A stretch of DNA of 64,000 nucleotides. Source: Alphaproteobacteria bacterium (GTDB lineage Bacteria; Pseudomonadota; Alphaproteobacteria; CAAGCB01; CAG-977). Positions 1 through 64,000 of the stretch are shown here, piece after piece (position 1 is the first letter of the stretch; every line of letters starts with the position of its first letter). The translations under genes and the position numbers were made by a program. The notes beneath the pieces are model-generated. The model ran no database searches and had not been told where the DNA came from. It saw only the letters and a program-made list of their open reading frames with translations. The DNA lies in NCBI GenBank assembly GCA_900768875.1, contig CAAGEP010000003.1:333298-397297 (forward strand). The letters are read 5' to 3'.

Positions 1-590
1 GTATCGCCTGTCCCGTCGGTCCGAACTTTTCGCTCAAATCGTCCCAACGGATTTGTTGACCGGGGAAGCCTGCCGCCAAAGTTCCCGCCGCCGCGCAGAC
101 GGCAACCGATCCGTCCTTTTCCTTTTTGCCTATCCAAGCCAAAGGACAGCCGAGCAAATCAACGATTTTTTCACAAATATAGGGACAGAACTGTTCATAC
201 GTCTGTCCGCGCATCACGCGGCGCAAAGTCGCATGCAAAACAGCGTCCATGGCCGTGGACAAACGACTGCGGGAAATGTCGCGCAACTGACATACAAAGC
301 CGCCGTCAACCGGAGTAACAACCGCTTCCACGGGAAATTCCGTGTCATCCTTGCGTAAACCGATTGTTTCTGAAGTATTTGAATTGTCATTGGAATCACA
401 GATTTTTTTCAGTGCGCCGAAAGGATTGCCGTTCTGATTTTCATCGGGCAAAACCCCCCTTACGCGCCGACCGACAAGTTCGCCGTTTTCATAGCCGAAC
501 AATCGGTTGGCAGCCGAATTCGCCGATGAAATGCTTCCGTCCGGATTGATTTTCAAAACGGCGCTTTGATTGTTTTCTAACAGCGAAACC
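1..590 (-). CDS. PAS-domain sensor protein, partial (N-terminal portion; gene continues beyond window start)
   Basis: Minus-strand translation is open from ~590 down to position 1 and reads ...SLLENNQSAVLKINPDGSISSANSAANRLFGYENGELVGRRV...PVEAVVTPVDGGFVCQLRDISR..., a classic PAS fold signature. No in-frame ATG near the 5' end; the start is probably CTG or another alternative codon after AAGGAA. The ORF-track ORFs here (53..358 +, 214..399 -) look like shadows. Confidence 0.45.
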
Positions 591-776
591 AGCTTTCAAT
601 TCCTTTCCCAACGGCTGAAATTCATTCTTGTTTTATAACCGAACCCCGACAAAATTCCAAGCCTTTTTGAACTGTTTTGTTAAAATTATAGTCTTTCGGG
701 GTTTTAATCGTTGATTTTTCGCTTTCACCGCGGTAAAAATTATCCTGCAAGCGTATGTATCGACTAAGGATTTGTC

Positions 777-1577
777 ATGTCAAAAAGCTCTCTTTTCGGT
801 TTGATTCTCGGTTGGGGGATTGTTTTCACATCCATTCGTCTGGCAACGCCGGATATGCTGATGTTTTGGGATTTGAACAGCTTTCTGCTGGTAATTATCG
901 GTCCTTATTTTTCGATGCTGGTGGCCTATCCCGCTTCGGATATCAACGCCGCAAACAAGGATTGGCTGAGCATTTTCAAATTCCAAAAAATCGAAAAGAT
1001 TTCCTATAAGGACGAGGTCGGCCGCTTTGTGCAATGGGCGTACATCACACAGAAAAACGGATTGCAAGGGCTGGAAAACGAAGCTTTGACCACCCTTGGC
1101 AACGACGAACCGTTTTTAAAATACGGCGTCGAATTGGTTATTTCCGGATACACGGGACCGGAAATTCGTGAAATTTTGAAAGAATCTGCGTTCAGTTCCT
1201 ATCAGCGATCGGGAAAAACATCAGAAATTCTGACCAACATCGGGGCTTACGCTCCGGCGTTCGGGATGGCCGGCACGCTCATCGGACTGGTTGTCATGCT
1301 GTCCAATATGGGGGCGGATCCCGCCGCTATCGGTTCGGGCATGGCGGTGGCGTTGATTACGACGTTTTACGGCGTTATGTCTGCCCGTTTGATTTACCTG
1401 CCTGCGGGCATCAAACTGACCGCGCGAAACGATGAAATCCTGTTCCGCAACCTGTTGATTACGGAAAGTTTGGTTTTGCTGGCCGAACGCAAAAGCCCCC
1501 GTTATATCCAAGACAAGCTCAATGCGTTCCTTGACCCGTCGCAACATTTCCTGATTGACCGCGACATGCAGCGTTAA
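777..1577 (+). CDS. motA: flagellar-type stator protein MotA/PomA family (MotA/TolQ/ExbB proton channel)
   Basis: 266 aa, 4-TM topology, C-terminal GMAGT..LxTTxYG channel motifs; immediately followed by a motB-like gene. Confidence 0.75.
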   Translation: MSKSSLFGLILGWGIVFTSIRLATPDMLMFWDLNSFLLVIIGPYFSMLVAYPASDINAANKDWLSIFKFQKIEKISYKDEVGRFVQWAYITQKNGLQGLENEALTTLGNDEPFLKYGVELVISGYTGPEIREILKESAFSSYQRSGKTSEILTNIGAYAPAFGMAGTLIGLVVMLSNMGADPAAIGSGMAVALITTFYGVMSARLIYLPAGIKLTARNDEILFRNLLITESLVLLAERKSPRYIQDKLNAFLDPSQHFLIDRDMQR

Positions 1578-1589
1578 AGAGGTTCCGCC

Positions 1590-2252
1590 ATGGATTTGCC
1601 GCAAAAGAAAAAAGACATCAATCCCGATGACTGGCAAGGAACGTACGGCGACTGCGTAACGCTGTTGTTGTGCTTCTTCGTAATGTTACTGGCGGCATCC
1701 AAAGTCGACACCGTCATGTTTGAGCAAATCCGGACGGGTATTTCCCGCGACTTTATGGATAAAAAAATCGAACAACCCGTCAGTATGCTGATAGCGGATT
1801 TGAGTTCGGATATCAAATCCATGAATATGGACAAAGAATCTTTGCTGGGCAGCGACCATGTGGGCGTTACTTTGGATTTGGAAGCCGATACGTTTTTTAA
1901 CAAAGGTTCCGCAAAATTGAAAGAAGCGGCATATCCTATTTTAAGAAAATTGGCCGCGACTTTAAAAGAGCCACGCTACAGCCTGTTCCGTTTCGAGGTT
2001 CAAGGCCATACCGATGACGATCCGATACACACGGAGCAGTTTCCGTCCAACTGGGAATTATCGTCCGCACGTGCTTCGGCTGTTGCCCGCGCGTTGATTG
2101 CGGGCGGGTTGGATCCCACGCGTTTGCGTACCGTCGGCATGGCTGACATTCAGCCCCGCTATCCCAACCGCGACGCGTACGGCAATCCGATACCCCACAA
2201 TCAACAGCGCAACCGCCGCGTTTTGTTGCGTATGGATCCTGTTTATAAATAA
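1590..2252 (+). CDS. motB: MotB/OmpA-family stator protein with peptidoglycan-binding C-terminal domain
   Basis: 220 aa; N-terminal W..TYGD..TLLLCFFV (MotB TM/plug), C-terminal OmpA-like FxVxGHTD...NWELSSARA motif; ATG preceded by AAAGAGG. Confidence 0.75.
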   Translation: MDLPQKKKDINPDDWQGTYGDCVTLLLCFFVMLLAASKVDTVMFEQIRTGISRDFMDKKIEQPVSMLIADLSSDIKSMNMDKESLLGSDHVGVTLDLEADTFFNKGSAKLKEAAYPILRKLAATLKEPRYSLFRFEVQGHTDDDPIHTEQFPSNWELSSARASAVARALIAGGLDPTRLRTVGMADIQPRYPNRDAYGNPIPHNQQRNRRVLLRMDPVYK

Positions 2253-2600
2253 TCAGTCGAAAAACTTGCCTTTAAAGAAATTGGGATTTCCCGTCTTTTT
2301 GGCGGTCAGTTTGAAAATAACGTTTCCGTCGGGGCAAACGATTGTTTTACTGTATTTTCCGTCGCCGCCGACGTTTTCCAAATCGCCACCACTTCTGACG
2401 GCTTCCATAATCGGGTACAGCATCATCATCGTTTTTGAACAAATTCCCTGTCCCTCTTGATTGACGGGACAGCCGTACGTGCATTTGTATTTGTCGCCGA
2501 TTTCTTCGCCGTTGCGGCAATACCGCTCGGTTTTGCTTCCGCGCAGGAATCCCATCACTTCAATTTCAAATTCGTATTCTTCGCCATACCATTTTTTCAT
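2253..2600 (-). CDS. TIGR04076-like small Cys-containing protein
   Basis: 115 aa with several Cys (CRNG..C.YGCP...C....CPDGNVIFKL) and the LYPIMEAVRSGG segment, resembling the TIGR04076 family; overlaps the upstream hydrolase gene by 4 nt (operon). Confidence 0.45.
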   Translation of the reverse strand: MKKWYGEEYEFEIEVMGFLRGSKTERYCRNGEEIGDKYKCTYGCPVNQEGQGICSKTMMMLYPIMEAVRSGGDLENVGGDGKYSKTIVCPDGNVIFKLTAKKTGNPNFFKGKFFD

Positions 2601-3352
2601 GCAAGCCTGCCCAAAATCGCCGTCAGCTCTTGTTCCAAAACAGCCAAGTCACGCTCGTCGGATAAACGGTGTCCGCTGTTTTTCAAAACAATTACTTTAC
2701 AGTTATCGGTTTTCACTGCATCCATTATTTCAAAAGACTTTTTAAACGAAACGCAATCGTCTTTTTCCCCGTGAATCAAAACGACGGGACAGGCAATGTT
2801 CAAGCTGTCCTTGCCGTGCAGAACGTAGAATTGCTCTGCTTCGCTGAACAGCCTTTTTGTCCACGGATCACCCTGCTCCGTCCAACCGTTCGGCGTGTAA
2901 ATAATACCTTTATCCAAAACTTCCTGTTTTTGGTCAAGAGTAAAGCTGTTCCAAACGTCTTTGGTAAAATCGGCGGCGGCGGCAAGCCCGATAACGGCCT
3001 TGACGCGGTCGGGCAAAGCCTGCGCCGTCAGCAGAGAAATCCACCCGCCCATTGAGCTGCCGATTAAAACGACATCGCCGACAGCCACGCGGTCGATAAT
3101 ATCCAGCGCGTTTTTAAACCAAATGCCGATTGTGCCGTCCGTATACTTTCCCGAAGATTCTCCATGCCCCGTAAAATCGAAAGCAATATAGGAGATATCG
3201 CGTTTTTCGCAGTATTGTTCCAAAAACAGGGACTTCGTTCCGTTTTTGTCTGATAAAGTTCCGTGCATAAAAACAACGGTCGGTTCCGCATTTCCATGAT
3301 TAAAGCGATATGACAGCTGTTTGCCGTCGGACAATTCCAAAATACCTTCCAT
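2597..3352 (-). CDS. alpha/beta-fold hydrolase
   Basis: 251 aa; HGxxS...GSSMGG nucleophile elbow, C-terminal His; typical alpha/beta hydrolase. Confidence 0.7.
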   Translation of the reverse strand: MEGILELSDGKQLSYRFNHGNAEPTVVFMHGTLSDKNGTKSLFLEQYCEKRDISYIAFDFTGHGESSGKYTDGTIGIWFKNALDIIDRVAVGDVVLIGSSMGGWISLLTAQALPDRVKAVIGLAAAADFTKDVWNSFTLDQKQEVLDKGIIYTPNGWTEQGDPWTKRLFSEAEQFYVLHGKDSLNIACPVVLIHGEKDDCVSFKKSFEIMDAVKTDNCKVIVLKNSGHRLSDERDLAVLEQELTAILGRLA

Positions 3353-3363
3353 ACTTTATCCTT

Positions 3364-4917
3364 TCACATATCGGCAAAAAAATCGTCAGCGCTGGTTTGT
3401 TCATCCTGTTTCGGCTGCACGACTTCATTTTCGATTTCTTCTTCTTTTTTCTGCATCAGTTTTTCTTTCAGCCCTTCCAGCAGTCCCTTTTTGGGCTTGG
3501 CATCACCGGCAGCCGCTTGACCGCCGTAGCTTTCGGCCAGCTTCACCCCTTCGGCGCGAATGTCCTGACCGAAGCTGTCGTCCAACATTTTAATCGTTTC
3601 CTCGACGGCGGGCAAAGAATCGGCATCGGCGAACTTTTTCGACAGCAGAAAATACATATAACAACGCGCCAAATCGGGAACGACGATTTCGCCTTCGCAA
3701 TAAATCGGCCCCAGTTTGTAAAAAGCAATGGCGCTATTGGATTCCGCTGCCTTGGAATACCATTTAAACGCTTCATTCGGATCGGCTTTCATCCCCTGCC
3801 CCAGCATGTACAAATCCCCCAAAGCCAACTGAGCGATAACATCGCCGCCTTCGGCTTTCGGCGTTAAAATATCCAAGACAGGCTTGAAATCGTCGTTGCG
3901 GACGGCATCGCTGAGAACGCGCCTGCCAACGCCCGCCGCGACCAGCATGGTCTCCTTGTCTGTTTTAACGGTAGGTTTAAGGTTTTCCTGTTCAGGTTTC
4001 TGTTGCGATGTCTGCGTCTTTTGATTGCCGCCCAGATCCGCTTCAAAATCGGAAGCATCCTGTTTTGACGGAATGGATTCCGTGCGGGACTTTTTATGCC
4101 AAACGCGCGCTTTTTGCTGAGCCATCTGAACATCTTGCGGTTGCATTTTTTGCGTAACTTCCTCACGCAAAGCCGCCGCTTCCTCTTTCAGCGGTGATTT
4201 CGCATAAGCTGACACAATGTTGTAGTACATGTGCGCGCCGATCAGATTGAACGGCAACCCGCGCAGTTCCGTGTTTCCATACAGCTTTGCCAAATCCATC
4301 TGAGCTTGACTGTCGCCTTGGTCGGCGGCCAGTTTGTACCAGCGAATGGCAGCGGTAAAGTCCTGCGGCGTTCCGATACCTTTTAAAAACATGCCGCCCA
4401 GCGCATATTGAGCGGGACCGTAGCCTTGATCCGCCGCTTTTTGATAAAATTCAAACGCCTTGACGGAATCTTTGCGCAATCCTTTGCCTTCGTCCAACAT
4501 CAACCCGATATTGTATTGCGCGGCATAGTTTCCTTTTTCCGCCGACTGTTTAAACCAGCGATAGGCTTCAGCATAGTTTCTGTCAACGCCGCGTCCCAAA
4601 AAATAAGCATTGCCGACTTTCAGCGCGGATTTTTCGTCGCCGGATTCGGCGGATCGCCGATAGAAAGTCAATGCCTGCATTTCGTCTTTGGCGACGCCCA
4701 AACCGTTTTCATACAGTCTTGCCAGATTGTAATAAGCTTCGGCGGTATGATCTCCGACTTTAATCAAGCGGTTCAATTCCTGCAGGGCGAAAACGTAATC
4801 TTTGTCGTTGATGGCATCTTCTGCTTCCTGCAAAGTCGCATTTGCCGCCGTTGACAAAGCGAACAGGGAAAGACCGCTCAACAAAAACAGGCGTGTTTTA
4901 TTCATTGGAAACCTCAC
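3364..4917 (-). CDS. secreted Sel1-like/TPR repeat protein
   Basis: 517 aa; N-terminal signal peptide (LLSGLSLFALSTAANA); multiple Sel1-like repeats (AxxxYxLAxLYxxGxGVxKD...). Confidence 0.7.
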   Translation of the reverse strand: MRFPMNKTRLFLLSGLSLFALSTAANATLQEAEDAINDKDYVFALQELNRLIKVGDHTAEAYYNLARLYENGLGVAKDEMQALTFYRRSAESGDEKSALKVGNAYFLGRGVDRNYAEAYRWFKQSAEKGNYAAQYNIGLMLDEGKGLRKDSVKAFEFYQKAADQGYGPAQYALGGMFLKGIGTPQDFTAAIRWYKLAADQGDSQAQMDLAKLYGNTELRGLPFNLIGAHMYYNIVSAYAKSPLKEEAAALREEVTQKMQPQDVQMAQQKARVWHKKSRTESIPSKQDASDFEADLGGNQKTQTSQQKPEQENLKPTVKTDKETMLVAAGVGRRVLSDAVRNDDFKPVLDILTPKAEGGDVIAQLALGDLYMLGQGMKADPNEAFKWYSKAAESNSAIAFYKLGPIYCEGEIVVPDLARCYMYFLLSKKFADADSLPAVEETIKMLDDSFGQDIRAEGVKLAESYGGQAAAGDAKPKKGLLEGLKEKLMQKKEEEIENEVVQPKQDEQTSADDFFADM

Positions 4918-5789
4918 TTAAAAACAACGGTGCGGCGACCGTTCAGCAAAATGCGTCTTTCCGTATGATAGCGCACGGCGCGCGCCAAAACAATGTTTTC
5001 CAAATCCTTGCCGACGGCAATCAGTTTTGCGGGTGTAAATGTATGATCAACGCGCTCGACCGCCTGTTCGATAATCGGACCTTCGTCCAAATCGGCGGTA
5101 ACATAGTGCGCCGTCGCGCCAATCAGCTTGACCCCGCGTTCATAGGCTTGGTGGTACGGTTTTGCGCCCTTGAAGCTGGGCAGGAACGAATGGTGGATAT
5201 TGATGCAATGCCCCTGCAGCGCGCGGCACATATCGTCGGACAAAATCTGCATATAACGCGCCAAAACAACCAAATCGACGCGCAAATCGGCGGCAAGCTG
5301 CAAAATCTTGTTTTCCTGCGCGCGCTTAGCTTCAAAGCTTGATCCCGCGGGCAAAGGCAGATAATGATACGGAATTTTGTTCCATTCGACGAATTCGCGC
5401 ATATCTTCGTGATTGGAAACGACGCCCGCAATATCGACGTTCAAAAGCCCCGTCCGCCACCGCTGCAGCAAGTCGTTCAAACAATGGCTTTCTTTGGACA
5501 CCAGCAGCAGCAAACGCGCGGGACGGTCGCCGTTGTGCAGCTTCCAGTCCATTTTGTATTCCGCCGCCAAAGGCTTGAACGATTCCCGCAAAACAGGACG
5601 CATGCTTTCCGCCGTGTCCGTCGTGAACACAATGCGCATAAAGAACAAACGGCTGAGTTCGTCGCCGAACTGCGCGGCTTCTTTGACAAAGCCGCCTTCC
5701 GCCGCGATTTTGGAAAAAACACGCGCGGCAATGCCCGTTCTGTCGGGACAGCTGAGGGTTAAAATATGCGTTTCCAAAGCCATTTTCAT
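4914..5789 (-). CDS. purU: formyltetrahydrofolate deformylase
   Basis: 291 aa; N-terminal ACT domain plus formyltransferase core (HHSFLP...DEGPII). Confidence 0.8.
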   Translation of the reverse strand: MKMALETHILTLSCPDRTGIAARVFSKIAAEGGFVKEAAQFGDELSRLFFMRIVFTTDTAESMRPVLRESFKPLAAEYKMDWKLHNGDRPARLLLLVSKESHCLNDLLQRWRTGLLNVDIAGVVSNHEDMREFVEWNKIPYHYLPLPAGSSFEAKRAQENKILQLAADLRVDLVVLARYMQILSDDMCRALQGHCINIHHSFLPSFKGAKPYHQAYERGVKLIGATAHYVTADLDEGPIIEQAVERVDHTFTPAKLIAVGKDLENIVLARAVRYHTERRILLNGRRTVVFK

Positions 5790-5802
5790 CTAATCCTTTT
5801 TA

Positions 5803-8800
5803 TCAAGAAGTTTTTACATCATTTTGATTTTCAACGGCAATGTGCGCAATTTTTGTCATCAATTTGCGCATACCGCGAATACGGTCTTTCGGCGTTTCCC
5901 AATCTCTGATGCACACGATTTTCTGATCGGGACGCAATTTCGCCGCGCCGCGGTTTTGGGCGATAAAGGTAACCAATCCCGCGGGATTCGGAAAGCGGTT
6001 GTCGCGCAAAGTCAGCACCGCCCCTTTGGGGCCGGCTTCGATTTTTTCGACGTTGGCTTTGCGGCACAAAACCTTGATAGCGATGATTTCCAGCAAGTTT
6101 TCGACTTCGGGAGGCAAAGGACCAAACCTGTCCGCCAATTCGGCGGCAAACCCGTCGATTTCATCCGGTTCCTGCACCTCCGCCAGTCGTTTGTACAGTC
6201 CCATGCGCACGCCCAAATCGCGCACATAGCTTTCGGGAATAAGAACGGGCATACCTGCGGAAATCTGCGGCGACCAATCGGATTCTTCGTCCGTTTCCGC
6301 CTCGCCCGCACGGGCTTGAGCGACCGCTTCCTCCAGCATTTTTTGATAAAGCTCGATACCGACTTCGCGGATATGTCCCGACTGTTCTTCGCCCAGCAGA
6401 TTGCCCGCCCCGCGAATGTCCAAGTCATAACTGGCAAGCGTGAAGCCCGCCCCCAGCGTATCCAGCTTTTGCATAACTTCCATACGCTTCAGCGCGGTTT
6501 TGTTGACCGAACGGTTCGACGGCAAAGTCAGATACGCGTAGCCGCGCGTTTTGCCGCGTCCGACGCGCCCGCGCAGCTGATACAACTGCGCCAAGCCGAA
6601 CATATCCGCGCGGTGAATGATTATCGTGTTGACCGACGGCATGTCCAGCCCCGATTCAATAATCGTCGTGGACAGCAAAACATCGTACTTTTTATCCGCA
6701 AAAGCGGTCATAATGTCTTCCAGTTCCGTCGGCGTCATCCTGCCGTGAGCGGCGACCACGCGGATTTCGGGAACAAGCACGTCCAGTTTTCTTTTGACTT
6801 CGTCCATATCGGCGATGCGAGGGAAAACATAGAACGTCTGACCGCCGCGCATGCGTTCGCGCATCAAAGCTTCGCGGATAATCACGGGATCGAACGGCAA
6901 AACGAACGTGCGTACCGCCAAACGATCGACGGGCGGCGTTGCGATGATGCTCAGCTCCCTCACCCCCGTCAGCGCCATTTGCAAAGTGCGCGGAATGGGT
7001 GTTGCCGTCAAAGTCAAAACGTGAACGTTGGCTTTCAGCTGTTTCAAGCGTTCCTTGTGCGCGACGCCGAAATGCTGTTCTTCGTCCACAATCAGCAGTC
7101 CCAAGTTCGCAAAGCGGATATTCTTGGACAGCAAAGCGTGCGTCCCGACCACAATGTCGATTTTGCCCTCCTCAAGTTCTTTTTTGGTCTGCGCCGTCGT
7201 TTTGGCGTTGACCAAGCGCGACAGCTGAGCCAGCCGCAGCGGAAATCCCGCCAAGCGCGCTTTGAACGTTTCATAGTGCTGGCGGGCAAGCAAAGTGGTC
7301 GGCACGACAACGGCGACCTGCGCCCCGTTCATCGCCGCCGCAAACGCCGCGCGCAAAGCGACTTCGGTTTTGCCGAAGCCGACATCGCCGCACACCAGCC
7401 TGTCCATGGGACGACCTTCGGACAAATCGGACAGCACGTCTTGAATGCTTTTTTCCTGATCTTCCGTTTCGGCATAAGGGAAACGCGCGCAAAAATCATC
7501 GTAAACGCCTTCGGGCACGGGCAGACGCTCCGCTTTGCGCAAGTGGCGTTCAGCCGCAACTTTTATCAAAGCGTCCGCCATGTCGCGAATACGCTTTTTC
7601 AGCTTCGCCTTGCGCGCCTGCCACGCGTGACCGCCCAGCTTGTCCAGCACGGCGGTGGCTTGGTCGGAGCCGTAACGGGACAGCACTTCGATGTTTTCGA
7701 CGGGAACGAACAGCTTGTCGTCGTCGGCGTACACCAAGCACACACAGTCGTGCGGCGCCCCGCCGACCTGCAAAGTCCTCAAGCCTTCGTACCGCCCGAT
7801 GCCGTGGTCGATATGGACGACCAAATCGCCCTCGTTCAACGCGGACACATCGGAAATGAATTGGTCTCCGCGCCGCTTTTTGCGCACGGGACGCGCCAAA
7901 CGGTCGCCGAAAATATCGGCTTCGGACAATACGGTGCAAGAATCCGTCTTAAAGCCCTCGGTCAGCGGCAATACCGCAAACGCCGTGCCGTCCCTGACTG
8001 CCAAAGCTTGCGCCCAAGAATCGACTTCGACCGTCGGCGCGCCGCGCTCCTTCAGCAAACCTGCGATTCTGGAGCGGGAACCGCTTGTAAAAGCGGTCAA
8101 TATCACGTTTCTTTTCGCCAGACGCTCCGCAACAATGAACTTTCGCACCGCGTCGTAAATATCGATTTCGGGCAAAGCGCGTTCGGCGGAAAAATCCTTG
8201 CCGTTTCTGCCGCCCATATCTTGCGCGGGCAATTCGCCGTCGTAATCGGGCGCGGCAAACGGAAACAATCGGTAAACCGCACGGGGACGCAGTAAAGATT
8301 GAAGCTCGTCCGCGCTTACAAACATCCGTTCGACGGGAACGGGATGATAAATCATGCCGCTTTCGCTCAATCCGTTTTTTTCCGCGTCCAAGCGGGCGTT
8401 ATAAAACTCGTCGATTTGCTCCAAGCGGGCTTTGACGGCTTCGTCCGCCTGATATTCCCAAACGACGACTGCGTCGGGAACAAAAGCAAACAAAGTATCC
8501 ATTCCGTCGTGAAACAAAGGAAGCCAATGCTCCATGCCTTGGAAACGGCGGTGTTCGGAAATGCTTTCGTATAAAATATCGTTCGTCCCCGCGCCGAACA
8601 GCTCGCGGTATCGAGTTCTGAAGCGCGACACGGATTCGTCATCCAGCGCGACTTCGCTGACGGGACGGAACACAAAGCGGGGCAACGCGCCGCTGGTGCG
8701 CTGAGTCATCGGGTCGAACGTGCGGATGCTTTCCAGTTCGTCGCCGAACAAATCAAGGCGTAAAGGCTCTGCCGTACCGGGAGCGAACACATCGACAATG

Positions 8801-9288
8801 CCGCCGCGAACGGCGTATTCGCCCGCCTCCATGACTTGTTCGGTGCGCTGATAGCCGTTCTTTTCCAAAAAAGCCTTGAAAGCGTCCTCGTCAAATGTTT
8901 TACCGACTTCGGCGGTCAAAGACGCGGCGAAAAAATCGAACGGCGGCACGCGTTGAAGCAACGCCGCAACGGTCGTCAAAACGATACGGGGCTGCTTGCC
9001 CTTTCCGCCGTGCAGACGGGTCAGCGTTTCCAGCCTTTTTGCCACAACGTCTGTGTTGGGCGATACGCGGTCGTACGGCACGGTGTCCCATGCGGGAAAA
9101 GTCAAAATCTCCGCTTTTGTGTCGAAAAAAGCCAAGTTCGCCGCCGTTTGCGCCAACTGCATTTCATCGCGGCACACATACAGCACGTCGTCCGTTTGGT
9201 CGGCGATTTGGCTTAAAGCAATCGGCGTAAAACTTTCGGGAACGCCCGCCAGCAGGCTTGTTTGAGGACTTTTTGTAAATTTCGGCAT
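5803..9288 (-). CDS. mfd: transcription-repair coupling factor
   Basis: 1161 aa; UvrB-like N-terminus, DEAD/DEAH helicase motifs (GDVGFGKTEVA, DEEQHFGV), TRCF C-terminal domain. Confidence 0.9.
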   Translation of the reverse strand: MPKFTKSPQTSLLAGVPESFTPIALSQIADQTDDVLYVCRDEMQLAQTAANLAFFDTKAEILTFPAWDTVPYDRVSPNTDVVAKRLETLTRLHGGKGKQPRIVLTTVAALLQRVPPFDFFAASLTAEVGKTFDEDAFKAFLEKNGYQRTEQVMEAGEYAVRGGIVDVFAPGTAEPLRLDLFGDELESIRTFDPMTQRTSGALPRFVFRPVSEVALDDESVSRFRTRYRELFGAGTNDILYESISEHRRFQGMEHWLPLFHDGMDTLFAFVPDAVVVWEYQADEAVKARLEQIDEFYNARLDAEKNGLSESGMIYHPVPVERMFVSADELQSLLRPRAVYRLFPFAAPDYDGELPAQDMGGRNGKDFSAERALPEIDIYDAVRKFIVAERLAKRNVILTAFTSGSRSRIAGLLKERGAPTVEVDSWAQALAVRDGTAFAVLPLTEGFKTDSCTVLSEADIFGDRLARPVRKKRRGDQFISDVSALNEGDLVVHIDHGIGRYEGLRTLQVGGAPHDCVCLVYADDDKLFVPVENIEVLSRYGSDQATAVLDKLGGHAWQARKAKLKKRIRDMADALIKVAAERHLRKAERLPVPEGVYDDFCARFPYAETEDQEKSIQDVLSDLSEGRPMDRLVCGDVGFGKTEVALRAAFAAAMNGAQVAVVVPTTLLARQHYETFKARLAGFPLRLAQLSRLVNAKTTAQTKKELEEGKIDIVVGTHALLSKNIRFANLGLLIVDEEQHFGVAHKERLKQLKANVHVLTLTATPIPRTLQMALTGVRELSIIATPPVDRLAVRTFVLPFDPVIIREALMRERMRGGQTFYVFPRIADMDEVKRKLDVLVPEIRVVAAHGRMTPTELEDIMTAFADKKYDVLLSTTIIESGLDMPSVNTIIIHRADMFGLAQLYQLRGRVGRGKTRGYAYLTLPSNRSVNKTALKRMEVMQKLDTLGAGFTLASYDLDIRGAGNLLGEEQSGHIREVGIELYQKMLEEAVAQARAGEAETDEESDWSPQISAGMPVLIPESYVRDLGVRMGLYKRLAEVQEPDEIDGFAAELADRFGPLPPEVENLLEIIAIKVLCRKANVEKIEAGPKGAVLTLRDNRFPNPAGLVTFIAQNRGAAKLRPDQKIVCIRDWETPKDRIRGMRKLMTKIAHIAVENQNDVKTS

Positions 9289-9365
9289 TTTTAAACTTGC
9301 TCCGTTAATCAGATAAATTACAATAGGAACAAAAGAAAATCACCTGTTATTTTTAGGAAACGCCC

Positions 9366-11444
9366 ATGCGCCCCGAAATTTTATACCCGTACTTTGCCGC
9401 TTTGGACAGCGTTGCGGGCATTGGCAAAAAAACAGCCGCTTTGTGCGAAAAGCTGGGGTGCAAAGTCGTTTTCGACTTGTTGGCGCACATGCCGACGGGC
9501 GTTATCGACCGCCGATTGAAAACAACGATTGCCGACGCCCCCGAAAACAGCGTCGCCACTATCGAAGTCACCGCCGTCGAACACCGCAAACCCGCCACGC
9601 GAAAAAGCCCTTACCGCGTGTTATGCCGCGACGAAACGGGTGAAATCGCCGTCATCTTTTTTCACGCATACGGCGATTACCCCGCCCAAGCCCTGCCCTT
9701 GAATCAAGTGCGCCTGATCAGCGGCAAGGTCGAACGGGCAAACGGCTTTGCCCAAATGCTGCATCCGGACTATATCGTGTCCCCGTCCGATTTGGACAAA
9801 ATTCCGGCGATAGAATGTGTTTATCCGCTGACCGCGGGACTGTCGGGCAAGGTGTTGAACAAAGCCGTCCGCAGCGAACTGGACAAGCTGCCGACGCTTC
9901 CCGAATGGCAGGACACCGCCATGACGGCGCGCGAAAAATGGCCACCGTTCAACACCGCTTTGACAACCCTTCACGCCCCGAAAAACGAAAACGATTTAGC
10001 CGCTCTGCCCGCCGCCCGCGCCCGTTTGGCATACGACGAACTGCTTGCGAACCAGTTGGCGCTGGCTTTGGTCAGAAAAAATATGAAAAAACTGGCAGGC
10101 AGACAAATCAAAGGAAACGGAAAAATCCGCAAACACGTTCTTGACGGTTTAAACTTTTCGCTTACAGGCGCACAAATCCGCGTCTTAAAAGAAATCAACG
10201 CCGATATGGAATCATCGGACAGGATGTTGCGTTTGGTGCAGGGCGATGTCGGTAGCGGCAAGACTTTGGTCGCCCTGTTTGCCATGCTGAACGCCGTTGA
10301 AGCGGGAACGCAAGCCGCTTTGATGGCGCCGACGGACATCTTGGCAAACCAGCACTTTGCGACACTGCAAAAATTCGCGGGCGACGCCGTCAACATCGTC
10401 CTGTTGACGGGGCGGGACAAGGGCAAAAAGCGGCAGGAGATTTTGGACAAAATTTCGTCGGGACAAGCCGACATCATCGTTGGCACGCACGCCCTTTTTT
10501 CCGAAGACGTGACTTTCAAGGATTTGGCGCTGACCGTCATTGACGAACAGCACAAATTCGGCGTGCATCAGCGCTTGAGCTTATCCGAAAAAGGAACGAA
10601 AAGCGATATGCTGGTGATGACGGCGACCCCTATTCCGCGCACACTCGCCCTTACTTGTTACGGGGACATGGACGTGTCGCAGATTGACGAACTGCCGCCG
10701 GGGCGCAAGGAAATCGCCACGCGCGTTCTGCCCGCCGCCCGACTGGACGAAGTCGCCGCCGCTTTGGGGCGGTCGCTGGCGGACGGCAACAAAGCGTATT
10801 GGGTTTGCCCGTTGGTTGAAGAAAGCGAAAAAATCGACCTTGCCGCCGCGGAACAGCGGTTTGAATACTTGTCGCGGCTTTATCCGAACCGCGTCGGACT
10901 GGTTCACGGCAAGATGAAAAGCGCGGAAAAAGACGCGATTATGCAAAAATTCGCAGGCAACGAACTGGATATTCTGGTCGCTACGACGGTTATCGAAGTC
11001 GGCGTGGACGTTCCCGCCGCGACCGTCATGGTCATCGAACATTCGGAACGGTTCGGGCTGGCTCAACTGCACCAGTTGCGCGGACGCATCGGACGCGGGC
11101 AAAAAGCGTCCACTTGTTTATTGCTTTACACCGATCCGCTGGGCGAAACCGCAAAAGCCCGCCTGACCGCCATGCGCGAAACGCAAGACGGCTTTAAAAT
11201 CGCGGAACAGGATTTGATTCTGCGCGGCGCGGGCGAAGTGCTGGGAACGAAACAAAGCGGATTGCCCGAATTTAAAATCGCGGATTTGGCGGCACACACG
11301 GATTTGTTGAAAATGGCAAGCAACGACGCCAAATATATAATGAATATAGATCCCGAATTGAAGTCGGAACGGGGAAAAGCTCTGCGCGTGCTTTTATATC
11401 TGTTCGGCAAAGACGAAGCCGTCAAAGCTTTGAAAGCGGGATAA
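9366..11444 (+). CDS. recG: ATP-dependent DNA helicase RecG
   Basis: 692 aa; wedge domain plus helicase motifs (GDVGSGKT, DEQHKFGV, QLHQLRGRIGRG). Divergent from mfd. Confidence 0.9.
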   Translation: MRPEILYPYFAALDSVAGIGKKTAALCEKLGCKVVFDLLAHMPTGVIDRRLKTTIADAPENSVATIEVTAVEHRKPATRKSPYRVLCRDETGEIAVIFFHAYGDYPAQALPLNQVRLISGKVERANGFAQMLHPDYIVSPSDLDKIPAIECVYPLTAGLSGKVLNKAVRSELDKLPTLPEWQDTAMTAREKWPPFNTALTTLHAPKNENDLAALPAARARLAYDELLANQLALALVRKNMKKLAGRQIKGNGKIRKHVLDGLNFSLTGAQIRVLKEINADMESSDRMLRLVQGDVGSGKTLVALFAMLNAVEAGTQAALMAPTDILANQHFATLQKFAGDAVNIVLLTGRDKGKKRQEILDKISSGQADIIVGTHALFSEDVTFKDLALTVIDEQHKFGVHQRLSLSEKGTKSDMLVMTATPIPRTLALTCYGDMDVSQIDELPPGRKEIATRVLPAARLDEVAAALGRSLADGNKAYWVCPLVEESEKIDLAAAEQRFEYLSRLYPNRVGLVHGKMKSAEKDAIMQKFAGNELDILVATTVIEVGVDVPAATVMVIEHSERFGLAQLHQLRGRIGRGQKASTCLLLYTDPLGETAKARLTAMRETQDGFKIAEQDLILRGAGEVLGTKQSGLPEFKIADLAAHTDLLKMASNDAKYIMNIDPELKSERGKALRVLLYLFGKDEAVKALKAG

Positions 11445-11454
11445 AATCCCCCGT

Positions 11455-11706
11455 TTACCAAATAAAACGGACGTTTGCCGACGCTTTGACCGCTATGCTG
11501 GACGGCGGCAATCCCGTGTTGCAAAAACAGGCTTTGCACGTCCGAAGGAAGACCGCACGGTTACTTTGCCCGTGGGGATGGAAATCGGGGCAAAAGCGGC
11601 CGTGCGTCTGACAAACGCGGTCAAAGTGTCGCTTTCCTATGACAGCACGTTCAAGGAACACTACCAAGACCATACAGGGTTGCTGAACGTCAAGCCCGAG
11701 TTCTGA
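11455..11706 (+). pseudogene. decayed C-terminal beta-barrel remnant of an autotransporter paralog
   Basis: In-frame translation ...TFADALTAMLDGGNPVLAKTGFARPKEDRTVTLPVGMEIGAKAAVRLTNAVKVSLSYDSTFKEHYQDHTGLLNVKPEF* aligns with the extreme C-terminus of the autotransporter at 45426..48764 (...ENRTVTLPDG...IALTYDGKFKKDYQDHTGMVNLKIKF*). No N-terminal passenger or signal is present, and there are internal deletions. Confidence 0.6.
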
Positions 11707-11708
11707 GC

Positions 11709-12695
11709 TTACCGTTTTTCCAAGTATGACATCGGGTCGACGGCTTTTGTTCCGCGGCGGATTTCAAAGTGCAGCTGCGGTTCTTTGGCGTTGCCCGTTT
11801 TACCCGCTTTTGCCATCGGCTGACCGCGTTTGACGGTGTCGCCGCGCTTGACCAGAAATTCTTTGTTATGGGCATAGGCGGTAATCCAGCCGTCAGCATG
11901 CTTGACCAACAGCAGATTGCCGAATCCTTTCAGTTCGTTGCCGGCGTAAGCCACGACGCCGTTTTCCGCGGCACGGACAAAAGTTCCTTCGGCGACTTTG
12001 ATATTGATGCCGTCGTTATGCCGTCCCCCGCCCGCCGAACCGAATTTGTTCATCACCGTTCCGTTGACGGGCCAAGCGAATTTGGCTTTTGCGCGATCGG
12101 GCGGCGTCGGCAGACGCGCCGCCGTTTTGCGGGTCGATTTCCGACCCGTTTTTGTTTGCTTCGGCGCCGATTTCGCCGTATTTCTGGCAGCTGTTTGAGT
12201 CGGCTGCTTTTTCAAAGAAATCCAATGTTCCGTCGGTTCGACAACCGATCCCGGAAGCTTTAAAATCTGCCCCAGATAAATCGAATACGGCGCGTACAAA
12301 TTGTTGGTGCGGGTCAGCACGCTCATATCCACATTATAGCGGCGCGAAATGCTGTAAATCGTATCGCCTTTTTGAACGATATGGACGGACGGCGCGGGCA
12401 GACGCAAGCGCGCCCCTTTTGACAAGATAAACGGCGGTTTAAGGTTGTTGACCTCAATCATCGAACGGATGGGGACGTTGTAGCGGCGGGACAGCGAATA
12501 AACGGTATCGCCCTTATGCACCGTTATAAAAGACGGGGACAAGCTTTGAACCCGGTATTGTTCGCGGTAATAGGGCGAATTCTGCGCTTTGACGGGGGCG
12601 TAATAGCCGCCGCGGTTCAGCGCGACGCCCGAACATCCCGCCAAAACGGCAAGCATCGCGGCATATCCGACAATTCGTTTAAAATCCCATTCCAT
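11709..12695 (-). CDS. LysM-domain M23 family murein endopeptidase (NlpD-like)
   Basis: 328 aa; signal/lipoprotein N-terminus, two LysM repeats (GDTxYSxSRRYNV), C-terminal M23 peptidase domain (HNDGINI...GNLLLVKHADGWITAYAH). Confidence 0.8.
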   Translation of the reverse strand: MEWDFKRIVGYAAMLAVLAGCSGVALNRGGYYAPVKAQNSPYYREQYRVQSLSPSFITVHKGDTVYSLSRRYNVPIRSMIEVNNLKPPFILSKGARLRLPAPSVHIVQKGDTIYSISRRYNVDMSVLTRTNNLYAPYSIYLGQILKLPGSVVEPTEHWISLKKQPTQTAARNTAKSAPKQTKTGRKSTRKTAARLPTPPDRAKAKFAWPVNGTVMNKFGSAGGGRHNDGINIKVAEGTFVRAAENGVVAYAGNELKGFGNLLLVKHADGWITAYAHNKEFLVKRGDTVKRGQPMAKAGKTGNAKEPQLHFEIRRGTKAVDPMSYLEKR

Positions 12696-12815
12696 TTCAA
12701 AGCACCGTTGTCCAAACCGCTTTAGAATAGCCGTAAAAGGTTTAGAAATTTTTAATCTTGGTTTTGAAAGAAAAATCGGCTAAAATCCGCCCGTTTCTTG
12801 AGGAAAGGAAGTCTG

Positions 12816-15395
12816 ATGACCGCATCGCCCGAAACCGTTTTCGCCAAAGATTACAAACGCCCCGCTTATCAAATCGAAAGCGTCGGGCTGACGTTTGATT
12901 TGGGCTTTGAGCATACCGAAGCCGTCGCCGAAATGCGCGTTCGCCGCGCATCGGAAACGCCCGAAAAAACACCGCTGTTTTTAAACGGCGACGAGCTGAC
13001 TTTGCAAAGCGTCGCGATTGACGGCAGGGCGTTAAGCGGCGGCGAATACGCACTGTCCGACGACGGTTTGACGATTTTCAATCCGCCCGAAAACTTTACG
13101 CTGACCGTCAAAACGCTTCTCAACCCCGCGGCAAACACCAAACTGCAAGGGCTCTACGCGTCGGACGGAATCTTGTGTACCAAGTGTGAAACCCACGGTT
13201 TCCGCCGCATTACCTACTTTCCGGACCGCCCCGACGTGATGCCCGTCTGGCGCACGACGCTGATTGCCGATAAAACCGATTTTCCGACTCTGGTTTCCAA
13301 CGGCAACAAGGAAGAAGCCGCAGACTTGCCCGACGGACGGCACAAAGCGGTGTTTTTCGATCCCGTGCCGAAAGCGTGCTACTTGTACGCCGTTGTCGCG
13401 GGCAATCTGGACAGGCGGCAGGACAGCTTTGTGACCCGATCGGGACGCAAGGTCGAACTGAATGTCTTTGTCGAGGCGGGCAAAGGCGACATGACCGCTT
13501 ACGCTTTGGAATCGCTGAAACGTGCAATGAAATGGGACGAAGACACGTTCGGGCGCGAATACGACCACGATGTTTTCAACATTGTCGCGGTGTCGAATTT
13601 CAATTCGGGCGCGTGCGAAAACACGTCTTTAAACATCTTCAACGACAAATATGTGCTTGCCGACCCCGCCAAAGCGACGGATGCGGATTACGCCAACATC
13701 GAAGGCGTCATCGCGCACGAGTATTTTCACAACTGGTCGGGCAATCGCGTTACTTTGCGCGACTGGTTCGATTTGACGCTGAAAGAAGGATTGACCGTCT
13801 ACCGCGATCAAGAATTTTCGTCCGACATGCGGTCGCGCGCCGTTAAACGGATAGAGGACGTTGCGGCGTTGCGCGCGTTCCAGTTCCCGCAGGACGCAAG
13901 CCCCCTCGCCCACCCGATACGTCCCGATTCCTATATTTCCGTGCGTTCGCTTTACACCACAACCGTTTACGACAAAGGCGCGGAAGTCATCCGCATGATG
14001 GCGCGCATGGCGGGCAAAGACAAATTCCGCAAAGGCATGGATTTGTACTTTTCCCGCAACGACGGCAAAGCGGTGACGTGTCACGACTTTGTCGCGGCGA
14101 TTGCCGACAGCGCGGATTTGGACTTAAAGCAATTCGAGGATACCTGGTATCATCAGGCGGGGACGCCCGCGGTAACCGCTTCGGGCGTTTATGACGCAAA
14201 GAACAAAACATACGCGCTGACCTTGCGGCAATCAACGCCCGCGACACCGAATCAACCCGTCAAGCGTCCTTTTGTCATTCCTTTGCAAATCGGGCTGATG
14301 GATAAAAACGGCAAAGACATGGCGGATAAAATCGTCGTTTTGACCGAATCCGAACAGACTTTCGTGTTTGAAAACATCCCCGAAAGCCCCGTTTTATCAG
14401 GCAACCGCGGCTTTACCGCGCCGATTTGGTTCAAAGCCGATTACTCCCCAGAACAGCGGGCTTTGCTGATGGCAAAAGATACCGATTTGTTCAACCGCTG
14501 GGACGCGGGACAGCAATTCGCAACCGATATTTTATTGGCTTTGGTCAAAGACCCCGCCGCCCCCGTTCCGCCCGCTTTCATAAACGCGCTAAGGGGATAT
14601 TTGACCGATGAAATGCCGGACAAAGCCTTTGTCGCCAAAGCTTTCATCCTGCCGTCCGAACGCATGCTGGCGGAACAAACGGAAGTGATTGACGTTGACG
14701 CGATTCATCGGGCGCGGGAAGCGTTGCGCCGCCATATCGCCGCCGCATTGAAAGACGAACTGCTTGCCGTTTACAACGCCAACAAAACGGACGGCGCTTA
14801 TATCCCGAACGCGGAAGATTCGGGCAAGCGCGCCGTTAAAAATACGGCGTTGGCGTATTTAAGCCTGCTTGACGACACATTGGCGCAAAAACAGTACCGT
14901 TCGGCGGCGCAGATGACCGACAAAGAAGCCGCCGTCCGCGTGTTTGCAGGCAAAGATTCGCCGCAAGCCCAAGCGATTATGGACGACTTTTACCAAACAT
15001 ACAAAAAAGACTCTTTGGTCGTCGACAAATGGCTGACAATGCAGGCGACGGCGAACGAAAATGCGCTTTCCACCGTCAAAAAGCTGTTGCGCCACGAAGC
15101 GTTTTCCATAACCAACCCGAACAAAGTCCGCGCGCTTATCGGCGCGTTTACCGCCAATCCGACGGCGCTGCACAAAGCGGACGGTTCGGGCTATGACTTC
15201 ATCGTTGAACAAACGCTTGCCGTTGACAAAATCAATCCGCAAATCGCGGCGACCATCCCTGTTGCTTTGGGAAAGTGGAAAAAATTCGACACACGGCGGC
15301 AGACGTTGATGAAAAACGCCCTTGTTCGCCTGATGAACACGCCCGATTTATCGCCGAACACTTTTGAAATCGTGTCAAAGTCGCTGAAAGGATAA
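12816..15395 (+). CDS. pepN: aminopeptidase N
   Basis: ~859 aa; HEYFHNW...E zinc motif (HExxH+E), GAMEN-like region; ATG at 12816 preceded by GAGGAAAGGAAG. The ORF-track start at 12798 is a TTG extension. Confidence 0.85.
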   Translation: MTASPETVFAKDYKRPAYQIESVGLTFDLGFEHTEAVAEMRVRRASETPEKTPLFLNGDELTLQSVAIDGRALSGGEYALSDDGLTIFNPPENFTLTVKTLLNPAANTKLQGLYASDGILCTKCETHGFRRITYFPDRPDVMPVWRTTLIADKTDFPTLVSNGNKEEAADLPDGRHKAVFFDPVPKACYLYAVVAGNLDRRQDSFVTRSGRKVELNVFVEAGKGDMTAYALESLKRAMKWDEDTFGREYDHDVFNIVAVSNFNSGACENTSLNIFNDKYVLADPAKATDADYANIEGVIAHEYFHNWSGNRVTLRDWFDLTLKEGLTVYRDQEFSSDMRSRAVKRIEDVAALRAFQFPQDASPLAHPIRPDSYISVRSLYTTTVYDKGAEVIRMMARMAGKDKFRKGMDLYFSRNDGKAVTCHDFVAAIADSADLDLKQFEDTWYHQAGTPAVTASGVYDAKNKTYALTLRQSTPATPNQPVKRPFVIPLQIGLMDKNGKDMADKIVVLTESEQTFVFENIPESPVLSGNRGFTAPIWFKADYSPEQRALLMAKDTDLFNRWDAGQQFATDILLALVKDPAAPVPPAFINALRGYLTDEMPDKAFVAKAFILPSERMLAEQTEVIDVDAIHRAREALRRHIAAALKDELLAVYNANKTDGAYIPNAEDSGKRAVKNTALAYLSLLDDTLAQKQYRSAAQMTDKEAAVRVFAGKDSPQAQAIMDDFYQTYKKDSLVVDKWLTMQATANENALSTVKKLLRHEAFSITNPNKVRALIGAFTANPTALHKADGSGYDFIVEQTLAVDKINPQIAATIPVALGKWKKFDTRRQTLMKNALVRLMNTPDLSPNTFEIVSKSLKG

Positions 15396-15400
15396 CCCCC

Positions 15401-15886
15401 GTGAACAAAACCGTTTTGACAGGAATTATTTGCTTTGCGGCGGGGGCGGCGACGGTCGCTTTTGCCCCGCGGGAACGGCTTCCCCTGCCCTTGGAAGCCA
15501 AACTGACGTCACAGGGACGCGAAATCGTGCGCGATTTGGAACAAAAGCTGAATACGCTTGATTACGCCGATGTTTTGGCGGAACAAACAAAAATTCTGCA
15601 AGCCCTTGCCCAAAAACAGCCCGACTTGGCACAGGCGGAAACTTATGCCGCCGTTCTGCGCGAAAAGCAAGCCGAACTGCAATCCGCCGCTTTGCGTGCG
15701 GAAATCGGGGAAATCGCAAAAATGCCCCTGTCCGACCGCGAAGCCTACCGCGCGTACCGTTTGAAGAACAAAGAGGCTTTGAAACGGCAAATTCTGCTGA
15801 TTCCTTTGCTGATTGAAGCGGATTTGGAACCGTCGGGCGACCGTCCGCGCGACAAAATCTTTAGAAAAATCGGGAAAATCCAATGA
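15401..15886 (+). CDS. hypothetical membrane-anchored protein
   Basis: 161 aa; GTG start, one N-terminal TM/signal segment then a helical charged region; 4-nt overlap with ybaK. Confidence 0.4.
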   Translation: MNKTVLTGIICFAAGAATVAFAPRERLPLPLEAKLTSQGREIVRDLEQKLNTLDYADVLAEQTKILQALAQKQPDLAQAETYAAVLREKQAELQSAALRAEIGEIAKMPLSDREAYRAYRLKNKEALKRQILLIPLLIEADLEPSGDRPRDKIFRKIGKIQ

Positions 15887-16365
15887 CTGCGTTAAAGAAA
15901 ACCAATGCCATGCGCCTGTTGGAACAGGCTAAAGTGCCTTTTGAATTTTACGAATACGAAACGACTGACGGAAAAATCGATGCCAAATCCGTCGCCGCCA
16001 AAATCGGACAAGCCCCCGAACAGGTGTTCAAAACGCTTGTGACTCAATCGCCGACGCACGAACACTTTGTTTTTGTCGTTCCGTCTATCGGCGAATTGGA
16101 CTTGAAAAAAGCCGCCAAGGCCGCAGGACAAAAAAGCATCGAGATGATAGCCCAAAAACAGCTGTTGCCGTTGACGGGATACGTTCACGGCGGATGTTCG
16201 CCCGTCGGCATGAAAAAGCCGTTTCCGACGTTCATCGACGAAACGGCTCTGCTGTACGACAAATTCTGCATCAGCGCGGGCAAAGTCGGCGTGAACTTGA
16301 GCTTAGCCCCGCAGGACGTCGCCGCGTATTTAGACGCTCAGTTTGTCGATTTGCTCAAAGGCTGA
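15883..16365 (+). CDS. ybaK: Cys-tRNA(Pro)/Cys-tRNA(Cys) deacylase YbaK family
   Basis: 160 aa; YbaK/ProX deacylase fold signature (HGGCSPVG). Confidence 0.75.
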   Translation: MTALKKTNAMRLLEQAKVPFEFYEYETTDGKIDAKSVAAKIGQAPEQVFKTLVTQSPTHEHFVFVVPSIGELDLKKAAKAAGQKSIEMIAQKQLLPLTGYVHGGCSPVGMKKPFPTFIDETALLYDKFCISAGKVGVNLSLAPQDVAAYLDAQFVDLLKG

Positions 16366-18731
16366 ACATATTCACGCACAATATCGGGTGTCGTCCACGG
16401 TCCTATAACGGACGGCAATACCTTTCCCGCCGGCGTTTTCGGTGAAAACAGCAGGTTTGCGGGCAGAAAATCCTTGCCTGTATTTTGCATAATCCGCCGC
16501 ACGAACGGATGTGTGTACGGAATTCCCATAACAATCAAACGACCGTCCGTAATGGCTTTCGCGCCGCCGCGGTACATAACCATCAGTCTGTTGATTTGAC
16601 AAATCAAACATCCGCTTTCCGTAACATTCAGATACACCGATTTTCCTTCGTCAACGGATCGGACGATTTCTTTTTCGTCAAACGGCCGCGCGCCGAGCGT
16701 GTTAAAGTCGTAACCGTTCGGCACAACAGGCAAAGCCAACAACCCTGCAACCGCCACGCCTGTCACAACCTTGCTTCTGTGGAAACGAAAGAAGCTCAGC
16801 ATTGCTAAAACGGAAAACATCACAAAAACAGCCATTCTGAGCCAGCCGCTTTGCAAACCGATTAACACCGTCAACAGCACGACTTGAACGACCAAAGGCA
16901 ACAGCATAAAGCCTTTCAGCGAACGGCACGGCTTTCCGTCCGTATCCGCAGACAAACCGTCAAACAACACCAGTATGATAAACACACCAAAGATTGCAAA
17001 CAAAAACAGCGGTATATAAACAAACGGGGATTGACTTATCAAAGAACGGAACTCGTAGCCCAATGAAATCAACGGCGTTGCCGTCAGCAGACCGCCACAC
17101 AGCAATCCTGCCAAAAGCCCCGCTTTTTCATTAACGTTAAAACGGTTCATTCCTTTGATTTGAGCGACAAAATTTTCATCAAACAACTTGGGAACGATAG
17201 CGCAGGCACAAAAAAACAGCAAAACAAACATCCCGTTTATCAAAGGCGAGGCAAATTGCATCCCCCAATAAAACGATTGAGGCAAAGCCATTCCGACAAC
17301 CGTCAAAACCGCATAAACCGGCAGTAAAATTTTCAAACTTTCCGCCAACCCGTCAAAAAACGCATCCGTTTTTTCAACAGATCTGTTTTTATCGTTCAAA
17401 ATCAAATAAGCCAGCATTAACAAAGCCGTCAGCAACGGTGTCAAAAGCAAAAACTTGATTCCCAAAATCAATGCGGAAATGCAACCGGAAAAAGTGGTTG
17501 TAAAACTATTGAATCCGATTCCGCCGACGGGAATGTCCATCGTAATTTCATCGGATTTGACAGCGTTGAAAAACGTCAATGTCAGCGGAATTTTTTCCTT
17601 GCCCTGTATTTTTTCCGGATTTTTCAAGCGAATTCGGTAAAGAACGCTTCCCCCTTCACTGCCCGTAAACGAATCGTCAAAGTGCAGACCTTTCGTATTT
17701 GTTATCATCAGTTGGGGGGTGTCCGAAAAAGAAAACGGCTTTTTGACGCGAACGGTCAAATCCGTTTTGCCGTCTTCCGTTTTGAAAAACGCATCCGTTA
17801 CATTGATTCCCGCCGCGCGGTTTGCCGGTGCGTTATAGCGCGTTCGGGTCAGTTCCGTACAGACGGAAGATTCCAAATAAGCGGGCTCTACGGTGTATTC
17901 AACGGACGGGAAAGTTTCAACGGCGCATTTTCCGTTGCGGCACACATTTGCGCTGACAACGGCGCGAATAACAGGCTTTTTGCCGTTTTTAATCTTGACC
18001 GTAAACGGCAGAACCGCTTCTGTTACATAACCGACCCCGTTGAATTCCGGCAAAAAATGCTGCAACGGATAGGACAAGGCACCGATATCGACATTTTCCG
18101 AACCGGAAAAGTCCACCGTTACAGGTGTTTTGATTTCACCTTCCTTTTGCTGTAGAATTACAGCGGATTTATCCAGCAAAATCATTGCGCCCATCAAGAT
18201 TTCGGGTTTGTTTTGCGTTCTGGCGCAGGAAGCCAGCATAACTGCGCCCGATTCCGTGTACACCGCGTCCGAAAAGAATTTTTCTTTGGAAAAATCGGAA
18301 AAGTAATCGTGAATGGTGCGATCGCCGATTGCAACATATTGAAAGTTTTTCCATGTTGACGAATCATCGTAATCAATCAGCAAATCGGAACGCCCCGGAT
18401 TTTGTTTTTCGATATCCCTGTTAATGCCTTCAATCAAATGACGGACATAACTTTCCATACTTTTGATTTTTGACGAAAGCCTTGCCAAAGTTTGAAATTT
18501 TGCGTCATTTTGAATCTCGTCGATTTTGACGATTTCATTGATGATTTCACCGTCCGTCGCTCCGATTGCTTTGTTTTTTTTATAAAAATCCAGCAAAAAC
18601 TTCAGTTTGTCTCCGCTGTCCAAGCTTTTGTATTCTTTCAAATCGCCCTGCGTAAACGGAATGACGTCGGCAACGGCGGCATTTGAAAAAACAATCAGCC
18701 ACGCAAAAAAAACAAAGCGAAACATTTTCAT
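16338..18731 (-). CDS. thiol:disulfide interchange protein DsbD/ScsB family with enlarged N-terminal periplasmic domain
   Basis: 797 aa; signal peptide, ~400-aa periplasmic N-domain, multi-TM core, C-terminal thioredoxin-like domain with a CLIC (CxxC) motif. Confidence 0.6.
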   Translation of the reverse strand: MKMFRFVFFAWLIVFSNAAVADVIPFTQGDLKEYKSLDSGDKLKFLLDFYKKNKAIGATDGEIINEIVKIDEIQNDAKFQTLARLSSKIKSMESYVRHLIEGINRDIEKQNPGRSDLLIDYDDSSTWKNFQYVAIGDRTIHDYFSDFSKEKFFSDAVYTESGAVMLASCARTQNKPEILMGAMILLDKSAVILQQKEGEIKTPVTVDFSGSENVDIGALSYPLQHFLPEFNGVGYVTEAVLPFTVKIKNGKKPVIRAVVSANVCRNGKCAVETFPSVEYTVEPAYLESSVCTELTRTRYNAPANRAAGINVTDAFFKTEDGKTDLTVRVKKPFSFSDTPQLMITNTKGLHFDDSFTGSEGGSVLYRIRLKNPEKIQGKEKIPLTLTFFNAVKSDEITMDIPVGGIGFNSFTTTFSGCISALILGIKFLLLTPLLTALLMLAYLILNDKNRSVEKTDAFFDGLAESLKILLPVYAVLTVVGMALPQSFYWGMQFASPLINGMFVLLFFCACAIVPKLFDENFVAQIKGMNRFNVNEKAGLLAGLLCGGLLTATPLISLGYEFRSLISQSPFVYIPLFLFAIFGVFIILVLFDGLSADTDGKPCRSLKGFMLLPLVVQVVLLTVLIGLQSGWLRMAVFVMFSVLAMLSFFRFHRSKVVTGVAVAGLLALPVVPNGYDFNTLGARPFDEKEIVRSVDEGKSVYLNVTESGCLICQINRLMVMYRGGAKAITDGRLIVMGIPYTHPFVRRIMQNTGKDFLPANLLFSPKTPAGKVLPSVIGPWTTPDIVREYVQPLSKSTN

Positions 18732-18796
18732 TTCCTTTAATTTATATTAACGTATTGACGATAACATATTTACCTGTGTTTTTAAACGAGGAAATC

Positions 18797-19351
18797 ATGG
18801 CGACGTTAAGCGGACAGTGTTTGGTGGCTATGCCTGGAATAGCGGACGAACGTTTTGAAAAAGCGGTCGTTTTTCTGTGCGCCCATTCGGAACAAGGCGC
18901 CATGGGATTGGTTGTCAACCAACCGATTTCCGACATTTCCTTTCAATCGCTTTTATCGCAGCTGAATATCGAACCGGCTTCCGAAACCGGCACAATCCCC
19001 GTTTTGGCCGGCGGTCCGATGGATGCCAACCGCGGCTTTGTCCTGCATTCCCCCGAATACACGGGAACGGCAACCCTGCCCGTCGGAACGCAAACGTCTT
19101 TGACGGTTACAACGGAAATTTTGCGCGATATTGCGCACGGCGGCGGCCCCAAAAGCTTTCTGATTATGCTTGGTTATGCGAATTGGGGCGCAGGACAACT
19201 GGAAGAAGAGCTGAAACAAAACGTATGGCTGCCCGTTTCAGCGTCCAACGATTTGCTGTTTGATTGGCGGTTGGAAAAGAAATGGGAATTCGCGCTGCGC
19301 GCTTTGGGAATCGACCCGCTGCGCCTGTCGGCGGAACAGGGAAAAGCCTAG
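18797..19351 (+). CDS. yqgE: YqgE/AlgH family protein (UPF0301)
   Basis: MATLSGQCLVAMPGIADERFEKAVVFLCAHSEQGAMGLVVNQP is diagnostic of YqgE/AlgH; ATG at 18797 (the ORF-track 18683 start is an extension). Confidence 0.75.
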   Translation: MATLSGQCLVAMPGIADERFEKAVVFLCAHSEQGAMGLVVNQPISDISFQSLLSQLNIEPASETGTIPVLAGGPMDANRGFVLHSPEYTGTATLPVGTQTSLTVTTEILRDIAHGGGPKSFLIMLGYANWGAGQLEEELKQNVWLPVSASNDLLFDWRLEKKWEFALRALGIDPLRLSAEQGKA

Positions 19352-20124
19352 TCCGCCAACATCCTGTCGAATAAAACGTCCGTAATGTCTTTGTTGTTGT
19401 AAAAGCAGACGGCCGCGTCTTCCGGCAACAAACAACGTACGGTTACGGAATCGGCGGCTTGCTTTAACGCTTGGTATGCCGCCCCTGCTTTCCCCGGACG
19501 AATAATGATATCAAGCTTTAACAAACGGCCGTCGACTTTGATTTTATCCGCTCCGACGACGTTTGCAACCCCCTGCACGATTTCGGCGGCATCATATTCC
19601 GCCAACGGATCGACAACGGGAGCCTCCTGCATCACTTGCGCCCAAGCAACAGCCTCCGCCGCCTGCCGCTGTTGATCTTCATACACGGCGGATTGCTCTT
19701 TCTCCTCCGGCAAAGACGTCATGCGGCGAGGACGGCGTCCCATCAATTCGTTTTCAAACGCCTCGATATCCGCCAAAGTCGGCTGTTTTGTCGCTGCACT
19801 TTCTTTTTCCACGGGACGAACTTGTTTTTTGGGCAACGGCGCGGCAGACAAAACGACACCTTTTTCCGCCAGCTTTTTTTTGGCAAAATCGGTCATGCCC
19901 GCCGCATCCGATTTTAAATAATCGATTCGCTTTCCGACTGCGGGGGCGGCTGTATTTTTAAACCAGCCGCCGATTTCATTCGGTGCGATGCCCGCCATAT
20001 AAAAAGCCCCGAAAAACAGGCACAACACAACAGCAACAGCCAGCGGACTTTTGACAAACCACATCAAAAGCCGCCGACCGTCGTTTAAAAAAGCCAGAAA
20101 ACCTTTGACCAGCTTGATTATCAT
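19348..20124 (-). CDS. hypothetical membrane-anchored protein
   Basis: 258 aa; N-terminal TM segment; ATGA overlap with the metG stop (co-transcribed). Confidence 0.45.
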
Positions 20125-21824
20125 TCGTTCGGATCCGCCCCGTAGCGTTCACACAACTCTGCGACGCGCTCGGGTGTGATTTTTTGGAACAGCGGCGTTT
20201 CGGGAACGGTAAAGGCGTGTCCCGCGGGCAGTTTTTGCAGTTCCGAAGCCAAATCATCGCCGACCCACCCCAATTCGGCGGGGTTCAGGTTCAGCAGTTT
20301 CAGCATTTCCGCCGAAGTTTCGGGAATAACGGGCGCGGACAAAACGGCGTACAAGCGAATGACGTTCAGCGCCATACGCAAAATCATCGCCGCCTGTTCG
20401 GGATTTTCCTTGATTACCGTCCACGGTGCGGCGGCAGTCAGATAGTTGTTGCCTTCCACCCAAATCGCGCGCAGTTCGACCAAAGCTTTGCGGAATTCCA
20501 TTTCGCGCATGTATTTGGAATAATCGGCAATACGAGCGGACAGCACGCGGATGAATTCGCGTTCCATATCGCCCCATTCGCCGCCCGCAGGAACGTTTGT
20601 GCCGATTTTGGACGCCGTCATTTTCAAAATGCGGTTGACGAAATTGCCCAAAACGTCGTTCAAGTCTTTGTTGATTGTCGCGGCAAAGCCCGTAAACGTA
20701 AAGCTTGAATCCGAATTTTCGGGCGCGTTTGCCATCAGCCAGTAACGCCAATAGTCGGCATTGAATTCGTCCAGAGCCTGATTGGTGAAAATGCCGCGTT
20801 TCTGCGATGTGGAGAACTTTCCGCCATAGAACGTCAGCCAGTTGAATCCTTTGATATAATCGACCTTTTTCCACGGTTCGCGCACGCCCAGCAAAGTCGC
20901 GGGGAACATAATCGTGTGGAAAGGAATGTTGTCCTTTGCCATAAATTCGACATAGCGGACATCGCAGGTGTCATACCACCAGTCTTTCCAGTTGCGGTTT
21001 TCGGGGTCTTTTTCCGCCCATTCCGCCGTCGCGCCGATATATTCGATCGGAGCGTCGAACCACACATAAAACACTTTGCCGTCAAAGCCGTCGCACGGAA
21101 CGGGAATCCCCCACTTCAAATCGCGGGTGATGCAGCGTTCGCGCAATCCCTCTTTCAGCCATTTGCGGGCAATCGAAGTCACAACGACGGGCCATTCGGC
21201 TTCGTGGGAGTCGATGAATTTCGTCAATTCGCCTTCCAGCATCGGCAGTTTCAGGAACAAATGCTTGCTGTCCTTGATTTCCAAGTTGTGCGATCCCGAC
21301 ACGGCGGAACGCGGGTTAATCAAGTCCGTCGGATCAAGCACGCGCGTGCAGTTTTCGCATTGATCGCCGCGGGCGGCTTCGTATCCGCAGTGCGGGCAAG
21401 TCCCGACGATGTAGCGGTCGGGCAAAAAGCGCCCGTCATCAACGGAATAAACCTGTTTGATGGTGCGTTCCTCGATATAGCCGTTTTCCATCAGCTTTTT
21501 GCACATATGCTGGGTCAGCTTGGTATTTTCATCCGAAGACGACCGACCGAAATGGTCGAACGACAGGTTGAAGCGGCGATAAATATCCTTTTGGACTTCG
21601 TGCTGTTCGGTGCAGAATGTTTCGACATCCTGATGTTTTTCCAGCGCCGCCAGCTCTGCGGGCGTACCGTGTTCGTCGGTTGCGCAAATAAACAGAACAT
21701 CCTCGCCCGTTTGGCGCAAAAACCGCGAATAAACGTCGGCGGGCAGCATGGAGCCGACCAGATTGCCCAGATGTTTGATGCCGTTGATGTACGGCAGCGC
21801 GCTTGTAATCAGATATTTCGTCAT
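20121..21824 (-). CDS. metG: methionine--tRNA ligase
   Basis: Starts [24 protein letters not shown] (HIGH-region equivalent), KMSKS present; zinc knuckle CPHCG...CENC. The true ATG is at 21824; the ORF-track N-terminal extension to 22391 is rejected. Confidence 0.9.
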
Positions 21825-21923
21825 GACAGCCTCGAAGCTTTTTGATAAAAAATACTGTTTGATTTTTACCCGCTTTTCGGACAACATTTCAAGGACAAAA
21901 ACAGCTTTTGCCAAAATATTTGA

Positions 21924-22496
21924 ATGGGAGTTTTTAAAATGTTGCTTAATTTGCCCGACAGTATTCTGTTCCGCCCCGTCCGTCCGCAGGATTTGAATGC
22001 GGTGATGGAAATCGAAAAAGGGGCGTTCGATGCCGGTGTACAGGAAGGCAGCGATTTGTACGAAAAGCGGATTGACGCGTTTCGCGACGGTTTTCTGGTT
22101 GCCGAAGATTACGAAACGGGGCAAGTCGGCGCATATATCTGTTCCGAAATCTGGCACAAGGATATGGCGCTGGATTCGGAAACGCTCGCCCTCGGACACG
22201 ATCCGCAGAAAGCCCACAATCCGCAGGGAACGCAGCTGTACATCACATCGTTTGCCGCGCGTTCCGATTGGCGCGGACGGCAAATCGGGACGGGATTGTT
22301 TCAAGCGCTGGAAAAACGGATTCGGACGAAATATCCCGCCGTTGACGAATTCATTTTGATTGTGTCCGAAAAATGGAACGCCGCGCATCACATCTATGAA
22401 AAAGGCGGCTTCAAGGAAATCGGTCGGATTATCAATTTCTTCACGCCCGACAACAAACCCGAAGAAGACGCGATTTTGATGCGCAAAACCTTATAA
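21924..22496 (+). CDS. GNAT family N-acetyltransferase
   Basis: 190 aa; GNAT core (..[10 protein letters not shown]..); the start may alternatively be 21972. Confidence 0.6.
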
Positions 22497-22958
22497 GTGT
22501 TCCGCCGCCCATTGCCTGACCACGGCAGCAAGCGGCGCAACATCGGTGTTTTTCAGCTGATCGGGGGGCAAGTACGCCGCCTGTTCGATTAAATACGCCG
22601 CCCGCGCGTCCAGCGTTTTGCTTTTCAGCGTATCCTTTAAAAAAGCGCTCCATTGCGTTCCGTGCAGGACGGCAACCCGTTCTTTCGGGAACTTCATCAA
22701 CGCCATGCGCCGCAACAGCCCCAGCAAAGCCGTGATTTTGTCGCGCGCCGTCCCCCGTTTTGCAATCCGTTCGATTTCGGCGAAGGCGTACGCTTTTGCC
22801 GTCACTTGACGCCGACGTTTCAGAGCAAAGCGGATTAAAAAGGCAAGGACAATCACGCCCGCCGATATGTACCATACGTTTTCGTTCGGCGGAAAAGCCG
22901 ACGGCACGGGCGGCAGATGAATGTCTTTCAATCCCGACAAATCGATATTCGACGGCAT
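22491..22958 (-). CDS. DUF4381-like membrane protein (MoxR-operon accessory)
   Basis: 155 aa; single TM segment; last gene of the MoxR-DUF58 array, as seen in Bat/MoxR operons. Confidence 0.5.
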   Translation of the reverse strand: MPSNIDLSGLKDIHLPPVPSAFPPNENVWYISAGVIVLAFLIRFALKRRRQVTAKAYAFAEIERIAKRGTARDKITALLGLLRRMALMKFPKERVAVLHGTQWSAFLKDTLKSKTLDARAAYLIEQAAYLPPDQLKNTDVAPLAAVVRQWAAEHL

Positions 22959-23917
22959 TACCCTTTCCTTTCAAACAAGGCGGAGCGCAAAGTCCGAATC
23001 AAATCGTCGTCCGTTCGGACGGGAACATACAGCATTTTGTGCGCCAGACAAAAATCGGAAACACGCTTGCGCGCCGTTTCAAAACGCCGCGTGTACGCCG
23101 CGCGCCAAGCATCGTCGTCGGCGGGCAAAGTCATAATGTTTTGTCCGTCGCTGACCCGATATGTTCCCGACGGCGGCGGATCGGCTTCCAACGGATCGAA
23201 AATCTGCACGCACACCGTATCGCAGTGCGCCCCGATTGCCGCCAGATGTTTTTCGGAATCCGCGTCAAAGTCGTGAAAATCGCTCAACACGAAAACGCGT
23301 CCGCCCGTTTTGCTGACGCGGCGCAATTCCGCCAAAACGTCGGACAAAGCGGGTTCCCCGCCGGCAGAACGCAAATCGTTGCAGGCGGAAACGGTCGCGT
23401 TGAACACTTCCATCAGCCGCCGCATTTGACGGTGCGGAGCGACTTTGACAAAGCCGTCCGACGACACAATCAGCGCGCCGATTTTATCGCCGTTTTCGCG
23501 CGACGCCCACGCCAAAGCCGCCAAAGCCTTCGCCGCGACGACGGATTTAAAGGCTTTGCGCGTTCCGAATTTCATAAAACTGCGAAAATCGCCCAAAAAC
23601 AAAACGGGACGGTCGCGTTCTTCGCGGTACAATTTGGTATAGGGCTTTCCCGTCCGCGCGGTTATGCGCCAGTCTATCAACCGCACGTCGTCGCCCGCGT
23701 GATAGGATCGCACTTCGTCGAACTCCATGCCGCGTCCGCGAAACGGCGAACGGTGCTGTCCGAATCCTTCGGAGCGCGACACGCCGCGCGTATCAAACGA
23801 CAACAGCCGCACAAAACGCTTCATCGCCGTCAAATCCGACAAAGCGACCGAAACGCCGTTTTTCCGATTTTCTTCGGTGTGTTCGGCTTTCAGCAATGTG
23901 CGCAGTTTTTCCAGCAT
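22958..23917 (-). CDS. DUF58 domain protein (vWA-like, MoxR partner)
   Basis: 319 aa; DUF58 signature region (...GGRVFVLSDFHD...); start overlaps the moxR stop. Confidence 0.7.
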   Translation of the reverse strand: MLEKLRTLLKAEHTEENRKNGVSVALSDLTAMKRFVRLLSFDTRGVSRSEGFGQHRSPFRGRGMEFDEVRSYHAGDDVRLIDWRITARTGKPYTKLYREERDRPVLFLGDFRSFMKFGTRKAFKSVVAAKALAALAWASRENGDKIGALIVSSDGFVKVAPHRQMRRLMEVFNATVSACNDLRSAGGEPALSDVLAELRRVSKTGGRVFVLSDFHDFDADSEKHLAAIGAHCDTVCVQIFDPLEADPPPSGTYRVSDGQNIMTLPADDDAWRAAYTRRFETARKRVSDFCLAHKMLYVPVRTDDDLIRTLRSALFERKG

Positions 23918-24894
23918 TACGGCAAAGGCACCCGTTTCAACAGCAAATCCAAAAAGCTGTCGGGCGTAATGCCCTCGGCTTCGGCTTCAAACGTCAAAAT
24001 GACGCGGTGGCGCAGAACATCATGGACGATGCCGTGCACGTCTTCGGGCAGGACAAAATCGCGCCCTGCCAGCCACGCTTTCGCCCGCGCGCAGCGGTCA
24101 AGCGCGATTGTGCCGCGCGGGCTTGCCCCGAAAGCGACCAAGCGTTTGAACTTTTCGCCGTATTTTTCGGGTTTGCGCGTCGCCATGACCAGCTGAATGA
24201 CATATTCCTCCAAAGCGGGGGACAAATGCACGTTCAAAACTTCGCGGCGGGCTTCAAAAACACGCTGCTGAGGCATAACCTCGACGGGGATTTCAGCCCC
24301 CTCCTCCAGCGCTTCGTTGCGGACAATCTGCAAAATCCGACGTTCCGACGCCGCGTCGGGCTGGTCGATTTTGACATACATCAAAAAACGGTCAAGCTGC
24401 GCTTCCGGCAAAGGATACGTCCCTTCCTGCTCTATCGGGTTTTGGGTCGCCATAACCATAAACAAAGCGGGCAAACGGTATGTTTTTCCGCCGACGGTGA
24501 CTTGGCGTTCCGCCATGGCTTCCAGCAAAGCCGACTGCACTTTCGCGGGCGCGCGGTTGATTTCGTCAGCCAAAATCAAGTTGTGGAAAATCGGTCCCGC
24601 TTGGAATTTGAAATCGCCCGTTTCGGGACGGTAAATATCGCTGCCCGTAATATCGGACGGCAGCAAGTCGGGCGTGAACTGAATACGCTGATCGTCGCCT
24701 TCAATGGCTTCGGACAGTTTTTTGATTGCCTTTGTTTTCGCCAGCCCCGGCGCGCCTTCGACCAGCAAATGACCGTCCGCCAGCAAAGCGACCAACAGCT
24801 TGTCCACCAAATCCGCCTGTCCGACGATATTGGCGTTCATATAGTCTTTTAACCGCTGAAAACTGCGGGCGGCAACCGTTTTTTCCCGTTCCAT
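23917..24894 (-). CDS. MoxR-family AAA+ ATPase
   Basis: 325 aa; Walker A GAPGLAKT, Walker B ILADEINRA, MoxR C-terminal helical domain. Confidence 0.85.
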   Translation of the reverse strand: MEREKTVAARSFQRLKDYMNANIVGQADLVDKLLVALLADGHLLVEGAPGLAKTKAIKKLSEAIEGDDQRIQFTPDLLPSDITGSDIYRPETGDFKFQAGPIFHNLILADEINRAPAKVQSALLEAMAERQVTVGGKTYRLPALFMVMATQNPIEQEGTYPLPEAQLDRFLMYVKIDQPDAASERRILQIVRNEALEEGAEIPVEVMPQQRVFEARREVLNVHLSPALEEYVIQLVMATRKPEKYGEKFKRLVAFGASPRGTIALDRCARAKAWLAGRDFVLPEDVHGIVHDVLRHRVILTFEAEAEGITPDSFLDLLLKRVPLP

Positions 24895-24925
24895 CGAAAA
24901 CTCCTTTTATTCTGCTTTCTGTTAT

Positions 24926-26068
24926 TTAGTACGCGCGCCGCCTGCATGCAAGGGGCAACAAAACGGCAATCGCCGTTTGCGCCGACATTCCGACCGCCGC
25001 CGCCAACATGCCGTCAAAGAAAATCGCGCCGAACGCCAAAACAAACAAAGGCAAGTCCGCTTTCAAATAGCCCCGACGTTCCGAATCAAACAGCAAAAAA
25101 GCGACCGCCGCGGACAAAAGCGCGCCGTCCCCCGTCGTCGCAAAAGGCGAAATCAGCACCGCCGCCGCGCATACAAAAGCGTTTTTCACCGCGCGGGAAG
25201 CAAGCGGGCTTTTGAAAAACAGCCGATACCCCGTTAAAGCGACCCACATGCAAACGGCGGCTTGGAAAATCCATGCCGCAAAAGGGCTTGCCCCGCTGCA
25301 CAGCACAACGCCCGCCAAGGACAAAAAGCGGCACGGCACGGCTTGCAACGCTTGAAACGCCGCCGAAAACGCCGCCGCATAAGCGCTGAAACCGTAGCGC
25401 ATTCCCGCCGCAACCAGCAAAAATCCGCCGAACAAAGCCGCAACGGCAAACGCTTTTTTCTGTTTTTCAACCGCCAAAGCGAACAGAATCAAAACGAACG
25501 TCAGCGGCTCTGCCGCCAACAATCCGCCGAAAAACCCCGCCCTTTTCGGGCATTCGTCCGCCAGCGTCAAGCTCAGCACGGCGCACGCCGCGGCATACAA
25601 TCCGAATCCCCCGAACGCGAAATTCAAAAACACGGCGGGAAAAGCGGCAAGCAGCGGCACGGCAAGCCTTAAAGGAAACAAAGCGTACAGCGCAACGCCG
25701 AACAAAAAAAATCCCCAGAAAAACACCGTATCGAAGTATCCCGTATACGGCAAAGGCAGAAACGGCACGGCAATAAAGGCTTTGACGGGCGACGCAAAAG
25801 CGGCGAATTTTCCCGTCGTCTGTGTTTTTTCATGAATATACGCAGTTTGCGCCGCAAAATCGTACGCTTTTTCCGGTGCGCTTTCCAGCAAGCGGAACAA
25901 AGCGTAATCCCCCGCCGCGTCTTCGCCGACAATCCGCAAAGCCGCGTTGTCGGTACGGACGAAACCGTCCTCGTTATACATGGCGGAGCGCAACAACAGC
26001 GTGTAAACCGTCATTACGCCGACAACCAGCAAAGCTATAATTTGAACAATCCGCTTTTCGGTTGTCAT
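24926..26068 (-). CDS. polytopic integral membrane protein of unknown function
   Basis: 380 aa; ~10 predicted TM helices, Ala/Phe/Leu-rich; sits between sufT-like and moxR on the same strand. Confidence 0.4.
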   Translation of the reverse strand: MTTEKRIVQIIALLVVGVMTVYTLLLRSAMYNEDGFVRTDNAALRIVGEDAAGDYALFRLLESAPEKAYDFAAQTAYIHEKTQTTGKFAAFASPVKAFIAVPFLPLPYTGYFDTVFFWGFFLFGVALYALFPLRLAVPLLAAFPAVFLNFAFGGFGLYAAACAVLSLTLADECPKRAGFFGGLLAAEPLTFVLILFALAVEKQKKAFAVAALFGGFLLVAAGMRYGFSAYAAAFSAAFQALQAVPCRFLSLAGVVLCSGASPFAAWIFQAAVCMWVALTGYRLFFKSPLASRAVKNAFVCAAAVLISPFATTGDGALLSAAVAFLLFDSERRGYLKADLPLFVLAFGAIFFDGMLAAAVGMSAQTAIAVLLPLACRRRAY

Positions 26069-26697
26069 TACGACAAATCCAGCGCGAATTTGGCTTCTTC
26101 GGACAAGCGGTCAACGCTCCACGCGGGTTCCCAAACCAGCTTGACCGTCACTTTGCCCACGCCCGCAACGGCGGACACGGCTTCGGCGACTTGGTTGGGC
26201 ATCAATCCCGCCACGGGACACGACGGCGCGGTCACGGTCATATCGATTTCGACATCGCCGTTGACCAGTCTGTCCATGCGGTAAACCAAGCCCAAATCAT
26301 AGACGTTAATCATAATTTCGGGATCGGACACCGTGCGGATTGCGTCTATAATGTCCTTGATGTCCGCCTGTTTTTCGCCGTCCCGCAAAGCTTCGCCCTT
26401 GACCACGACGTATTCGTCGCCGTAGTTCACGACGGGCATATCCGCGGGTGCGTTTCCGCCCCACAGAATGGATTCAAATTCGGACAATTCGTCTTTGATG
26501 GATTGGTTGGGCTTGGCAGTCGTAAAATTGCTGACCGCTTCGGGATTGGCGTTAATGGGAATTTCGATTGTCCCCGTAAAGTCTTTGGGAAGCTTTTTCA
26601 GTTCTTCCTCGATAACGGCGGGAACGTTGGCGACCGTTTCGGCGGTCTGTTGTTCGTTTTCGGAATCTTTTTTATCCATCGGACGGGCTCCATTCAA
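26068..26697 (-). CDS. sufT: Fe-S cluster assembly protein SufT-like (DUF59/MIP18 family)
   Basis: 209 aa; C-terminal DUF59 core (...NVYDLGLVY...VEIDMTVTAPSCPV...) typical of SufT/MIP18; located at the end of the suf cluster. Confidence 0.65.
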   Translation of the reverse strand: MNGARPMDKKDSENEQQTAETVANVPAVIEEELKKLPKDFTGTIEIPINANPEAVSNFTTAKPNQSIKDELSEFESILWGGNAPADMPVVNYGDEYVVVKGEALRDGEKQADIKDIIDAIRTVSDPEIMINVYDLGLVYRMDRLVNGDVEIDMTVTAPSCPVAGLMPNQVAEAVSAVAGVGKVTVKLVWEPAWSVDRLSEEAKFALDLS

Positions 26698-26776
26698 AAC
26701 TTCACTTTGTTATGCACCGAAATTTGCATTTTTTCAACAGTTTCTTTGTCGCCCGTCCTTTGGAAGTTACTGCGGA

Positions 26777-26914
26777 CTAATTGCAGGATTTGCCGTCTTT
26801 GGCATCTTTTTCGGCGGCGGATTTTTTGGTTTCGCACGCTTTTTCATTCATATCGGATTTTTTATCCTTGGGCATTTCCTTTTTGCCGCAGCCGCAATGT
26901 TCTTTGTTCATCAT
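26777..26914 (-). CDS. small Cys/Lys-rich protein (45 aa), unannotated
   Basis: Reverse strand: AAGGAGA 7 nt upstream of ATGATG; encodes MMNKEHCGCGKKEMPKDKKSDMNEKACETKKSAAEKDAKDGKSCN*. Lies between sufS and sufT on the same strand. Below the 60-aa cutoff of the ORF track. Confidence 0.4.
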   Translation of the reverse strand: MMNKEHCGCGKKEMPKDKKSDMNEKACETKKSAAEKDAKDGKSCN

Positions 26915-26932
26915 AACAAATCTCCTTTCAAG

Positions 26933-28153
26933 TTAAGTGAAGAACCGCTTAACTTTATGGAGCGCGGCGACAAAGTTCTCAATATCCTCTTTCGTATTAT
27001 AGACGCCCAGCGATGCCCGAACGGATACGGACTGCCCGAACCGTTCATGCAAAGGTTGGGCGCAATGGTGTCCCGTGCGCACGGCAACGCCCTGCTGATC
27101 CAAAATCATCGCGATATCCTGCGGGTGGGCAAAGTCGGTCACAAAGCTCACCAAGCCCGTTTTGTCGGGCGCGGTGCCGATTTGAGTCGTGCCGCCGACG
27201 GACAAAACGCCGTCTTGCAGCAATCCGCACAGCCGTTTTTCGTGTTCGGCGATGTTTGCCATGCCTATCGCTCGCACATAATCAATCGCAAAGCCCAAGC
27301 CGATTGCCTGCATAATCGGGGGAGTCCCCGCCTCAAACCGCGCGGGAACGTCCGCCCAAACGCTGCCCGAAAAAGCGACCGATTTAATCATATCGCCGCC
27401 GCCTTCAAACGGCTCCATCGTTTCCAAAACCGCGCGTTTGCCGTACAGAACGCCGATACCCGTCGGACCGTAAAGCTTGTGTCCCGAAAAAGCGTAAAAG
27501 TCGCAATCGATGTCCTGCATGTCGACGGGAACATGAGTCGCCCCCTGACAGCCGTCGATTAAGACTTTCGCCCCCGCGGCATGGGCAAGCTTGGCGATTT
27601 CCTTTATCGGGAAAACCGTTCCCAAAACATTGGAGATATGCGCCACGGACACCAGTTTTGTTTTTTCGTTCAGCAACGATTTGAACGCGTCCATGTCCAG
27701 CGCGCCGTCATCCGAAACGGGCGCAACTTTCAGCGTAAAGGGAATACGCTTTTGCAAAATCTGCCACGGCACGATGTTTGAATGGTGTTCGGCTTGCGTA
27801 ATCAACACTTCGTCGCCCGCCCGCAAGTTCTGCGCGCCCCAAGTGTACGCGACAAGGTTCAGCGCGTCCGTCGCCCCGCGCGTGAACACGATTTCCTTGT
27901 CCGACGCGGCGTTTAAAAACAGCTGCACTTTTTTGCGGGCGTTTTCAAAGTTGAGCGTCGCTTTTTCGGACAAATCGTACATGCCGCGGTGAACGTTCGC
28001 GTATTCGTTTTCATAACAAAACCGCATCGCGTCAAGGACTTGTTTCGGCTTTTGCGCCGACGCCGCCGAATCCAGAAACGTCAAAGGCTTGCCGTGAACC
28101 GTCAAAGCCAGAGCGGGAAAATCCGCCCGAATTTTTTGAATGTCAATCGTCAT
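26933..28153 (-). CDS. sufS: cysteine desulfurase SufS
   Basis: 406 aa; class V aminotransferase; PLP-lysine region (SGHKLYGP), catalytic Cys near the C-terminus (GHHCAQP). Confidence 0.9.
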   Translation of the reverse strand: MTIDIQKIRADFPALALTVHGKPLTFLDSAASAQKPKQVLDAMRFCYENEYANVHRGMYDLSEKATLNFENARKKVQLFLNAASDKEIVFTRGATDALNLVAYTWGAQNLRAGDEVLITQAEHHSNIVPWQILQKRIPFTLKVAPVSDDGALDMDAFKSLLNEKTKLVSVAHISNVLGTVFPIKEIAKLAHAAGAKVLIDGCQGATHVPVDMQDIDCDFYAFSGHKLYGPTGIGVLYGKRAVLETMEPFEGGGDMIKSVAFSGSVWADVPARFEAGTPPIMQAIGLGFAIDYVRAIGMANIAEHEKRLCGLLQDGVLSVGGTTQIGTAPDKTGLVSFVTDFAHPQDIAMILDQQGVAVRTGHHCAQPLHERFGQSVSVRASLGVYNTKEDIENFVAALHKVKRFFT

Positions 28154-28865
28154 TTTTCAACCCGATAAGCCGTCCCCATTCGTCGCGAAGTTCGGGAATC
28201 CGCATCGTATCCAGCACTTCGTTCAAAAAAGCCGCCGTCAGAATTCTGCGCGCCTGCGCTTCGTCAATGCCGCGCGTTTGCAAATAAAACAGCTGGTCTT
28301 TGTTCAGCGTGCCGATGGCGGAACCGTGCGCGCACTTGACGTCGTCCGCGTAAATTTCCAGCTTCGGCACGGCTTTGACTTCCGCCGTTTTCGACAGCAG
28401 CAAAGCGCGGTGCTGCTGCGCGCCGTCAATCGCTTTTTTGTTGTACGGAATCAAAATGCCGCCGTCGAACACAGCCTTTGCATGACCGCCGACCGCGCCT
28501 TTGACCAGCTGGCGGGACGTTGTTTTGTCCGCGTTGTGGCGAAAGTCGGTCTTGATTTCCGCGCGTTCGTCACCGTTCAAAACATACACGGCATCGCTGC
28601 GGCAAAAACAGCCCTCGCCCGCCAAATCGGCGTATACGGACAGCTTTCCCGCCCCCAGATGCACGGTTACCAAATCATACGACGCGTTTTTGCCCAGCTT
28701 GACGGTCAGCGCGTTGTTTGCGCCGTCGCTCAAGCGGTAATGAACCAAGTGCGCGTCGTCGCCGACGACAACCGCCGTATTTTCCGCCAAAGCCGTTTCG
28801 ACAACGACCCGCGTTTCGTTCGGCTTCAGCGTCAGTTCGACCGCTTTTTCCAAATGTTCCGCCAT
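28143..28865 (-). CDS. sufD: Fe-S cluster assembly protein SufD (unusually short form)
   Basis: 240 aa with SufD C-terminal core similarity (...KCAHGSAIGTLNKDQLFYLQTRGI...); lacks most of the N-terminal beta-helix extension found in ~420-aa SufD. Confidence 0.65.
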   Translation of the reverse strand: MAEHLEKAVELTLKPNETRVVVETALAENTAVVVGDDAHLVHYRLSDGANNALTVKLGKNASYDLVTVHLGAGKLSVYADLAGEGCFCRSDAVYVLNGDERAEIKTDFRHNADKTTSRQLVKGAVGGHAKAVFDGGILIPYNKKAIDGAQQHRALLLSKTAEVKAVPKLEIYADDVKCAHGSAIGTLNKDQLFYLQTRGIDEAQARRILTAAFLNEVLDTMRIPELRDEWGRLIGLKNDD

Positions 28866-29629
28866 TATGCCGCCGTCCCTTTTTGAAAGCGGGCGAAACC
28901 GTTTGCCCGCACTTCGTCCAACAGCTCCGCCCCGCCGTTTTCGACAACGCGCCCGTTGACCAGAATATGCACATAGTCGGGACGGATTTGTTCGTGCAAA
29001 AATCCGATGTTGTGGGAAATCACCAAAAACGACCGTTCGGGCGACCGCATGATTTTAACGCCGTTGCCCGCGACTTTGACCGCATCCACGTCCAGCCCCG
29101 AATCCATTTCGTCCAAGATGCAGAAATCGGGTTCAAGCACCGCCATTTGGAACGTTTCCAGCCGTTTCTTTTCCCCGCCCGAAAAACCGACATTGACGGG
29201 ACGCTTTAACATTTCATCCGTGATTTCAAGAGCTTGCGCACGAATCTTGATGTGTTTCATAAAGCTGACGGCATCGTATTCTTTTAATCCCGCCGCCTTG
29301 CGCTTGGCGTTCAAAGCGTATTTCATAAAAGTCGACATTGACACGCCCGGAATTTCAATCGGATTTTGAAAAGCCAAAAAAATGCCCGCGCGCGCCCGTT
29401 CTTCGACGTTCATTGTCAACAAATCCCGCCCTTTAAAGGCAACAGCCCCCGCGGTTACTTCATAGCGCGGATCGCCGCACAAAACGTTTGACAGCGTGCT
29501 TTTGCCCGAACCGTTTGGTCCCATGATGACGTGGACTTCGCCCGCATTGATTGACAGGGAAAGTCCTTTCAGAATCGGCTTGTCGCCGACGTTCGCGTGC
29601 AAATCCGTGATTTCCAGCCAAGCTGACAT
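28865..29629 (-). CDS. sufC: Fe-S cluster assembly ATPase SufC
   Basis: 254 aa; ABC ATPase with Walker A GPNGSGKST, signature LSGGEKKR, Walker B ILDE. Confidence 0.9.
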   Translation of the reverse strand: MSAWLEITDLHANVGDKPILKGLSLSINAGEVHVIMGPNGSGKSTLSNVLCGDPRYEVTAGAVAFKGRDLLTMNVEERARAGIFLAFQNPIEIPGVSMSTFMKYALNAKRKAAGLKEYDAVSFMKHIKIRAQALEITDEMLKRPVNVGFSGGEKKRLETFQMAVLEPDFCILDEMDSGLDVDAVKVAGNGVKIMRSPERSFLVISHNIGFLHEQIRPDYVHILVNGRVVENGGAELLDEVRANGFARFQKGTAA

Positions 29630-29646
29630 ATTTCAAACTCCTTTTC

Positions 29647-31095
29647 TTAACCGACGCTGCCTTCCAGCGTTACGGCGACCAAACGGGTGGCTTCGATTGC
29701 AAATTCCATAGGCAGTTTTTGCATGACATCCTTGCAAAAACCGTTGACGATAAGGGACACCGCTTCTTCCGCGCCCAATCCCCTTTGACGGCAGTAGAAC
29801 AGCTGTTCTTCGCTGATTTTAGAGGTTGTCGCTTCGTGTTCGACGGACGCGGTCGGATTGCCGTCAACCATGACGGGCAACGTGTGCGCCCCGCATTTGT
29901 CGCCGATAAGCAAGCTGTCGCATTGCGAAAAGTTGCGGGCGTTGTCGGCGGCGGGCGCGACGCGCACCAGTCCGCGGTAAGTGTTTTGCGACCGTCCCGC
30001 GGAAATGCCTTTTGAAATAATGGTGGACGACGTGTTTTTGCCCAAGTGTATCATCTTGGTTCCCGTATCCGCCTGTTGATAATTGTTCGTAATCGCGACA
30101 GAGTAGAATTCGCCCGTCGAATAATCGCCTTTCAGCACGCAGGACGGATATTTCCACGTCACGGCGGAACCCGTTTCGACTTGCGTCCACGACAGCTTTG
30201 ATTTATACCCCGCGCACAATCCGCGTTTGGTCACAAAGTTGTAAATGCCGCCTTTGCCGTCTTTGTCGCCGGGGAACCAGTTTTGAACGGTCGAGTATTT
30301 GACTTCTGCCCTGTCTTTGACAATGATTTCGACAATCGCGGCGTGCAGTTGGTTTTCGTCGCGCTGGGGAGCGGTGCAGCCCTCCAAATAACTGACATAA
30401 GAATCGTCGTCGGCGACAATCAAAGTCCGCTCGAACTGTCCTGTTTTTTTGGCATTGATGCGGAAATAAGTTGACAGTTCCATCGGGCAGCGCACGCCTT
30501 TGGGAATATAAACGAACGTCCCGTCGGAAAACACCGCCGCGTTCAGACAAGCGAAAAAGTTGTCCGTGTACGGCACGACCGACCCCAAGTATTCGCGCAC
30601 CAAATCGGGATGAGCCTTGACCGCTTCGGAAATCGAACAAAAGATAATGCCCTGTTTTGCCAGTTTTTCGCGGAAAGTCGTCGCGACGGACACGCTGTCG
30701 AACACCGCGTCGACCGCCACGCCCGCCAGCATTGCGCGTTCATGCAGAGGAACGCCCAGCTTGTCGTACGTTTTCAGCAGTTCGGGATCGACATCGTCCA
30801 AAGTCTTGGGTTCTTTGGCGGATTTGGGGGCGGAGTAATAATAAATGTCCTGATAGTCAATCGGCGGATAGTCGACTTTCGCCCAGCGCGGTTCGGTCAG
30901 CCCGATCCAATGGCGGTAAGCTTTCAGCCGAAAGTCCAACAGCCAGTCGGGTTCGCCTTTTTTTGCCGAAATAAAGCGAATGATGTCTTCGTTCAGCCCT
31001 TTGGGGGCGGTTTCCGCCTCGATATCGGTGACAAAGCCGTACTTGTACGCGTCGCCCGAAACGGCGTCCAAAGCGGAAATTTTATCCTCTGCCAT
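29647..31095 (-). CDS. sufB: Fe-S cluster assembly protein SufB
   Basis: 483 aa from [12 protein letters not shown]...; high-identity SufB core; the ORF-track extension to 31185 is rejected. Confidence 0.9.
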
Positions 31096-31248
31096 AGCTT
31101 GTTTCCCTGCGCAAACATATCTTGTGATTTTGTATATAAAGCATTCGGAAAAAATTTTAAATACCTGTTTTCGCCAAAAAAACATTTTTACAAGGGGGGA
31201 AAAAACGGGTAAACTTGAAAAGTTACGTTATTTGAACGAGGGTTTTGA

Positions 31249-32325
31249 ATGTTTAAGTTGGAAGATCTCTCTGCTTTTTTGCTGATTTTCGACGCTGTCG
31301 CGGCGGTCGCCGTGTTTTATTTCGTGTTCCGCTGGCTGCAGGCAAAAGCCCTTGCCGCCGAACAAAAGGACAAAATCATCGAATTGCAGGGCGAGCTTTT
31401 GAAAACGAAAAAAAGCCTTGAGGATTTAACCAAAGAGCATAACCACAAGTACGATCCGTATTCGTCCCAAACGACGAAAAGCATCATTTTGGGCATGGAC
31501 AAGGACGGCGTCATCCGATCCGTCAACGATTACGGCGTCGAATTTTTCGGTTATGAAAACAAGGACGAACTTATCGGCAAAAACCTGCTGGGAACGCTGC
31601 TGCCCGCCAAAGATTCGCACGGACAGAATATGACGAATCTGATTGAACGCATCAAAAACAACCCCCGTCTGTACGTTGACAACGAAAACGAAAACATCTG
31701 CAAAGACGGACGGAAAGTTTGGATTTCATGGACGAACCGCATCATTTACGGCACGGACGGCAACGCGTGCGAAATCCGTTCCGTCGGGTTTGACATCACG
31801 CCGCGCAAAGAATTGGAAGACGAATTGCGTCAAATGACCGTCATCGACCCCGTCACGGGTGTTTTGAACCGCCGCACGTTCTTGGAGGAAGGGGCGCGGG
31901 AAATGAAGCGCGCGCGCCGGTACAAACGCGAATTGTCCGTTTTGCTGATGACCATTGACCATTTTGAAGCGTTGAATTCGGAACACGGTTCGACATTCGG
32001 CGACGAAGCGATTAAAGTTGCCGTGACCGCCTGCCGCAATTCGACGCGCGATTCCGATTATCTGGGGCGATTGGCGGATATCGAATTTGCCCTGCTGTTG
32101 CCCGAAACGCCGCTGGACGGCGCGCGCATTGTCGCGGAACGCATCCGCAACGAAGTAATGAAGTCGGATTTGTTCGTCAACGACGTCAAAATTTCCGTCA
32201 CAACCAGCATCAGCATTGCGTCGAAAACGGCGGACGACGAAACAATCGACACGATTTTGTTGCGCGCTTTCAACGCCTTGCGCGCCAGCAAAGACCGTCA
32301 AAATAATATCGCCGTCGCGGAATAA
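31249..32325 (+). CDS. PAS-GGDEF protein with degenerate GGDEF motif (LADIEF) and intact RxxD I-site
   Basis: 358 aa; N-terminal TM, coiled coil, PAS (VIRSVNDYGVEFFGYENKDELIGKNLL), GGDEF-fold C-terminus in which the GG(D/E)EF position reads GRLADIEF, preceded by RDSD (RxxD) 5 residues upstream. Confidence 0.7.
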   Translation: MFKLEDLSAFLLIFDAVAAVAVFYFVFRWLQAKALAAEQKDKIIELQGELLKTKKSLEDLTKEHNHKYDPYSSQTTKSIILGMDKDGVIRSVNDYGVEFFGYENKDELIGKNLLGTLLPAKDSHGQNMTNLIERIKNNPRLYVDNENENICKDGRKVWISWTNRIIYGTDGNACEIRSVGFDITPRKELEDELRQMTVIDPVTGVLNRRTFLEEGAREMKRARRYKRELSVLLMTIDHFEALNSEHGSTFGDEAIKVAVTACRNSTRDSDYLGRLADIEFALLLPETPLDGARIVAERIRNEVMKSDLFVNDVKISVTTSISIASKTADDETIDTILLRAFNALRASKDRQNNIAVAE

Positions 32326-32347
32326 AACAAACCCGCAATAATAAACC

Positions 32348-32374
32348 TTGCAAAATCAATCACAGTGTTATAAT
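32348..32374 (+). promoter_or_regulatory. sigma70-like promoter for autotransporter 1 (TTGCAA -35, extended -10 TGtTATAAT)
   Basis: TTGCAA at 32348..32353, 15-nt spacer, TGTTATAAT with TATAAT at 32369..32374, ~110 nt upstream of the ATG at 32484. Confidence 0.45.
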
Positions 32375-32483
32375 ATAATTATTATACCGCTGTTTTTTGC
32401 GTATTTTGAAAACACGCGTAACGTTGTTAAGAAGAATCTTGTTTGTCTTGCCGCTGATTTCTTAAAAAGAGGAGAAGTCTTTT

Positions 32484-35400
32484 ATGAAATTGTCAAAATC
32501 CGCAGCGGGCATATTGTCCGCACGTTACAAATCGGTTTTAATCAAATGTTTGCTGGCGAATTTGATGTTGTTTTCCCTGCCCGCCGCCGCGGCGGAAACA
32601 ATTCCAAACGAAACGTATGCAAATAAAACTTTTGATTCTCCCTCCGACGGTTCTTATCTGATTGAGGGTGGCACGTTTGAAAAATCGCATATTAGAGCAT
32701 CCGACGACATTACAGTATCGGGCGGAACGTTCACGGGATCAGGGCTTTATGCAGACAACAACATTAACATATCAGGCGGAACGTTTACGAATTCAGGGCC
32801 TCTGGCGGACAACGACATTACAATATCGGACGGAACGTTTACGAAATCAGGGCTTTATGCAGGTTACAACATTAATATATCAGGCGGAAATTTTACAGAT
32901 TCGAGTTTCAGTGCAAGAAGACTCATCATTAACGGCGGCAAGATTGAAGGAACACTGAGTGTTGATAGACATCCCGATATATCGATTGATTCTGATGCCG
33001 CTGTTGTCAATCTGACATGGGATAAAAATTCAGCACCCCCTCCGTCTTCAATCACAGCAGACTCTTTGAACATTACGGGCGAGCACGGGATTTCTGTTTC
33101 AAACACCGCCTTTGATTCATGGAATACTTCGGGAAAAATAACGGCGAACAGCAATTCGCTTTTGGGACAATTTTGGGAAACCGGTGATTATGTTTACCAC
33201 ATTGGCGGAAAAACGTTGCACACCGCTGCCGCCGCTTCCTCTTCTTCTTACAACGATACGCAACTAACTGCTTTTTCAGACGCAACCATCGTTTTAAACG
33301 GCGATTCTGTTGCCGGCAGCGGGTATTATTCCATGTCATCCGATGTTGTTGCATCTATGCCTCCGCCGCCTGCTCTGGGATCACTTCAGCCATACAGCGT
33401 TGAAGGACAAACCGCCGATAATGCCCCGCTTCAAATTTTGCGCAAAGAATTGACGCCGGATGAAATCAACACTGCCATAAATTTCATCTGGAACGATGTG
33501 AACAACGCCAACGATGAAAATGACTTGACGGACTTTACAAAAGCTGTTCTTGGCTCAATCCTTTCAGGTTCTAATGCTCCTCCTCCTTCTATAACGGACA
33601 TAAAAGAACACGAAACTGATTTTAAAACCCTATTAACAGAACATTACGCCAACTTCAATTCATTTTTAAAAGCAACACCGAACACCAACGTGATCATTTC
33701 CGCATCAACGTTTGAATTAAACGACAACGCGAAGCTGATTAACGACAGCTTTTCGTCGGATTATCACGAAGCCGGTCCCGAATCCTTTCCCACAGGAAGT
33801 ATCACCACCTTTGGAGCGGGCAACATAACTGTAAAAGACTCAACCGTTATCGCCAAAGCCAACAACGAACTGTCCGCCCGTTCCGGCAATGTCATATTTC
33901 AAAATTCAACGTTGAAAGTCGCCGAAAACGCCGTTTTGACCTTTTCGTCCGCAGGCGGCGCGCTGTTGCTGGACAGCGGATCGGAGCTTTATTTGGCGGG
34001 GAAAATGAAGGGCAACGTCTTTTCCGACGAGGATGCGGCAGTCATTTTTGAATCGTCGAACGCGCGGCTGGACGGCACTTTGTCGGGGGCGGCGAACGCC
34101 GTCTTTAACGCCGATTACGCGTTAAGCAATCTGAACCGTTCAAATAATTTTGAATTCCGCAACATCGCCATTATGGACGGCAAAACGCTGGACATCGGAA
34201 CAACCGCGCTGAAAGCCGACAAAATATCGGGCGGGACGATTTCGGCGATTTTGACCGATGCCGCCAAAACAACGCCAATCATTACCGCTGCCGCCGAAAA
34301 CGTCACGATTAAATTGGATATGAGCGCGGCTTCTTCCACCCAAACAACGCTGTATCACATTACGAAAGAAACGGGGTTCAAGTTAAGCGATTATTCAACG
34401 TCCCGCTATGCCGTTTCTTCGCGTCCCTTTGACGTTGCCGACGCTTCGAAAGTCGGCGTTTTAAGCAACTGGAACGGCGGGGATTTGTACATTTTGCGCT
34501 TGGGCAATTCGACCCCCTCCATTGTTGACGATGTGAAACAAAGCGGCATTACCGTTAATCCCGTCATTGAAAAAGCATTGGGCATTATTGATCTGGATGA
34601 CGAATCTTTGGGCAAATTGACCGATGAACAGCAAAAAGCTTTGGATAAAATTGACGACTTGCTGACGAAATTCGACCGCAACCCCGAAAAGAAATACCAA
34701 GTTTTGCGCGAAGTCGCGCCAAGCTTGTCTAAATTCAACATCCTTGTCGATGAAACAACCGCCAAAAACGTCATCAACGTTGTTTCCTCACGGTTCAACT
34801 TGCCGAATTCACCGCACATTCCGCGCAGCTACAGATTATACGGACGTTCCGGCGGCAATTATGAAGCGGGGAACAGCACCGTTTGGGCGCAAGGCATGTA
34901 TAACCATGCGGAACAAAGCGGAACAGAGGGCTTTTCATCCAATTCGGCAGGATTTACGGCGGGTATCGAAACATGGCTGTCCGACGATTTCAAAGCGGGT
35001 GTCGGATACTCTTATACCTCAACATCCGTTGATTCGGACAGATCCGACGTTGATGTTTATACACACACCGGCTTTTTGTACGCTCAATATCAGCCAAAAC
35101 GTTTTTACACAAACTTTTTTGCGGGCTTCGGTCATTCGGCCTATACAGACACGACAAAAATCGCAAAATTGGAAAGTGAATACAAAACAAACACGGCCAG
35201 CGCGCAAATTGCAATCGGATATGCCGTGCCTGTGTTGGCTCCCGAAGTCGCCGTGCGCGTCATCAATACACACAAAAAAGCCTACACCGACGCTTTGGGG
35301 GTTGAACTGAAAAGCAAGGACAGCACCACCGCTACCGCTGTCGGCGGCCTCAAACTGTCAAAACATTACAGGATGCGGACAAATTCCGCCGTCGTGTTTA

Positions 35401-35648
35401 CGCCGGAACTGAAAGCCGCCGCCACATACGATTTCGTCCGCACCAACAGCGACAGAACCGCATTGCTGCCCAACGGCACAAGCTATATCGTCCAAACGGA
35501 AAACGATAAACGTTTCGGTATTGAAGCCGGCGCGGGATTTTCGTTCGATTTCGGGAAAAACGGCACAGTGTCGCTTCTGTATGACGGGATGTTCCAAGGG
35601 AAATTAAACAGCCATTCCGCCGTGCTGAATGTAAAAATCAATCTGTAA
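32484..35648 (+). CDS. autotransporter (type Va) with beta-helical repeat passenger and C-terminal beta-barrel translocator
   Basis: 1054 aa; long signal peptide (MKLSKSAAGILSARYKSVLIKCLLANLMLFSLPAAAAE), tandem ISGGTFTxSG repeats, conserved linker, ~280-aa C-terminal barrel with aromatic-rich strands; paralogous to 45426..48764. Confidence 0.8.
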   Translation: MKLSKSAAGILSARYKSVLIKCLLANLMLFSLPAAAAETIPNETYANKTFDSPSDGSYLIEGGTFEKSHIRASDDITVSGGTFTGSGLYADNNINISGGTFTNSGPLADNDITISDGTFTKSGLYAGYNINISGGNFTDSSFSARRLIINGGKIEGTLSVDRHPDISIDSDAAVVNLTWDKNSAPPPSSITADSLNITGEHGISVSNTAFDSWNTSGKITANSNSLLGQFWETGDYVYHIGGKTLHTAAAASSSSYNDTQLTAFSDATIVLNGDSVAGSGYYSMSSDVVASMPPPPALGSLQPYSVEGQTADNAPLQILRKELTPDEINTAINFIWNDVNNANDENDLTDFTKAVLGSILSGSNAPPPSITDIKEHETDFKTLLTEHYANFNSFLKATPNTNVIISASTFELNDNAKLINDSFSSDYHEAGPESFPTGSITTFGAGNITVKDSTVIAKANNELSARSGNVIFQNSTLKVAENAVLTFSSAGGALLLDSGSELYLAGKMKGNVFSDEDAAVIFESSNARLDGTLSGAANAVFNADYALSNLNRSNNFEFRNIAIMDGKTLDIGTTALKADKISGGTISAILTDAAKTTPIITAAAENVTIKLDMSAASSTQTTLYHITKETGFKLSDYSTSRYAVSSRPFDVADASKVGVLSNWNGGDLYILRLGNSTPSIVDDVKQSGITVNPVIEKALGIIDLDDESLGKLTDEQQKALDKIDDLLTKFDRNPEKKYQVLREVAPSLSKFNILVDETTAKNVINVVSSRFNLPNSPHIPRSYRLYGRSGGNYEAGNSTVWAQGMYNHAEQSGTEGFSSNSAGFTAGIETWLSDDFKAGVGYSYTSTSVDSDRSDVDVYTHTGFLYAQYQPKRFYTNFFAGFGHSAYTDTTKIAKLESEYKTNTASAQIAIGYAVPVLAPEVAVRVINTHKKAYTDALGVELKSKDSTTATAVGGLKLSKHYRMRTNSAVVFTPELKAAATYDFVRTNSDRTALLPNGTSYIVQTENDKRFGIEAGAGFSFDFGKNGTVSLLYDGMFQGKLNSHSAVLNVKINL

Positions 35649-35655
35649 CGCACAA

Positions 35656-35683
35656 GGCGGAGGATAAAACCTCCGCCTTTTTT
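35656..35683 (+). terminator. rho-independent terminator of autotransporter 1
   Basis: GGCGGAGG-ATAAAA-CCTCCGCC perfect 8-bp stem followed by TTTTTT. Confidence 0.8.
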
Positions 35684-35688
35684 ACTGC

Positions 35689-35721
35689 AAAAAAACGACC
35701 GCGGGTAGTGAATCCGCGGTC
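35689..35721 (-). terminator. rho-independent terminator for ppa (minus strand)
   Basis: GACCGCGG-9 nt loop-CCGCGGTC stem; on the minus strand it is followed by a U7 run (A-run 35689..35695 on plus). Confidence 0.6.
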
Positions 35722-35865
35722 TGAAAAGAGGTGTTGATTTTGGCTTCCATATACCTCAAAGCGGCTGCTTATTTGTTGTTGTTTTTAGCTTTATTGCTTG
35801 AAATTTTCGACAGATAACAGCCAAAGCCCGCGACGGAGCAGTGACCCGCCGCGGGTATTTTTTTA

Positions 35866-36423
35866 TCAGTCGTGCTTTTTATAGCCGACCAGCGTTTCTT
35901 TGACGCGTTCATATTCCTCAATCGCTTTCAGAATGACTTTGAACGCTTCGTTTTGGTCAAGGAAGCCCTCGACCACCACGGTTTTGTTTTCCAGCTTTTT
36001 GTAGTCTTCAAAAAAGCGCTGAACTTCAATCATACGATGCGGCGGCAGTTCGTCAATCGACGAATAATGCGCGTATTCCGGATCGTCGGCGTGAACCGCG
36101 ATGATTTTGTCGTCCGCTTCGCCCTGATCAATCATCTTCATCACGCCGATGGGGCGCGCGGACATAATCGTCAGCGGAAAAACAGGTTCCTGCCCCAAAA
36201 CCAAGATGTCCAGCGGATCGTGGTCTTCGCAGTAAGTACGGGGAATCAGCCCGTAGTTCGCGGGATAATGAACGCTGGAATACAGCACGCGGTCAACGCG
36301 AATCAATCCGCTGGGCTTGTCCAGTTCGTATTTGTACTTCGACCCTTTGGGAACCTCGATAACCGCGGGGACAAACTGCGGAACTTTCGTTCCGACCAAC
36401 TCTACGTCATGCCAAGGATGCAT
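35866..36423 (-). CDS. ppa: inorganic pyrophosphatase
   Basis: 185 aa; family I PPase signature ([17 protein letters not shown]-like motifs). Confidence 0.9.
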
Positions 36424-36479
36424 AAAAAAAAACTCCTGTCCTTAAAAGTTAAGTTGCGCTTAGTATACCATAAAAGCGA

Positions 36480-36508
36480 TTGAAAAAAAGGGGGATTGCG
36501 CCTATAAT
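36480..36508 (+). promoter_or_regulatory. consensus-like sigma70 promoter (TTGAAA-17-TATAAT)
   Basis: TTGAAA 36480..36485, 17-nt spacer, TATAAT 36503..36508; ~25 nt upstream of the GAGGTGG RBS and the TTG start at 36535. Confidence 0.55.
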
Positions 36509-36534
36509 CTTAAAAAAATCAACGAGGTGGCGTT

Positions 36535-36909
36535 TTGACCAAAAAACCGCAGCAAGAATCGTTTTACGAACTTCACTTGAACAAAAACGACGAAGTGATG
36601 ATTTCCATTCATGCCAAAGACGGCGTGCCGAAATCCCCTGTCCTGCTCTATGACGGCGGGGCGCACGCTTTGCTGTACCGCACGCCCGAACAATCGATTT
36701 TGCTGGATTTCATTCACCCCGACGCCCGCCCTTGTCTGGCACAAGCGGAGTCCGTTTTGATTGCCGAAGCTGCCGATTACAAAGTCGTTCGGGAATATTC
36801 GGCAAAATGCCGCCATGTCAAAAACTTGCCGCTGGACGAAATGTCCGTCCGCCCCTTGCTTGACCGCGAACAGGCGGAGCAAACCGACGAACGGAATTTA
36901 TACAAATGA
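36535..36909 (+). CDS. hypothetical protein
   Basis: 124 aa; TTG start after a GAGGTGG RBS (an internal ATG alternative exists); 4-nt overlap with yjbQ. Confidence 0.4.
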   Translation: MTKKPQQESFYELHLNKNDEVMISIHAKDGVPKSPVLLYDGGAHALLYRTPEQSILLDFIHPDARPCLAQAESVLIAEAADYKVVREYSAKCRHVKNLPLDEMSVRPLLDREQAEQTDERNLYK

Positions 36910-37325
36910 TTCAAAAGCAAACCGTTTTTTCCGTGCAAACAAAGCCCGAAAGCTTTGTCAACATCACGAACGCCGTATGCGATTTCGTGCGGCAAAGCGG
37001 AATCAAAACGGGACTGCTGACCGTGTTTATGACGCACACGTCCGCCAGCTTGACAATACAGGAAAACGCCGATCCCGACGTGATGCTGGATTTAAAAGAC
37101 TTTTTCGACCGCGCCGTCCCGCAGGACAACCGATTGTACCGCCACACTTACGAAGGCAAAGACGATATGCCCGCGCACATCCGCACGTCTTTGACGGATG
37201 TGTCGCTGAACATCCCCGTCGTCAAGGGATTGCCCGCTTTCGGACGCTGGCAGGCTTTGTACGTTTGCGAACACCGCGCCGAAGCCCACATCCGCAACAT
37301 CGTTCTGCACTTAATCGGGGAATGA
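36906..37325 (+). CDS. yjbQ: YjbQ family protein (UPF0047)
   Basis: 139 aa; characteristic TVFMTHTSASLTIQENADPDV...GKDDMPAHIRTSL motifs. Confidence 0.75.
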   Translation: MIQKQTVFSVQTKPESFVNITNAVCDFVRQSGIKTGLLTVFMTHTSASLTIQENADPDVMLDLKDFFDRAVPQDNRLYRHTYEGKDDMPAHIRTSLTDVSLNIPVVKGLPAFGRWQALYVCEHRAEAHIRNIVLHLIGE

Positions 37326-38024
37326 ACGCGTCCACGCCCCGCCAACAAAGTATTCCAACGGCTGAAATTTCGCTTTGTACGCCATATTTGATACAGACTT
37401 TATCCAATAACCCAGATAAACGTAGGGCAAGCCGATTTTTCGCGTCTCCTCTATCAGCTTTAAAATCATCACGGTGCCAAAGCTTCGCCTGCCCTGCTCC
37501 GGATTAAAAAAACTGTACACCGCCGACAATCCGTCGTCCAACACATCAACCAGCATCGCGGCTTGCAGTTTTTCCCCCTCGCGCACTTCCATAATGGCGG
37601 AATCGACCGCAGCGTCCTCTATCATCGCGCGGTACTCCTCGTAATACATTTCCGTCATATCGCTTTCGGCATGGCGGCCGATCAGGTATGCCGAAAACAA
37701 ATCAAACTGCTCGGTCGTTGCTATGTTCGGCATAAACGCGATTTTCGCCGCTTCGTTCATTCGCAAAACTTTACGCATTTTCTTGGACGGCCGAAAGTCG
37801 AAAACGGGAATACGCACGGATACACATTCGTCACAGCGGGAACAAGCCGGAATATAGCAAACACCGTGCGACCGCCGGAAACCGGCGCGGCTCAGCTTAT
37901 TATTCCAGTCCTGTGCAAACGCCCCCGATATGTCAACCGCCAGTTTTGTTTCCTCGCGTCCCGCAACATAAGGACACGGTGCGGGCATTGTCGAATAAAA
38001 AGATTTCAGTCCGTTTTCCGTCAT
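37311..38024 (-). CDS. bpt: arginyl-tRNA--protein transferase (bacterial Bpt/ATE family)
   Basis: 237 aa; N-terminal CxxC...CxxC region (CPYVAG...CSRCDEC) and C-terminal ATE domain (YVYLGYWI). Confidence 0.75.
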   Translation of the reverse strand: MTENGLKSFYSTMPAPCPYVAGREETKLAVDISGAFAQDWNNKLSRAGFRRSHGVCYIPACSRCDECVSVRIPVFDFRPSKKMRKVLRMNEAAKIAFMPNIATTEQFDLFSAYLIGRHAESDMTEMYYEEYRAMIEDAAVDSAIMEVREGEKLQAAMLVDVLDDGLSAVYSFFNPEQGRRSFGTVMILKLIEETRKIGLPYVYLGYWIKSVSNMAYKAKFQPLEYFVGGAWTRSFPD

Positions 38025-38198
38025 TGTTCCAACCTTTTGATTTCGTTTATACGGCTTTTAAGTTAATTTTTGATTTTTTTCTTGACGGATGCGTTCTTTT
38101 TTTACTATCCTGAGAAAGTAATTTTTCGGCAAGTCCTTTATCGGCTTGCAAATCCTAAAGACCACCTTCGGGTGGTCTTAGTTGTATCGGAGAACCGT

Positions 38199-39053
38199 GT
38201 GGTTAAAATTTGCTACATCGACGAATCGGGGGATTTGGGAACTTTGCCCGTTGTGGAAAATCCCGACGGCAACCACCAGCCCGTTTTGGCAATCTGCGGC
38301 ATTTTCATCGACCACGAATGCCTGTACGATCTGACTCACGATTTCATCGGGCTGAAATACCGCTACTATCCGCATTTGAACTATGAAACCGACAAATACC
38401 TTGACCGCATCATCCCCGAAATCAAAGGTGCCGACTTGCGCCGCAACGCCATGCGCGGCGGACATCGCGTCCAGCGGCACGCCATCGGATTTCTGGACAG
38501 AATCGTCGATTTGTTTTTCAAATACAATATCCGCATCGTCGGGCGCATCTGGGTCAAAGTCCCCGGCGAACCGTTCAACGGCAAAGCGGTTTACACTTCG
38601 TCGATTCAAAGCATTTACACCTACTTTGACAACTATTTGAAAGAACATGACGATTTCGGTTTTTGCGTCGCGGACAGCCGGGACTATATAAAAAACATCA
38701 ACGTTTCTCATTCCGTTTTTACGCAAAAATTCCGCGCTTTGCACCCGCTGTATCAAAACATCGTCGAAATGCCGTGCTTTGGACACAGCAACAATTTGGC
38801 GGGATTGCAGTTGTGCGATATTCTGTGTTCCGCGTTTTTGTTCCCGATTGCCAGCTACGTTTATTGTTCGGACGTCGTGCACAATGTCCATGTCCAGCCC
38901 GCCGCCCTTGATTTAAGGGAACGCTACGGGCACCGCCTGCGCGAACTGCAGCACCGCTTTACCAACAGCGCGGGGTTCAACATGGGCGGAATCGTCGTAT
39001 CCGACCCGCTGCAAAAGAAAAACGCTATCGCCATGTTCAAGGATGTAAAATGA
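38199..39053 (+). CDS. DUF3800 domain protein (possible RNase H-like fold)
   Basis: ~284 aa from GTG 38199 (GGAGAA 4 nt upstream); starts VKICYIDESGDLG, the DUF3800 hallmark; upstream in-frame GTG/TTG alternatives back to 38070. Convergent with a bidirectional terminator at 39053..39080. Confidence 0.6.
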   Translation: MVKICYIDESGDLGTLPVVENPDGNHQPVLAICGIFIDHECLYDLTHDFIGLKYRYYPHLNYETDKYLDRIIPEIKGADLRRNAMRGGHRVQRHAIGFLDRIVDLFFKYNIRIVGRIWVKVPGEPFNGKAVYTSSIQSIYTYFDNYLKEHDDFGFCVADSRDYIKNINVSHSVFTQKFRALHPLYQNIVEMPCFGHSNNLAGLQLCDILCSAFLFPIASYVYCSDVVHNVHVQPAALDLRERYGHRLRELQHRFTNSAGFNMGGIVVSDPLQKKNAIAMFKDVK

Positions 39054-39080
39054 AAAAGCGGAGGATTTTCCCCCGCTTTT
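39053..39080. terminator. bidirectional intrinsic terminator between DUF3800 (+) and basic hypothetical (-)
   Basis: AAAAAGCGGAGG-ATTTTC-CCCCGCTTTT: GC stem with one bulge, A-run 5' and T-run 3'. Confidence 0.55.
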
Positions 39081-39083
39081 GAT

Positions 39084-48830: not shown

Positions 48831-50861
48831 CTATTTATTTTTTTTCAACGGCAGCGGCGCGACGGAAACCCGTTCGGGGAAAACGTCAATCAATCTGACG
48901 TTTTGATTGTTTTTGCACACTTCGTCCGCCGTGCATTTTTGAATGACGGTTACACGCGAATCCCGCTCCGCCCCGCGCATATCCATAATCGTTCGGTAGC
49001 CGCGCACGACTTGAACGGTCATGACGACATAAGCGGACATTTTCTTTTTGTTGCGGGCGGAAATCTTGATTTCGTAGAATCCTTCCGACGTTGCAGGCGG
49101 CTTGCCGGACAGCGTAATCGTTTTGGAATCAAAGAACATCCACGGCGGCAACGGTGATCCGTCTATCAAAGTCGCCGTATACGCCACATTATGCCCTAAA
49201 TCCGCTTCGGCAAAAACAGTCGGCGGGATGGTTGCGACGAAACGGGAATCTTCGACCACTTTTTTCATCGGAAGCGTTACGTTCAAAAACACGGGCGGAC
49301 GGTGCATCGGCACAGGCGGCAACTTAGGCGCGTCTTCATTGGTAAAGCGTCCGATGTCCCACGCCCCCATGACGCGTTCCAACGCCGCGGCAATCGTATT
49401 CAAATCGTTTGATGCGAAACCTTCGGGCAACGCGTCCAGCCCCAGAGTCGCAAACATCGTTCCCGTCGCGTCCTGCAATTCGGCAAAGTTCATCGCCATA
49501 CGCAATTTCGCAAACAGCGCGCGCGCCGCAGACGCCACTGTTACGGCTTGAGCCATTTCTTCAAAGTCGTCCGCATTGGCTTCGGCGCTTTTTTGCGCCA
49601 ACAGTTCGGCCACGTTTGAAATTTCAACACTCAGCTGGTAAGTTTCTTTCGCGCCTTGATACCGCGCCCATCCCAAATGAGTCTGCGTCAAAACAGCCAT
49701 GGCGATAACCTGCCGGTTCAAGTTGTCTACGGCCTCCTTGACTTCGGATGTAGTTACCGTTTGCTGCATTTTTATCGGATTCAACAGATTAAAGCCGACT
49801 TGCGCCGCCGCCTGCATCCACGACGAATTGGACAAATACGAATTACTGTCATAATTGGCGGATGCGAACAAATTCAAATTCGGCAACAGTTTCACCAGTG
49901 CTTTTTTGGCTTCCAAACGGGTATTTTGCAATTTATAATCTTCGGCGCGCAACTCGGGTCGGTTCATCAGAGCCAGCCATTCCAACCTGTCCAGATTGGA
50001 ACGGATTTCAGGCAAAACATAATTTCCCTCTTCCGACGCAACCAAACGGAAGCGCGTTCCGGGCTTCAAGTTAATTAAAGCAGCCAGCTTCTCGCGCGCC
50101 ATTTGCAATTCTTTTTTCATTTCGCTTAAATCGCGCATCGTTTCCATCAGCGACATCTGATAAGTCAGCGCCTGCGTGTTCTTTTCCCCTTTGCCGGAAC
50201 GCAGAATTTCCAGAACAGCGGTGGCTTCCTCCATCAAATCGTCGATTTCCGGCATCAGCCGTTCCGCGGCAATCGCGCGCCAAAAGGCTTCGCGCACGTC
50301 CTGCAGCAAAGACTGTACCTGCTTGCGGCGTTCTTCCTTGGAAATCAAAACTTTGTTCATATCCTGCCGCGCCTGATAATAGCTGACACCGAAATCAAGG
50401 ATGTTCCACGACACTTGGATATCCGCAAATCCGTGCGTTTTTTCACCGTACGCCGTCGGATCGGACAAAACCCCCGTTTTCATGGATTTCGACACAACCG
50501 CTTCGTAATTGCTGCGGCCGGAATATCCGGCGTTTGCGGCGATTTGAGGAAGCATATCCACGGAATTCAAATTCAGCTGCTTGACGGTCAAAGCGGTTTC
50601 CATCATTTTCAATCTGGAGCCCAGATTGTATTTCAGCGCGCGCGCCATGGCATCGTACAAGGTCATCGGTTTGAAAACGACATCGGTTCGCTGATCGGCA
50701 AACATTTCTTGAATGTCGCGATCGACGCGGACGGCGCGCTCCCAATCACTCAAAGGCCGAGGCTCGACCGTACAGGCGGCGGCAAAAACCAGCGTCATCC
50801 CTGCCGTCAGAAAAGACGTTCTTTTCCACAATTTCTTTTGTTTTGCAAAGAGGTCTTTCAT
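48831..50861 (-). CDS. TolC-family outer-membrane efflux lipoprotein (NodT/OprM-like) with extra C-terminal Ig-like (cadherin/dystroglycan-type) domain
   Basis: 676 aa; lipobox LVFAAAC; two OEP repeats (...LYDAMARALKYNLGSRLKMME...VSWNILDFGVSYYQARQ...); ~180-aa C-terminal extension with a He_PIG-like segment (AYTATLIDGSPLPPWMFFDSKTITLSGKPPATSEGFYEIKISARN). Confidence 0.65.
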   Translation of the reverse strand: MKDLFAKQKKLWKRTSFLTAGMTLVFAAACTVEPRPLSDWERAVRVDRDIQEMFADQRTDVVFKPMTLYDAMARALKYNLGSRLKMMETALTVKQLNLNSVDMLPQIAANAGYSGRSNYEAVVSKSMKTGVLSDPTAYGEKTHGFADIQVSWNILDFGVSYYQARQDMNKVLISKEERRKQVQSLLQDVREAFWRAIAAERLMPEIDDLMEEATAVLEILRSGKGEKNTQALTYQMSLMETMRDLSEMKKELQMAREKLAALINLKPGTRFRLVASEEGNYVLPEIRSNLDRLEWLALMNRPELRAEDYKLQNTRLEAKKALVKLLPNLNLFASANYDSNSYLSNSSWMQAAAQVGFNLLNPIKMQQTVTTSEVKEAVDNLNRQVIAMAVLTQTHLGWARYQGAKETYQLSVEISNVAELLAQKSAEANADDFEEMAQAVTVASAARALFAKLRMAMNFAELQDATGTMFATLGLDALPEGFASNDLNTIAAALERVMGAWDIGRFTNEDAPKLPPVPMHRPPVFLNVTLPMKKVVEDSRFVATIPPTVFAEADLGHNVAYTATLIDGSPLPPWMFFDSKTITLSGKPPATSEGFYEIKISARNKKKMSAYVVMTVQVVRGYRTIMDMRGAERDSRVTVIQKCTADEVCKNNQNVRLIDVFPERVSVAPLPLKKNK

Positions 50862-51775
50862 TTTTTACCTTCCCGTTCCACAACGCCGCGTATCAGTTTC
50901 AGCAAACGCTTTTGTTCCGATTGTTTTTCGCTTTGAATTTTCGCCGAAAAATCGGACGAGTCAAGCCCCAAATCCAGTTTCACCCAATCCGCGGCGTCCT
51001 GCGCCGAAATTTCAACTGCCGTATTCAAATCCGTCAAATCGCTCACAAGCAGACTAAAAACCGTTTCATCGTAGTTTTTCAACACATTCGCAAGGGCGGT
51101 TTCCGGAAAATATCGGTCGGGATTGGCGGCATAACCGTCCAAAACATCGTTTTTCTGTTCAGCCAGCGCCGCTTCGACTTTTTTGTCATACGGACGCATG
51201 GCGGCATCCAGCTGGGCAAACACAATGTCAATCAAAGCCAACCCTGTTCTGCCGCGATTGAAATCGGCCATTGCATCGACGTCGCGCACCATTTCCTTTT
51301 TGCTTTCATAGTCAAGCGTCATATTGGTCACATCCAAATCCGCGCGATCGATTTGTTTGATAAAATCCACGGCCTGCGCATCCAGCTCCGGATAAGCGGA
51401 CGATGAAAAATCGGCAATAAAATCAACGCCTTGGTTTGTATCCCGTTTTGCATCCGCGAATTCAAAATTACGTTCAATGGCATCAACTTTCCAAAAATGG
51501 GCATCAGCCTGTATTTCCTCGTTTTGAACGGGGACATCGTAATCCCATAAATAATAAGCCAAATCGTCCCCGATTGCCCCCGACCGCCACACTTCGCGAA
51601 TAGGCAGACTTTGCAAATAAGGGCGCGTTAAAATCTTGTCTAAAGCGTATGCGTTGTCGTTCGGATACAAAAACACGCCTTTTTGTTCGGCACAGACGCT
51701 CCGGCCAGACAAGACCGCCGCTAAAAAAGCGATTGTTTTTATACATTTGCAAACTTTTTTCAAAGCGGCCGCCAT
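50858..51775 (-). CDS. secreted hypothetical protein, translationally coupled to TolC-like gene
   Basis: 305 aa; signal peptide (IAFLAAVLSGRSVCA); acidic; ATGA overlap with the downstream TolC-family gene. Confidence 0.45.
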   Translation of the reverse strand: MAAALKKVCKCIKTIAFLAAVLSGRSVCAEQKGVFLYPNDNAYALDKILTRPYLQSLPIREVWRSGAIGDDLAYYLWDYDVPVQNEEIQADAHFWKVDAIERNFEFADAKRDTNQGVDFIADFSSSAYPELDAQAVDFIKQIDRADLDVTNMTLDYESKKEMVRDVDAMADFNRGRTGLALIDIVFAQLDAAMRPYDKKVEAALAEQKNDVLDGYAANPDRYFPETALANVLKNYDETVFSLLVSDLTDLNTAVEISAQDAADWVKLDLGLDSSDFSAKIQSEKQSEQKRLLKLIRGVVEREGKK

Positions 51776-51898
51776 AGATTGTTTATCCGATTTGTTTATT
51801 TTGCAGGAAAAAAGCTAAAAAAGTCTAAAGAAAACAAATGACTTTGCGGCTTAAAACAGGTATATTCCGTGCAGATATCAATCAAACAGGAGGTTTCC

Positions 51899-53095
51899 AT
51901 GACTCAAACGGCTCCGCGCGGGGAACGGCTGAATATCGGGCTGTTCGGACGCAGAAACGCGGGAAAATCGTCCCTTTTGAACGCTTTGTGCGGACAGGAA
52001 GTTTCCATTGTTTCCGCCGTCGCGGGAACGACAACCGACGCCGTATCCAAAATTTACGAGCTCATCCCCGTTGGTCCCGTTACATTCTTTGACACGGCGG
52101 GCGTGGACGACAAGGGCGAAGTCGGACAAAAACGCGTGGATGCCACCATGCGCGTTATGAAAAAAGTCGACATCGCCATGGTCATCACCGACGAAACGGG
52201 CGTCGGAGCAGAGGAAGACACTCTTATCAAAGAATTGAAAGAACTGAACGTTCCCTTTGTCGTTGTGTTTAACAAATGCGACAAAGTCAACATCACGGGC
52301 TACGGTTTCGATTTCCCGACGATTTCCGTTTCCGCCAAAGACGGCGCGAATATCGAGGAATTGAAAGCTTTGCTGAAAAGCCTTGTCCCCGAATCCTTTA
52401 AAAAGCGTCCGCCTTTGGTCGCCGACTTAATCAAAGCTGGCGACACGGTCGTTTGCATTGCCCCGATTGACGCTTCCGCGCCGAAAGGACGCTTGATTTT
52501 ACCGCAAGTCCAAGTCATCCGCGACATTCTGGACACGGGCGCGTATGCTTACACCGTGCAGAATCAAAACGATTACAAAGCGGTCGAAGCCAACTTGAAA
52601 ACTCCGCCGGCTTTGGTGATTACGGATTCCCAGCTTATCCGCGCGGTTGCCGAAACCGTGCCGCAAACGGTGCCGCTGACGACATTTTCAACGCTTTTCG
52701 CCCGTTATAAAGGCGACTTTGAAACGCTGTTGCACGGCGCGCGGAAATTGCAGCAGCTGACAGACGATAGTCGCGTTTTAATTGCGGAAGCCTGCTCCCA
52801 CCACGTCCAAGACGACGACATCGCCCGCGTTAAAATGCCCGCTTTGATTCAAAAAGCATGCGCGGGAAAAATTGATTTCAACTGGTGCGCGGGCGTTGAT
52901 TTTCCCGACGATTTGGGCGATTACGATTTGGTCGTGCATTGCGGCGGGTGCATGCTGACGCGGCAGGAAACCCTGCGCCGTTTGAACGAGTGCGTACGGT
53001 CGAATGTTCCCGTAACCAACTTCGGCATGGCGTTATCGGCGGTTCAAGGCGTTCTTGACCGTGTAACCGCGCCGTTTTTCGGGACAAGCAAATGA
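51899..53095 (+). CDS. hydF: [FeFe]-hydrogenase H-cluster maturation GTPase HydF
   Basis: ~398 aa from MTQTAPRGERLNIGLFGRRNAGKSSLLNAL (AGGAGG RBS); GTPase G1-G4 motifs, C-terminal CxH...CxxC Fe-S ligands (EACSHH...HCGGC). Confidence 0.8.
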   Translation: MTQTAPRGERLNIGLFGRRNAGKSSLLNALCGQEVSIVSAVAGTTTDAVSKIYELIPVGPVTFFDTAGVDDKGEVGQKRVDATMRVMKKVDIAMVITDETGVGAEEDTLIKELKELNVPFVVVFNKCDKVNITGYGFDFPTISVSAKDGANIEELKALLKSLVPESFKKRPPLVADLIKAGDTVVCIAPIDASAPKGRLILPQVQVIRDILDTGAYAYTVQNQNDYKAVEANLKTPPALVITDSQLIRAVAETVPQTVPLTTFSTLFARYKGDFETLLHGARKLQQLTDDSRVLIAEACSHHVQDDDIARVKMPALIQKACAGKIDFNWCAGVDFPDDLGDYDLVVHCGGCMLTRQETLRRLNECVRSNVPVTNFGMALSAVQGVLDRVTAPFFGTSK

Positions 53096-53358
53096 AGCGC
53101 GCCGTTATTGCCGCCGCTTTGCTTCTGGCGGGATGCGCCTTAGCTCCGTCAAATGACGAGCTTCCTTTTTACGAACGAAGCTACGCCCTTCCCCTTGAAG
53201 CGCGCGAATGGGCGAAGACCGCCCCGCTGAAAGACTTGTGCCAAGCCACCAAGAACTGGCGTCCCGACGCCATTCGCGAAGCCGCTTTGAACGAGATTTA
53301 CGCCCGTCATATCGACACTCGCGCCTGTTATTACACGGGCATGGAACTGACACCGTGA
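53092..53358 (+). CDS. small lipoprotein
   Basis: 88 aa; lipobox LLLAGC; ATGA overlap with the hydF stop. Confidence 0.45.
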   Translation: MKRAVIAAALLLAGCALAPSNDELPFYERSYALPLEAREWAKTAPLKDLCQATKNWRPDAIREAALNEIYARHIDTRACYYTGMELTP

Positions 53359-53372
53359 CGAAAGGATGTCCG

Positions 53373-54044
53373 ATGAACCTGAAACTGACCGAAAAATTGA
53401 ACGAAGCCCGTTCTTTGAAGCGCGCTTTCAAATTGCCCGAAACGATTGAAGCGTTAAAAGAATGTTTGGCAATCGATCCGCATTGCGTCATCGCGTCGGC
53501 GCAGGCGGGAGTATGCTCGCTGATGACGGGCGAAGTCGAACAGGCGGAAAGCTTTTTAAAACAAGCGGTCGAGGACACAAACAAAACGGACACGCCCGTT
53601 TTGGCGTTTTACACGGCGGCTTTGATTGCGAACGGCAAAGATTGCGGGGAATACCTCCCCTTGTGTCCCGATTTGCAGGACACCCTGCTGTTGGTCGCGG
53701 AAATGCTGAGCGAAAAGGACAAACACGATGCGGTTTTGCGCTTGATTGAAGTGCTGTCCGAAAAATATCTGAATACGGATTTATTCAAAACGCCGAAAGC
53801 GCATTACCGCCTTATCCGTCTGTTGGCGCGCGCGGGCGAAACGGCGCTTGCCGCCGATTTGGCAAACGGACTGGAAGCGGAAACTCCCAATTCTTGGGAA
53901 GGATTGGCGGCACAAGCCGCCGTCGAAATGGCGAAAAAAGACTACGACAAAGCGTATTCCCTGACGGTCAGAGCTTTGCAGCACGGCGGATCAAGCAACC
54001 CGATGCTGGCAGCGCAACAGCATTGGCTGGCGTTGAACAAATAA
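53373..54044 (+). CDS. hypothetical helical (TPR-like) protein
   Basis: 223 aa from MNLKLTEKLNEARSLKRAF...; AAAGGA RBS; the ORF-track extension to 53208 is rejected. Confidence 0.4.
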   Translation: MNLKLTEKLNEARSLKRAFKLPETIEALKECLAIDPHCVIASAQAGVCSLMTGEVEQAESFLKQAVEDTNKTDTPVLAFYTAALIANGKDCGEYLPLCPDLQDTLLLVAEMLSEKDKHDAVLRLIEVLSEKYLNTDLFKTPKAHYRLIRLLARAGETALAADLANGLEAETPNSWEGLAAQAAVEMAKKDYDKAYSLTVRALQHGGSSNPMLAAQQHWLALNK

Positions 54045-54070
54045 TTCGCCGCCCGTCCCGCAAAAGCAAA

Positions 54071-54100
54071 ACGCCCCGCTGTTGTCAACGGGGCGTCTTT
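54071..54100. terminator. bidirectional intrinsic terminator between convergent genes (TPR-like / serS)
   Basis: ACGCCCCG-CTGTTGTCAA-CGGGGCGT stem with flanking A-run and T-rich tract. Confidence 0.7.
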
Positions 54101-54114
54101 GTAAGGAATGACCT

Positions 54115-55392
54115 TCAGTTCTTCGCGGCAATAACCGTTTGACCGTTCATATATTTCTGCAAAGCTTCGGGGATTAAGACCGATCCGTCCGCCTGCTGAT
54201 AGTTTTCCATCACGGCAATCATGCAGCGACCGACCGCAACGCCCGAACCGTTCAGCGTATGGACAAAGCGCGTTCCTTTCTGCGCTTTGTTTTTGCAGCG
54301 GGCGTCCATGCGGCGCGCTTGGAAATCCCAGCAGTTGGAAACGCTTGAAATTTCGCGGTATTTGTTCTGACCGGGCATCCAAACTTCCAAATCGTGGGTT
54401 TTGCGCGACGAAAATCCCATATCGCCCGCGGACAGGCACATCACGCGGTACGGCAAGTTCAAGCCCTGCAAAACGTCTTCGGCGCATTGGGTCATGTATT
54501 CGTGTTCTTCCCACGATTTTTCGGGCGTGGTGATTGCGACCATTTCGACTTTGTAGAACTGGTGCTGACGAATCATGCCGCGCGTGTCTTTGCCCGCCGC
54601 CCCCGCTTCGGAACGGAAACACGGCGTCAAAGCCGTCAAACGCAAAGGCAGTTTGTCTTCGTCCAGCGCTTTGCCCGCGACAAAGTTCGTCAAGCTGACC
54701 TCCGCCGTCGGAATCAGCCAGTAGTCATCCGTCGTGTGGTACAAATCTTCCGCGAACTTGGGCAGCTGAGCCGTGCCGTACATCGCCGAGCTGTTGACCA
54801 TCAAAGGCACTTCCATTTCGATATAGCCGTGCTTTTCACGGTGCAAATCCAGCATATATTGCGCCAAAGCCCGTTCCAGACGCGCCAAATCGCCCAACAG
54901 ATACACAAACCGCGCGCCGGAAACGCGAGCGGCCTGATCAAAGTCCATCATGCCCAGTTTGGCGCCGATTTCGTCATGTTCCAACGGCTTGAAGTCGAAC
55001 TTGCGCGGTTCGCCCCAGCGGCGGATTTCGCGGTTTGTCGTGTCGTCCAATCCGTCGGGAATGTCGTCGGCGGGACGGTTCGGCAGGCGTTCCAAAACAT
55101 GGTCGATTTGTTCGCAAATGACGCGGACGTCTTCTTCGGTATCCGCCATGCTGCGTTTCAGCGCGCCGACTTCGTGCATCAAAACGTCGGCGTCTCCGCC
55201 GTTCTTTTTGACTTCGGCGATTTGGCGGGACAAATCGTTGCGGCGGCTCTGCATATCCTGCAAATCGGTTTGCGCGGCGCGATATTTCTTGTCCAAATCC
55301 AAAACTTCGGCGGAACGGGGCGGCAATCCGCGGCGTTCAAGTCCTTTGTCGAACAATTCGGGATTTTCCCGTATCCATTTAATGTCGTACAT
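54115..55392 (-). CDS. serS: serine--tRNA ligase
   Basis: 425 aa; N-terminal coiled-coil arm; class II motifs ([21 protein letters not shown]). Confidence 0.9.
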
Positions 55393-55429
55393 GACTGGCT
55401 CCTCATAAAAAAGTTATGCCCTTATAAAC

Positions 55430-56161
55430 CTATTTTTGTTTTTTTTCAAGGGCGCGAATGGACAAAATCGAGCTTTCATACAAAAAAATCAGCGGACACG
55501 CCAAAGCAAACTGACTGATGACATCGGGCGGCGTCAAAACGGCGGCGACGATGAAAATCAGCACAATCGCATACCGACGCCCCGAAACAAGCGTTTGCGC
55601 CGTTATCAGCCCCAGCTTTGCCAATACGACCAACACAATCGGAAGCTGAAAGCTTGCCCCGAACGCCAAAATCAACGTCATCACAAAGGACAGGTATTCG
55701 GCAATCCGCGCTTCCAAAACGATAGGCAAAGCGTCCTTTTCCAGCTGTTGAAAAGACAGCAGAAACTTAAACGCGGCGGGCGCAATCAAATAAAACACAA
55801 AACACGCCCCCGCCGCAAACAACAGCGGAGACACAAAAAACAGCGGTTTGACAAAGCTTCGTTCCGACGGGTACAGCGCGGGCGCGACGAAACGCCACGC
55901 TTGAAACGCAACAAACGGGAAACTGACGACCGCCGCCGAAAAGGCGGATACTTTCAAATGAACGATAAAGCCTTCCGCCACGCCCGTGAAAATGGCGCGC
56001 TCCGCCCCGCCCGCCGACTTCATTGCTTGCGCCAAGGGCAGCATCAGGTATTTCAGCACTTCGCCCGAAAACGGATAAACGCATAAAAACGCCGCCGTAA
56101 AAAACACAAACGCTTTCAATAAACGACTGCGCGCTTCGGTCAAATGACCGACCCAAGTCAT
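55430..56161 (-). CDS. tatC: twin-arginine translocase subunit TatC
   Basis: ~243 aa from MTWVGHLTEARSRLLKAFVFF; 6-TM TatC topology; the ORF-track start at 56215 would overlap tatB by 35 nt and is not preferred. Confidence 0.8.
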   Translation of the reverse strand: MTWVGHLTEARSRLLKAFVFFTAAFLCVYPFSGEVLKYLMLPLAQAMKSAGGAERAIFTGVAEGFIVHLKVSAFSAAVVSFPFVAFQAWRFVAPALYPSERSFVKPLFFVSPLLFAAGACFVFYLIAPAAFKFLLSFQQLEKDALPIVLEARIAEYLSFVMTLILAFGASFQLPIVLVVLAKLGLITAQTLVSGRRYAIVLIFIVAAVLTPPDVISQFALACPLIFLYESSILSIRALEKKQK

Positions 56162-56180
56162 CACTTTTTCATCTTCGGAT

Positions 56181-56411
56181 TCAAGATTGTCCGTTGTTTC
56201 CGTCATCTTTTTCATTCGTCAGTTTGTCGGCGATTTTATCGGCATCATACATAGTATCGTCAATGACTTGCGACACTTTCCTAATAAATCGGTTCAGTTT
56301 TCTGTACGCCCTGCCCGCCGTCCGCAAAACCTGCGGCAGCTGTTTCGGTCCGACGACCAAAACGGCAATCAAGACGATAACCGCAAATTCAGCCGAACTG
56401 ATGCCGAACAC
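56181..56411 (-). CDS. tatB: twin-arginine translocase subunit TatB
   Basis: 76 aa; MFGISSAEFAVIVLIAVLVVGPKQLP (TatA/B TM plus hinge); GTG start overlapping the tatA stop. Confidence 0.7.
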   Translation of the reverse strand: MFGISSAEFAVIVLIAVLVVGPKQLPQVLRTAGRAYRKLNRFIRKVSQVIDDTMYDADKIADKLTNEKDDGNNGQS

Positions 56412-56578
56412 TATTCTTTGTCCTGTTTTTCATCGGTTTTGTCGGCATCTTCGACGCCTTTTTTGAAAGCCTTGATGCTTTTGCCCAAATCTTCCGCCAA
56501 AGCGGGCAGCTTGCCGCGCCCGAACAACACCAGCACAATCAGCAAAATGACCAACAACTGAAATAAACTGATACCCAT
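56411..56578 (-). CDS. tatA: twin-arginine translocase subunit TatA
   Basis: 55 aa, MGISLFQLLVILLIVLVLFGRGKLPALAEDLGKSIKAFKKG...; not in the ORF track (<60 aa); first gene of tatABC. Confidence 0.7.
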   Translation of the reverse strand: MGISLFQLLVILLIVLVLFGRGKLPALAEDLGKSIKAFKKGVEDADKTDEKQDKE

Positions 56579-56587
56579 GGAAACCTC

Positions 56588-57268
56588 CTACACAATTCCG
56601 AACAGCGCAACAAAGAAAGACAACATCCCTTTGACGGCAAAAGCCAAATACCGTCCGACAATATCCAAATCAACGCCGATTTCATCGCCCAGCAGCGGCA
56701 AACCGATAAGCAAAACCACCATCACGGGCAACCCGTATTTTTCCGTTCCCGCAAACCGCACCGCGGCGGGAAGCGGCAGCAATCCCGTCAAAATCCGCCC
56801 GCCGTCCATCGGCAAAACAGGCAGCAGATTGAATATCATCACCGAAAAATTAAACACGGCGGTCTGCGACAGGAAAAATACGGCAGGCTTGCTGAACACG
56901 TCGGCGTGCGCCATAACGGCAAGGACGCCCAAAGCCAGCAACCCCAAAACAAAATTGGTCGCAGGCCCCGCCAAAGCGACCCAAACCATATCTTTTTTGG
57001 GATTTTTCAGCGCGCTGAAGTTCACGGGAACGGGCTTTGCCCATCCGAACAAAAACGGCGCGTTGGACAAGAACAGCAACAACGGAAAAACAATCGTGCC
57101 GAACACATCGACATGACGCAAAGGGTTCACGCTCAGTCTGCCGTTGTCTTTTGCCGTTGTGTCGCCGAAAAAACAAGCGACTACGCCGTGCGCGATTTCA
57201 TGCAGCAGCACGGCGGGAACAACCGCCAAAACCATCAACAGCAAATAAAGCGTTTTGTCGTCAGGCAT
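56588..57268 (-). CDS. site-2 protease family (M50) zinc metalloprotease
   Basis: 226 aa; HEIAHG (HExxH) in TM1, multi-TM. Confidence 0.7.
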   Translation of the reverse strand: MPDDKTLYLLLMVLAVVPAVLLHEIAHGVVACFFGDTTAKDNGRLSVNPLRHVDVFGTIVFPLLLFLSNAPFLFGWAKPVPVNFSALKNPKKDMVWVALAGPATNFVLGLLALGVLAVMAHADVFSKPAVFFLSQTAVFNFSVMIFNLLPVLPMDGGRILTGLLPLPAAVRFAGTEKYGLPVMVVLLIGLPLLGDEIGVDLDIVGRYLAFAVKGMLSFFVALFGIV

Positions 57269-58243
57269 TTATTCCCCTGCCAAAATTTTCTGTCCGCGAC
57301 AATAGCGTTCCCACGCCTTTTCCGTCAAAGGTTTGACGGCGGACGCGATTTTTTTCATTTCTTTCATATCGCCGTTGCAGTGCAAAACGGCATCGCATCC
57401 CGCGGCAATCGCCTGCTTGGTCAAATCGGCAAAACCGCCGCTTAACGCTTTCATCGACAAATCGTCGCAAATCAGGAAGCCGTCAAATCCGATTTCACCG
57501 CGAATAACGGTTTCAATGACCTTTTCGGACAGGGAAGCGGGCTTTTTCGCGTCTATGGCGGTGTAAAGCAAATGCGCGGTCATCGCCCAAGGCGACAATT
57601 CCGCCAAAGCCTTAAACGGCTTGAAATCCGTTTCTTTCAGCGTTTCAAAGTCCGTATCGACGACGGGTAAATCAAAGTGACTGTCCGTTTTGGCGCGCCC
57701 GTGTCCCGGAATATGCTTGATAACGGGTAAAACGCCCTCTTGCATCAAGCTTTCACACGCAACGGCGCCCAGTTCCGCAACGACATCGGGGTCGAAAGAA
57801 AACGGACGGTCGCCGACGACTTGCGGATTCGCGCCGTCGACGGGAACGTCCAGAACGGGCGAACAGTCCACGTTAAAGCCCGATTCCGCCAGTTCGCGCC
57901 CGATTGCCGAAAAATTCTTGCGGCACAATTCCCGAGCGACATCCTTGTCCAGCCCGTCCCAATCACCAAACGCTTTTTGCGCGGGAAACACGCTCCAGTA
58001 CGGCGGCTTCAAGCGCGCGACGCGCCCGCCCTCTTGGTCGACCAAGACGGGAGCGTCGGGTCTGTCCGTGCAAGCCCGCAAATCGGCAATCAACGCCTTG
58101 ACTTGATCGGGCGTTTCAATGTTGCGCGCGAACAGGATAAAGCCGACGGGATTGACGGCGGTAAAGAACTTTTTTTCCTCTTTGGACAATGACTTGCCCG
58201 CACAGCCGAAAATGACGGCGGACGGATGTTTATTTGTTGACAA
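57269..58243 (-). CDS. nagZ: beta-N-acetylhexosaminidase (GH3)
   Basis: GH3 N-domain motifs (KHIPGHGRA..D.H); the ATG-less N-terminal region overlaps the SPOR gene; a TTG at 58243 preceded by AGGAG is the most plausible start (the ORF-track start at 58375 would overlap SPOR by 146 nt). Confidence 0.65.
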   Translation of the reverse strand: MSTNKHPSAVIFGCAGKSLSKEEKKFFTAVNPVGFILFARNIETPDQVKALIADLRACTDRPDAPVLVDQEGGRVARLKPPYWSVFPAQKAFGDWDGLDKDVARELCRKNFSAIGRELAESGFNVDCSPVLDVPVDGANPQVVGDRPFSFDPDVVAELGAVACESLMQEGVLPVIKHIPGHGRAKTDSHFDLPVVDTDFETLKETDFKPFKALAELSPWAMTAHLLYTAIDAKKPASLSEKVIETVIRGEIGFDGFLICDDLSMKALSGGFADLTKQAIAAGCDAVLHCNGDMKEMKKIASAVKPLTEKAWERYCRGQKILAGE

Positions 58244-59024
58244 CGAAGCACTCCTGTTTTTTGGCTTTGAATTTATCGCACAGCGTTTTGGCGTCGTCGC
58301 GCGCGGCAAAATCCCCGACGCGCAGTCTGTAAAAAGTCCCCTTGTCCGACGTCGTTTCCGAAATATGATGAGCAATCTTTGACATCAGTTCGGGATGTTT
58401 TTTGGACAAACGCCTAAATTCGTCCTCCGCCGATTTTCGCGAACGCGCGGAAACCAGCTGAACACTGAAAGCTTTTTCGTTTGTTTTGGCGTCATCCTTT
58501 GGTTCGGGGGCTTTTTTAACCTCTTTGACGGGAGCTTTCTTTTCCAGTTTCGGCGCGGTTTCGACGGTTTTAAAGACGACTTCGACCGCCTGCCCGTCCT
58601 CATCCTTGACAATCGCGGCGGCGGGTTCGTGTTCGGCTTCAACCTTTTCGACCAAAGCGGCGATGGCATCCTCGGGCAAAGGTTGAGCGGGCGCGACAGG
58701 CTTTTCCGTCGGGGCAAGCAGCCGTTCGACGGGCAATTCGCCGGAGTTTTGGCGCAAGCGTTCGTACACCATTTTGTCGCGGTTCGGCACATCCAGCCCG
58801 CCCGCGAACTTCGGCGGCATGCCGTCGGGTGCCGTATCGGCGCGAATAATCGGCAGTTCGCCGTTTGCCGTTCCCGACAGCGACACATACTTGCCGAACG
58901 TCAGTCCCCCGATTGCCACGGCAACCACAACGCCGATGCCGACGCCGATTAAAATGGCGGGGCGTTTTCTGCGCTGTTCAAGCCGTTCTTCGCGAAACGA
59001 GGAAAAAGCGTCGTCGTTCATCAA
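58230..59024 (-). CDS. SPOR-domain (septal peptidoglycan-binding) protein
   Basis: 264 aa; N-terminal TM, Pro/Ala/Lys/Glu-rich linker, C-terminal SPOR domain (AFSVQLVSARSRKSAEDEFRRL...FYRLRVGDF). Confidence 0.75.
   Translation of the reverse strand: MMNDDAFSSFREERLEQRRKRPAILIGVGIGVVVAVAIGGLTFGKYVSLSGTANGELPIIRADTAPDGMPPKFAGGLDVPNRDKMVYERLRQNSGELPVERLLAPTEKPVAPAQPLPEDAIAALVEKVEAEHEPAAAIVKDEDGQAVEVVFKTVETAPKLEKKAPVKEVKKAPEPKDDAKTNEKAFSVQLVSARSRKSAEDEFRRLSKKHPELMSKIAHHISETTSDKGTFYRLRVGDFAARDDAKTLCDKFKAKKQECFVVNK

Positions 59025-64000: not shown

Follow-up and report, generated by a model that had tools for sequence, protein, structure and literature searches.

Proteins of the large DUF3800 family recur as unexplained accessories of retron type VII, Cas12a2/Cas12a3 and Cas13 loci (PMC7736814, PMC10910872, PMC12669027, PMC13594972). 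The family carries an N-terminal DE motif and a C-terminal QxxD motif (Mestre 2020, PMC7736814), and its RNase H-like character has been proposed in print by Mestre 2020 (PMC7736814) and Altae-Tran 2023 (PMC10910872), and likewise by Makarova 2025 (PMC12669027) and the Cas12a3 paper (PMC13594972), so that the idea is already published and not new. For no DUF3800 protein does the literature report binding, cleavage or toxicity. The preliminary description of the locus analysed here held that DUF3800 has no characterised function, which stands insofar as no enzymology was found in the literature, but leaves out the published RNase H-fold prediction. Additionally, Weinberg et al. 2017 (PMC5737381) described the DUF3800-I to DUF3800-XI RNA motifs (Rfam RF02969, RF02968), unrelated DUF3800-linked RNAs for which the discoverers had no functional hypothesis.

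The DUF3800 locus of the window, that is, of the whole 64,000-nucleotide stretch of DNA analysed, is a three-part unit composed of a sigma-70 promoter, a structured RNA of about 65–90 nt and an ORF (Table 1), and adds one member to the known class in which a DUF3800 gene is accompanied by a DUF3800-associated RNA. Its protein shares the HMM family, the DE and QxxD motifs and a predicted RNase H2-like fold with the retron type VII effector/fusion, the TPR-DUF3800 proteins of Cas12a2/Cas12a3 and the Csx32 protein of Cas13 CASK loci. Unlike these relatives, it is a stand-alone protein, encoded away from any reverse transcriptase, TPR, kinase or Cas gene, and its tight subfamily has a dedicated RNA of its own. 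Moreover, it retains the Q of QxxD, which is missing from the retron-associated DUF3800 proteins (PMC7736814).

Table 1. Coordinates of the promoter, RNA and protein features of the DUF3800 unit in the window.
Feature	Position	Strand	Description
Sigma-70-type promoter	38082..38111	+	consensus scan
Structured RNA element	38123..38187	+	full match to covariance model R1; cmsearch 44.4 bits, E = 1.8e-8
P1 hairpin GCAAG-U-CC / GG-CUUGC	38129..38149	+	bulged base, short upper stem
Single-stranded linker AAAUC	38150..38154	+	conserved in alignments A3, A5, A6
P2 hairpin CUA(A)AGACCACC-UUCG-GGUGGUCUUAG	38155..38181	+	11 bp, one bulged A, UUCG tetraloop
U-rich tail UUGUAU	38182..38187	+	family consensus YUGUUU
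Shine-Dalgarno GGAG	38189..38192	+	six bases 5' of GTG 38199; read off the sequence
DUF3800 ORF, 284 aa, GTG start	38199..39053	+	predicted RNase H-fold (RNase H2-like) metal-dependent nuclease
YIDESGD motif, Y6-D12	38214..38234	+	invariant in 54-homolog alignment A1
D159-S-R161 of ADSRD motif	38673..38681	+	end of strand 153-159
Q204-L-C-D207, C-terminal QxxD signature of DUF3800	38808..38819	+	helix 201-223
Bidirectional intrinsic-terminator-like hairpin AAAAGCGGAGGAUUUUCCCCCGCUUUU	39054..39080		common to the DUF3800 gene and the convergent 262-aa gene

The ORF at 38070..39053 (+) is present as first described: translation from GTG 38199 gives V(M)VKICYIDESGDLG..., and the segments ...FGFCVADSRDY... 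and ...HSNNLAGLQLCDIL... both occur within it exactly as quoted. Its membership of DUF3800 is borne out by Pfam PF12686 (E = 6.4e-15, 56.6 bits against a cut-off of 21), with profile positions 1–147 of 149 covered by the protein. The start codon had been called ambiguous, and the in-frame candidates are indeed several (TTG 38070, TTG 38082, GTG 38172 and GTG 38199), but the ambiguity resolves in favour of GTG 38199, because TTG 38082 is the −35 promoter box, GTG 38172 lies inside the 3' arm of the RNA hairpin P2, the GGAG stands six bases ahead of GTG 38199, and homologs mostly start 2–3 residues ahead of an (I/L)C(Y/F)(I/V)DE motif. Gene callers extend the reading frame into the hairpin of the RNA, so that a fixed start is a useful gain for annotation; a further gain is the covariance model of this RNA, which is missing from Rfam. 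Homologs number 434 at E ≤ 1e-3 in a word-indexed search and form 557 clusters at 50% identity in an exhaustive search. Judged by sequence identity, the subfamily of the window protein is tight, at least 40% across phyla. The NCBIfam scan of the protein gave no match, PHROGs gave one marginal match (E = 0.015), and the protein falls outside the known anti-phage defences of PADLOC-DB 2.0, whose models yield 0 families at E ≤ 1.

Within the protein, D8 and E9 are positioned at the end of β-strand 1 (strand E2-10 in the AlphaFold2 model) and are the putative first catalytic carboxylates. Among 54 close homologs, D8, E9, G11, D12, D159, Q204 and D207 are invariant. Alignment A7 reaches further, most of its 59 sequences being just 29–49% identical to the window protein, and here conservation is 90% or more at D8, E9, E74, D159, E190 and D207, while Q204 does not vary. 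The conserved acidic residues pointed out earlier therefore hold in a DUF3800 homolog alignment also at 29–49% identity, and YIDESGD, ADSRD and QxCD are kept in relatives down to about 31% identity. Both motifs of Mestre 2020 are present, as D8-E9 and Q204-L-C-D207.

The AlphaFold2 model (pLDDT 92, pTM 0.91) supports a predicted RNase H-like α/β fold. In a Foldseek comparison with the PDB, the 11 best matches are archaeal and human RNase H2 (2dfe, E = 8e-5; 1eke_B; 3puf), spanning E = 8e-5 to 3e-3 at probability 0.91–1.00, after which come RNase HIII, a further RNase H2 complex and, lower down, weak Argonaute matches. Against the viral library BFVD, a phage DUF3800 protein is best, followed by weak matches to RuvC-like resolvases and RNase H. 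Structure prediction and Foldseek thus favour the RNase H-like reading of the preliminary description, with RNase H2 nearest; since the TM to the RNase H2 matches is 0.3–0.47, the protein would be a remote member of the RNase H-like superfamily. Nuclease activity is itself a prediction. At the sequence level, a profile search of the PDB found nothing and a sequence search nothing meaningful, hhalign against the window's own RNase HII gave a probability of 0.2 and no signal, and Pfam matched DUF3800 alone, with no PF01351 and no exonuclease family.

Comparison with RNase HII/H2 (1eke, 2dfe, 3puf) reveals a shared arrangement in which a glycine comes after the D-E pair that closes strand 1 (IDESGD here, IDEAGRG there) and other aspartates are conserved, at the end of a strand and within a helix. 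In contrast to those enzymes, the window protein reads DESGDLG, is missing the GRG motif, has no profile-level similarity to them, and contains extra helices (residues 67–108) and a C-terminal sub-domain. The window has its own canonical rnhB at 44397–45023, whose RNase HII contains GIDEAGRGP. Assignment to Type 2 RNase H (PF01351) was considered and rejected on the sequence profile and the GRG motif. The other option raised earlier, a DEDD (DnaQ-like) 3'-5' exonuclease, could account for a hydrophobic strand with an acidic end and for more conserved D and H residues, but the D and E are adjacent rather than spaced as DxE, Pfam finds no exonuclease family, and the top structures, RNase H2 followed by Argonaute PIWI and RuvC-like proteins, include none that is DnaQ-like; that option falls away as scarcely credible.

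Upstream of the gene, the promoter consists of a −35 TTGACG (38082–38087), an 18-nt spacer and a −10 TATCCT (38106–38111). Of 79 distinct copies, 64 have an exact TTGAC −35 no more than 75 nt ahead of P1, compared with 3 of 78 control stretches 300 nt further upstream, and the distance from the −10 end to P1 has a median of 20 nt. The RNA that follows is the one R1 match found by cmsearch in the 64-kb window (38123–38187), and the minimum free energy fold of the + strand yields P1 and P2 with z = −3.4. The lower stem of P1 has 5 bp in the window copy and 4 bp in the family model. All seven modelled P1 pairs (7/7) are changed on both sides within the family, 93.7% of cells being paired, and P1 length varies between copies with pairing kept. 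The linker and the first P2 bases form a near-invariant A-R-A-Y-C-CUA stretch. P2 shows compensatory changes at 11/11 pairs (RNAalifold), with 98% of cells paired against 29–44% in slid controls. Overall pairing amounts to 98.6% and 96.9% of cells, with slid controls at 29–48%, and compensatory changes occur at 17/18 base pairs across the family. G·U cells number 49 and A·C cells 3, which marks the structure as strand-specific, and the tetraloops of the family are UUCG and GNRA.

Variation in the RNA is confined to loops of 3–5 nt and the apical part of P1. A guide-RNA reading was considered and is unlikely, because the variable parts are these short loops and no variable stretch extends beyond them. 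Taking at least 5 T in 8 as terminator-like, P2 and the tail qualify in 43 of 74 co-oriented copies and in 6/6 inverted copies; in the window copy the tail contains just 4 T, and the scan reports no terminator there. In co-oriented loci the end of P2 lies 11–31 nt from the start codon. No family of Rfam 15 matches the RNA, at the gathering score over the whole window and 16 loci, or in sensitive mode over two stretches. A predicted P0 hairpin of the window copy (38112–38127) is not claimed, since the promoter spacing places the transcription start inside it. Sequestration of the Shine-Dalgarno sequence by the CCU linker, although plausible, was dropped, as convincing covariation was not found. 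The preliminary description had passed over the conserved partner RNA directly upstream of the ORF.

The RNA adjoins the DUF3800 gene in 83 of 84 related loci found through the protein, across many phyla, with one full R1 match per locus among 83/84 of these sources; the sole gene without the RNA has a rearranged 5' end. The same RNA is kept in a relative whose protein is 73% identical and whose neighbours differ from those in the window. About 90% of loci are co-oriented, with the RNA between promoter and Shine-Dalgarno sequence. In about 10 loci (six, and four from metagenomes) the RNA is inverted and has its own promoter. The six have a TTGAC promoter of their own together with a P0 hairpin and a U-tail, and face no consistent downstream ORF; the inverted RNAs lie ~75–110 nt upstream of the gene and are among the best-scoring, at 63–69 bits. 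A pattern search starting from the RNA finds the gene adjacent in 41 of 59 loci. The others comprise nine weak or partial matches centred on the P2 palindrome, three matches at contig ends, one gene split by a TnpB IS element, one locus with a YhcG nuclease instead, and four orphans. Genes without the RNA (1/84) are rarer than RNAs without the gene (5/47; Fisher p = 0.02), and IS21 and TnpB insertions disrupt the DUF3800 gene while leaving the RNA intact. An all-against-all BLAST of flanking ORFs from the 83 loci revealed no conserved neighbouring protein, giving just shadow ORFs within the gene and synteny between close relatives. Across many phyla, promoter, RNA and gene stay together in inheritance and in transfer.

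The settings of the unit are diverse. With its RNA, it makes up the main cargo of a ColE1-type Klebsiella plasmid of 4.55 kb, and it also occurs on other small plasmids, in prophage cargo positions and in one defence island; cultured carriers include Sphingobium indicum, Agrobacterium, Rhodobacter amnigenus, Thiothrix and Acinetobacter pittii. Sphingobium indicum BiD32 and the Klebsiella plasmid pWP3-W18-ESBL-02_8 are among the carriers. The GenBank phage collection and the complete E. coli genomes gave no match. Within the window's gut alphaproteobacterial clade, the unit is stably inherited in a ppa-hyp-UPF0047-ate neighbourhood, and the DUF3800 protein is 77–88% conserved, compared with 54–60% for ate and 61–69% for UPF0047, a pattern that there suggests a core function more than a role in conflict.

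Among described RNA-gene pairs, the Weinberg motifs resemble the window RNA in being covarying structured RNAs linked to DUF3800 in either orientation, often with a terminator-like hairpin after them and commonly with a UAA trinucleotide just ahead of P1. Neither DUF3800-I (RF02969) nor DUF3800-IX (RF02968) matches the window RNA, however, even in sensitive mode; judged against Rfam 15, it would represent a twelfth architecture or else correspond to a motif among II–VIII, X and XI that has no Rfam entry. Type III toxin–antitoxin systems (ToxIN, CptIN, TenpIN) present the same order of promoter, non-coding RNA and nuclease gene (a predicted nuclease here), with a terminator-like hairpin between the latter two in 43 of 74 co-oriented copies of the unit but not in the window copy, the same carriage on small plasmids and prophages, and an RNA that outlives the protein gene while the converse almost never occurs. 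In the unit studied here, by contrast, each locus contains a single copy of the RNA (one model match) and no tandem repeats (none at 37800–39300 in the window), and the protein has a predicted RNase H-like rather than ToxN/Kid-like fold and no PADLOC match. The unit departs from type III in having neither a tandem-repeat antitoxin nor a ToxN, CptN or TenpN family toxin.

The role of the partner RNA is probably regulatory or antitoxin-like. A tentative model, plausible without being probable, is that of a DUF3800 nuclease checked in antitoxin-like fashion by its cognate RNA, likely in genetic conflict. Transcription would start ~12–14 nt before P1, and many transcripts would end at P2 and the U-tail to release a free small RNA, while read-through would produce the DUF3800 mRNA, with its ribosome-binding site 7–10 nt past P2. 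The protein would recognise the sequence-conserved P2 and linker, and the cognate RNA would hold the nuclease in check, serving in co-oriented loci also as a translational operator. Once freed or activated, the nuclease would cut RNA or RNA:DNA hybrids at a putative metal centre of D8, E9, D159 and D207. Its role would most likely lie in genetic conflict, as plasmid addiction or phage defence, comparable to the DUF3800 proteins of retron and Cas loci. The inverted copies, with their own promoter and facing no gene, suggest a free-RNA (trans) role; the plasmid, prophage and defence-island settings, together with the retron and CRISPR accessory roles in the literature, suggest the conflict role. 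Against the latter, the stable housekeeping neighbourhood and high protein conservation in the window's clade look like a settled function. The model as a whole is also weakened by the single-copy RNA, unlike type III antitoxins, by the missing PADLOC and NCBIfam matches, and by the tail of the window copy, which is poor as a terminator.

Rather than restraining the enzyme, the RNA might be its structural or targeting subunit, in an obligate ribonucleoprotein with a cellular function. Such a complex, for which RNase P RNA, Y RNA with Ro, and omega-RNA with TnpB/IscB would be possible analogues, would process or survey a conserved cellular nucleic acid that the linker and tail would touch. The very strong RNA–protein co-conservation, unpaired bases included, is consistent with this reading, as are the continued selection on a separately transcribed RNA and the long vertical inheritance at a fixed site in the gut clade, where the protein outconserves its housekeeping neighbours. 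HEARO and IS605-orfB motifs from surveys by the laboratory that found the DUF3800 motifs were reportedly later recognised as guide RNAs of RNase H-fold (RuvC) nucleases, a precedent for a ribonucleoprotein. The reading is nonetheless rather unlikely: the RNA has no variable segment of guide length, the patchy distribution over small plasmids, prophages and a defence island points to an accessory role, and the gene has been inactivated repeatedly by IS elements in hosts that survive. A purely cis-acting leader, an attenuator or operator (autoregulatory protein-binding site or riboswitch) controlling DUF3800 expression only, would explain why the RNA sits between promoter and Shine-Dalgarno sequence in ~90% of loci and why P2 and tail are terminator-like in most copies. 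Such leaders always form a same-strand 5' UTR, however, and the 6 + 4 inverted copies, which score 63–69 bits with their own promoter and no downstream gene, do not, nor do the orphan copies; moreover, sequence conservation peaks in P2, the supposed expression platform, which is unlike riboswitch terminators. This explanation is quite unlikely.

The roles could also be reversed, with DUF3800 as a protective type V-like antitoxin RNase that degrades or processes a harmful RNA, which might be the small RNA next to it. A Legionella Tn-seq study that scored an accessory, strain-specific DUF3800 gene, perhaps of another subfamily, as essential and lists it beside antitoxin genes argues for this; that score is not what a simple equation of DUF3800 with a toxin predicts. 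Yet loci that have lost the gene, or in which IS21 or TnpB has split it, still contain an intact RNA, whereas a toxic RNA should kill there, which makes the reversal very improbable. Finally, the palindrome might act in DNA, as an operator or recombination site on which DUF3800 would work, perhaps in the manner of a DDE-like recombinase of a small mobile unit. The 11 bp of P2 make up a near-perfect palindrome, the neighbourhood of the unit differs between relatives, and an imperfect 21-nt direct repeat flanks the unit in the window. Set against these are the strand-specific G·U excess (49 vs 3 A·C), the UUCG/GNRA tetraloops, P1 stems that vary in length with pairing kept, a promoter at a fixed upstream distance, the lack of terminal inverted repeats or convincing target duplications around the unit, and a synteny breakpoint relative to L001 that does not coincide with the flanking repeat. 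A DNA element is thus most improbable.

Beyond this locus, DUF3800 proteins with their dedicated RNAs (this architecture and the eleven from 2017) could conceivably constitute an unrecognised class of RNA-partnered RNase H-fold nucleases, a generalisation that is doubtful. Were it true, the class would consist of an RNase H-like toxin with a single-copy RNA antitoxin, in a toxin–antitoxin or abortive-infection setting, or of a ribonucleoprotein aimed at a conserved target, and it would explain the DUF3800 accessories of retron type VII, Cas12a2, Cas12a3 and Cas13 (Csx32) loci. The window subfamily shows the DUF3800–RNA puzzle in its simplest form, with one promoter, one RNA of about 70 nt, one 284-aa protein and no further conserved partner, and the cultured carriers and the small Klebsiella plasmid make the protein–RNA relationship testable with few constructs.

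At the downstream boundary of the unit, the hairpin at the junction with the convergent gene is reported by the terminator scan on the − strand, while its + reading (A-run, stem, U-run) was taken from the sequence. Weak Rfam sraA matches at 39015–39137 were set aside, as they merely trace the terminator hairpin.

The 284-aa protein is a DUF3800 member whose RNase H-type fold and conserved carboxylates are firmly supported, and its gene belongs, again with firm support, to a unit of promoter, structured RNA with a function of its own, and gene. As the preliminary description stated, the translated ORF contains FGFCVADSRDY and HSNNLAGLQLCDIL, which follow an N-terminus read from the sequence as (M)VKICYIDESGDLG; the description overlooked the conserved RNA 5′ of the gene. 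The protein scores 56.6 bits against the Pfam DUF3800 model, whose cut-off is 21; NCBIfam and PADLOC scans give zero matches. An indexed search finds 434 homologs, and an exhaustive one 557 clusters at 50% identity. Residues D8, E9, G11, D12, D159, R161, Q204 and D207 are invariant in 54 close homologs. Across 59 sequences, most of them only 29–49% identical, conservation is 90% or higher at D8, E9, E74, D159, E190 and D207, and Q204 never varies.

Features of the window in and around the DUF3800 unit
Feature	Position	Strand	Details
Autotransporter-like protein, 1054 aa	32484-35648	+	repeated G-rich motifs
-35 box TTGACG	38082-38087		promoter of unit
-10 box TATCCT	38106-38111		promoter of unit
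RNA element	38123-38187		match to covariance model R1, 44.4 bits, E = 1.8e-8
DUF3800 ORF, 284 aa	38199-39053	+	GTG start to stop
Hypothetical gene, 262 aa	39084-39872	-	convergent with DUF3800 gene
Hypothetical gene, 255 aa	39875-40642	-	adjoins 262-aa gene
Pyruvate:ferredoxin oxidoreductase	40645-44634	-	
Canonical RNase HII (rnhB)	44397-45023	+	sequence motif GIDEAGRGP

An AlphaFold2 model built on the 54-sequence alignment (pLDDT 92, pTM 0.91) retrieves RNase H2 in the top eleven places of a Foldseek search against the PDB (2dfe, 1io2, 1eke_B, 3puf; E = 8e-5 for 2dfe, probability 0.91–1.0 across the eleven), followed by RNase HIII, another RNase H2 complex and weak Argonaute matches. TM-scores of just 0.3–0.47 make the kinship with RNase H2 remote. 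The best BFVD structure match is a phage DUF3800 protein, with a weak tail of RuvC-like resolvases and RNase H. No sequence match to solved structures was found, and hhalign gives no signal against the RNase HII of the window. Read directly, IDEAGRGP of that enzyme resembles IDESGDLG of the DUF3800 protein, which lacks the GRG motif. The window carries its own canonical rnhB, so the housekeeping type 2 RNase H of the cell is a different enzyme from the DUF3800 protein. Together, the structure search and the conserved acidic residues favour the RNase H-like reading proposed initially, whereas the same two lines fail to support its alternative, a DEDD exonuclease, which is less likely. The RNase H-like nature is already published as a prediction: retron type VII DUF3800 was modelled on RNase H2, with DE and QxxD motifs named (Mestre 2020, PMC7736814), an RNase H fold with catalytic rearrangement was described (Altae-Tran 2023, PMC10910872), and the family was termed an RNase H fold nuclease (Makarova 2025, PMC12669027). 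No biochemistry of DUF3800 proteins was found in the literature.

Over the ~90 nt that lead up to the start codon, the window differs hardly at all from a locus (L005) whose protein is just 73% identical and whose neighbouring genes differ. Comparison of 76 orthologous loci reveals one RNA architecture across Alpha- and Gammaproteobacteria, Armatimonadota, Actinobacteria, Verrucomicrobiota, Planctomycetota, Nitrospirota, Myxococcota and others. Hairpin P1 (GCCG-A-CCC...GGG-CGGC, bulged and with an apical part that varies) is joined by the linker ARAYC to P2, an 11-bp hairpin (CUAYGGCCACC-tetraloop-GGUGGCCRUAG, mostly with UUCG or GNRA loops), and a YUGUUU tail follows; the Shine-Dalgarno sequence and start codon lie 11–31 nt past P2. 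RNAalifold finds compensatory changes at 11/11 P2 pairs, a model-based alignment gives two-sided changes in 17/18 base pairs, and pairing reaches 98.6% of cells in a clean seed of 33 sequences, against 29–48% with slid partners. R1 yields exactly one full-length match, adjoining the gene, in 83/84 sources, and the window RNA folds on the + strand into the predicted structure (z = -3.4).

The RNA stands at the head of a transcript and does more than serve as a leader. In 64/79 distinct copies, versus 3/78 controls, an exact TTGAC -35 box lies 5′ of P1, with a median of 20 nt from the -10 end to P1. The start-codon ambiguity raised in the preliminary description is real, with in-frame TTG 38070, TTG 38082, GTG 38172 and GTG 38199; TTG 38082 coincides with the -35 box, GTG 38172 falls within the 3′ arm of P2, and GGAG stands six bases 5′ of GTG 38199. 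In most homologs the (I/L)C(Y/F)(I/V)DE motif is preceded by two or three residues. Automatic gene calls for close relatives, among them that of a 96%-identical one (P0001), yield 293 aa; they begin at the equivalent of GTG 38172, inside P2, and are therefore over-extended into non-coding RNA.

A metagenome scan with the P2 pattern as sole query returns 59 loci, 41 with an adjacent DUF3800 gene of the same subfamily (37 co-oriented at 11–31 nt, 4 divergent at ~110 nt). The remaining 18 comprise nine weak or partial matches centred on the P2 palindrome, three that reach contig ends, four orphan RNA copies, and the loci L120 and L128. Insertion elements interrupt the gene after codon 11 in L120 (7423-8724; TnpB/OrfB_IS605-type) and at about residue 70 in the protein-first locus L059 (412-4636; IS21 IstA/IstB), and in both the upstream RNA is intact and high-scoring. 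In L128 (386-1374) a full-length RNA (54 bits) precedes a YhcG/DUF1016 PDDEXK nuclease gene in place of DUF3800, which reflects either gene replacement or an RNA able to pair with another nuclease. The sole protein-first locus without RNA (L046) has a replaced 5′ gene end. RNA without gene (5/47) versus gene without RNA (1/84; Fisher p = 0.02) indicates that the RNA outlives the gene more often than the reverse.

We propose that the DUF3800 protein binds its RNA at P2 and the linker, both conserved, and that the RNA may restrain or regulate the putative nuclease in an antitoxin-like manner. At co-oriented loci it could also act as a translational operator, with termination at P2 setting the RNA-to-protein ratio. 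P2 plus tail is intrinsic-terminator-like in 43/74 co-oriented and 6/6 inverted copies, and the window copy is not. The unit would serve in plasmid addiction or in defence. Chief among the rival readings is an obligate ribonucleoprotein with a role in the cell, which is favoured by the stable, highly conserved gut-clade copy: the window's own clade of uncultured gut and rumen Alphaproteobacteria retains the order ppa-hyp-UPF0047-ate-[RNA+DUF3800] in ~11 species-level genomes, and identity is higher for DUF3800 (77–88%) than for UPF0047 (61–69%) or ate (54–60%), which points to strong, long-term purifying selection.

A purely cis-acting leader is less likely. Six loci of Rhodobacterales, Rhizobiales and Caulobacterales carry a complete RNA on the opposite strand, ~75–85 nt upstream of the DUF3800 gene, each with its own TTGAC promoter, short P0 hairpin and U-rich tail. 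No consistent ORF follows these six copies, one of which (L067) reads into the final part of a convergent gene, yet they score 63–69 bits with R1, among the best, so that selection on the RNA persists where cis action is impossible. The palindromic P2 as a DNA-level element is also less likely, because 49 G·U against 3 A·C cells in 80 distinct full-length copies fix the transcribed strand and count against a DNA operator. Reversed roles of protein and RNA, an idea that arose from Tn-seq in Legionella, are likewise the less likely reading.

Structured RNAs accompanying DUF3800 genes in either orientation, often with terminators, were described as 11 unrelated motifs without a functional hypothesis (Weinberg 2017, PMC5737381). 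The window RNA behaves exactly as this class but matches no curated model: Rfam 15, whose families include DUF3800-I and DUF3800-IX, gives none at gathering score or in sensitive mode. It is either a twelfth architecture or a 2017 motif never added to Rfam, and the locus offers a minimal, experimentally tractable version of the open DUF3800-RNA problem.

The unit is mobile, and no conserved neighbouring protein gene besides DUF3800 accompanies it. With its RNA, it makes up the main cargo of a mobilizable ColE1-type Klebsiella plasmid of 4.55 kb, lies near parA on a 14-kb Thiothrix plasmid and is carried by 15-kb Acinetobacter pittii plasmids. Some copies occupy prophage cargo positions, and a chromosomal pseudomonadotal copy (L089:10875-20840) borders a defence island with a DpnII/MboI restriction enzyme, GmrSD, a resolvase and an 1846-aa DEAD/YjiV_N/MZB helicase. 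On one A. pittii plasmid (NZ_CP131868.1; L159:1-1013), another DUF3800 gene, shorter at 217 aa, directly adjoins a protein kinase gene, a pair resembling Csx32-Csx33 of Cas13-associated CASK, with Cas13 annotation absent. In L088 (7866-10843), the unit directly follows rpsM-rpsK-rpoA at the usual place of rplQ, with a DUF2283 gene after it and phage terminase genes ~4.5 kb beyond.

The autotransporter-like and pyruvate:ferredoxin oxidoreductase genes of the window are consistent with an anaerobic, host-associated alphaproteobacterium. The two hypothetical genes, without Pfam match, are common to the locus of the 96%-identical relative (L001; 92% and 82% identity for the 262-aa and 255-aa products) and absent from the locus stretches examined from other relatives. 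An imperfect 21-nt direct repeat (38023-38043 and 39065-39085; 76% identity, common CTTTTGATTT) flanks the unit and is probably due to chance, because its second copy lies in a terminator. Between L001 (7824-7950) and window 38023-38110, downstream genes are common, and YajC-SecD-SecF rather than ate lies upstream in L001; similarity starts at about the -10 box, which places a rearrangement breakpoint right at the unit promoter.

Follow-up and report, generated by a model that had tools for sequence, protein, structure and literature searches.

TolC has its C-terminus in the equatorial domain, on the outer face of the periplasmic barrel, and the aperture of the duct normally needs an adaptor for opening. 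CvaAB-TolC and the PCAT-type ABC transporters are leader-cleaving bacteriocin or peptide exporters that work with HlyD-type adaptors and TolC. The giant RTX/Bap-type adhesin LapA is secreted by a type I system, LapBCE, which relies on an ABC transporter and on a secretion signal at the C-terminus of the cargo, and the enterotoxin STII takes a two-step route, being delivered by Sec and then exported by MacAB-TolC. In E. coli, YbjP binds to TolC in the region that separates the equatorial domain from the membrane (PMC13082787).

Here we describe a two-gene locus in a 64-kb stretch of DNA (the window) that encodes a TolC-family lipoprotein with a C-terminal Ig-like (He_PIG) domain and, upstream of it, a small secreted protein, here called the partner. 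The cassette from which this locus appears to derive shares with the CvaAB-TolC and PCAT exporters a leader-bearing candidate cargo, a membrane protease, HlyD-type adaptors and a TolC duct. It differs in that the protease is an M50 domain fused to a HlyD-like domain rather than a C39 domain on the ABC transporter, in the lack of an ATPase gene at its loci and in a cargo that is often giant; the window locus itself has none of the protease or adaptor machinery. As in LapA-LapBCE, giant repetitive cadherin/Ig/RTX genes lie beside a dedicated TolC-like gene in these cassettes, but the signal-like motif is N-terminal and the inner-membrane component is M50::HlyD. The route that we propose for the window partner resembles that of STII, by Sec across the inner membrane and then out via TolC. 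STII, however, is a small peptide that needs MacAB, whereas the window cargo would measure ~30 kDa, and the search of the window turned up neither adaptor nor pump for it.

Organisation of the locus

The partner and TolC-like ORFs overlap by 4 nt (ATGA), with a GGGAAGG Shine-Dalgarno sequence upstream (Table 1), and the -4 overlap is kept in most of the partner-bearing species-representative loci. The hairpin that follows the TolC-like gene is likely a bidirectional terminator closing the two-gene operon. We also weighed a functional link to the autotransporter gene on its far side (45426-48764) but discarded it, since other genes occupy its site in strains with an identical TolC.

Table 1. 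Positions of the features of the two-gene locus within the window.
Feature	Position	Strand	Size	Basis
Partner gene, upstream of the TolC-like gene	50858-51775	-	305 aa	
Partner residues 1-29, Sec-type signal peptide	51689..51775	-		n-h-c features
Partner mature part, putative cargo	50861..51688	-	276 aa	
Translational-coupling junction, GGGAAGG Shine-Dalgarno and ATGA start/stop overlap	50858..50878	-		sequence
TolC-family lipoprotein gene	48831-50861	-	676 aa	
TolC-like residues 1-29, signal peptide ending VFAAA before lipobox C30	50775..50861	-		sequence; Cys invariant
TolC/OMF core, residues 30-500, two OEP repeats	49362..50774	-		Pfam, AF2, Foldseek
Pro-rich linker, residues 501-528, WDxGRFTNEDxPxLPPVPxxRPPV	49278..49361	-		extension alignment
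He_PIG / dystroglycan-type Ig-like domain, residues 529-620	49002..49277	-		Pfam PF05345, AF2, Foldseek
TolC-like C-terminal tail, residues 621-676, two extra strands and Cys loop	48834..49001	-		
Hairpin between the convergent TolC-like and autotransporter genes	48769..48802	.	15-bp stem	

A tblastn search of the whole 64-kb window found no cassette-type MFP or M50::HlyD. There is likewise no ABC exporter or HlyD gene in the window, so the locus does not qualify as a classical type I secretion system, and no pump was found among the large ORFs scanned, the small ORFs being only partly covered by the Pfam scan.

The TolC-like protein

The TolC-like protein matches Pfam OEP in two stretches (E=3e-22, 79.7 bits against a cut-off of 22). 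Its N-terminus is K/R-rich, then hydrophobic, and runs into the sequence VFAAAC30, which fits the lipobox pattern. The lipobox Cys is invariant in 37 aligned homologues (it is numbered C29 in that alignment because the query lacks Met1), and from the lipobox and this conserved +1 Cys the protein is predicted to be a lipoprotein OMF of the OprM/NodT-like kind. The AF2 monomer model (mean pLDDT 78.5) combines a TolC fold with a beta-sandwich. Foldseek searches with it matched SilC, OprM, CusC and TolC at E values of 1e-13 to 1e-11, with a target-normalised TM of ~0.6 for the OMF matches and with long alpha-hairpins and beta-strands in the monomer model; the YbjP-TolC structures PDB 9tg4 and 9v52 were also among the matches.

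Sequence similarity to solved OMFs is marginal (best E=5e-5), and the NCBIfam model for type I secretion TolC proteins (TIGR01844, type_I_sec_TolC) gives 30.3 bits, below its cut-off of 225. The core is 30-38% identical to OEPs linked to the cassette described below (L001, L038, L041 and L042; E 1e-64 to 1e-108), and the protein is 65% identical to cassette-linked forms that carry He_PIG. On sequence grounds it belongs to a divergent subfamily and is not a canonical T1SS TolC. It shares with the solved OMFs the two OEP repeats and the monomer fold, and an N-terminal lipobox with OprM and CusC, but it adds at its C-terminus an extension of ~176 aa past the TolC core, made up of linker, He_PIG domain and Cys-loop tail, and its gene has no adaptor or pump gene in cis within the 64-kb window.

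The C-terminal extension

In the alignment of extensions, a Trp, a Gly, an Asp and three Pro residues of the linker are invariant. The domain that follows matches He_PIG (Pfam PF05345) over residues 529-618 (E=1.1e-12, 48.6 bits against a cut-off of 24), is modelled by AF2 as a beta-sandwich with pLDDT >90, and is matched by Foldseek to the Ig-like domain of alpha-dystroglycan (E ~3e-5). It thus shares both the Pfam match and the structural match with the He_PIG / dystroglycan-type domains. PF05345 domains are mostly found as tandem arrays in extracellular adhesins, whereas the present protein has just one, joined to the periplasmic end of an OMF. The domain is basic (pI 9.4). In the tail, strands at ~621-641 are modelled with lower pLDDT, and a Cys643-x5-Cys649 loop, both cysteines of which are invariant in the extension alignment (there C144 and C150), leads to a basic end; residues beyond 650 are disordered in the AF2 model. 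The net charge of the extension is +2 to +8 where a partner or a giant protein is encoded alongside, but ~0 in partner-less orphans.

Other members of the subfamily carry two to three SH3 domains, or SPOR domains, C-terminal to the OEP repeats. The original prediction of a 676-aa TolC-family lipoprotein with two OEP repeats and a folded C-terminal Ig-like domain of the He_PIG/dystroglycan type is borne out by the lipobox and by the agreement of Pfam, AF2 (pLDDT >90 for the domain) and Foldseek, but its placing of that domain at or near the periplasmic entrance of the channel is not. Because the C-terminus lies at the equatorial domain in the established TolC topology, and sibling TolCs bear their SH3 or SPOR domains there, the Ig domain should sit at that level. 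The YbjP-TolC complex, likewise with an extra globular module on the outer periplasmic surface of TolC, provides a precedent for this placement. YbjP, however, is a protein in its own right, a DUF3828 lipoprotein of alpha/beta fold, whereas the window module is Ig-like and fused in cis to the C-terminus, and no homology between the two was found. TolC-family ducts can thus carry modular periplasmic domains at their C-termini, Ig-like here and SH3 or SPOR in siblings, which extends the recent finding of accessory partners at the equatorial surface of TolC.

The cassette and its leader

The gene for a TolC of this subfamily normally has three companions, which encode an MFP (~260 aa), an MFP2 (~450 aa, with a single TM helix) and an M50::HlyD fusion (~700 aa). 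The site-2-protease-like M50 part of this fusion retains the HExxH and NxxPxxxxDG motifs and has an NCBIfam match, below cut-off, to a RiPP-leader intramembrane protease. All four cassette genes were within reach in 37 of 80 metagenomic M50::HlyD loci, and no ABC, RND or MFS gene was seen near these cassettes.

Proteins adjoining the cassette share an N-terminal leader, L-E-P/S-R-x-M/L-F/Y-D-G/A-A. Most are giants of the DUF4347, cadherin, He_PIG or RTX type; the leader is present on the giants of L001 and L041, and He_PIG/cadherin-like Ig domains occur in giants near related cassettes (in L004, and at the C-terminus of the L038 giant). In the metagenomic set, 19 of the 80 loci contain the leader, a single time each and in every case close to the N-terminus of an ORF (253 to >3167 codons), against a chance expectation of ~0.14 by our own residue-frequency estimate. 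The TolC-MFP-MFP2-M50::HlyD cassette with its LEPR-leader cargo is widespread, with Pectobacterium and Pseudomonas among its carriers, and we found no description of it in the literature searched, which contained nothing relevant on the M50-HlyD fusion, DUF4347, the leader motif or a C-terminal Ig extension of TolC. No ATPase gene lies near the cassette. Should it prove to secrete proteins, how it is powered and how the leader is processed become questions.

The partner protein and the sister clade

The partner begins with a signal peptide of the n-h-c type, without a lipobox and with a predicted cleavage site between SVCA and EQ (judged by eye). The n-h-c features are kept in all window-clade orthologues; the Cys is not conserved. 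The mature protein is acidic (pI 4.4), and in most loci the net charge of the partner is -12 to -61, a few partners being nearly neutral. Its AF2 model, with a pLDDT of 39, contains helices only. Pfam gave no RTX or HemolysinCabind match, and a search of the partner profile against 1.84 billion representatives returned only 26 matches, all in the same size class, with no wider family. An NheB identity for the orthologue in L002 was rejected as noise (NCBIfam, 19.5 bits against a cut-off of 500). The idea that the partner is a shrunken giant was also rejected as far as sequence tells, its profile having no homology to the giant cargo proteins.

A sister clade, also of gut Alphaproteobacteria, has the partner and TolC-He_PIG genes directly ahead of MFP, MFP2 and M50::HlyD. 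In all six distinct cassette-bearing gut loci (L032-L035, L040 and L043) the partner carries a leader of the LEPRYMYDAAG type and has no Sec signal, whereas in ~20 cassette-less gut-clade loci and in the window it is of the Sec type and lacks the leader motif, which is absent from every frame of the window. The mature cores of the long, leader-bearing partners and the short, Sec-type partners align. Because the sister-clade orthologues bear the LEPR leader, and a Sec signal replaces it in the window clade, the partner is most likely cargo and not machinery.

Neither the window nor any window-clade locus (read up to 10 kb downstream) contains MFP, MFP2 or M50::HlyD. Loss of these three cassette genes in situ is supported, since synteny is kept around the site, with HydF on one side and PNT, GGDEF and Suf further away; the adjacency of partner and TolC is conserved within one clade, which shares wider synteny too. 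A homologue search for M50::HlyD, together with four look-ups of genomic context, brought up cassette-linked copies only, all of them in other lineages. MFP, M50::HlyD or other pumps may be encoded elsewhere in the genome from which the window comes. Two local candidates were rejected: the stand-alone M50 peptidase at 56588-57268, weighed as the missing protease, is syntenic with tatABC and has no similarity to the M50 domain of M50::HlyD at tblastn thresholds, and genes for DUF6782 metallopeptidases recur near the locus yet do not track the cassette.

TolC-He_PIG also exists where no partner can be recognised (L005, L007 and L037), and in L004 a giant takes the place of the partner; the Ig domain is therefore not partner-specific.

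These results qualify what had been proposed about the setting of the gene. Its ATGA overlap with the gene for an upstream 305-aa secreted, acidic protein is borne out by the ORFs, and the nature of that protein by its signal peptide and its pI of 4.4; the protein, to which no function had been assigned, can now be described as putative cargo from the leader on its orthologues. The statement that no cognate pump lies in cis agrees with the window, but the lack is derived, given the MFP, MFP2 and M50::HlyD genes of the sister clade. A C-terminal extension that is widespread without a conserved partner had been named as an outcome that would count against the proposal; this is in part what we see, in four distant relatives whose loci lack the partner (L004, L005, L007 and L037). 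Of the suggested non-canonical export or adhesion apparatus, the cassette context favours the export half, and adhesin display is disfavoured for the reasons given below.

Selection

The TolC core, linker, Ig domain and tail are under strong purifying selection, with dN/dS values of 0.03-0.13 for the core and 0.03-0.2 for the He_PIG domain. For the partner omega is ~0.3, and its dN of 0.42-0.54 is 5-8 times higher than that of the TolC core (0.05-0.07); closely related strains carry partner alleles that are ~50% identical. Even at saturated dS, >20 species-level genomes carry the two ORFs in intact form.

Discussion

On balance, and with little more than even confidence, we favour the view that the two genes are the remnant of a five-part export locus, namely its outer-membrane half and its cargo, and that this cargo has been rerouted through Sec while still depending on TolC-He_PIG. 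Cleavage of the leader was probably the task of the M50 domain in the ancestral cassette, with the HlyD parts bridging to TolC. In the window clade the three inner genes would have been lost in situ and the leader of the partner replaced by a Sec signal, which would take the cargo into the periplasm. There it would still rely on TolC-He_PIG, either for a two-step exit via the channel or for retention at the channel. The linker, Ig domain and basic tail would hang from the equatorial domain of TolC in the periplasm and may act as a module onto which the acidic cargo or an adaptor docks, or which itself docks to the cell wall, as SH3 or SPOR domains would at this position in sibling TolCs. Several points speak against this view: TolC normally needs an adaptor to open, pumps or the cassette genes may lie elsewhere in the genome, TolC-He_PIG also exists without the partner, a few partners are nearly neutral, and the conserved adjacency comes from a single clade with wider shared synteny. 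The exchange of leader for Sec signal, together with the loss of three inner components, makes for a testable idea on the parts needed for the outer-membrane step. A bolder form of this account, which we think unlikely, has a second secretion step performed by the OMF only on a Sec-delivered ~30-kDa protein, with the He_PIG domain and basic tail as cargo receptor; its ancestor would be an ABC-less system in which a site-2-protease::HlyD protein recognises and cleaves the LEPRxMFDGA leader on giant adhesins.

A rather unlikely alternative is that TolC-He_PIG is a general outer-membrane duct, like TolC of E. coli, for unlinked ABC, RND or MFS pumps, with He_PIG as no more than an anchor to the envelope or peptidoglycan. 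The partner would then be an accessory of the periplasm, a companion that acts in trans as YbjP does, or a co-transcribed protein with no relation to the channel. Pumps are often encoded away from tolC, and the strong purifying selection on TolC, the SH3 or SPOR peptidoglycan-binding modules of sibling TolCs at the same position and the occurrence of TolC-He_PIG without a partner in several lineages would all suit such a duct. YbjP is itself a precedent for an accessory protein that binds TolC (PMC13082787). Against it, partner orthologues bear a cargo-type leader and stand at the position that giant cargo genes take in several cassette loci. The partner also evolves 5-8 times faster than TolC, with alleles that are ~50% identical, which would be unusual for a structural accessory, and elsewhere the TolC subfamily goes with a single dedicated cassette.

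That the He_PIG domain is instead a surface adhesin, its C-terminus threaded out through the TolC channel, is highly improbable, even though He_PIG/cadherin-like Ig domains are typical of surface adhesins and occur in the giants beside related cassettes. From the equatorial domain to the periplasmic tip and then out through the ~140 Å duct, the path is ~190 Å as deduced from published TolC geometry, whereas the linker of ~26 residues spans at most ~90 Å when extended, and the channel would be blocked if three tails were threaded through it. The extension moreover evolves under strong purifying selection, unlike the fast-evolving partner, and the equivalent extensions of sibling TolCs are SH3 and SPOR domains, which bind the cell wall in the periplasm.

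A decaying, functionless relic of cassette loss would fit the absence of three of the five ancestral genes and the strain-variable island downstream, but we give it very little credence in view of the intact ORFs in >20 species-level genomes, the omega values of TolC (0.03-0.13) and partner (~0.3), the retained ATGA coupling and the functional-looking Sec signal peptide that the partner has gained.

Under the favoured reading of an export remnant, a fast-evolving exported partner in gut Alphaproteobacteria may matter for interactions with the host or with phage. The organisms that carry these loci are common, uncultured Alphaproteobacteria of gut and rumen.

Domain organisation and fold of the TolC-family lipoprotein

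The TolC-family lipoprotein of the window (TolC-He_PIG) and the acidic protein encoded upstream of it (the partner, a putative cargo) form a coupled two-gene unit, whose open reading frames and overlap agree with the original prediction. The partner stop and the TolC start share the sequence ATGA, a Shine-Dalgarno sequence (GGGAAGG) lies just 5', and a hairpin separates the unit from a convergent autotransporter gene. The autotransporter gene lies inside a strain-variable island; in strains L009-L011, which have a 100%-identical TolC, it is replaced by genes for a 431-aa unknown protein, SHOCT and DUF7424.

The TolC-family assignment with two OEP repeats, the lipobox and the Ig-like C-terminal domain, all proposed from the sequence, were each recovered. 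Pfam detects OEP twice (E=3e-22) and, above the gathering score, places a He_PIG domain at residues 529-618 (E=1.1e-12). The N-terminus closes with ..VFAAAC30, the cysteine being invariant across 37 aligned homologues (it is C29 in the alignment, and AF2 numbering is likewise one lower, the query lacking Met1). An AF2 model built on this alignment (mean pLDDT 78.5) shows a TolC-type protomer with a short equatorial helix, followed by a linker, a beta-sandwich (pLDDT >90), two more strands and a disordered end. Foldseek searches against the PDB matched the protein to SilC, OprM, CusC and TolC at E 1e-13 to 1e-11, and its C-terminal domain to the Ig-like domain of alpha-dystroglycan (E about 3e-5); sequence searches of solved structures returned just an OprJ-like protein (E=5e-5) and dystroglycan (E=0.009). 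Repeats and fold place the protein in the OMF superfamily; the curated NCBIfam model for the canonical T1SS TolC excludes it (30 bits; cut-off 225).

Coordinates of features in the window and in related loci (positions within each sequence)
Sequence	Feature	Position	Strand	Size	Basis
Window	TolC-He_PIG gene	48831-50861	-	676 aa	ORF reading
Window	Partner gene	50858-51775	-	305 aa	ORF reading
Window	Hairpin	48769-48802		15-bp stem	
Window	Autotransporter	45426-48764	+	1112 aa	
Window	Second autotransporter	32484-35648		1054 aa	
Window	Pyruvate:ferredoxin oxidoreductase	40645-44199	-		
Window	[FeFe]-hydrogenase maturase HydF	51869-53095	+		
Window	Stand-alone M50-family peptidase	56588-57268	-	226 aa	
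Window	ORF, no Pfam match at E<=1e-5	16338-18731	-	797 aa	
L036	Second OEP-family gene	5129-7048		639 aa	
L038	He_PIG-like segment of giant	~5650-5948		~100 aa	
L007	DUF6782 gene(s)	4016-6696			
L032	DUF6782 gene(s)	5486-6652			
L040	DUF6782 gene(s)	13-3996			
L043	DUF6782 gene(s)	1608-4127			

Distribution and conservation of the extension

About 37 protein clusters share the TolC-He_PIG architecture, the most distant at 37% identity. When species-representative genomes were scanned with the extension only, 26 loci were recovered, all from gut or rumen Alphaproteobacteria MAGs apart from one in a Limosilactobacillus-labelled bin. The latter (L012, CAVCSV010000004.1, filed as 'Limosilactobacillus gorillae') carries partner and TolC-He_PIG, with 92% TolC identity, and is almost certainly mis-binned alphaproteobacterial DNA in a Gram-positive MAG.

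The design of the extension is fixed: a linker, WDxGRFTNEDxPxLPPVPxxRPPV, with invariant prolines, then the Ig domain, then a tail in which two cysteines are invariant (C643 and C649 of the window protein). Against orthologues, dN/dS ranges over 0.04-0.13 in the core, 0.03-0.2 in linker and Ig domain, and 0.02-0.36 in the tail, and these low values indicate that the extension is maintained as a functional part. The original prediction would have been undercut had the extension proved a lineage-specific linker widely present without a conserved partner: the purifying dN/dS speaks against a drifting linker, while TolC-He_PIG does occur without the partner in distant relatives. These orphans weigh against our main reading, in which the partner would depend on TolC-He_PIG, and favour its chief rival, a general-purpose duct with an envelope anchor to which the partner is accessory or unrelated; we regard this rival as unlikely. 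A partner orthologue lies directly upstream of TolC-He_PIG wherever TolC identity is about 63% or higher, and most partner-bearing loci keep the 4-nt overlap. Locus L036 has a weak partner match; there, a second OEP-family gene (33% identical to the window TolC) is found about 1.4 kb upstream of TolC-He_PIG, with a weak partner-like 260-aa ORF in between.

An M50::HlyD cassette and its N-terminal leader

The closest non-fusion matches to the window TolC are TolC-family proteins of about 500 aa, 36-40% identical over the whole core, and every gene context read for them shows one common cassette: TolC, an MFP (about 260 aa), a second HlyD-like protein with one TM helix (MFP2, about 450 aa) and M50::HlyD (about 700 aa), with an N-terminal M50/site-2-protease-like membrane half and a HlyD-like C-terminal half. 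The cassette is found in L001 (partly), L004, L038/L039, L041 and L042, its OEPs being 30-38% identical to the window TolC, and no ABC, RND or MFS gene was seen in the cassette loci read. The M50 half retains HExxH and NxxPxxxxDG motifs and resembles RiPP-leader intramembrane proteases, at a score below the NCBIfam cut-off. Homologues of M50::HlyD are spread widely, among others in Pectobacterium, Pseudomonas, Nitrospira and Methylobacter, and 37 of 80 metagenomic loci retrieved with an M50::HlyD profile (L044-L123) contain all four genes within the available DNA.

Large adhesin-like proteins encoded beside the cassettes (giants) bear DUF4347, PATR, Big_12, cadherin, He_PIG or RTX repeats. The L038 giant, encoded upstream of its cassette TolC, ends in a He_PIG-like segment (..DGEVLPSWLKFDANTSLLSGNAPAD..), that TolC being without an Ig extension, and the L004 giant contains He_PIG and cadherin domains; He_PIG thus recurs on cargo or channel in the cassette system. 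Giants begin with a basic stretch and L-E-P/S-R-x-M/L-F-D-G/A-A, as in L001 (LPLEPRMMFDGAVAAT) and L041 (LSLESRLMFDAAAAAT). A loose form of this leader pattern has exactly one match per locus in 19/80 metagenomic loci, with about 0.14 chance matches expected in the 1.01 Mb scanned by our own residue-frequency estimate. Matches start 6-106 codons past the preceding stop (327 in one case), in ORFs of 253 to >3167 codons. In the literature searched we found no description of the cassette, the M50::HlyD fusion, the leader or a function for DUF4347, an absence that is not proof of novelty.

Exchange of the leader for a Sec signal

In a sister clade of gut Alphaproteobacteria (L032-L035, L040, L043) the operon comprises partner, TolC-He_PIG, MFP, MFP2 and M50::HlyD. 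The partner is longer there (370-428 aa as called), has no Sec signal and carries near its N-terminus ..L(M/A)(A/V)LEPR(Y/H)M(Y/F)DAAG(I/V)AALDE, the leader also borne by the giants. Every partner of the window's clade opens with a signal peptide of typical n-h-c build that lacks a lipobox (read by eye). The mature cores of both forms align, from NAYALDKILTRPYLQ in the window to SVYALSGAFSRPLLQ in L032 and onward. The leader is present on the partner in 6/6 distinct cassette-bearing loci and in 0 of roughly 20 cassette-less loci, and it is absent from the window as well, a complete correlation within the sample. Since the flanking synteny is otherwise shared (HydF on one side; PNT, GGDEF and Suf genes further on), the simplest account is that the window's clade lost the three cassette genes by deletion in situ.

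The partner evolves far more rapidly than TolC: its dN is 0.42-0.54, compared with 0.05-0.07 in the TolC core (partner omega about 0.3), and strains with TolC about 90% or more identical have partners just about 50% identical. Its family is small, with 26 representatives among 1.84 billion proteins. Fast evolution and a tiny family are more typical of a protein that is exported and exposed than of machinery, and the partner is most likely cargo. In the ancestral system the M50 domain would cleave the leader and the HlyD parts would bridge to TolC. In the window lineage the partner would reach the periplasm through Sec and may still require TolC-He_PIG, whether to leave or to be retained; the He_PIG domain with its tail would serve as a docking or anchoring module.

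Position of the Ig domain

The polypeptide of solved OMFs terminates in the equatorial domain, at the outer face of the periplasmic barrel. The TolC equatorial domain has been proposed to contact peptidoglycan (PMC13082787). The linker of about 26 residues would reach at most about 90 Å and the duct path to the surface is about 190 Å, so that the Ig domain should be unable to reach the cell surface via the duct; its display there is very improbable. The pair of conserved cysteines is consistent with a location in the oxidising periplasm. Other subfamily members carry two or three SH3 domains, or SPOR, at the same position, both cell-wall-binding families, and structures of YbjP, an E. coli TolC-binding lipoprotein, with TolC show that a separate protein can occupy the equatorial-side surface. 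In loci with a partner or giant, the Ig domain plus tail is basic, at pI about 9.5 and a net charge of +2 to +8, and in orphans that lack a partner it is neutral; the partners themselves are mostly strongly acidic. Together this is only a hint of docking.

Relation to known systems and surrounding genes

Classical T1SS has ABC and HlyD components and a C-terminal cargo signal; the window pair is not such a system, because the window has no ABC exporter or HlyD gene and the putative cargo has no C-terminal signal. Two of the three features that define its own ancestral cassette are missing, and it is therefore classed as a derived remnant of that cassette, not as one of its members. That this remnant is a decaying relic is very improbable. 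The nearest working likeness to the ancestral cassette is found in leader-cleaving peptide exporters with HlyD and TolC, which use a C39-ABC transporter instead of a site-2-protease::HlyD fusion. The TolC-Ig fusion by itself is a modest surprise; the locus is worth pursuing for the cassette with its leader, and for the swap from leader to Sec signal that took place in nature.

In distant lineages, one to three paralogous genes for DUF6782, a putative metallopeptidase, lie no more than a few kb from TolC-He_PIG, independently of cassette presence, with weaker copies in L015, L022-L025 and L028-L030; none was detected in the window. The stand-alone M50-family peptidase adjoins tatA/B/C, 5.7 kb from the partner gene, a position conserved in relatives L002 and L009, and tblastn finds no resemblance between it and the fusions' M50 domain. 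Pyruvate:ferredoxin oxidoreductase and HydF fit an anaerobic, fermentative gut alphaproteobacterium, which is unusual for the class.
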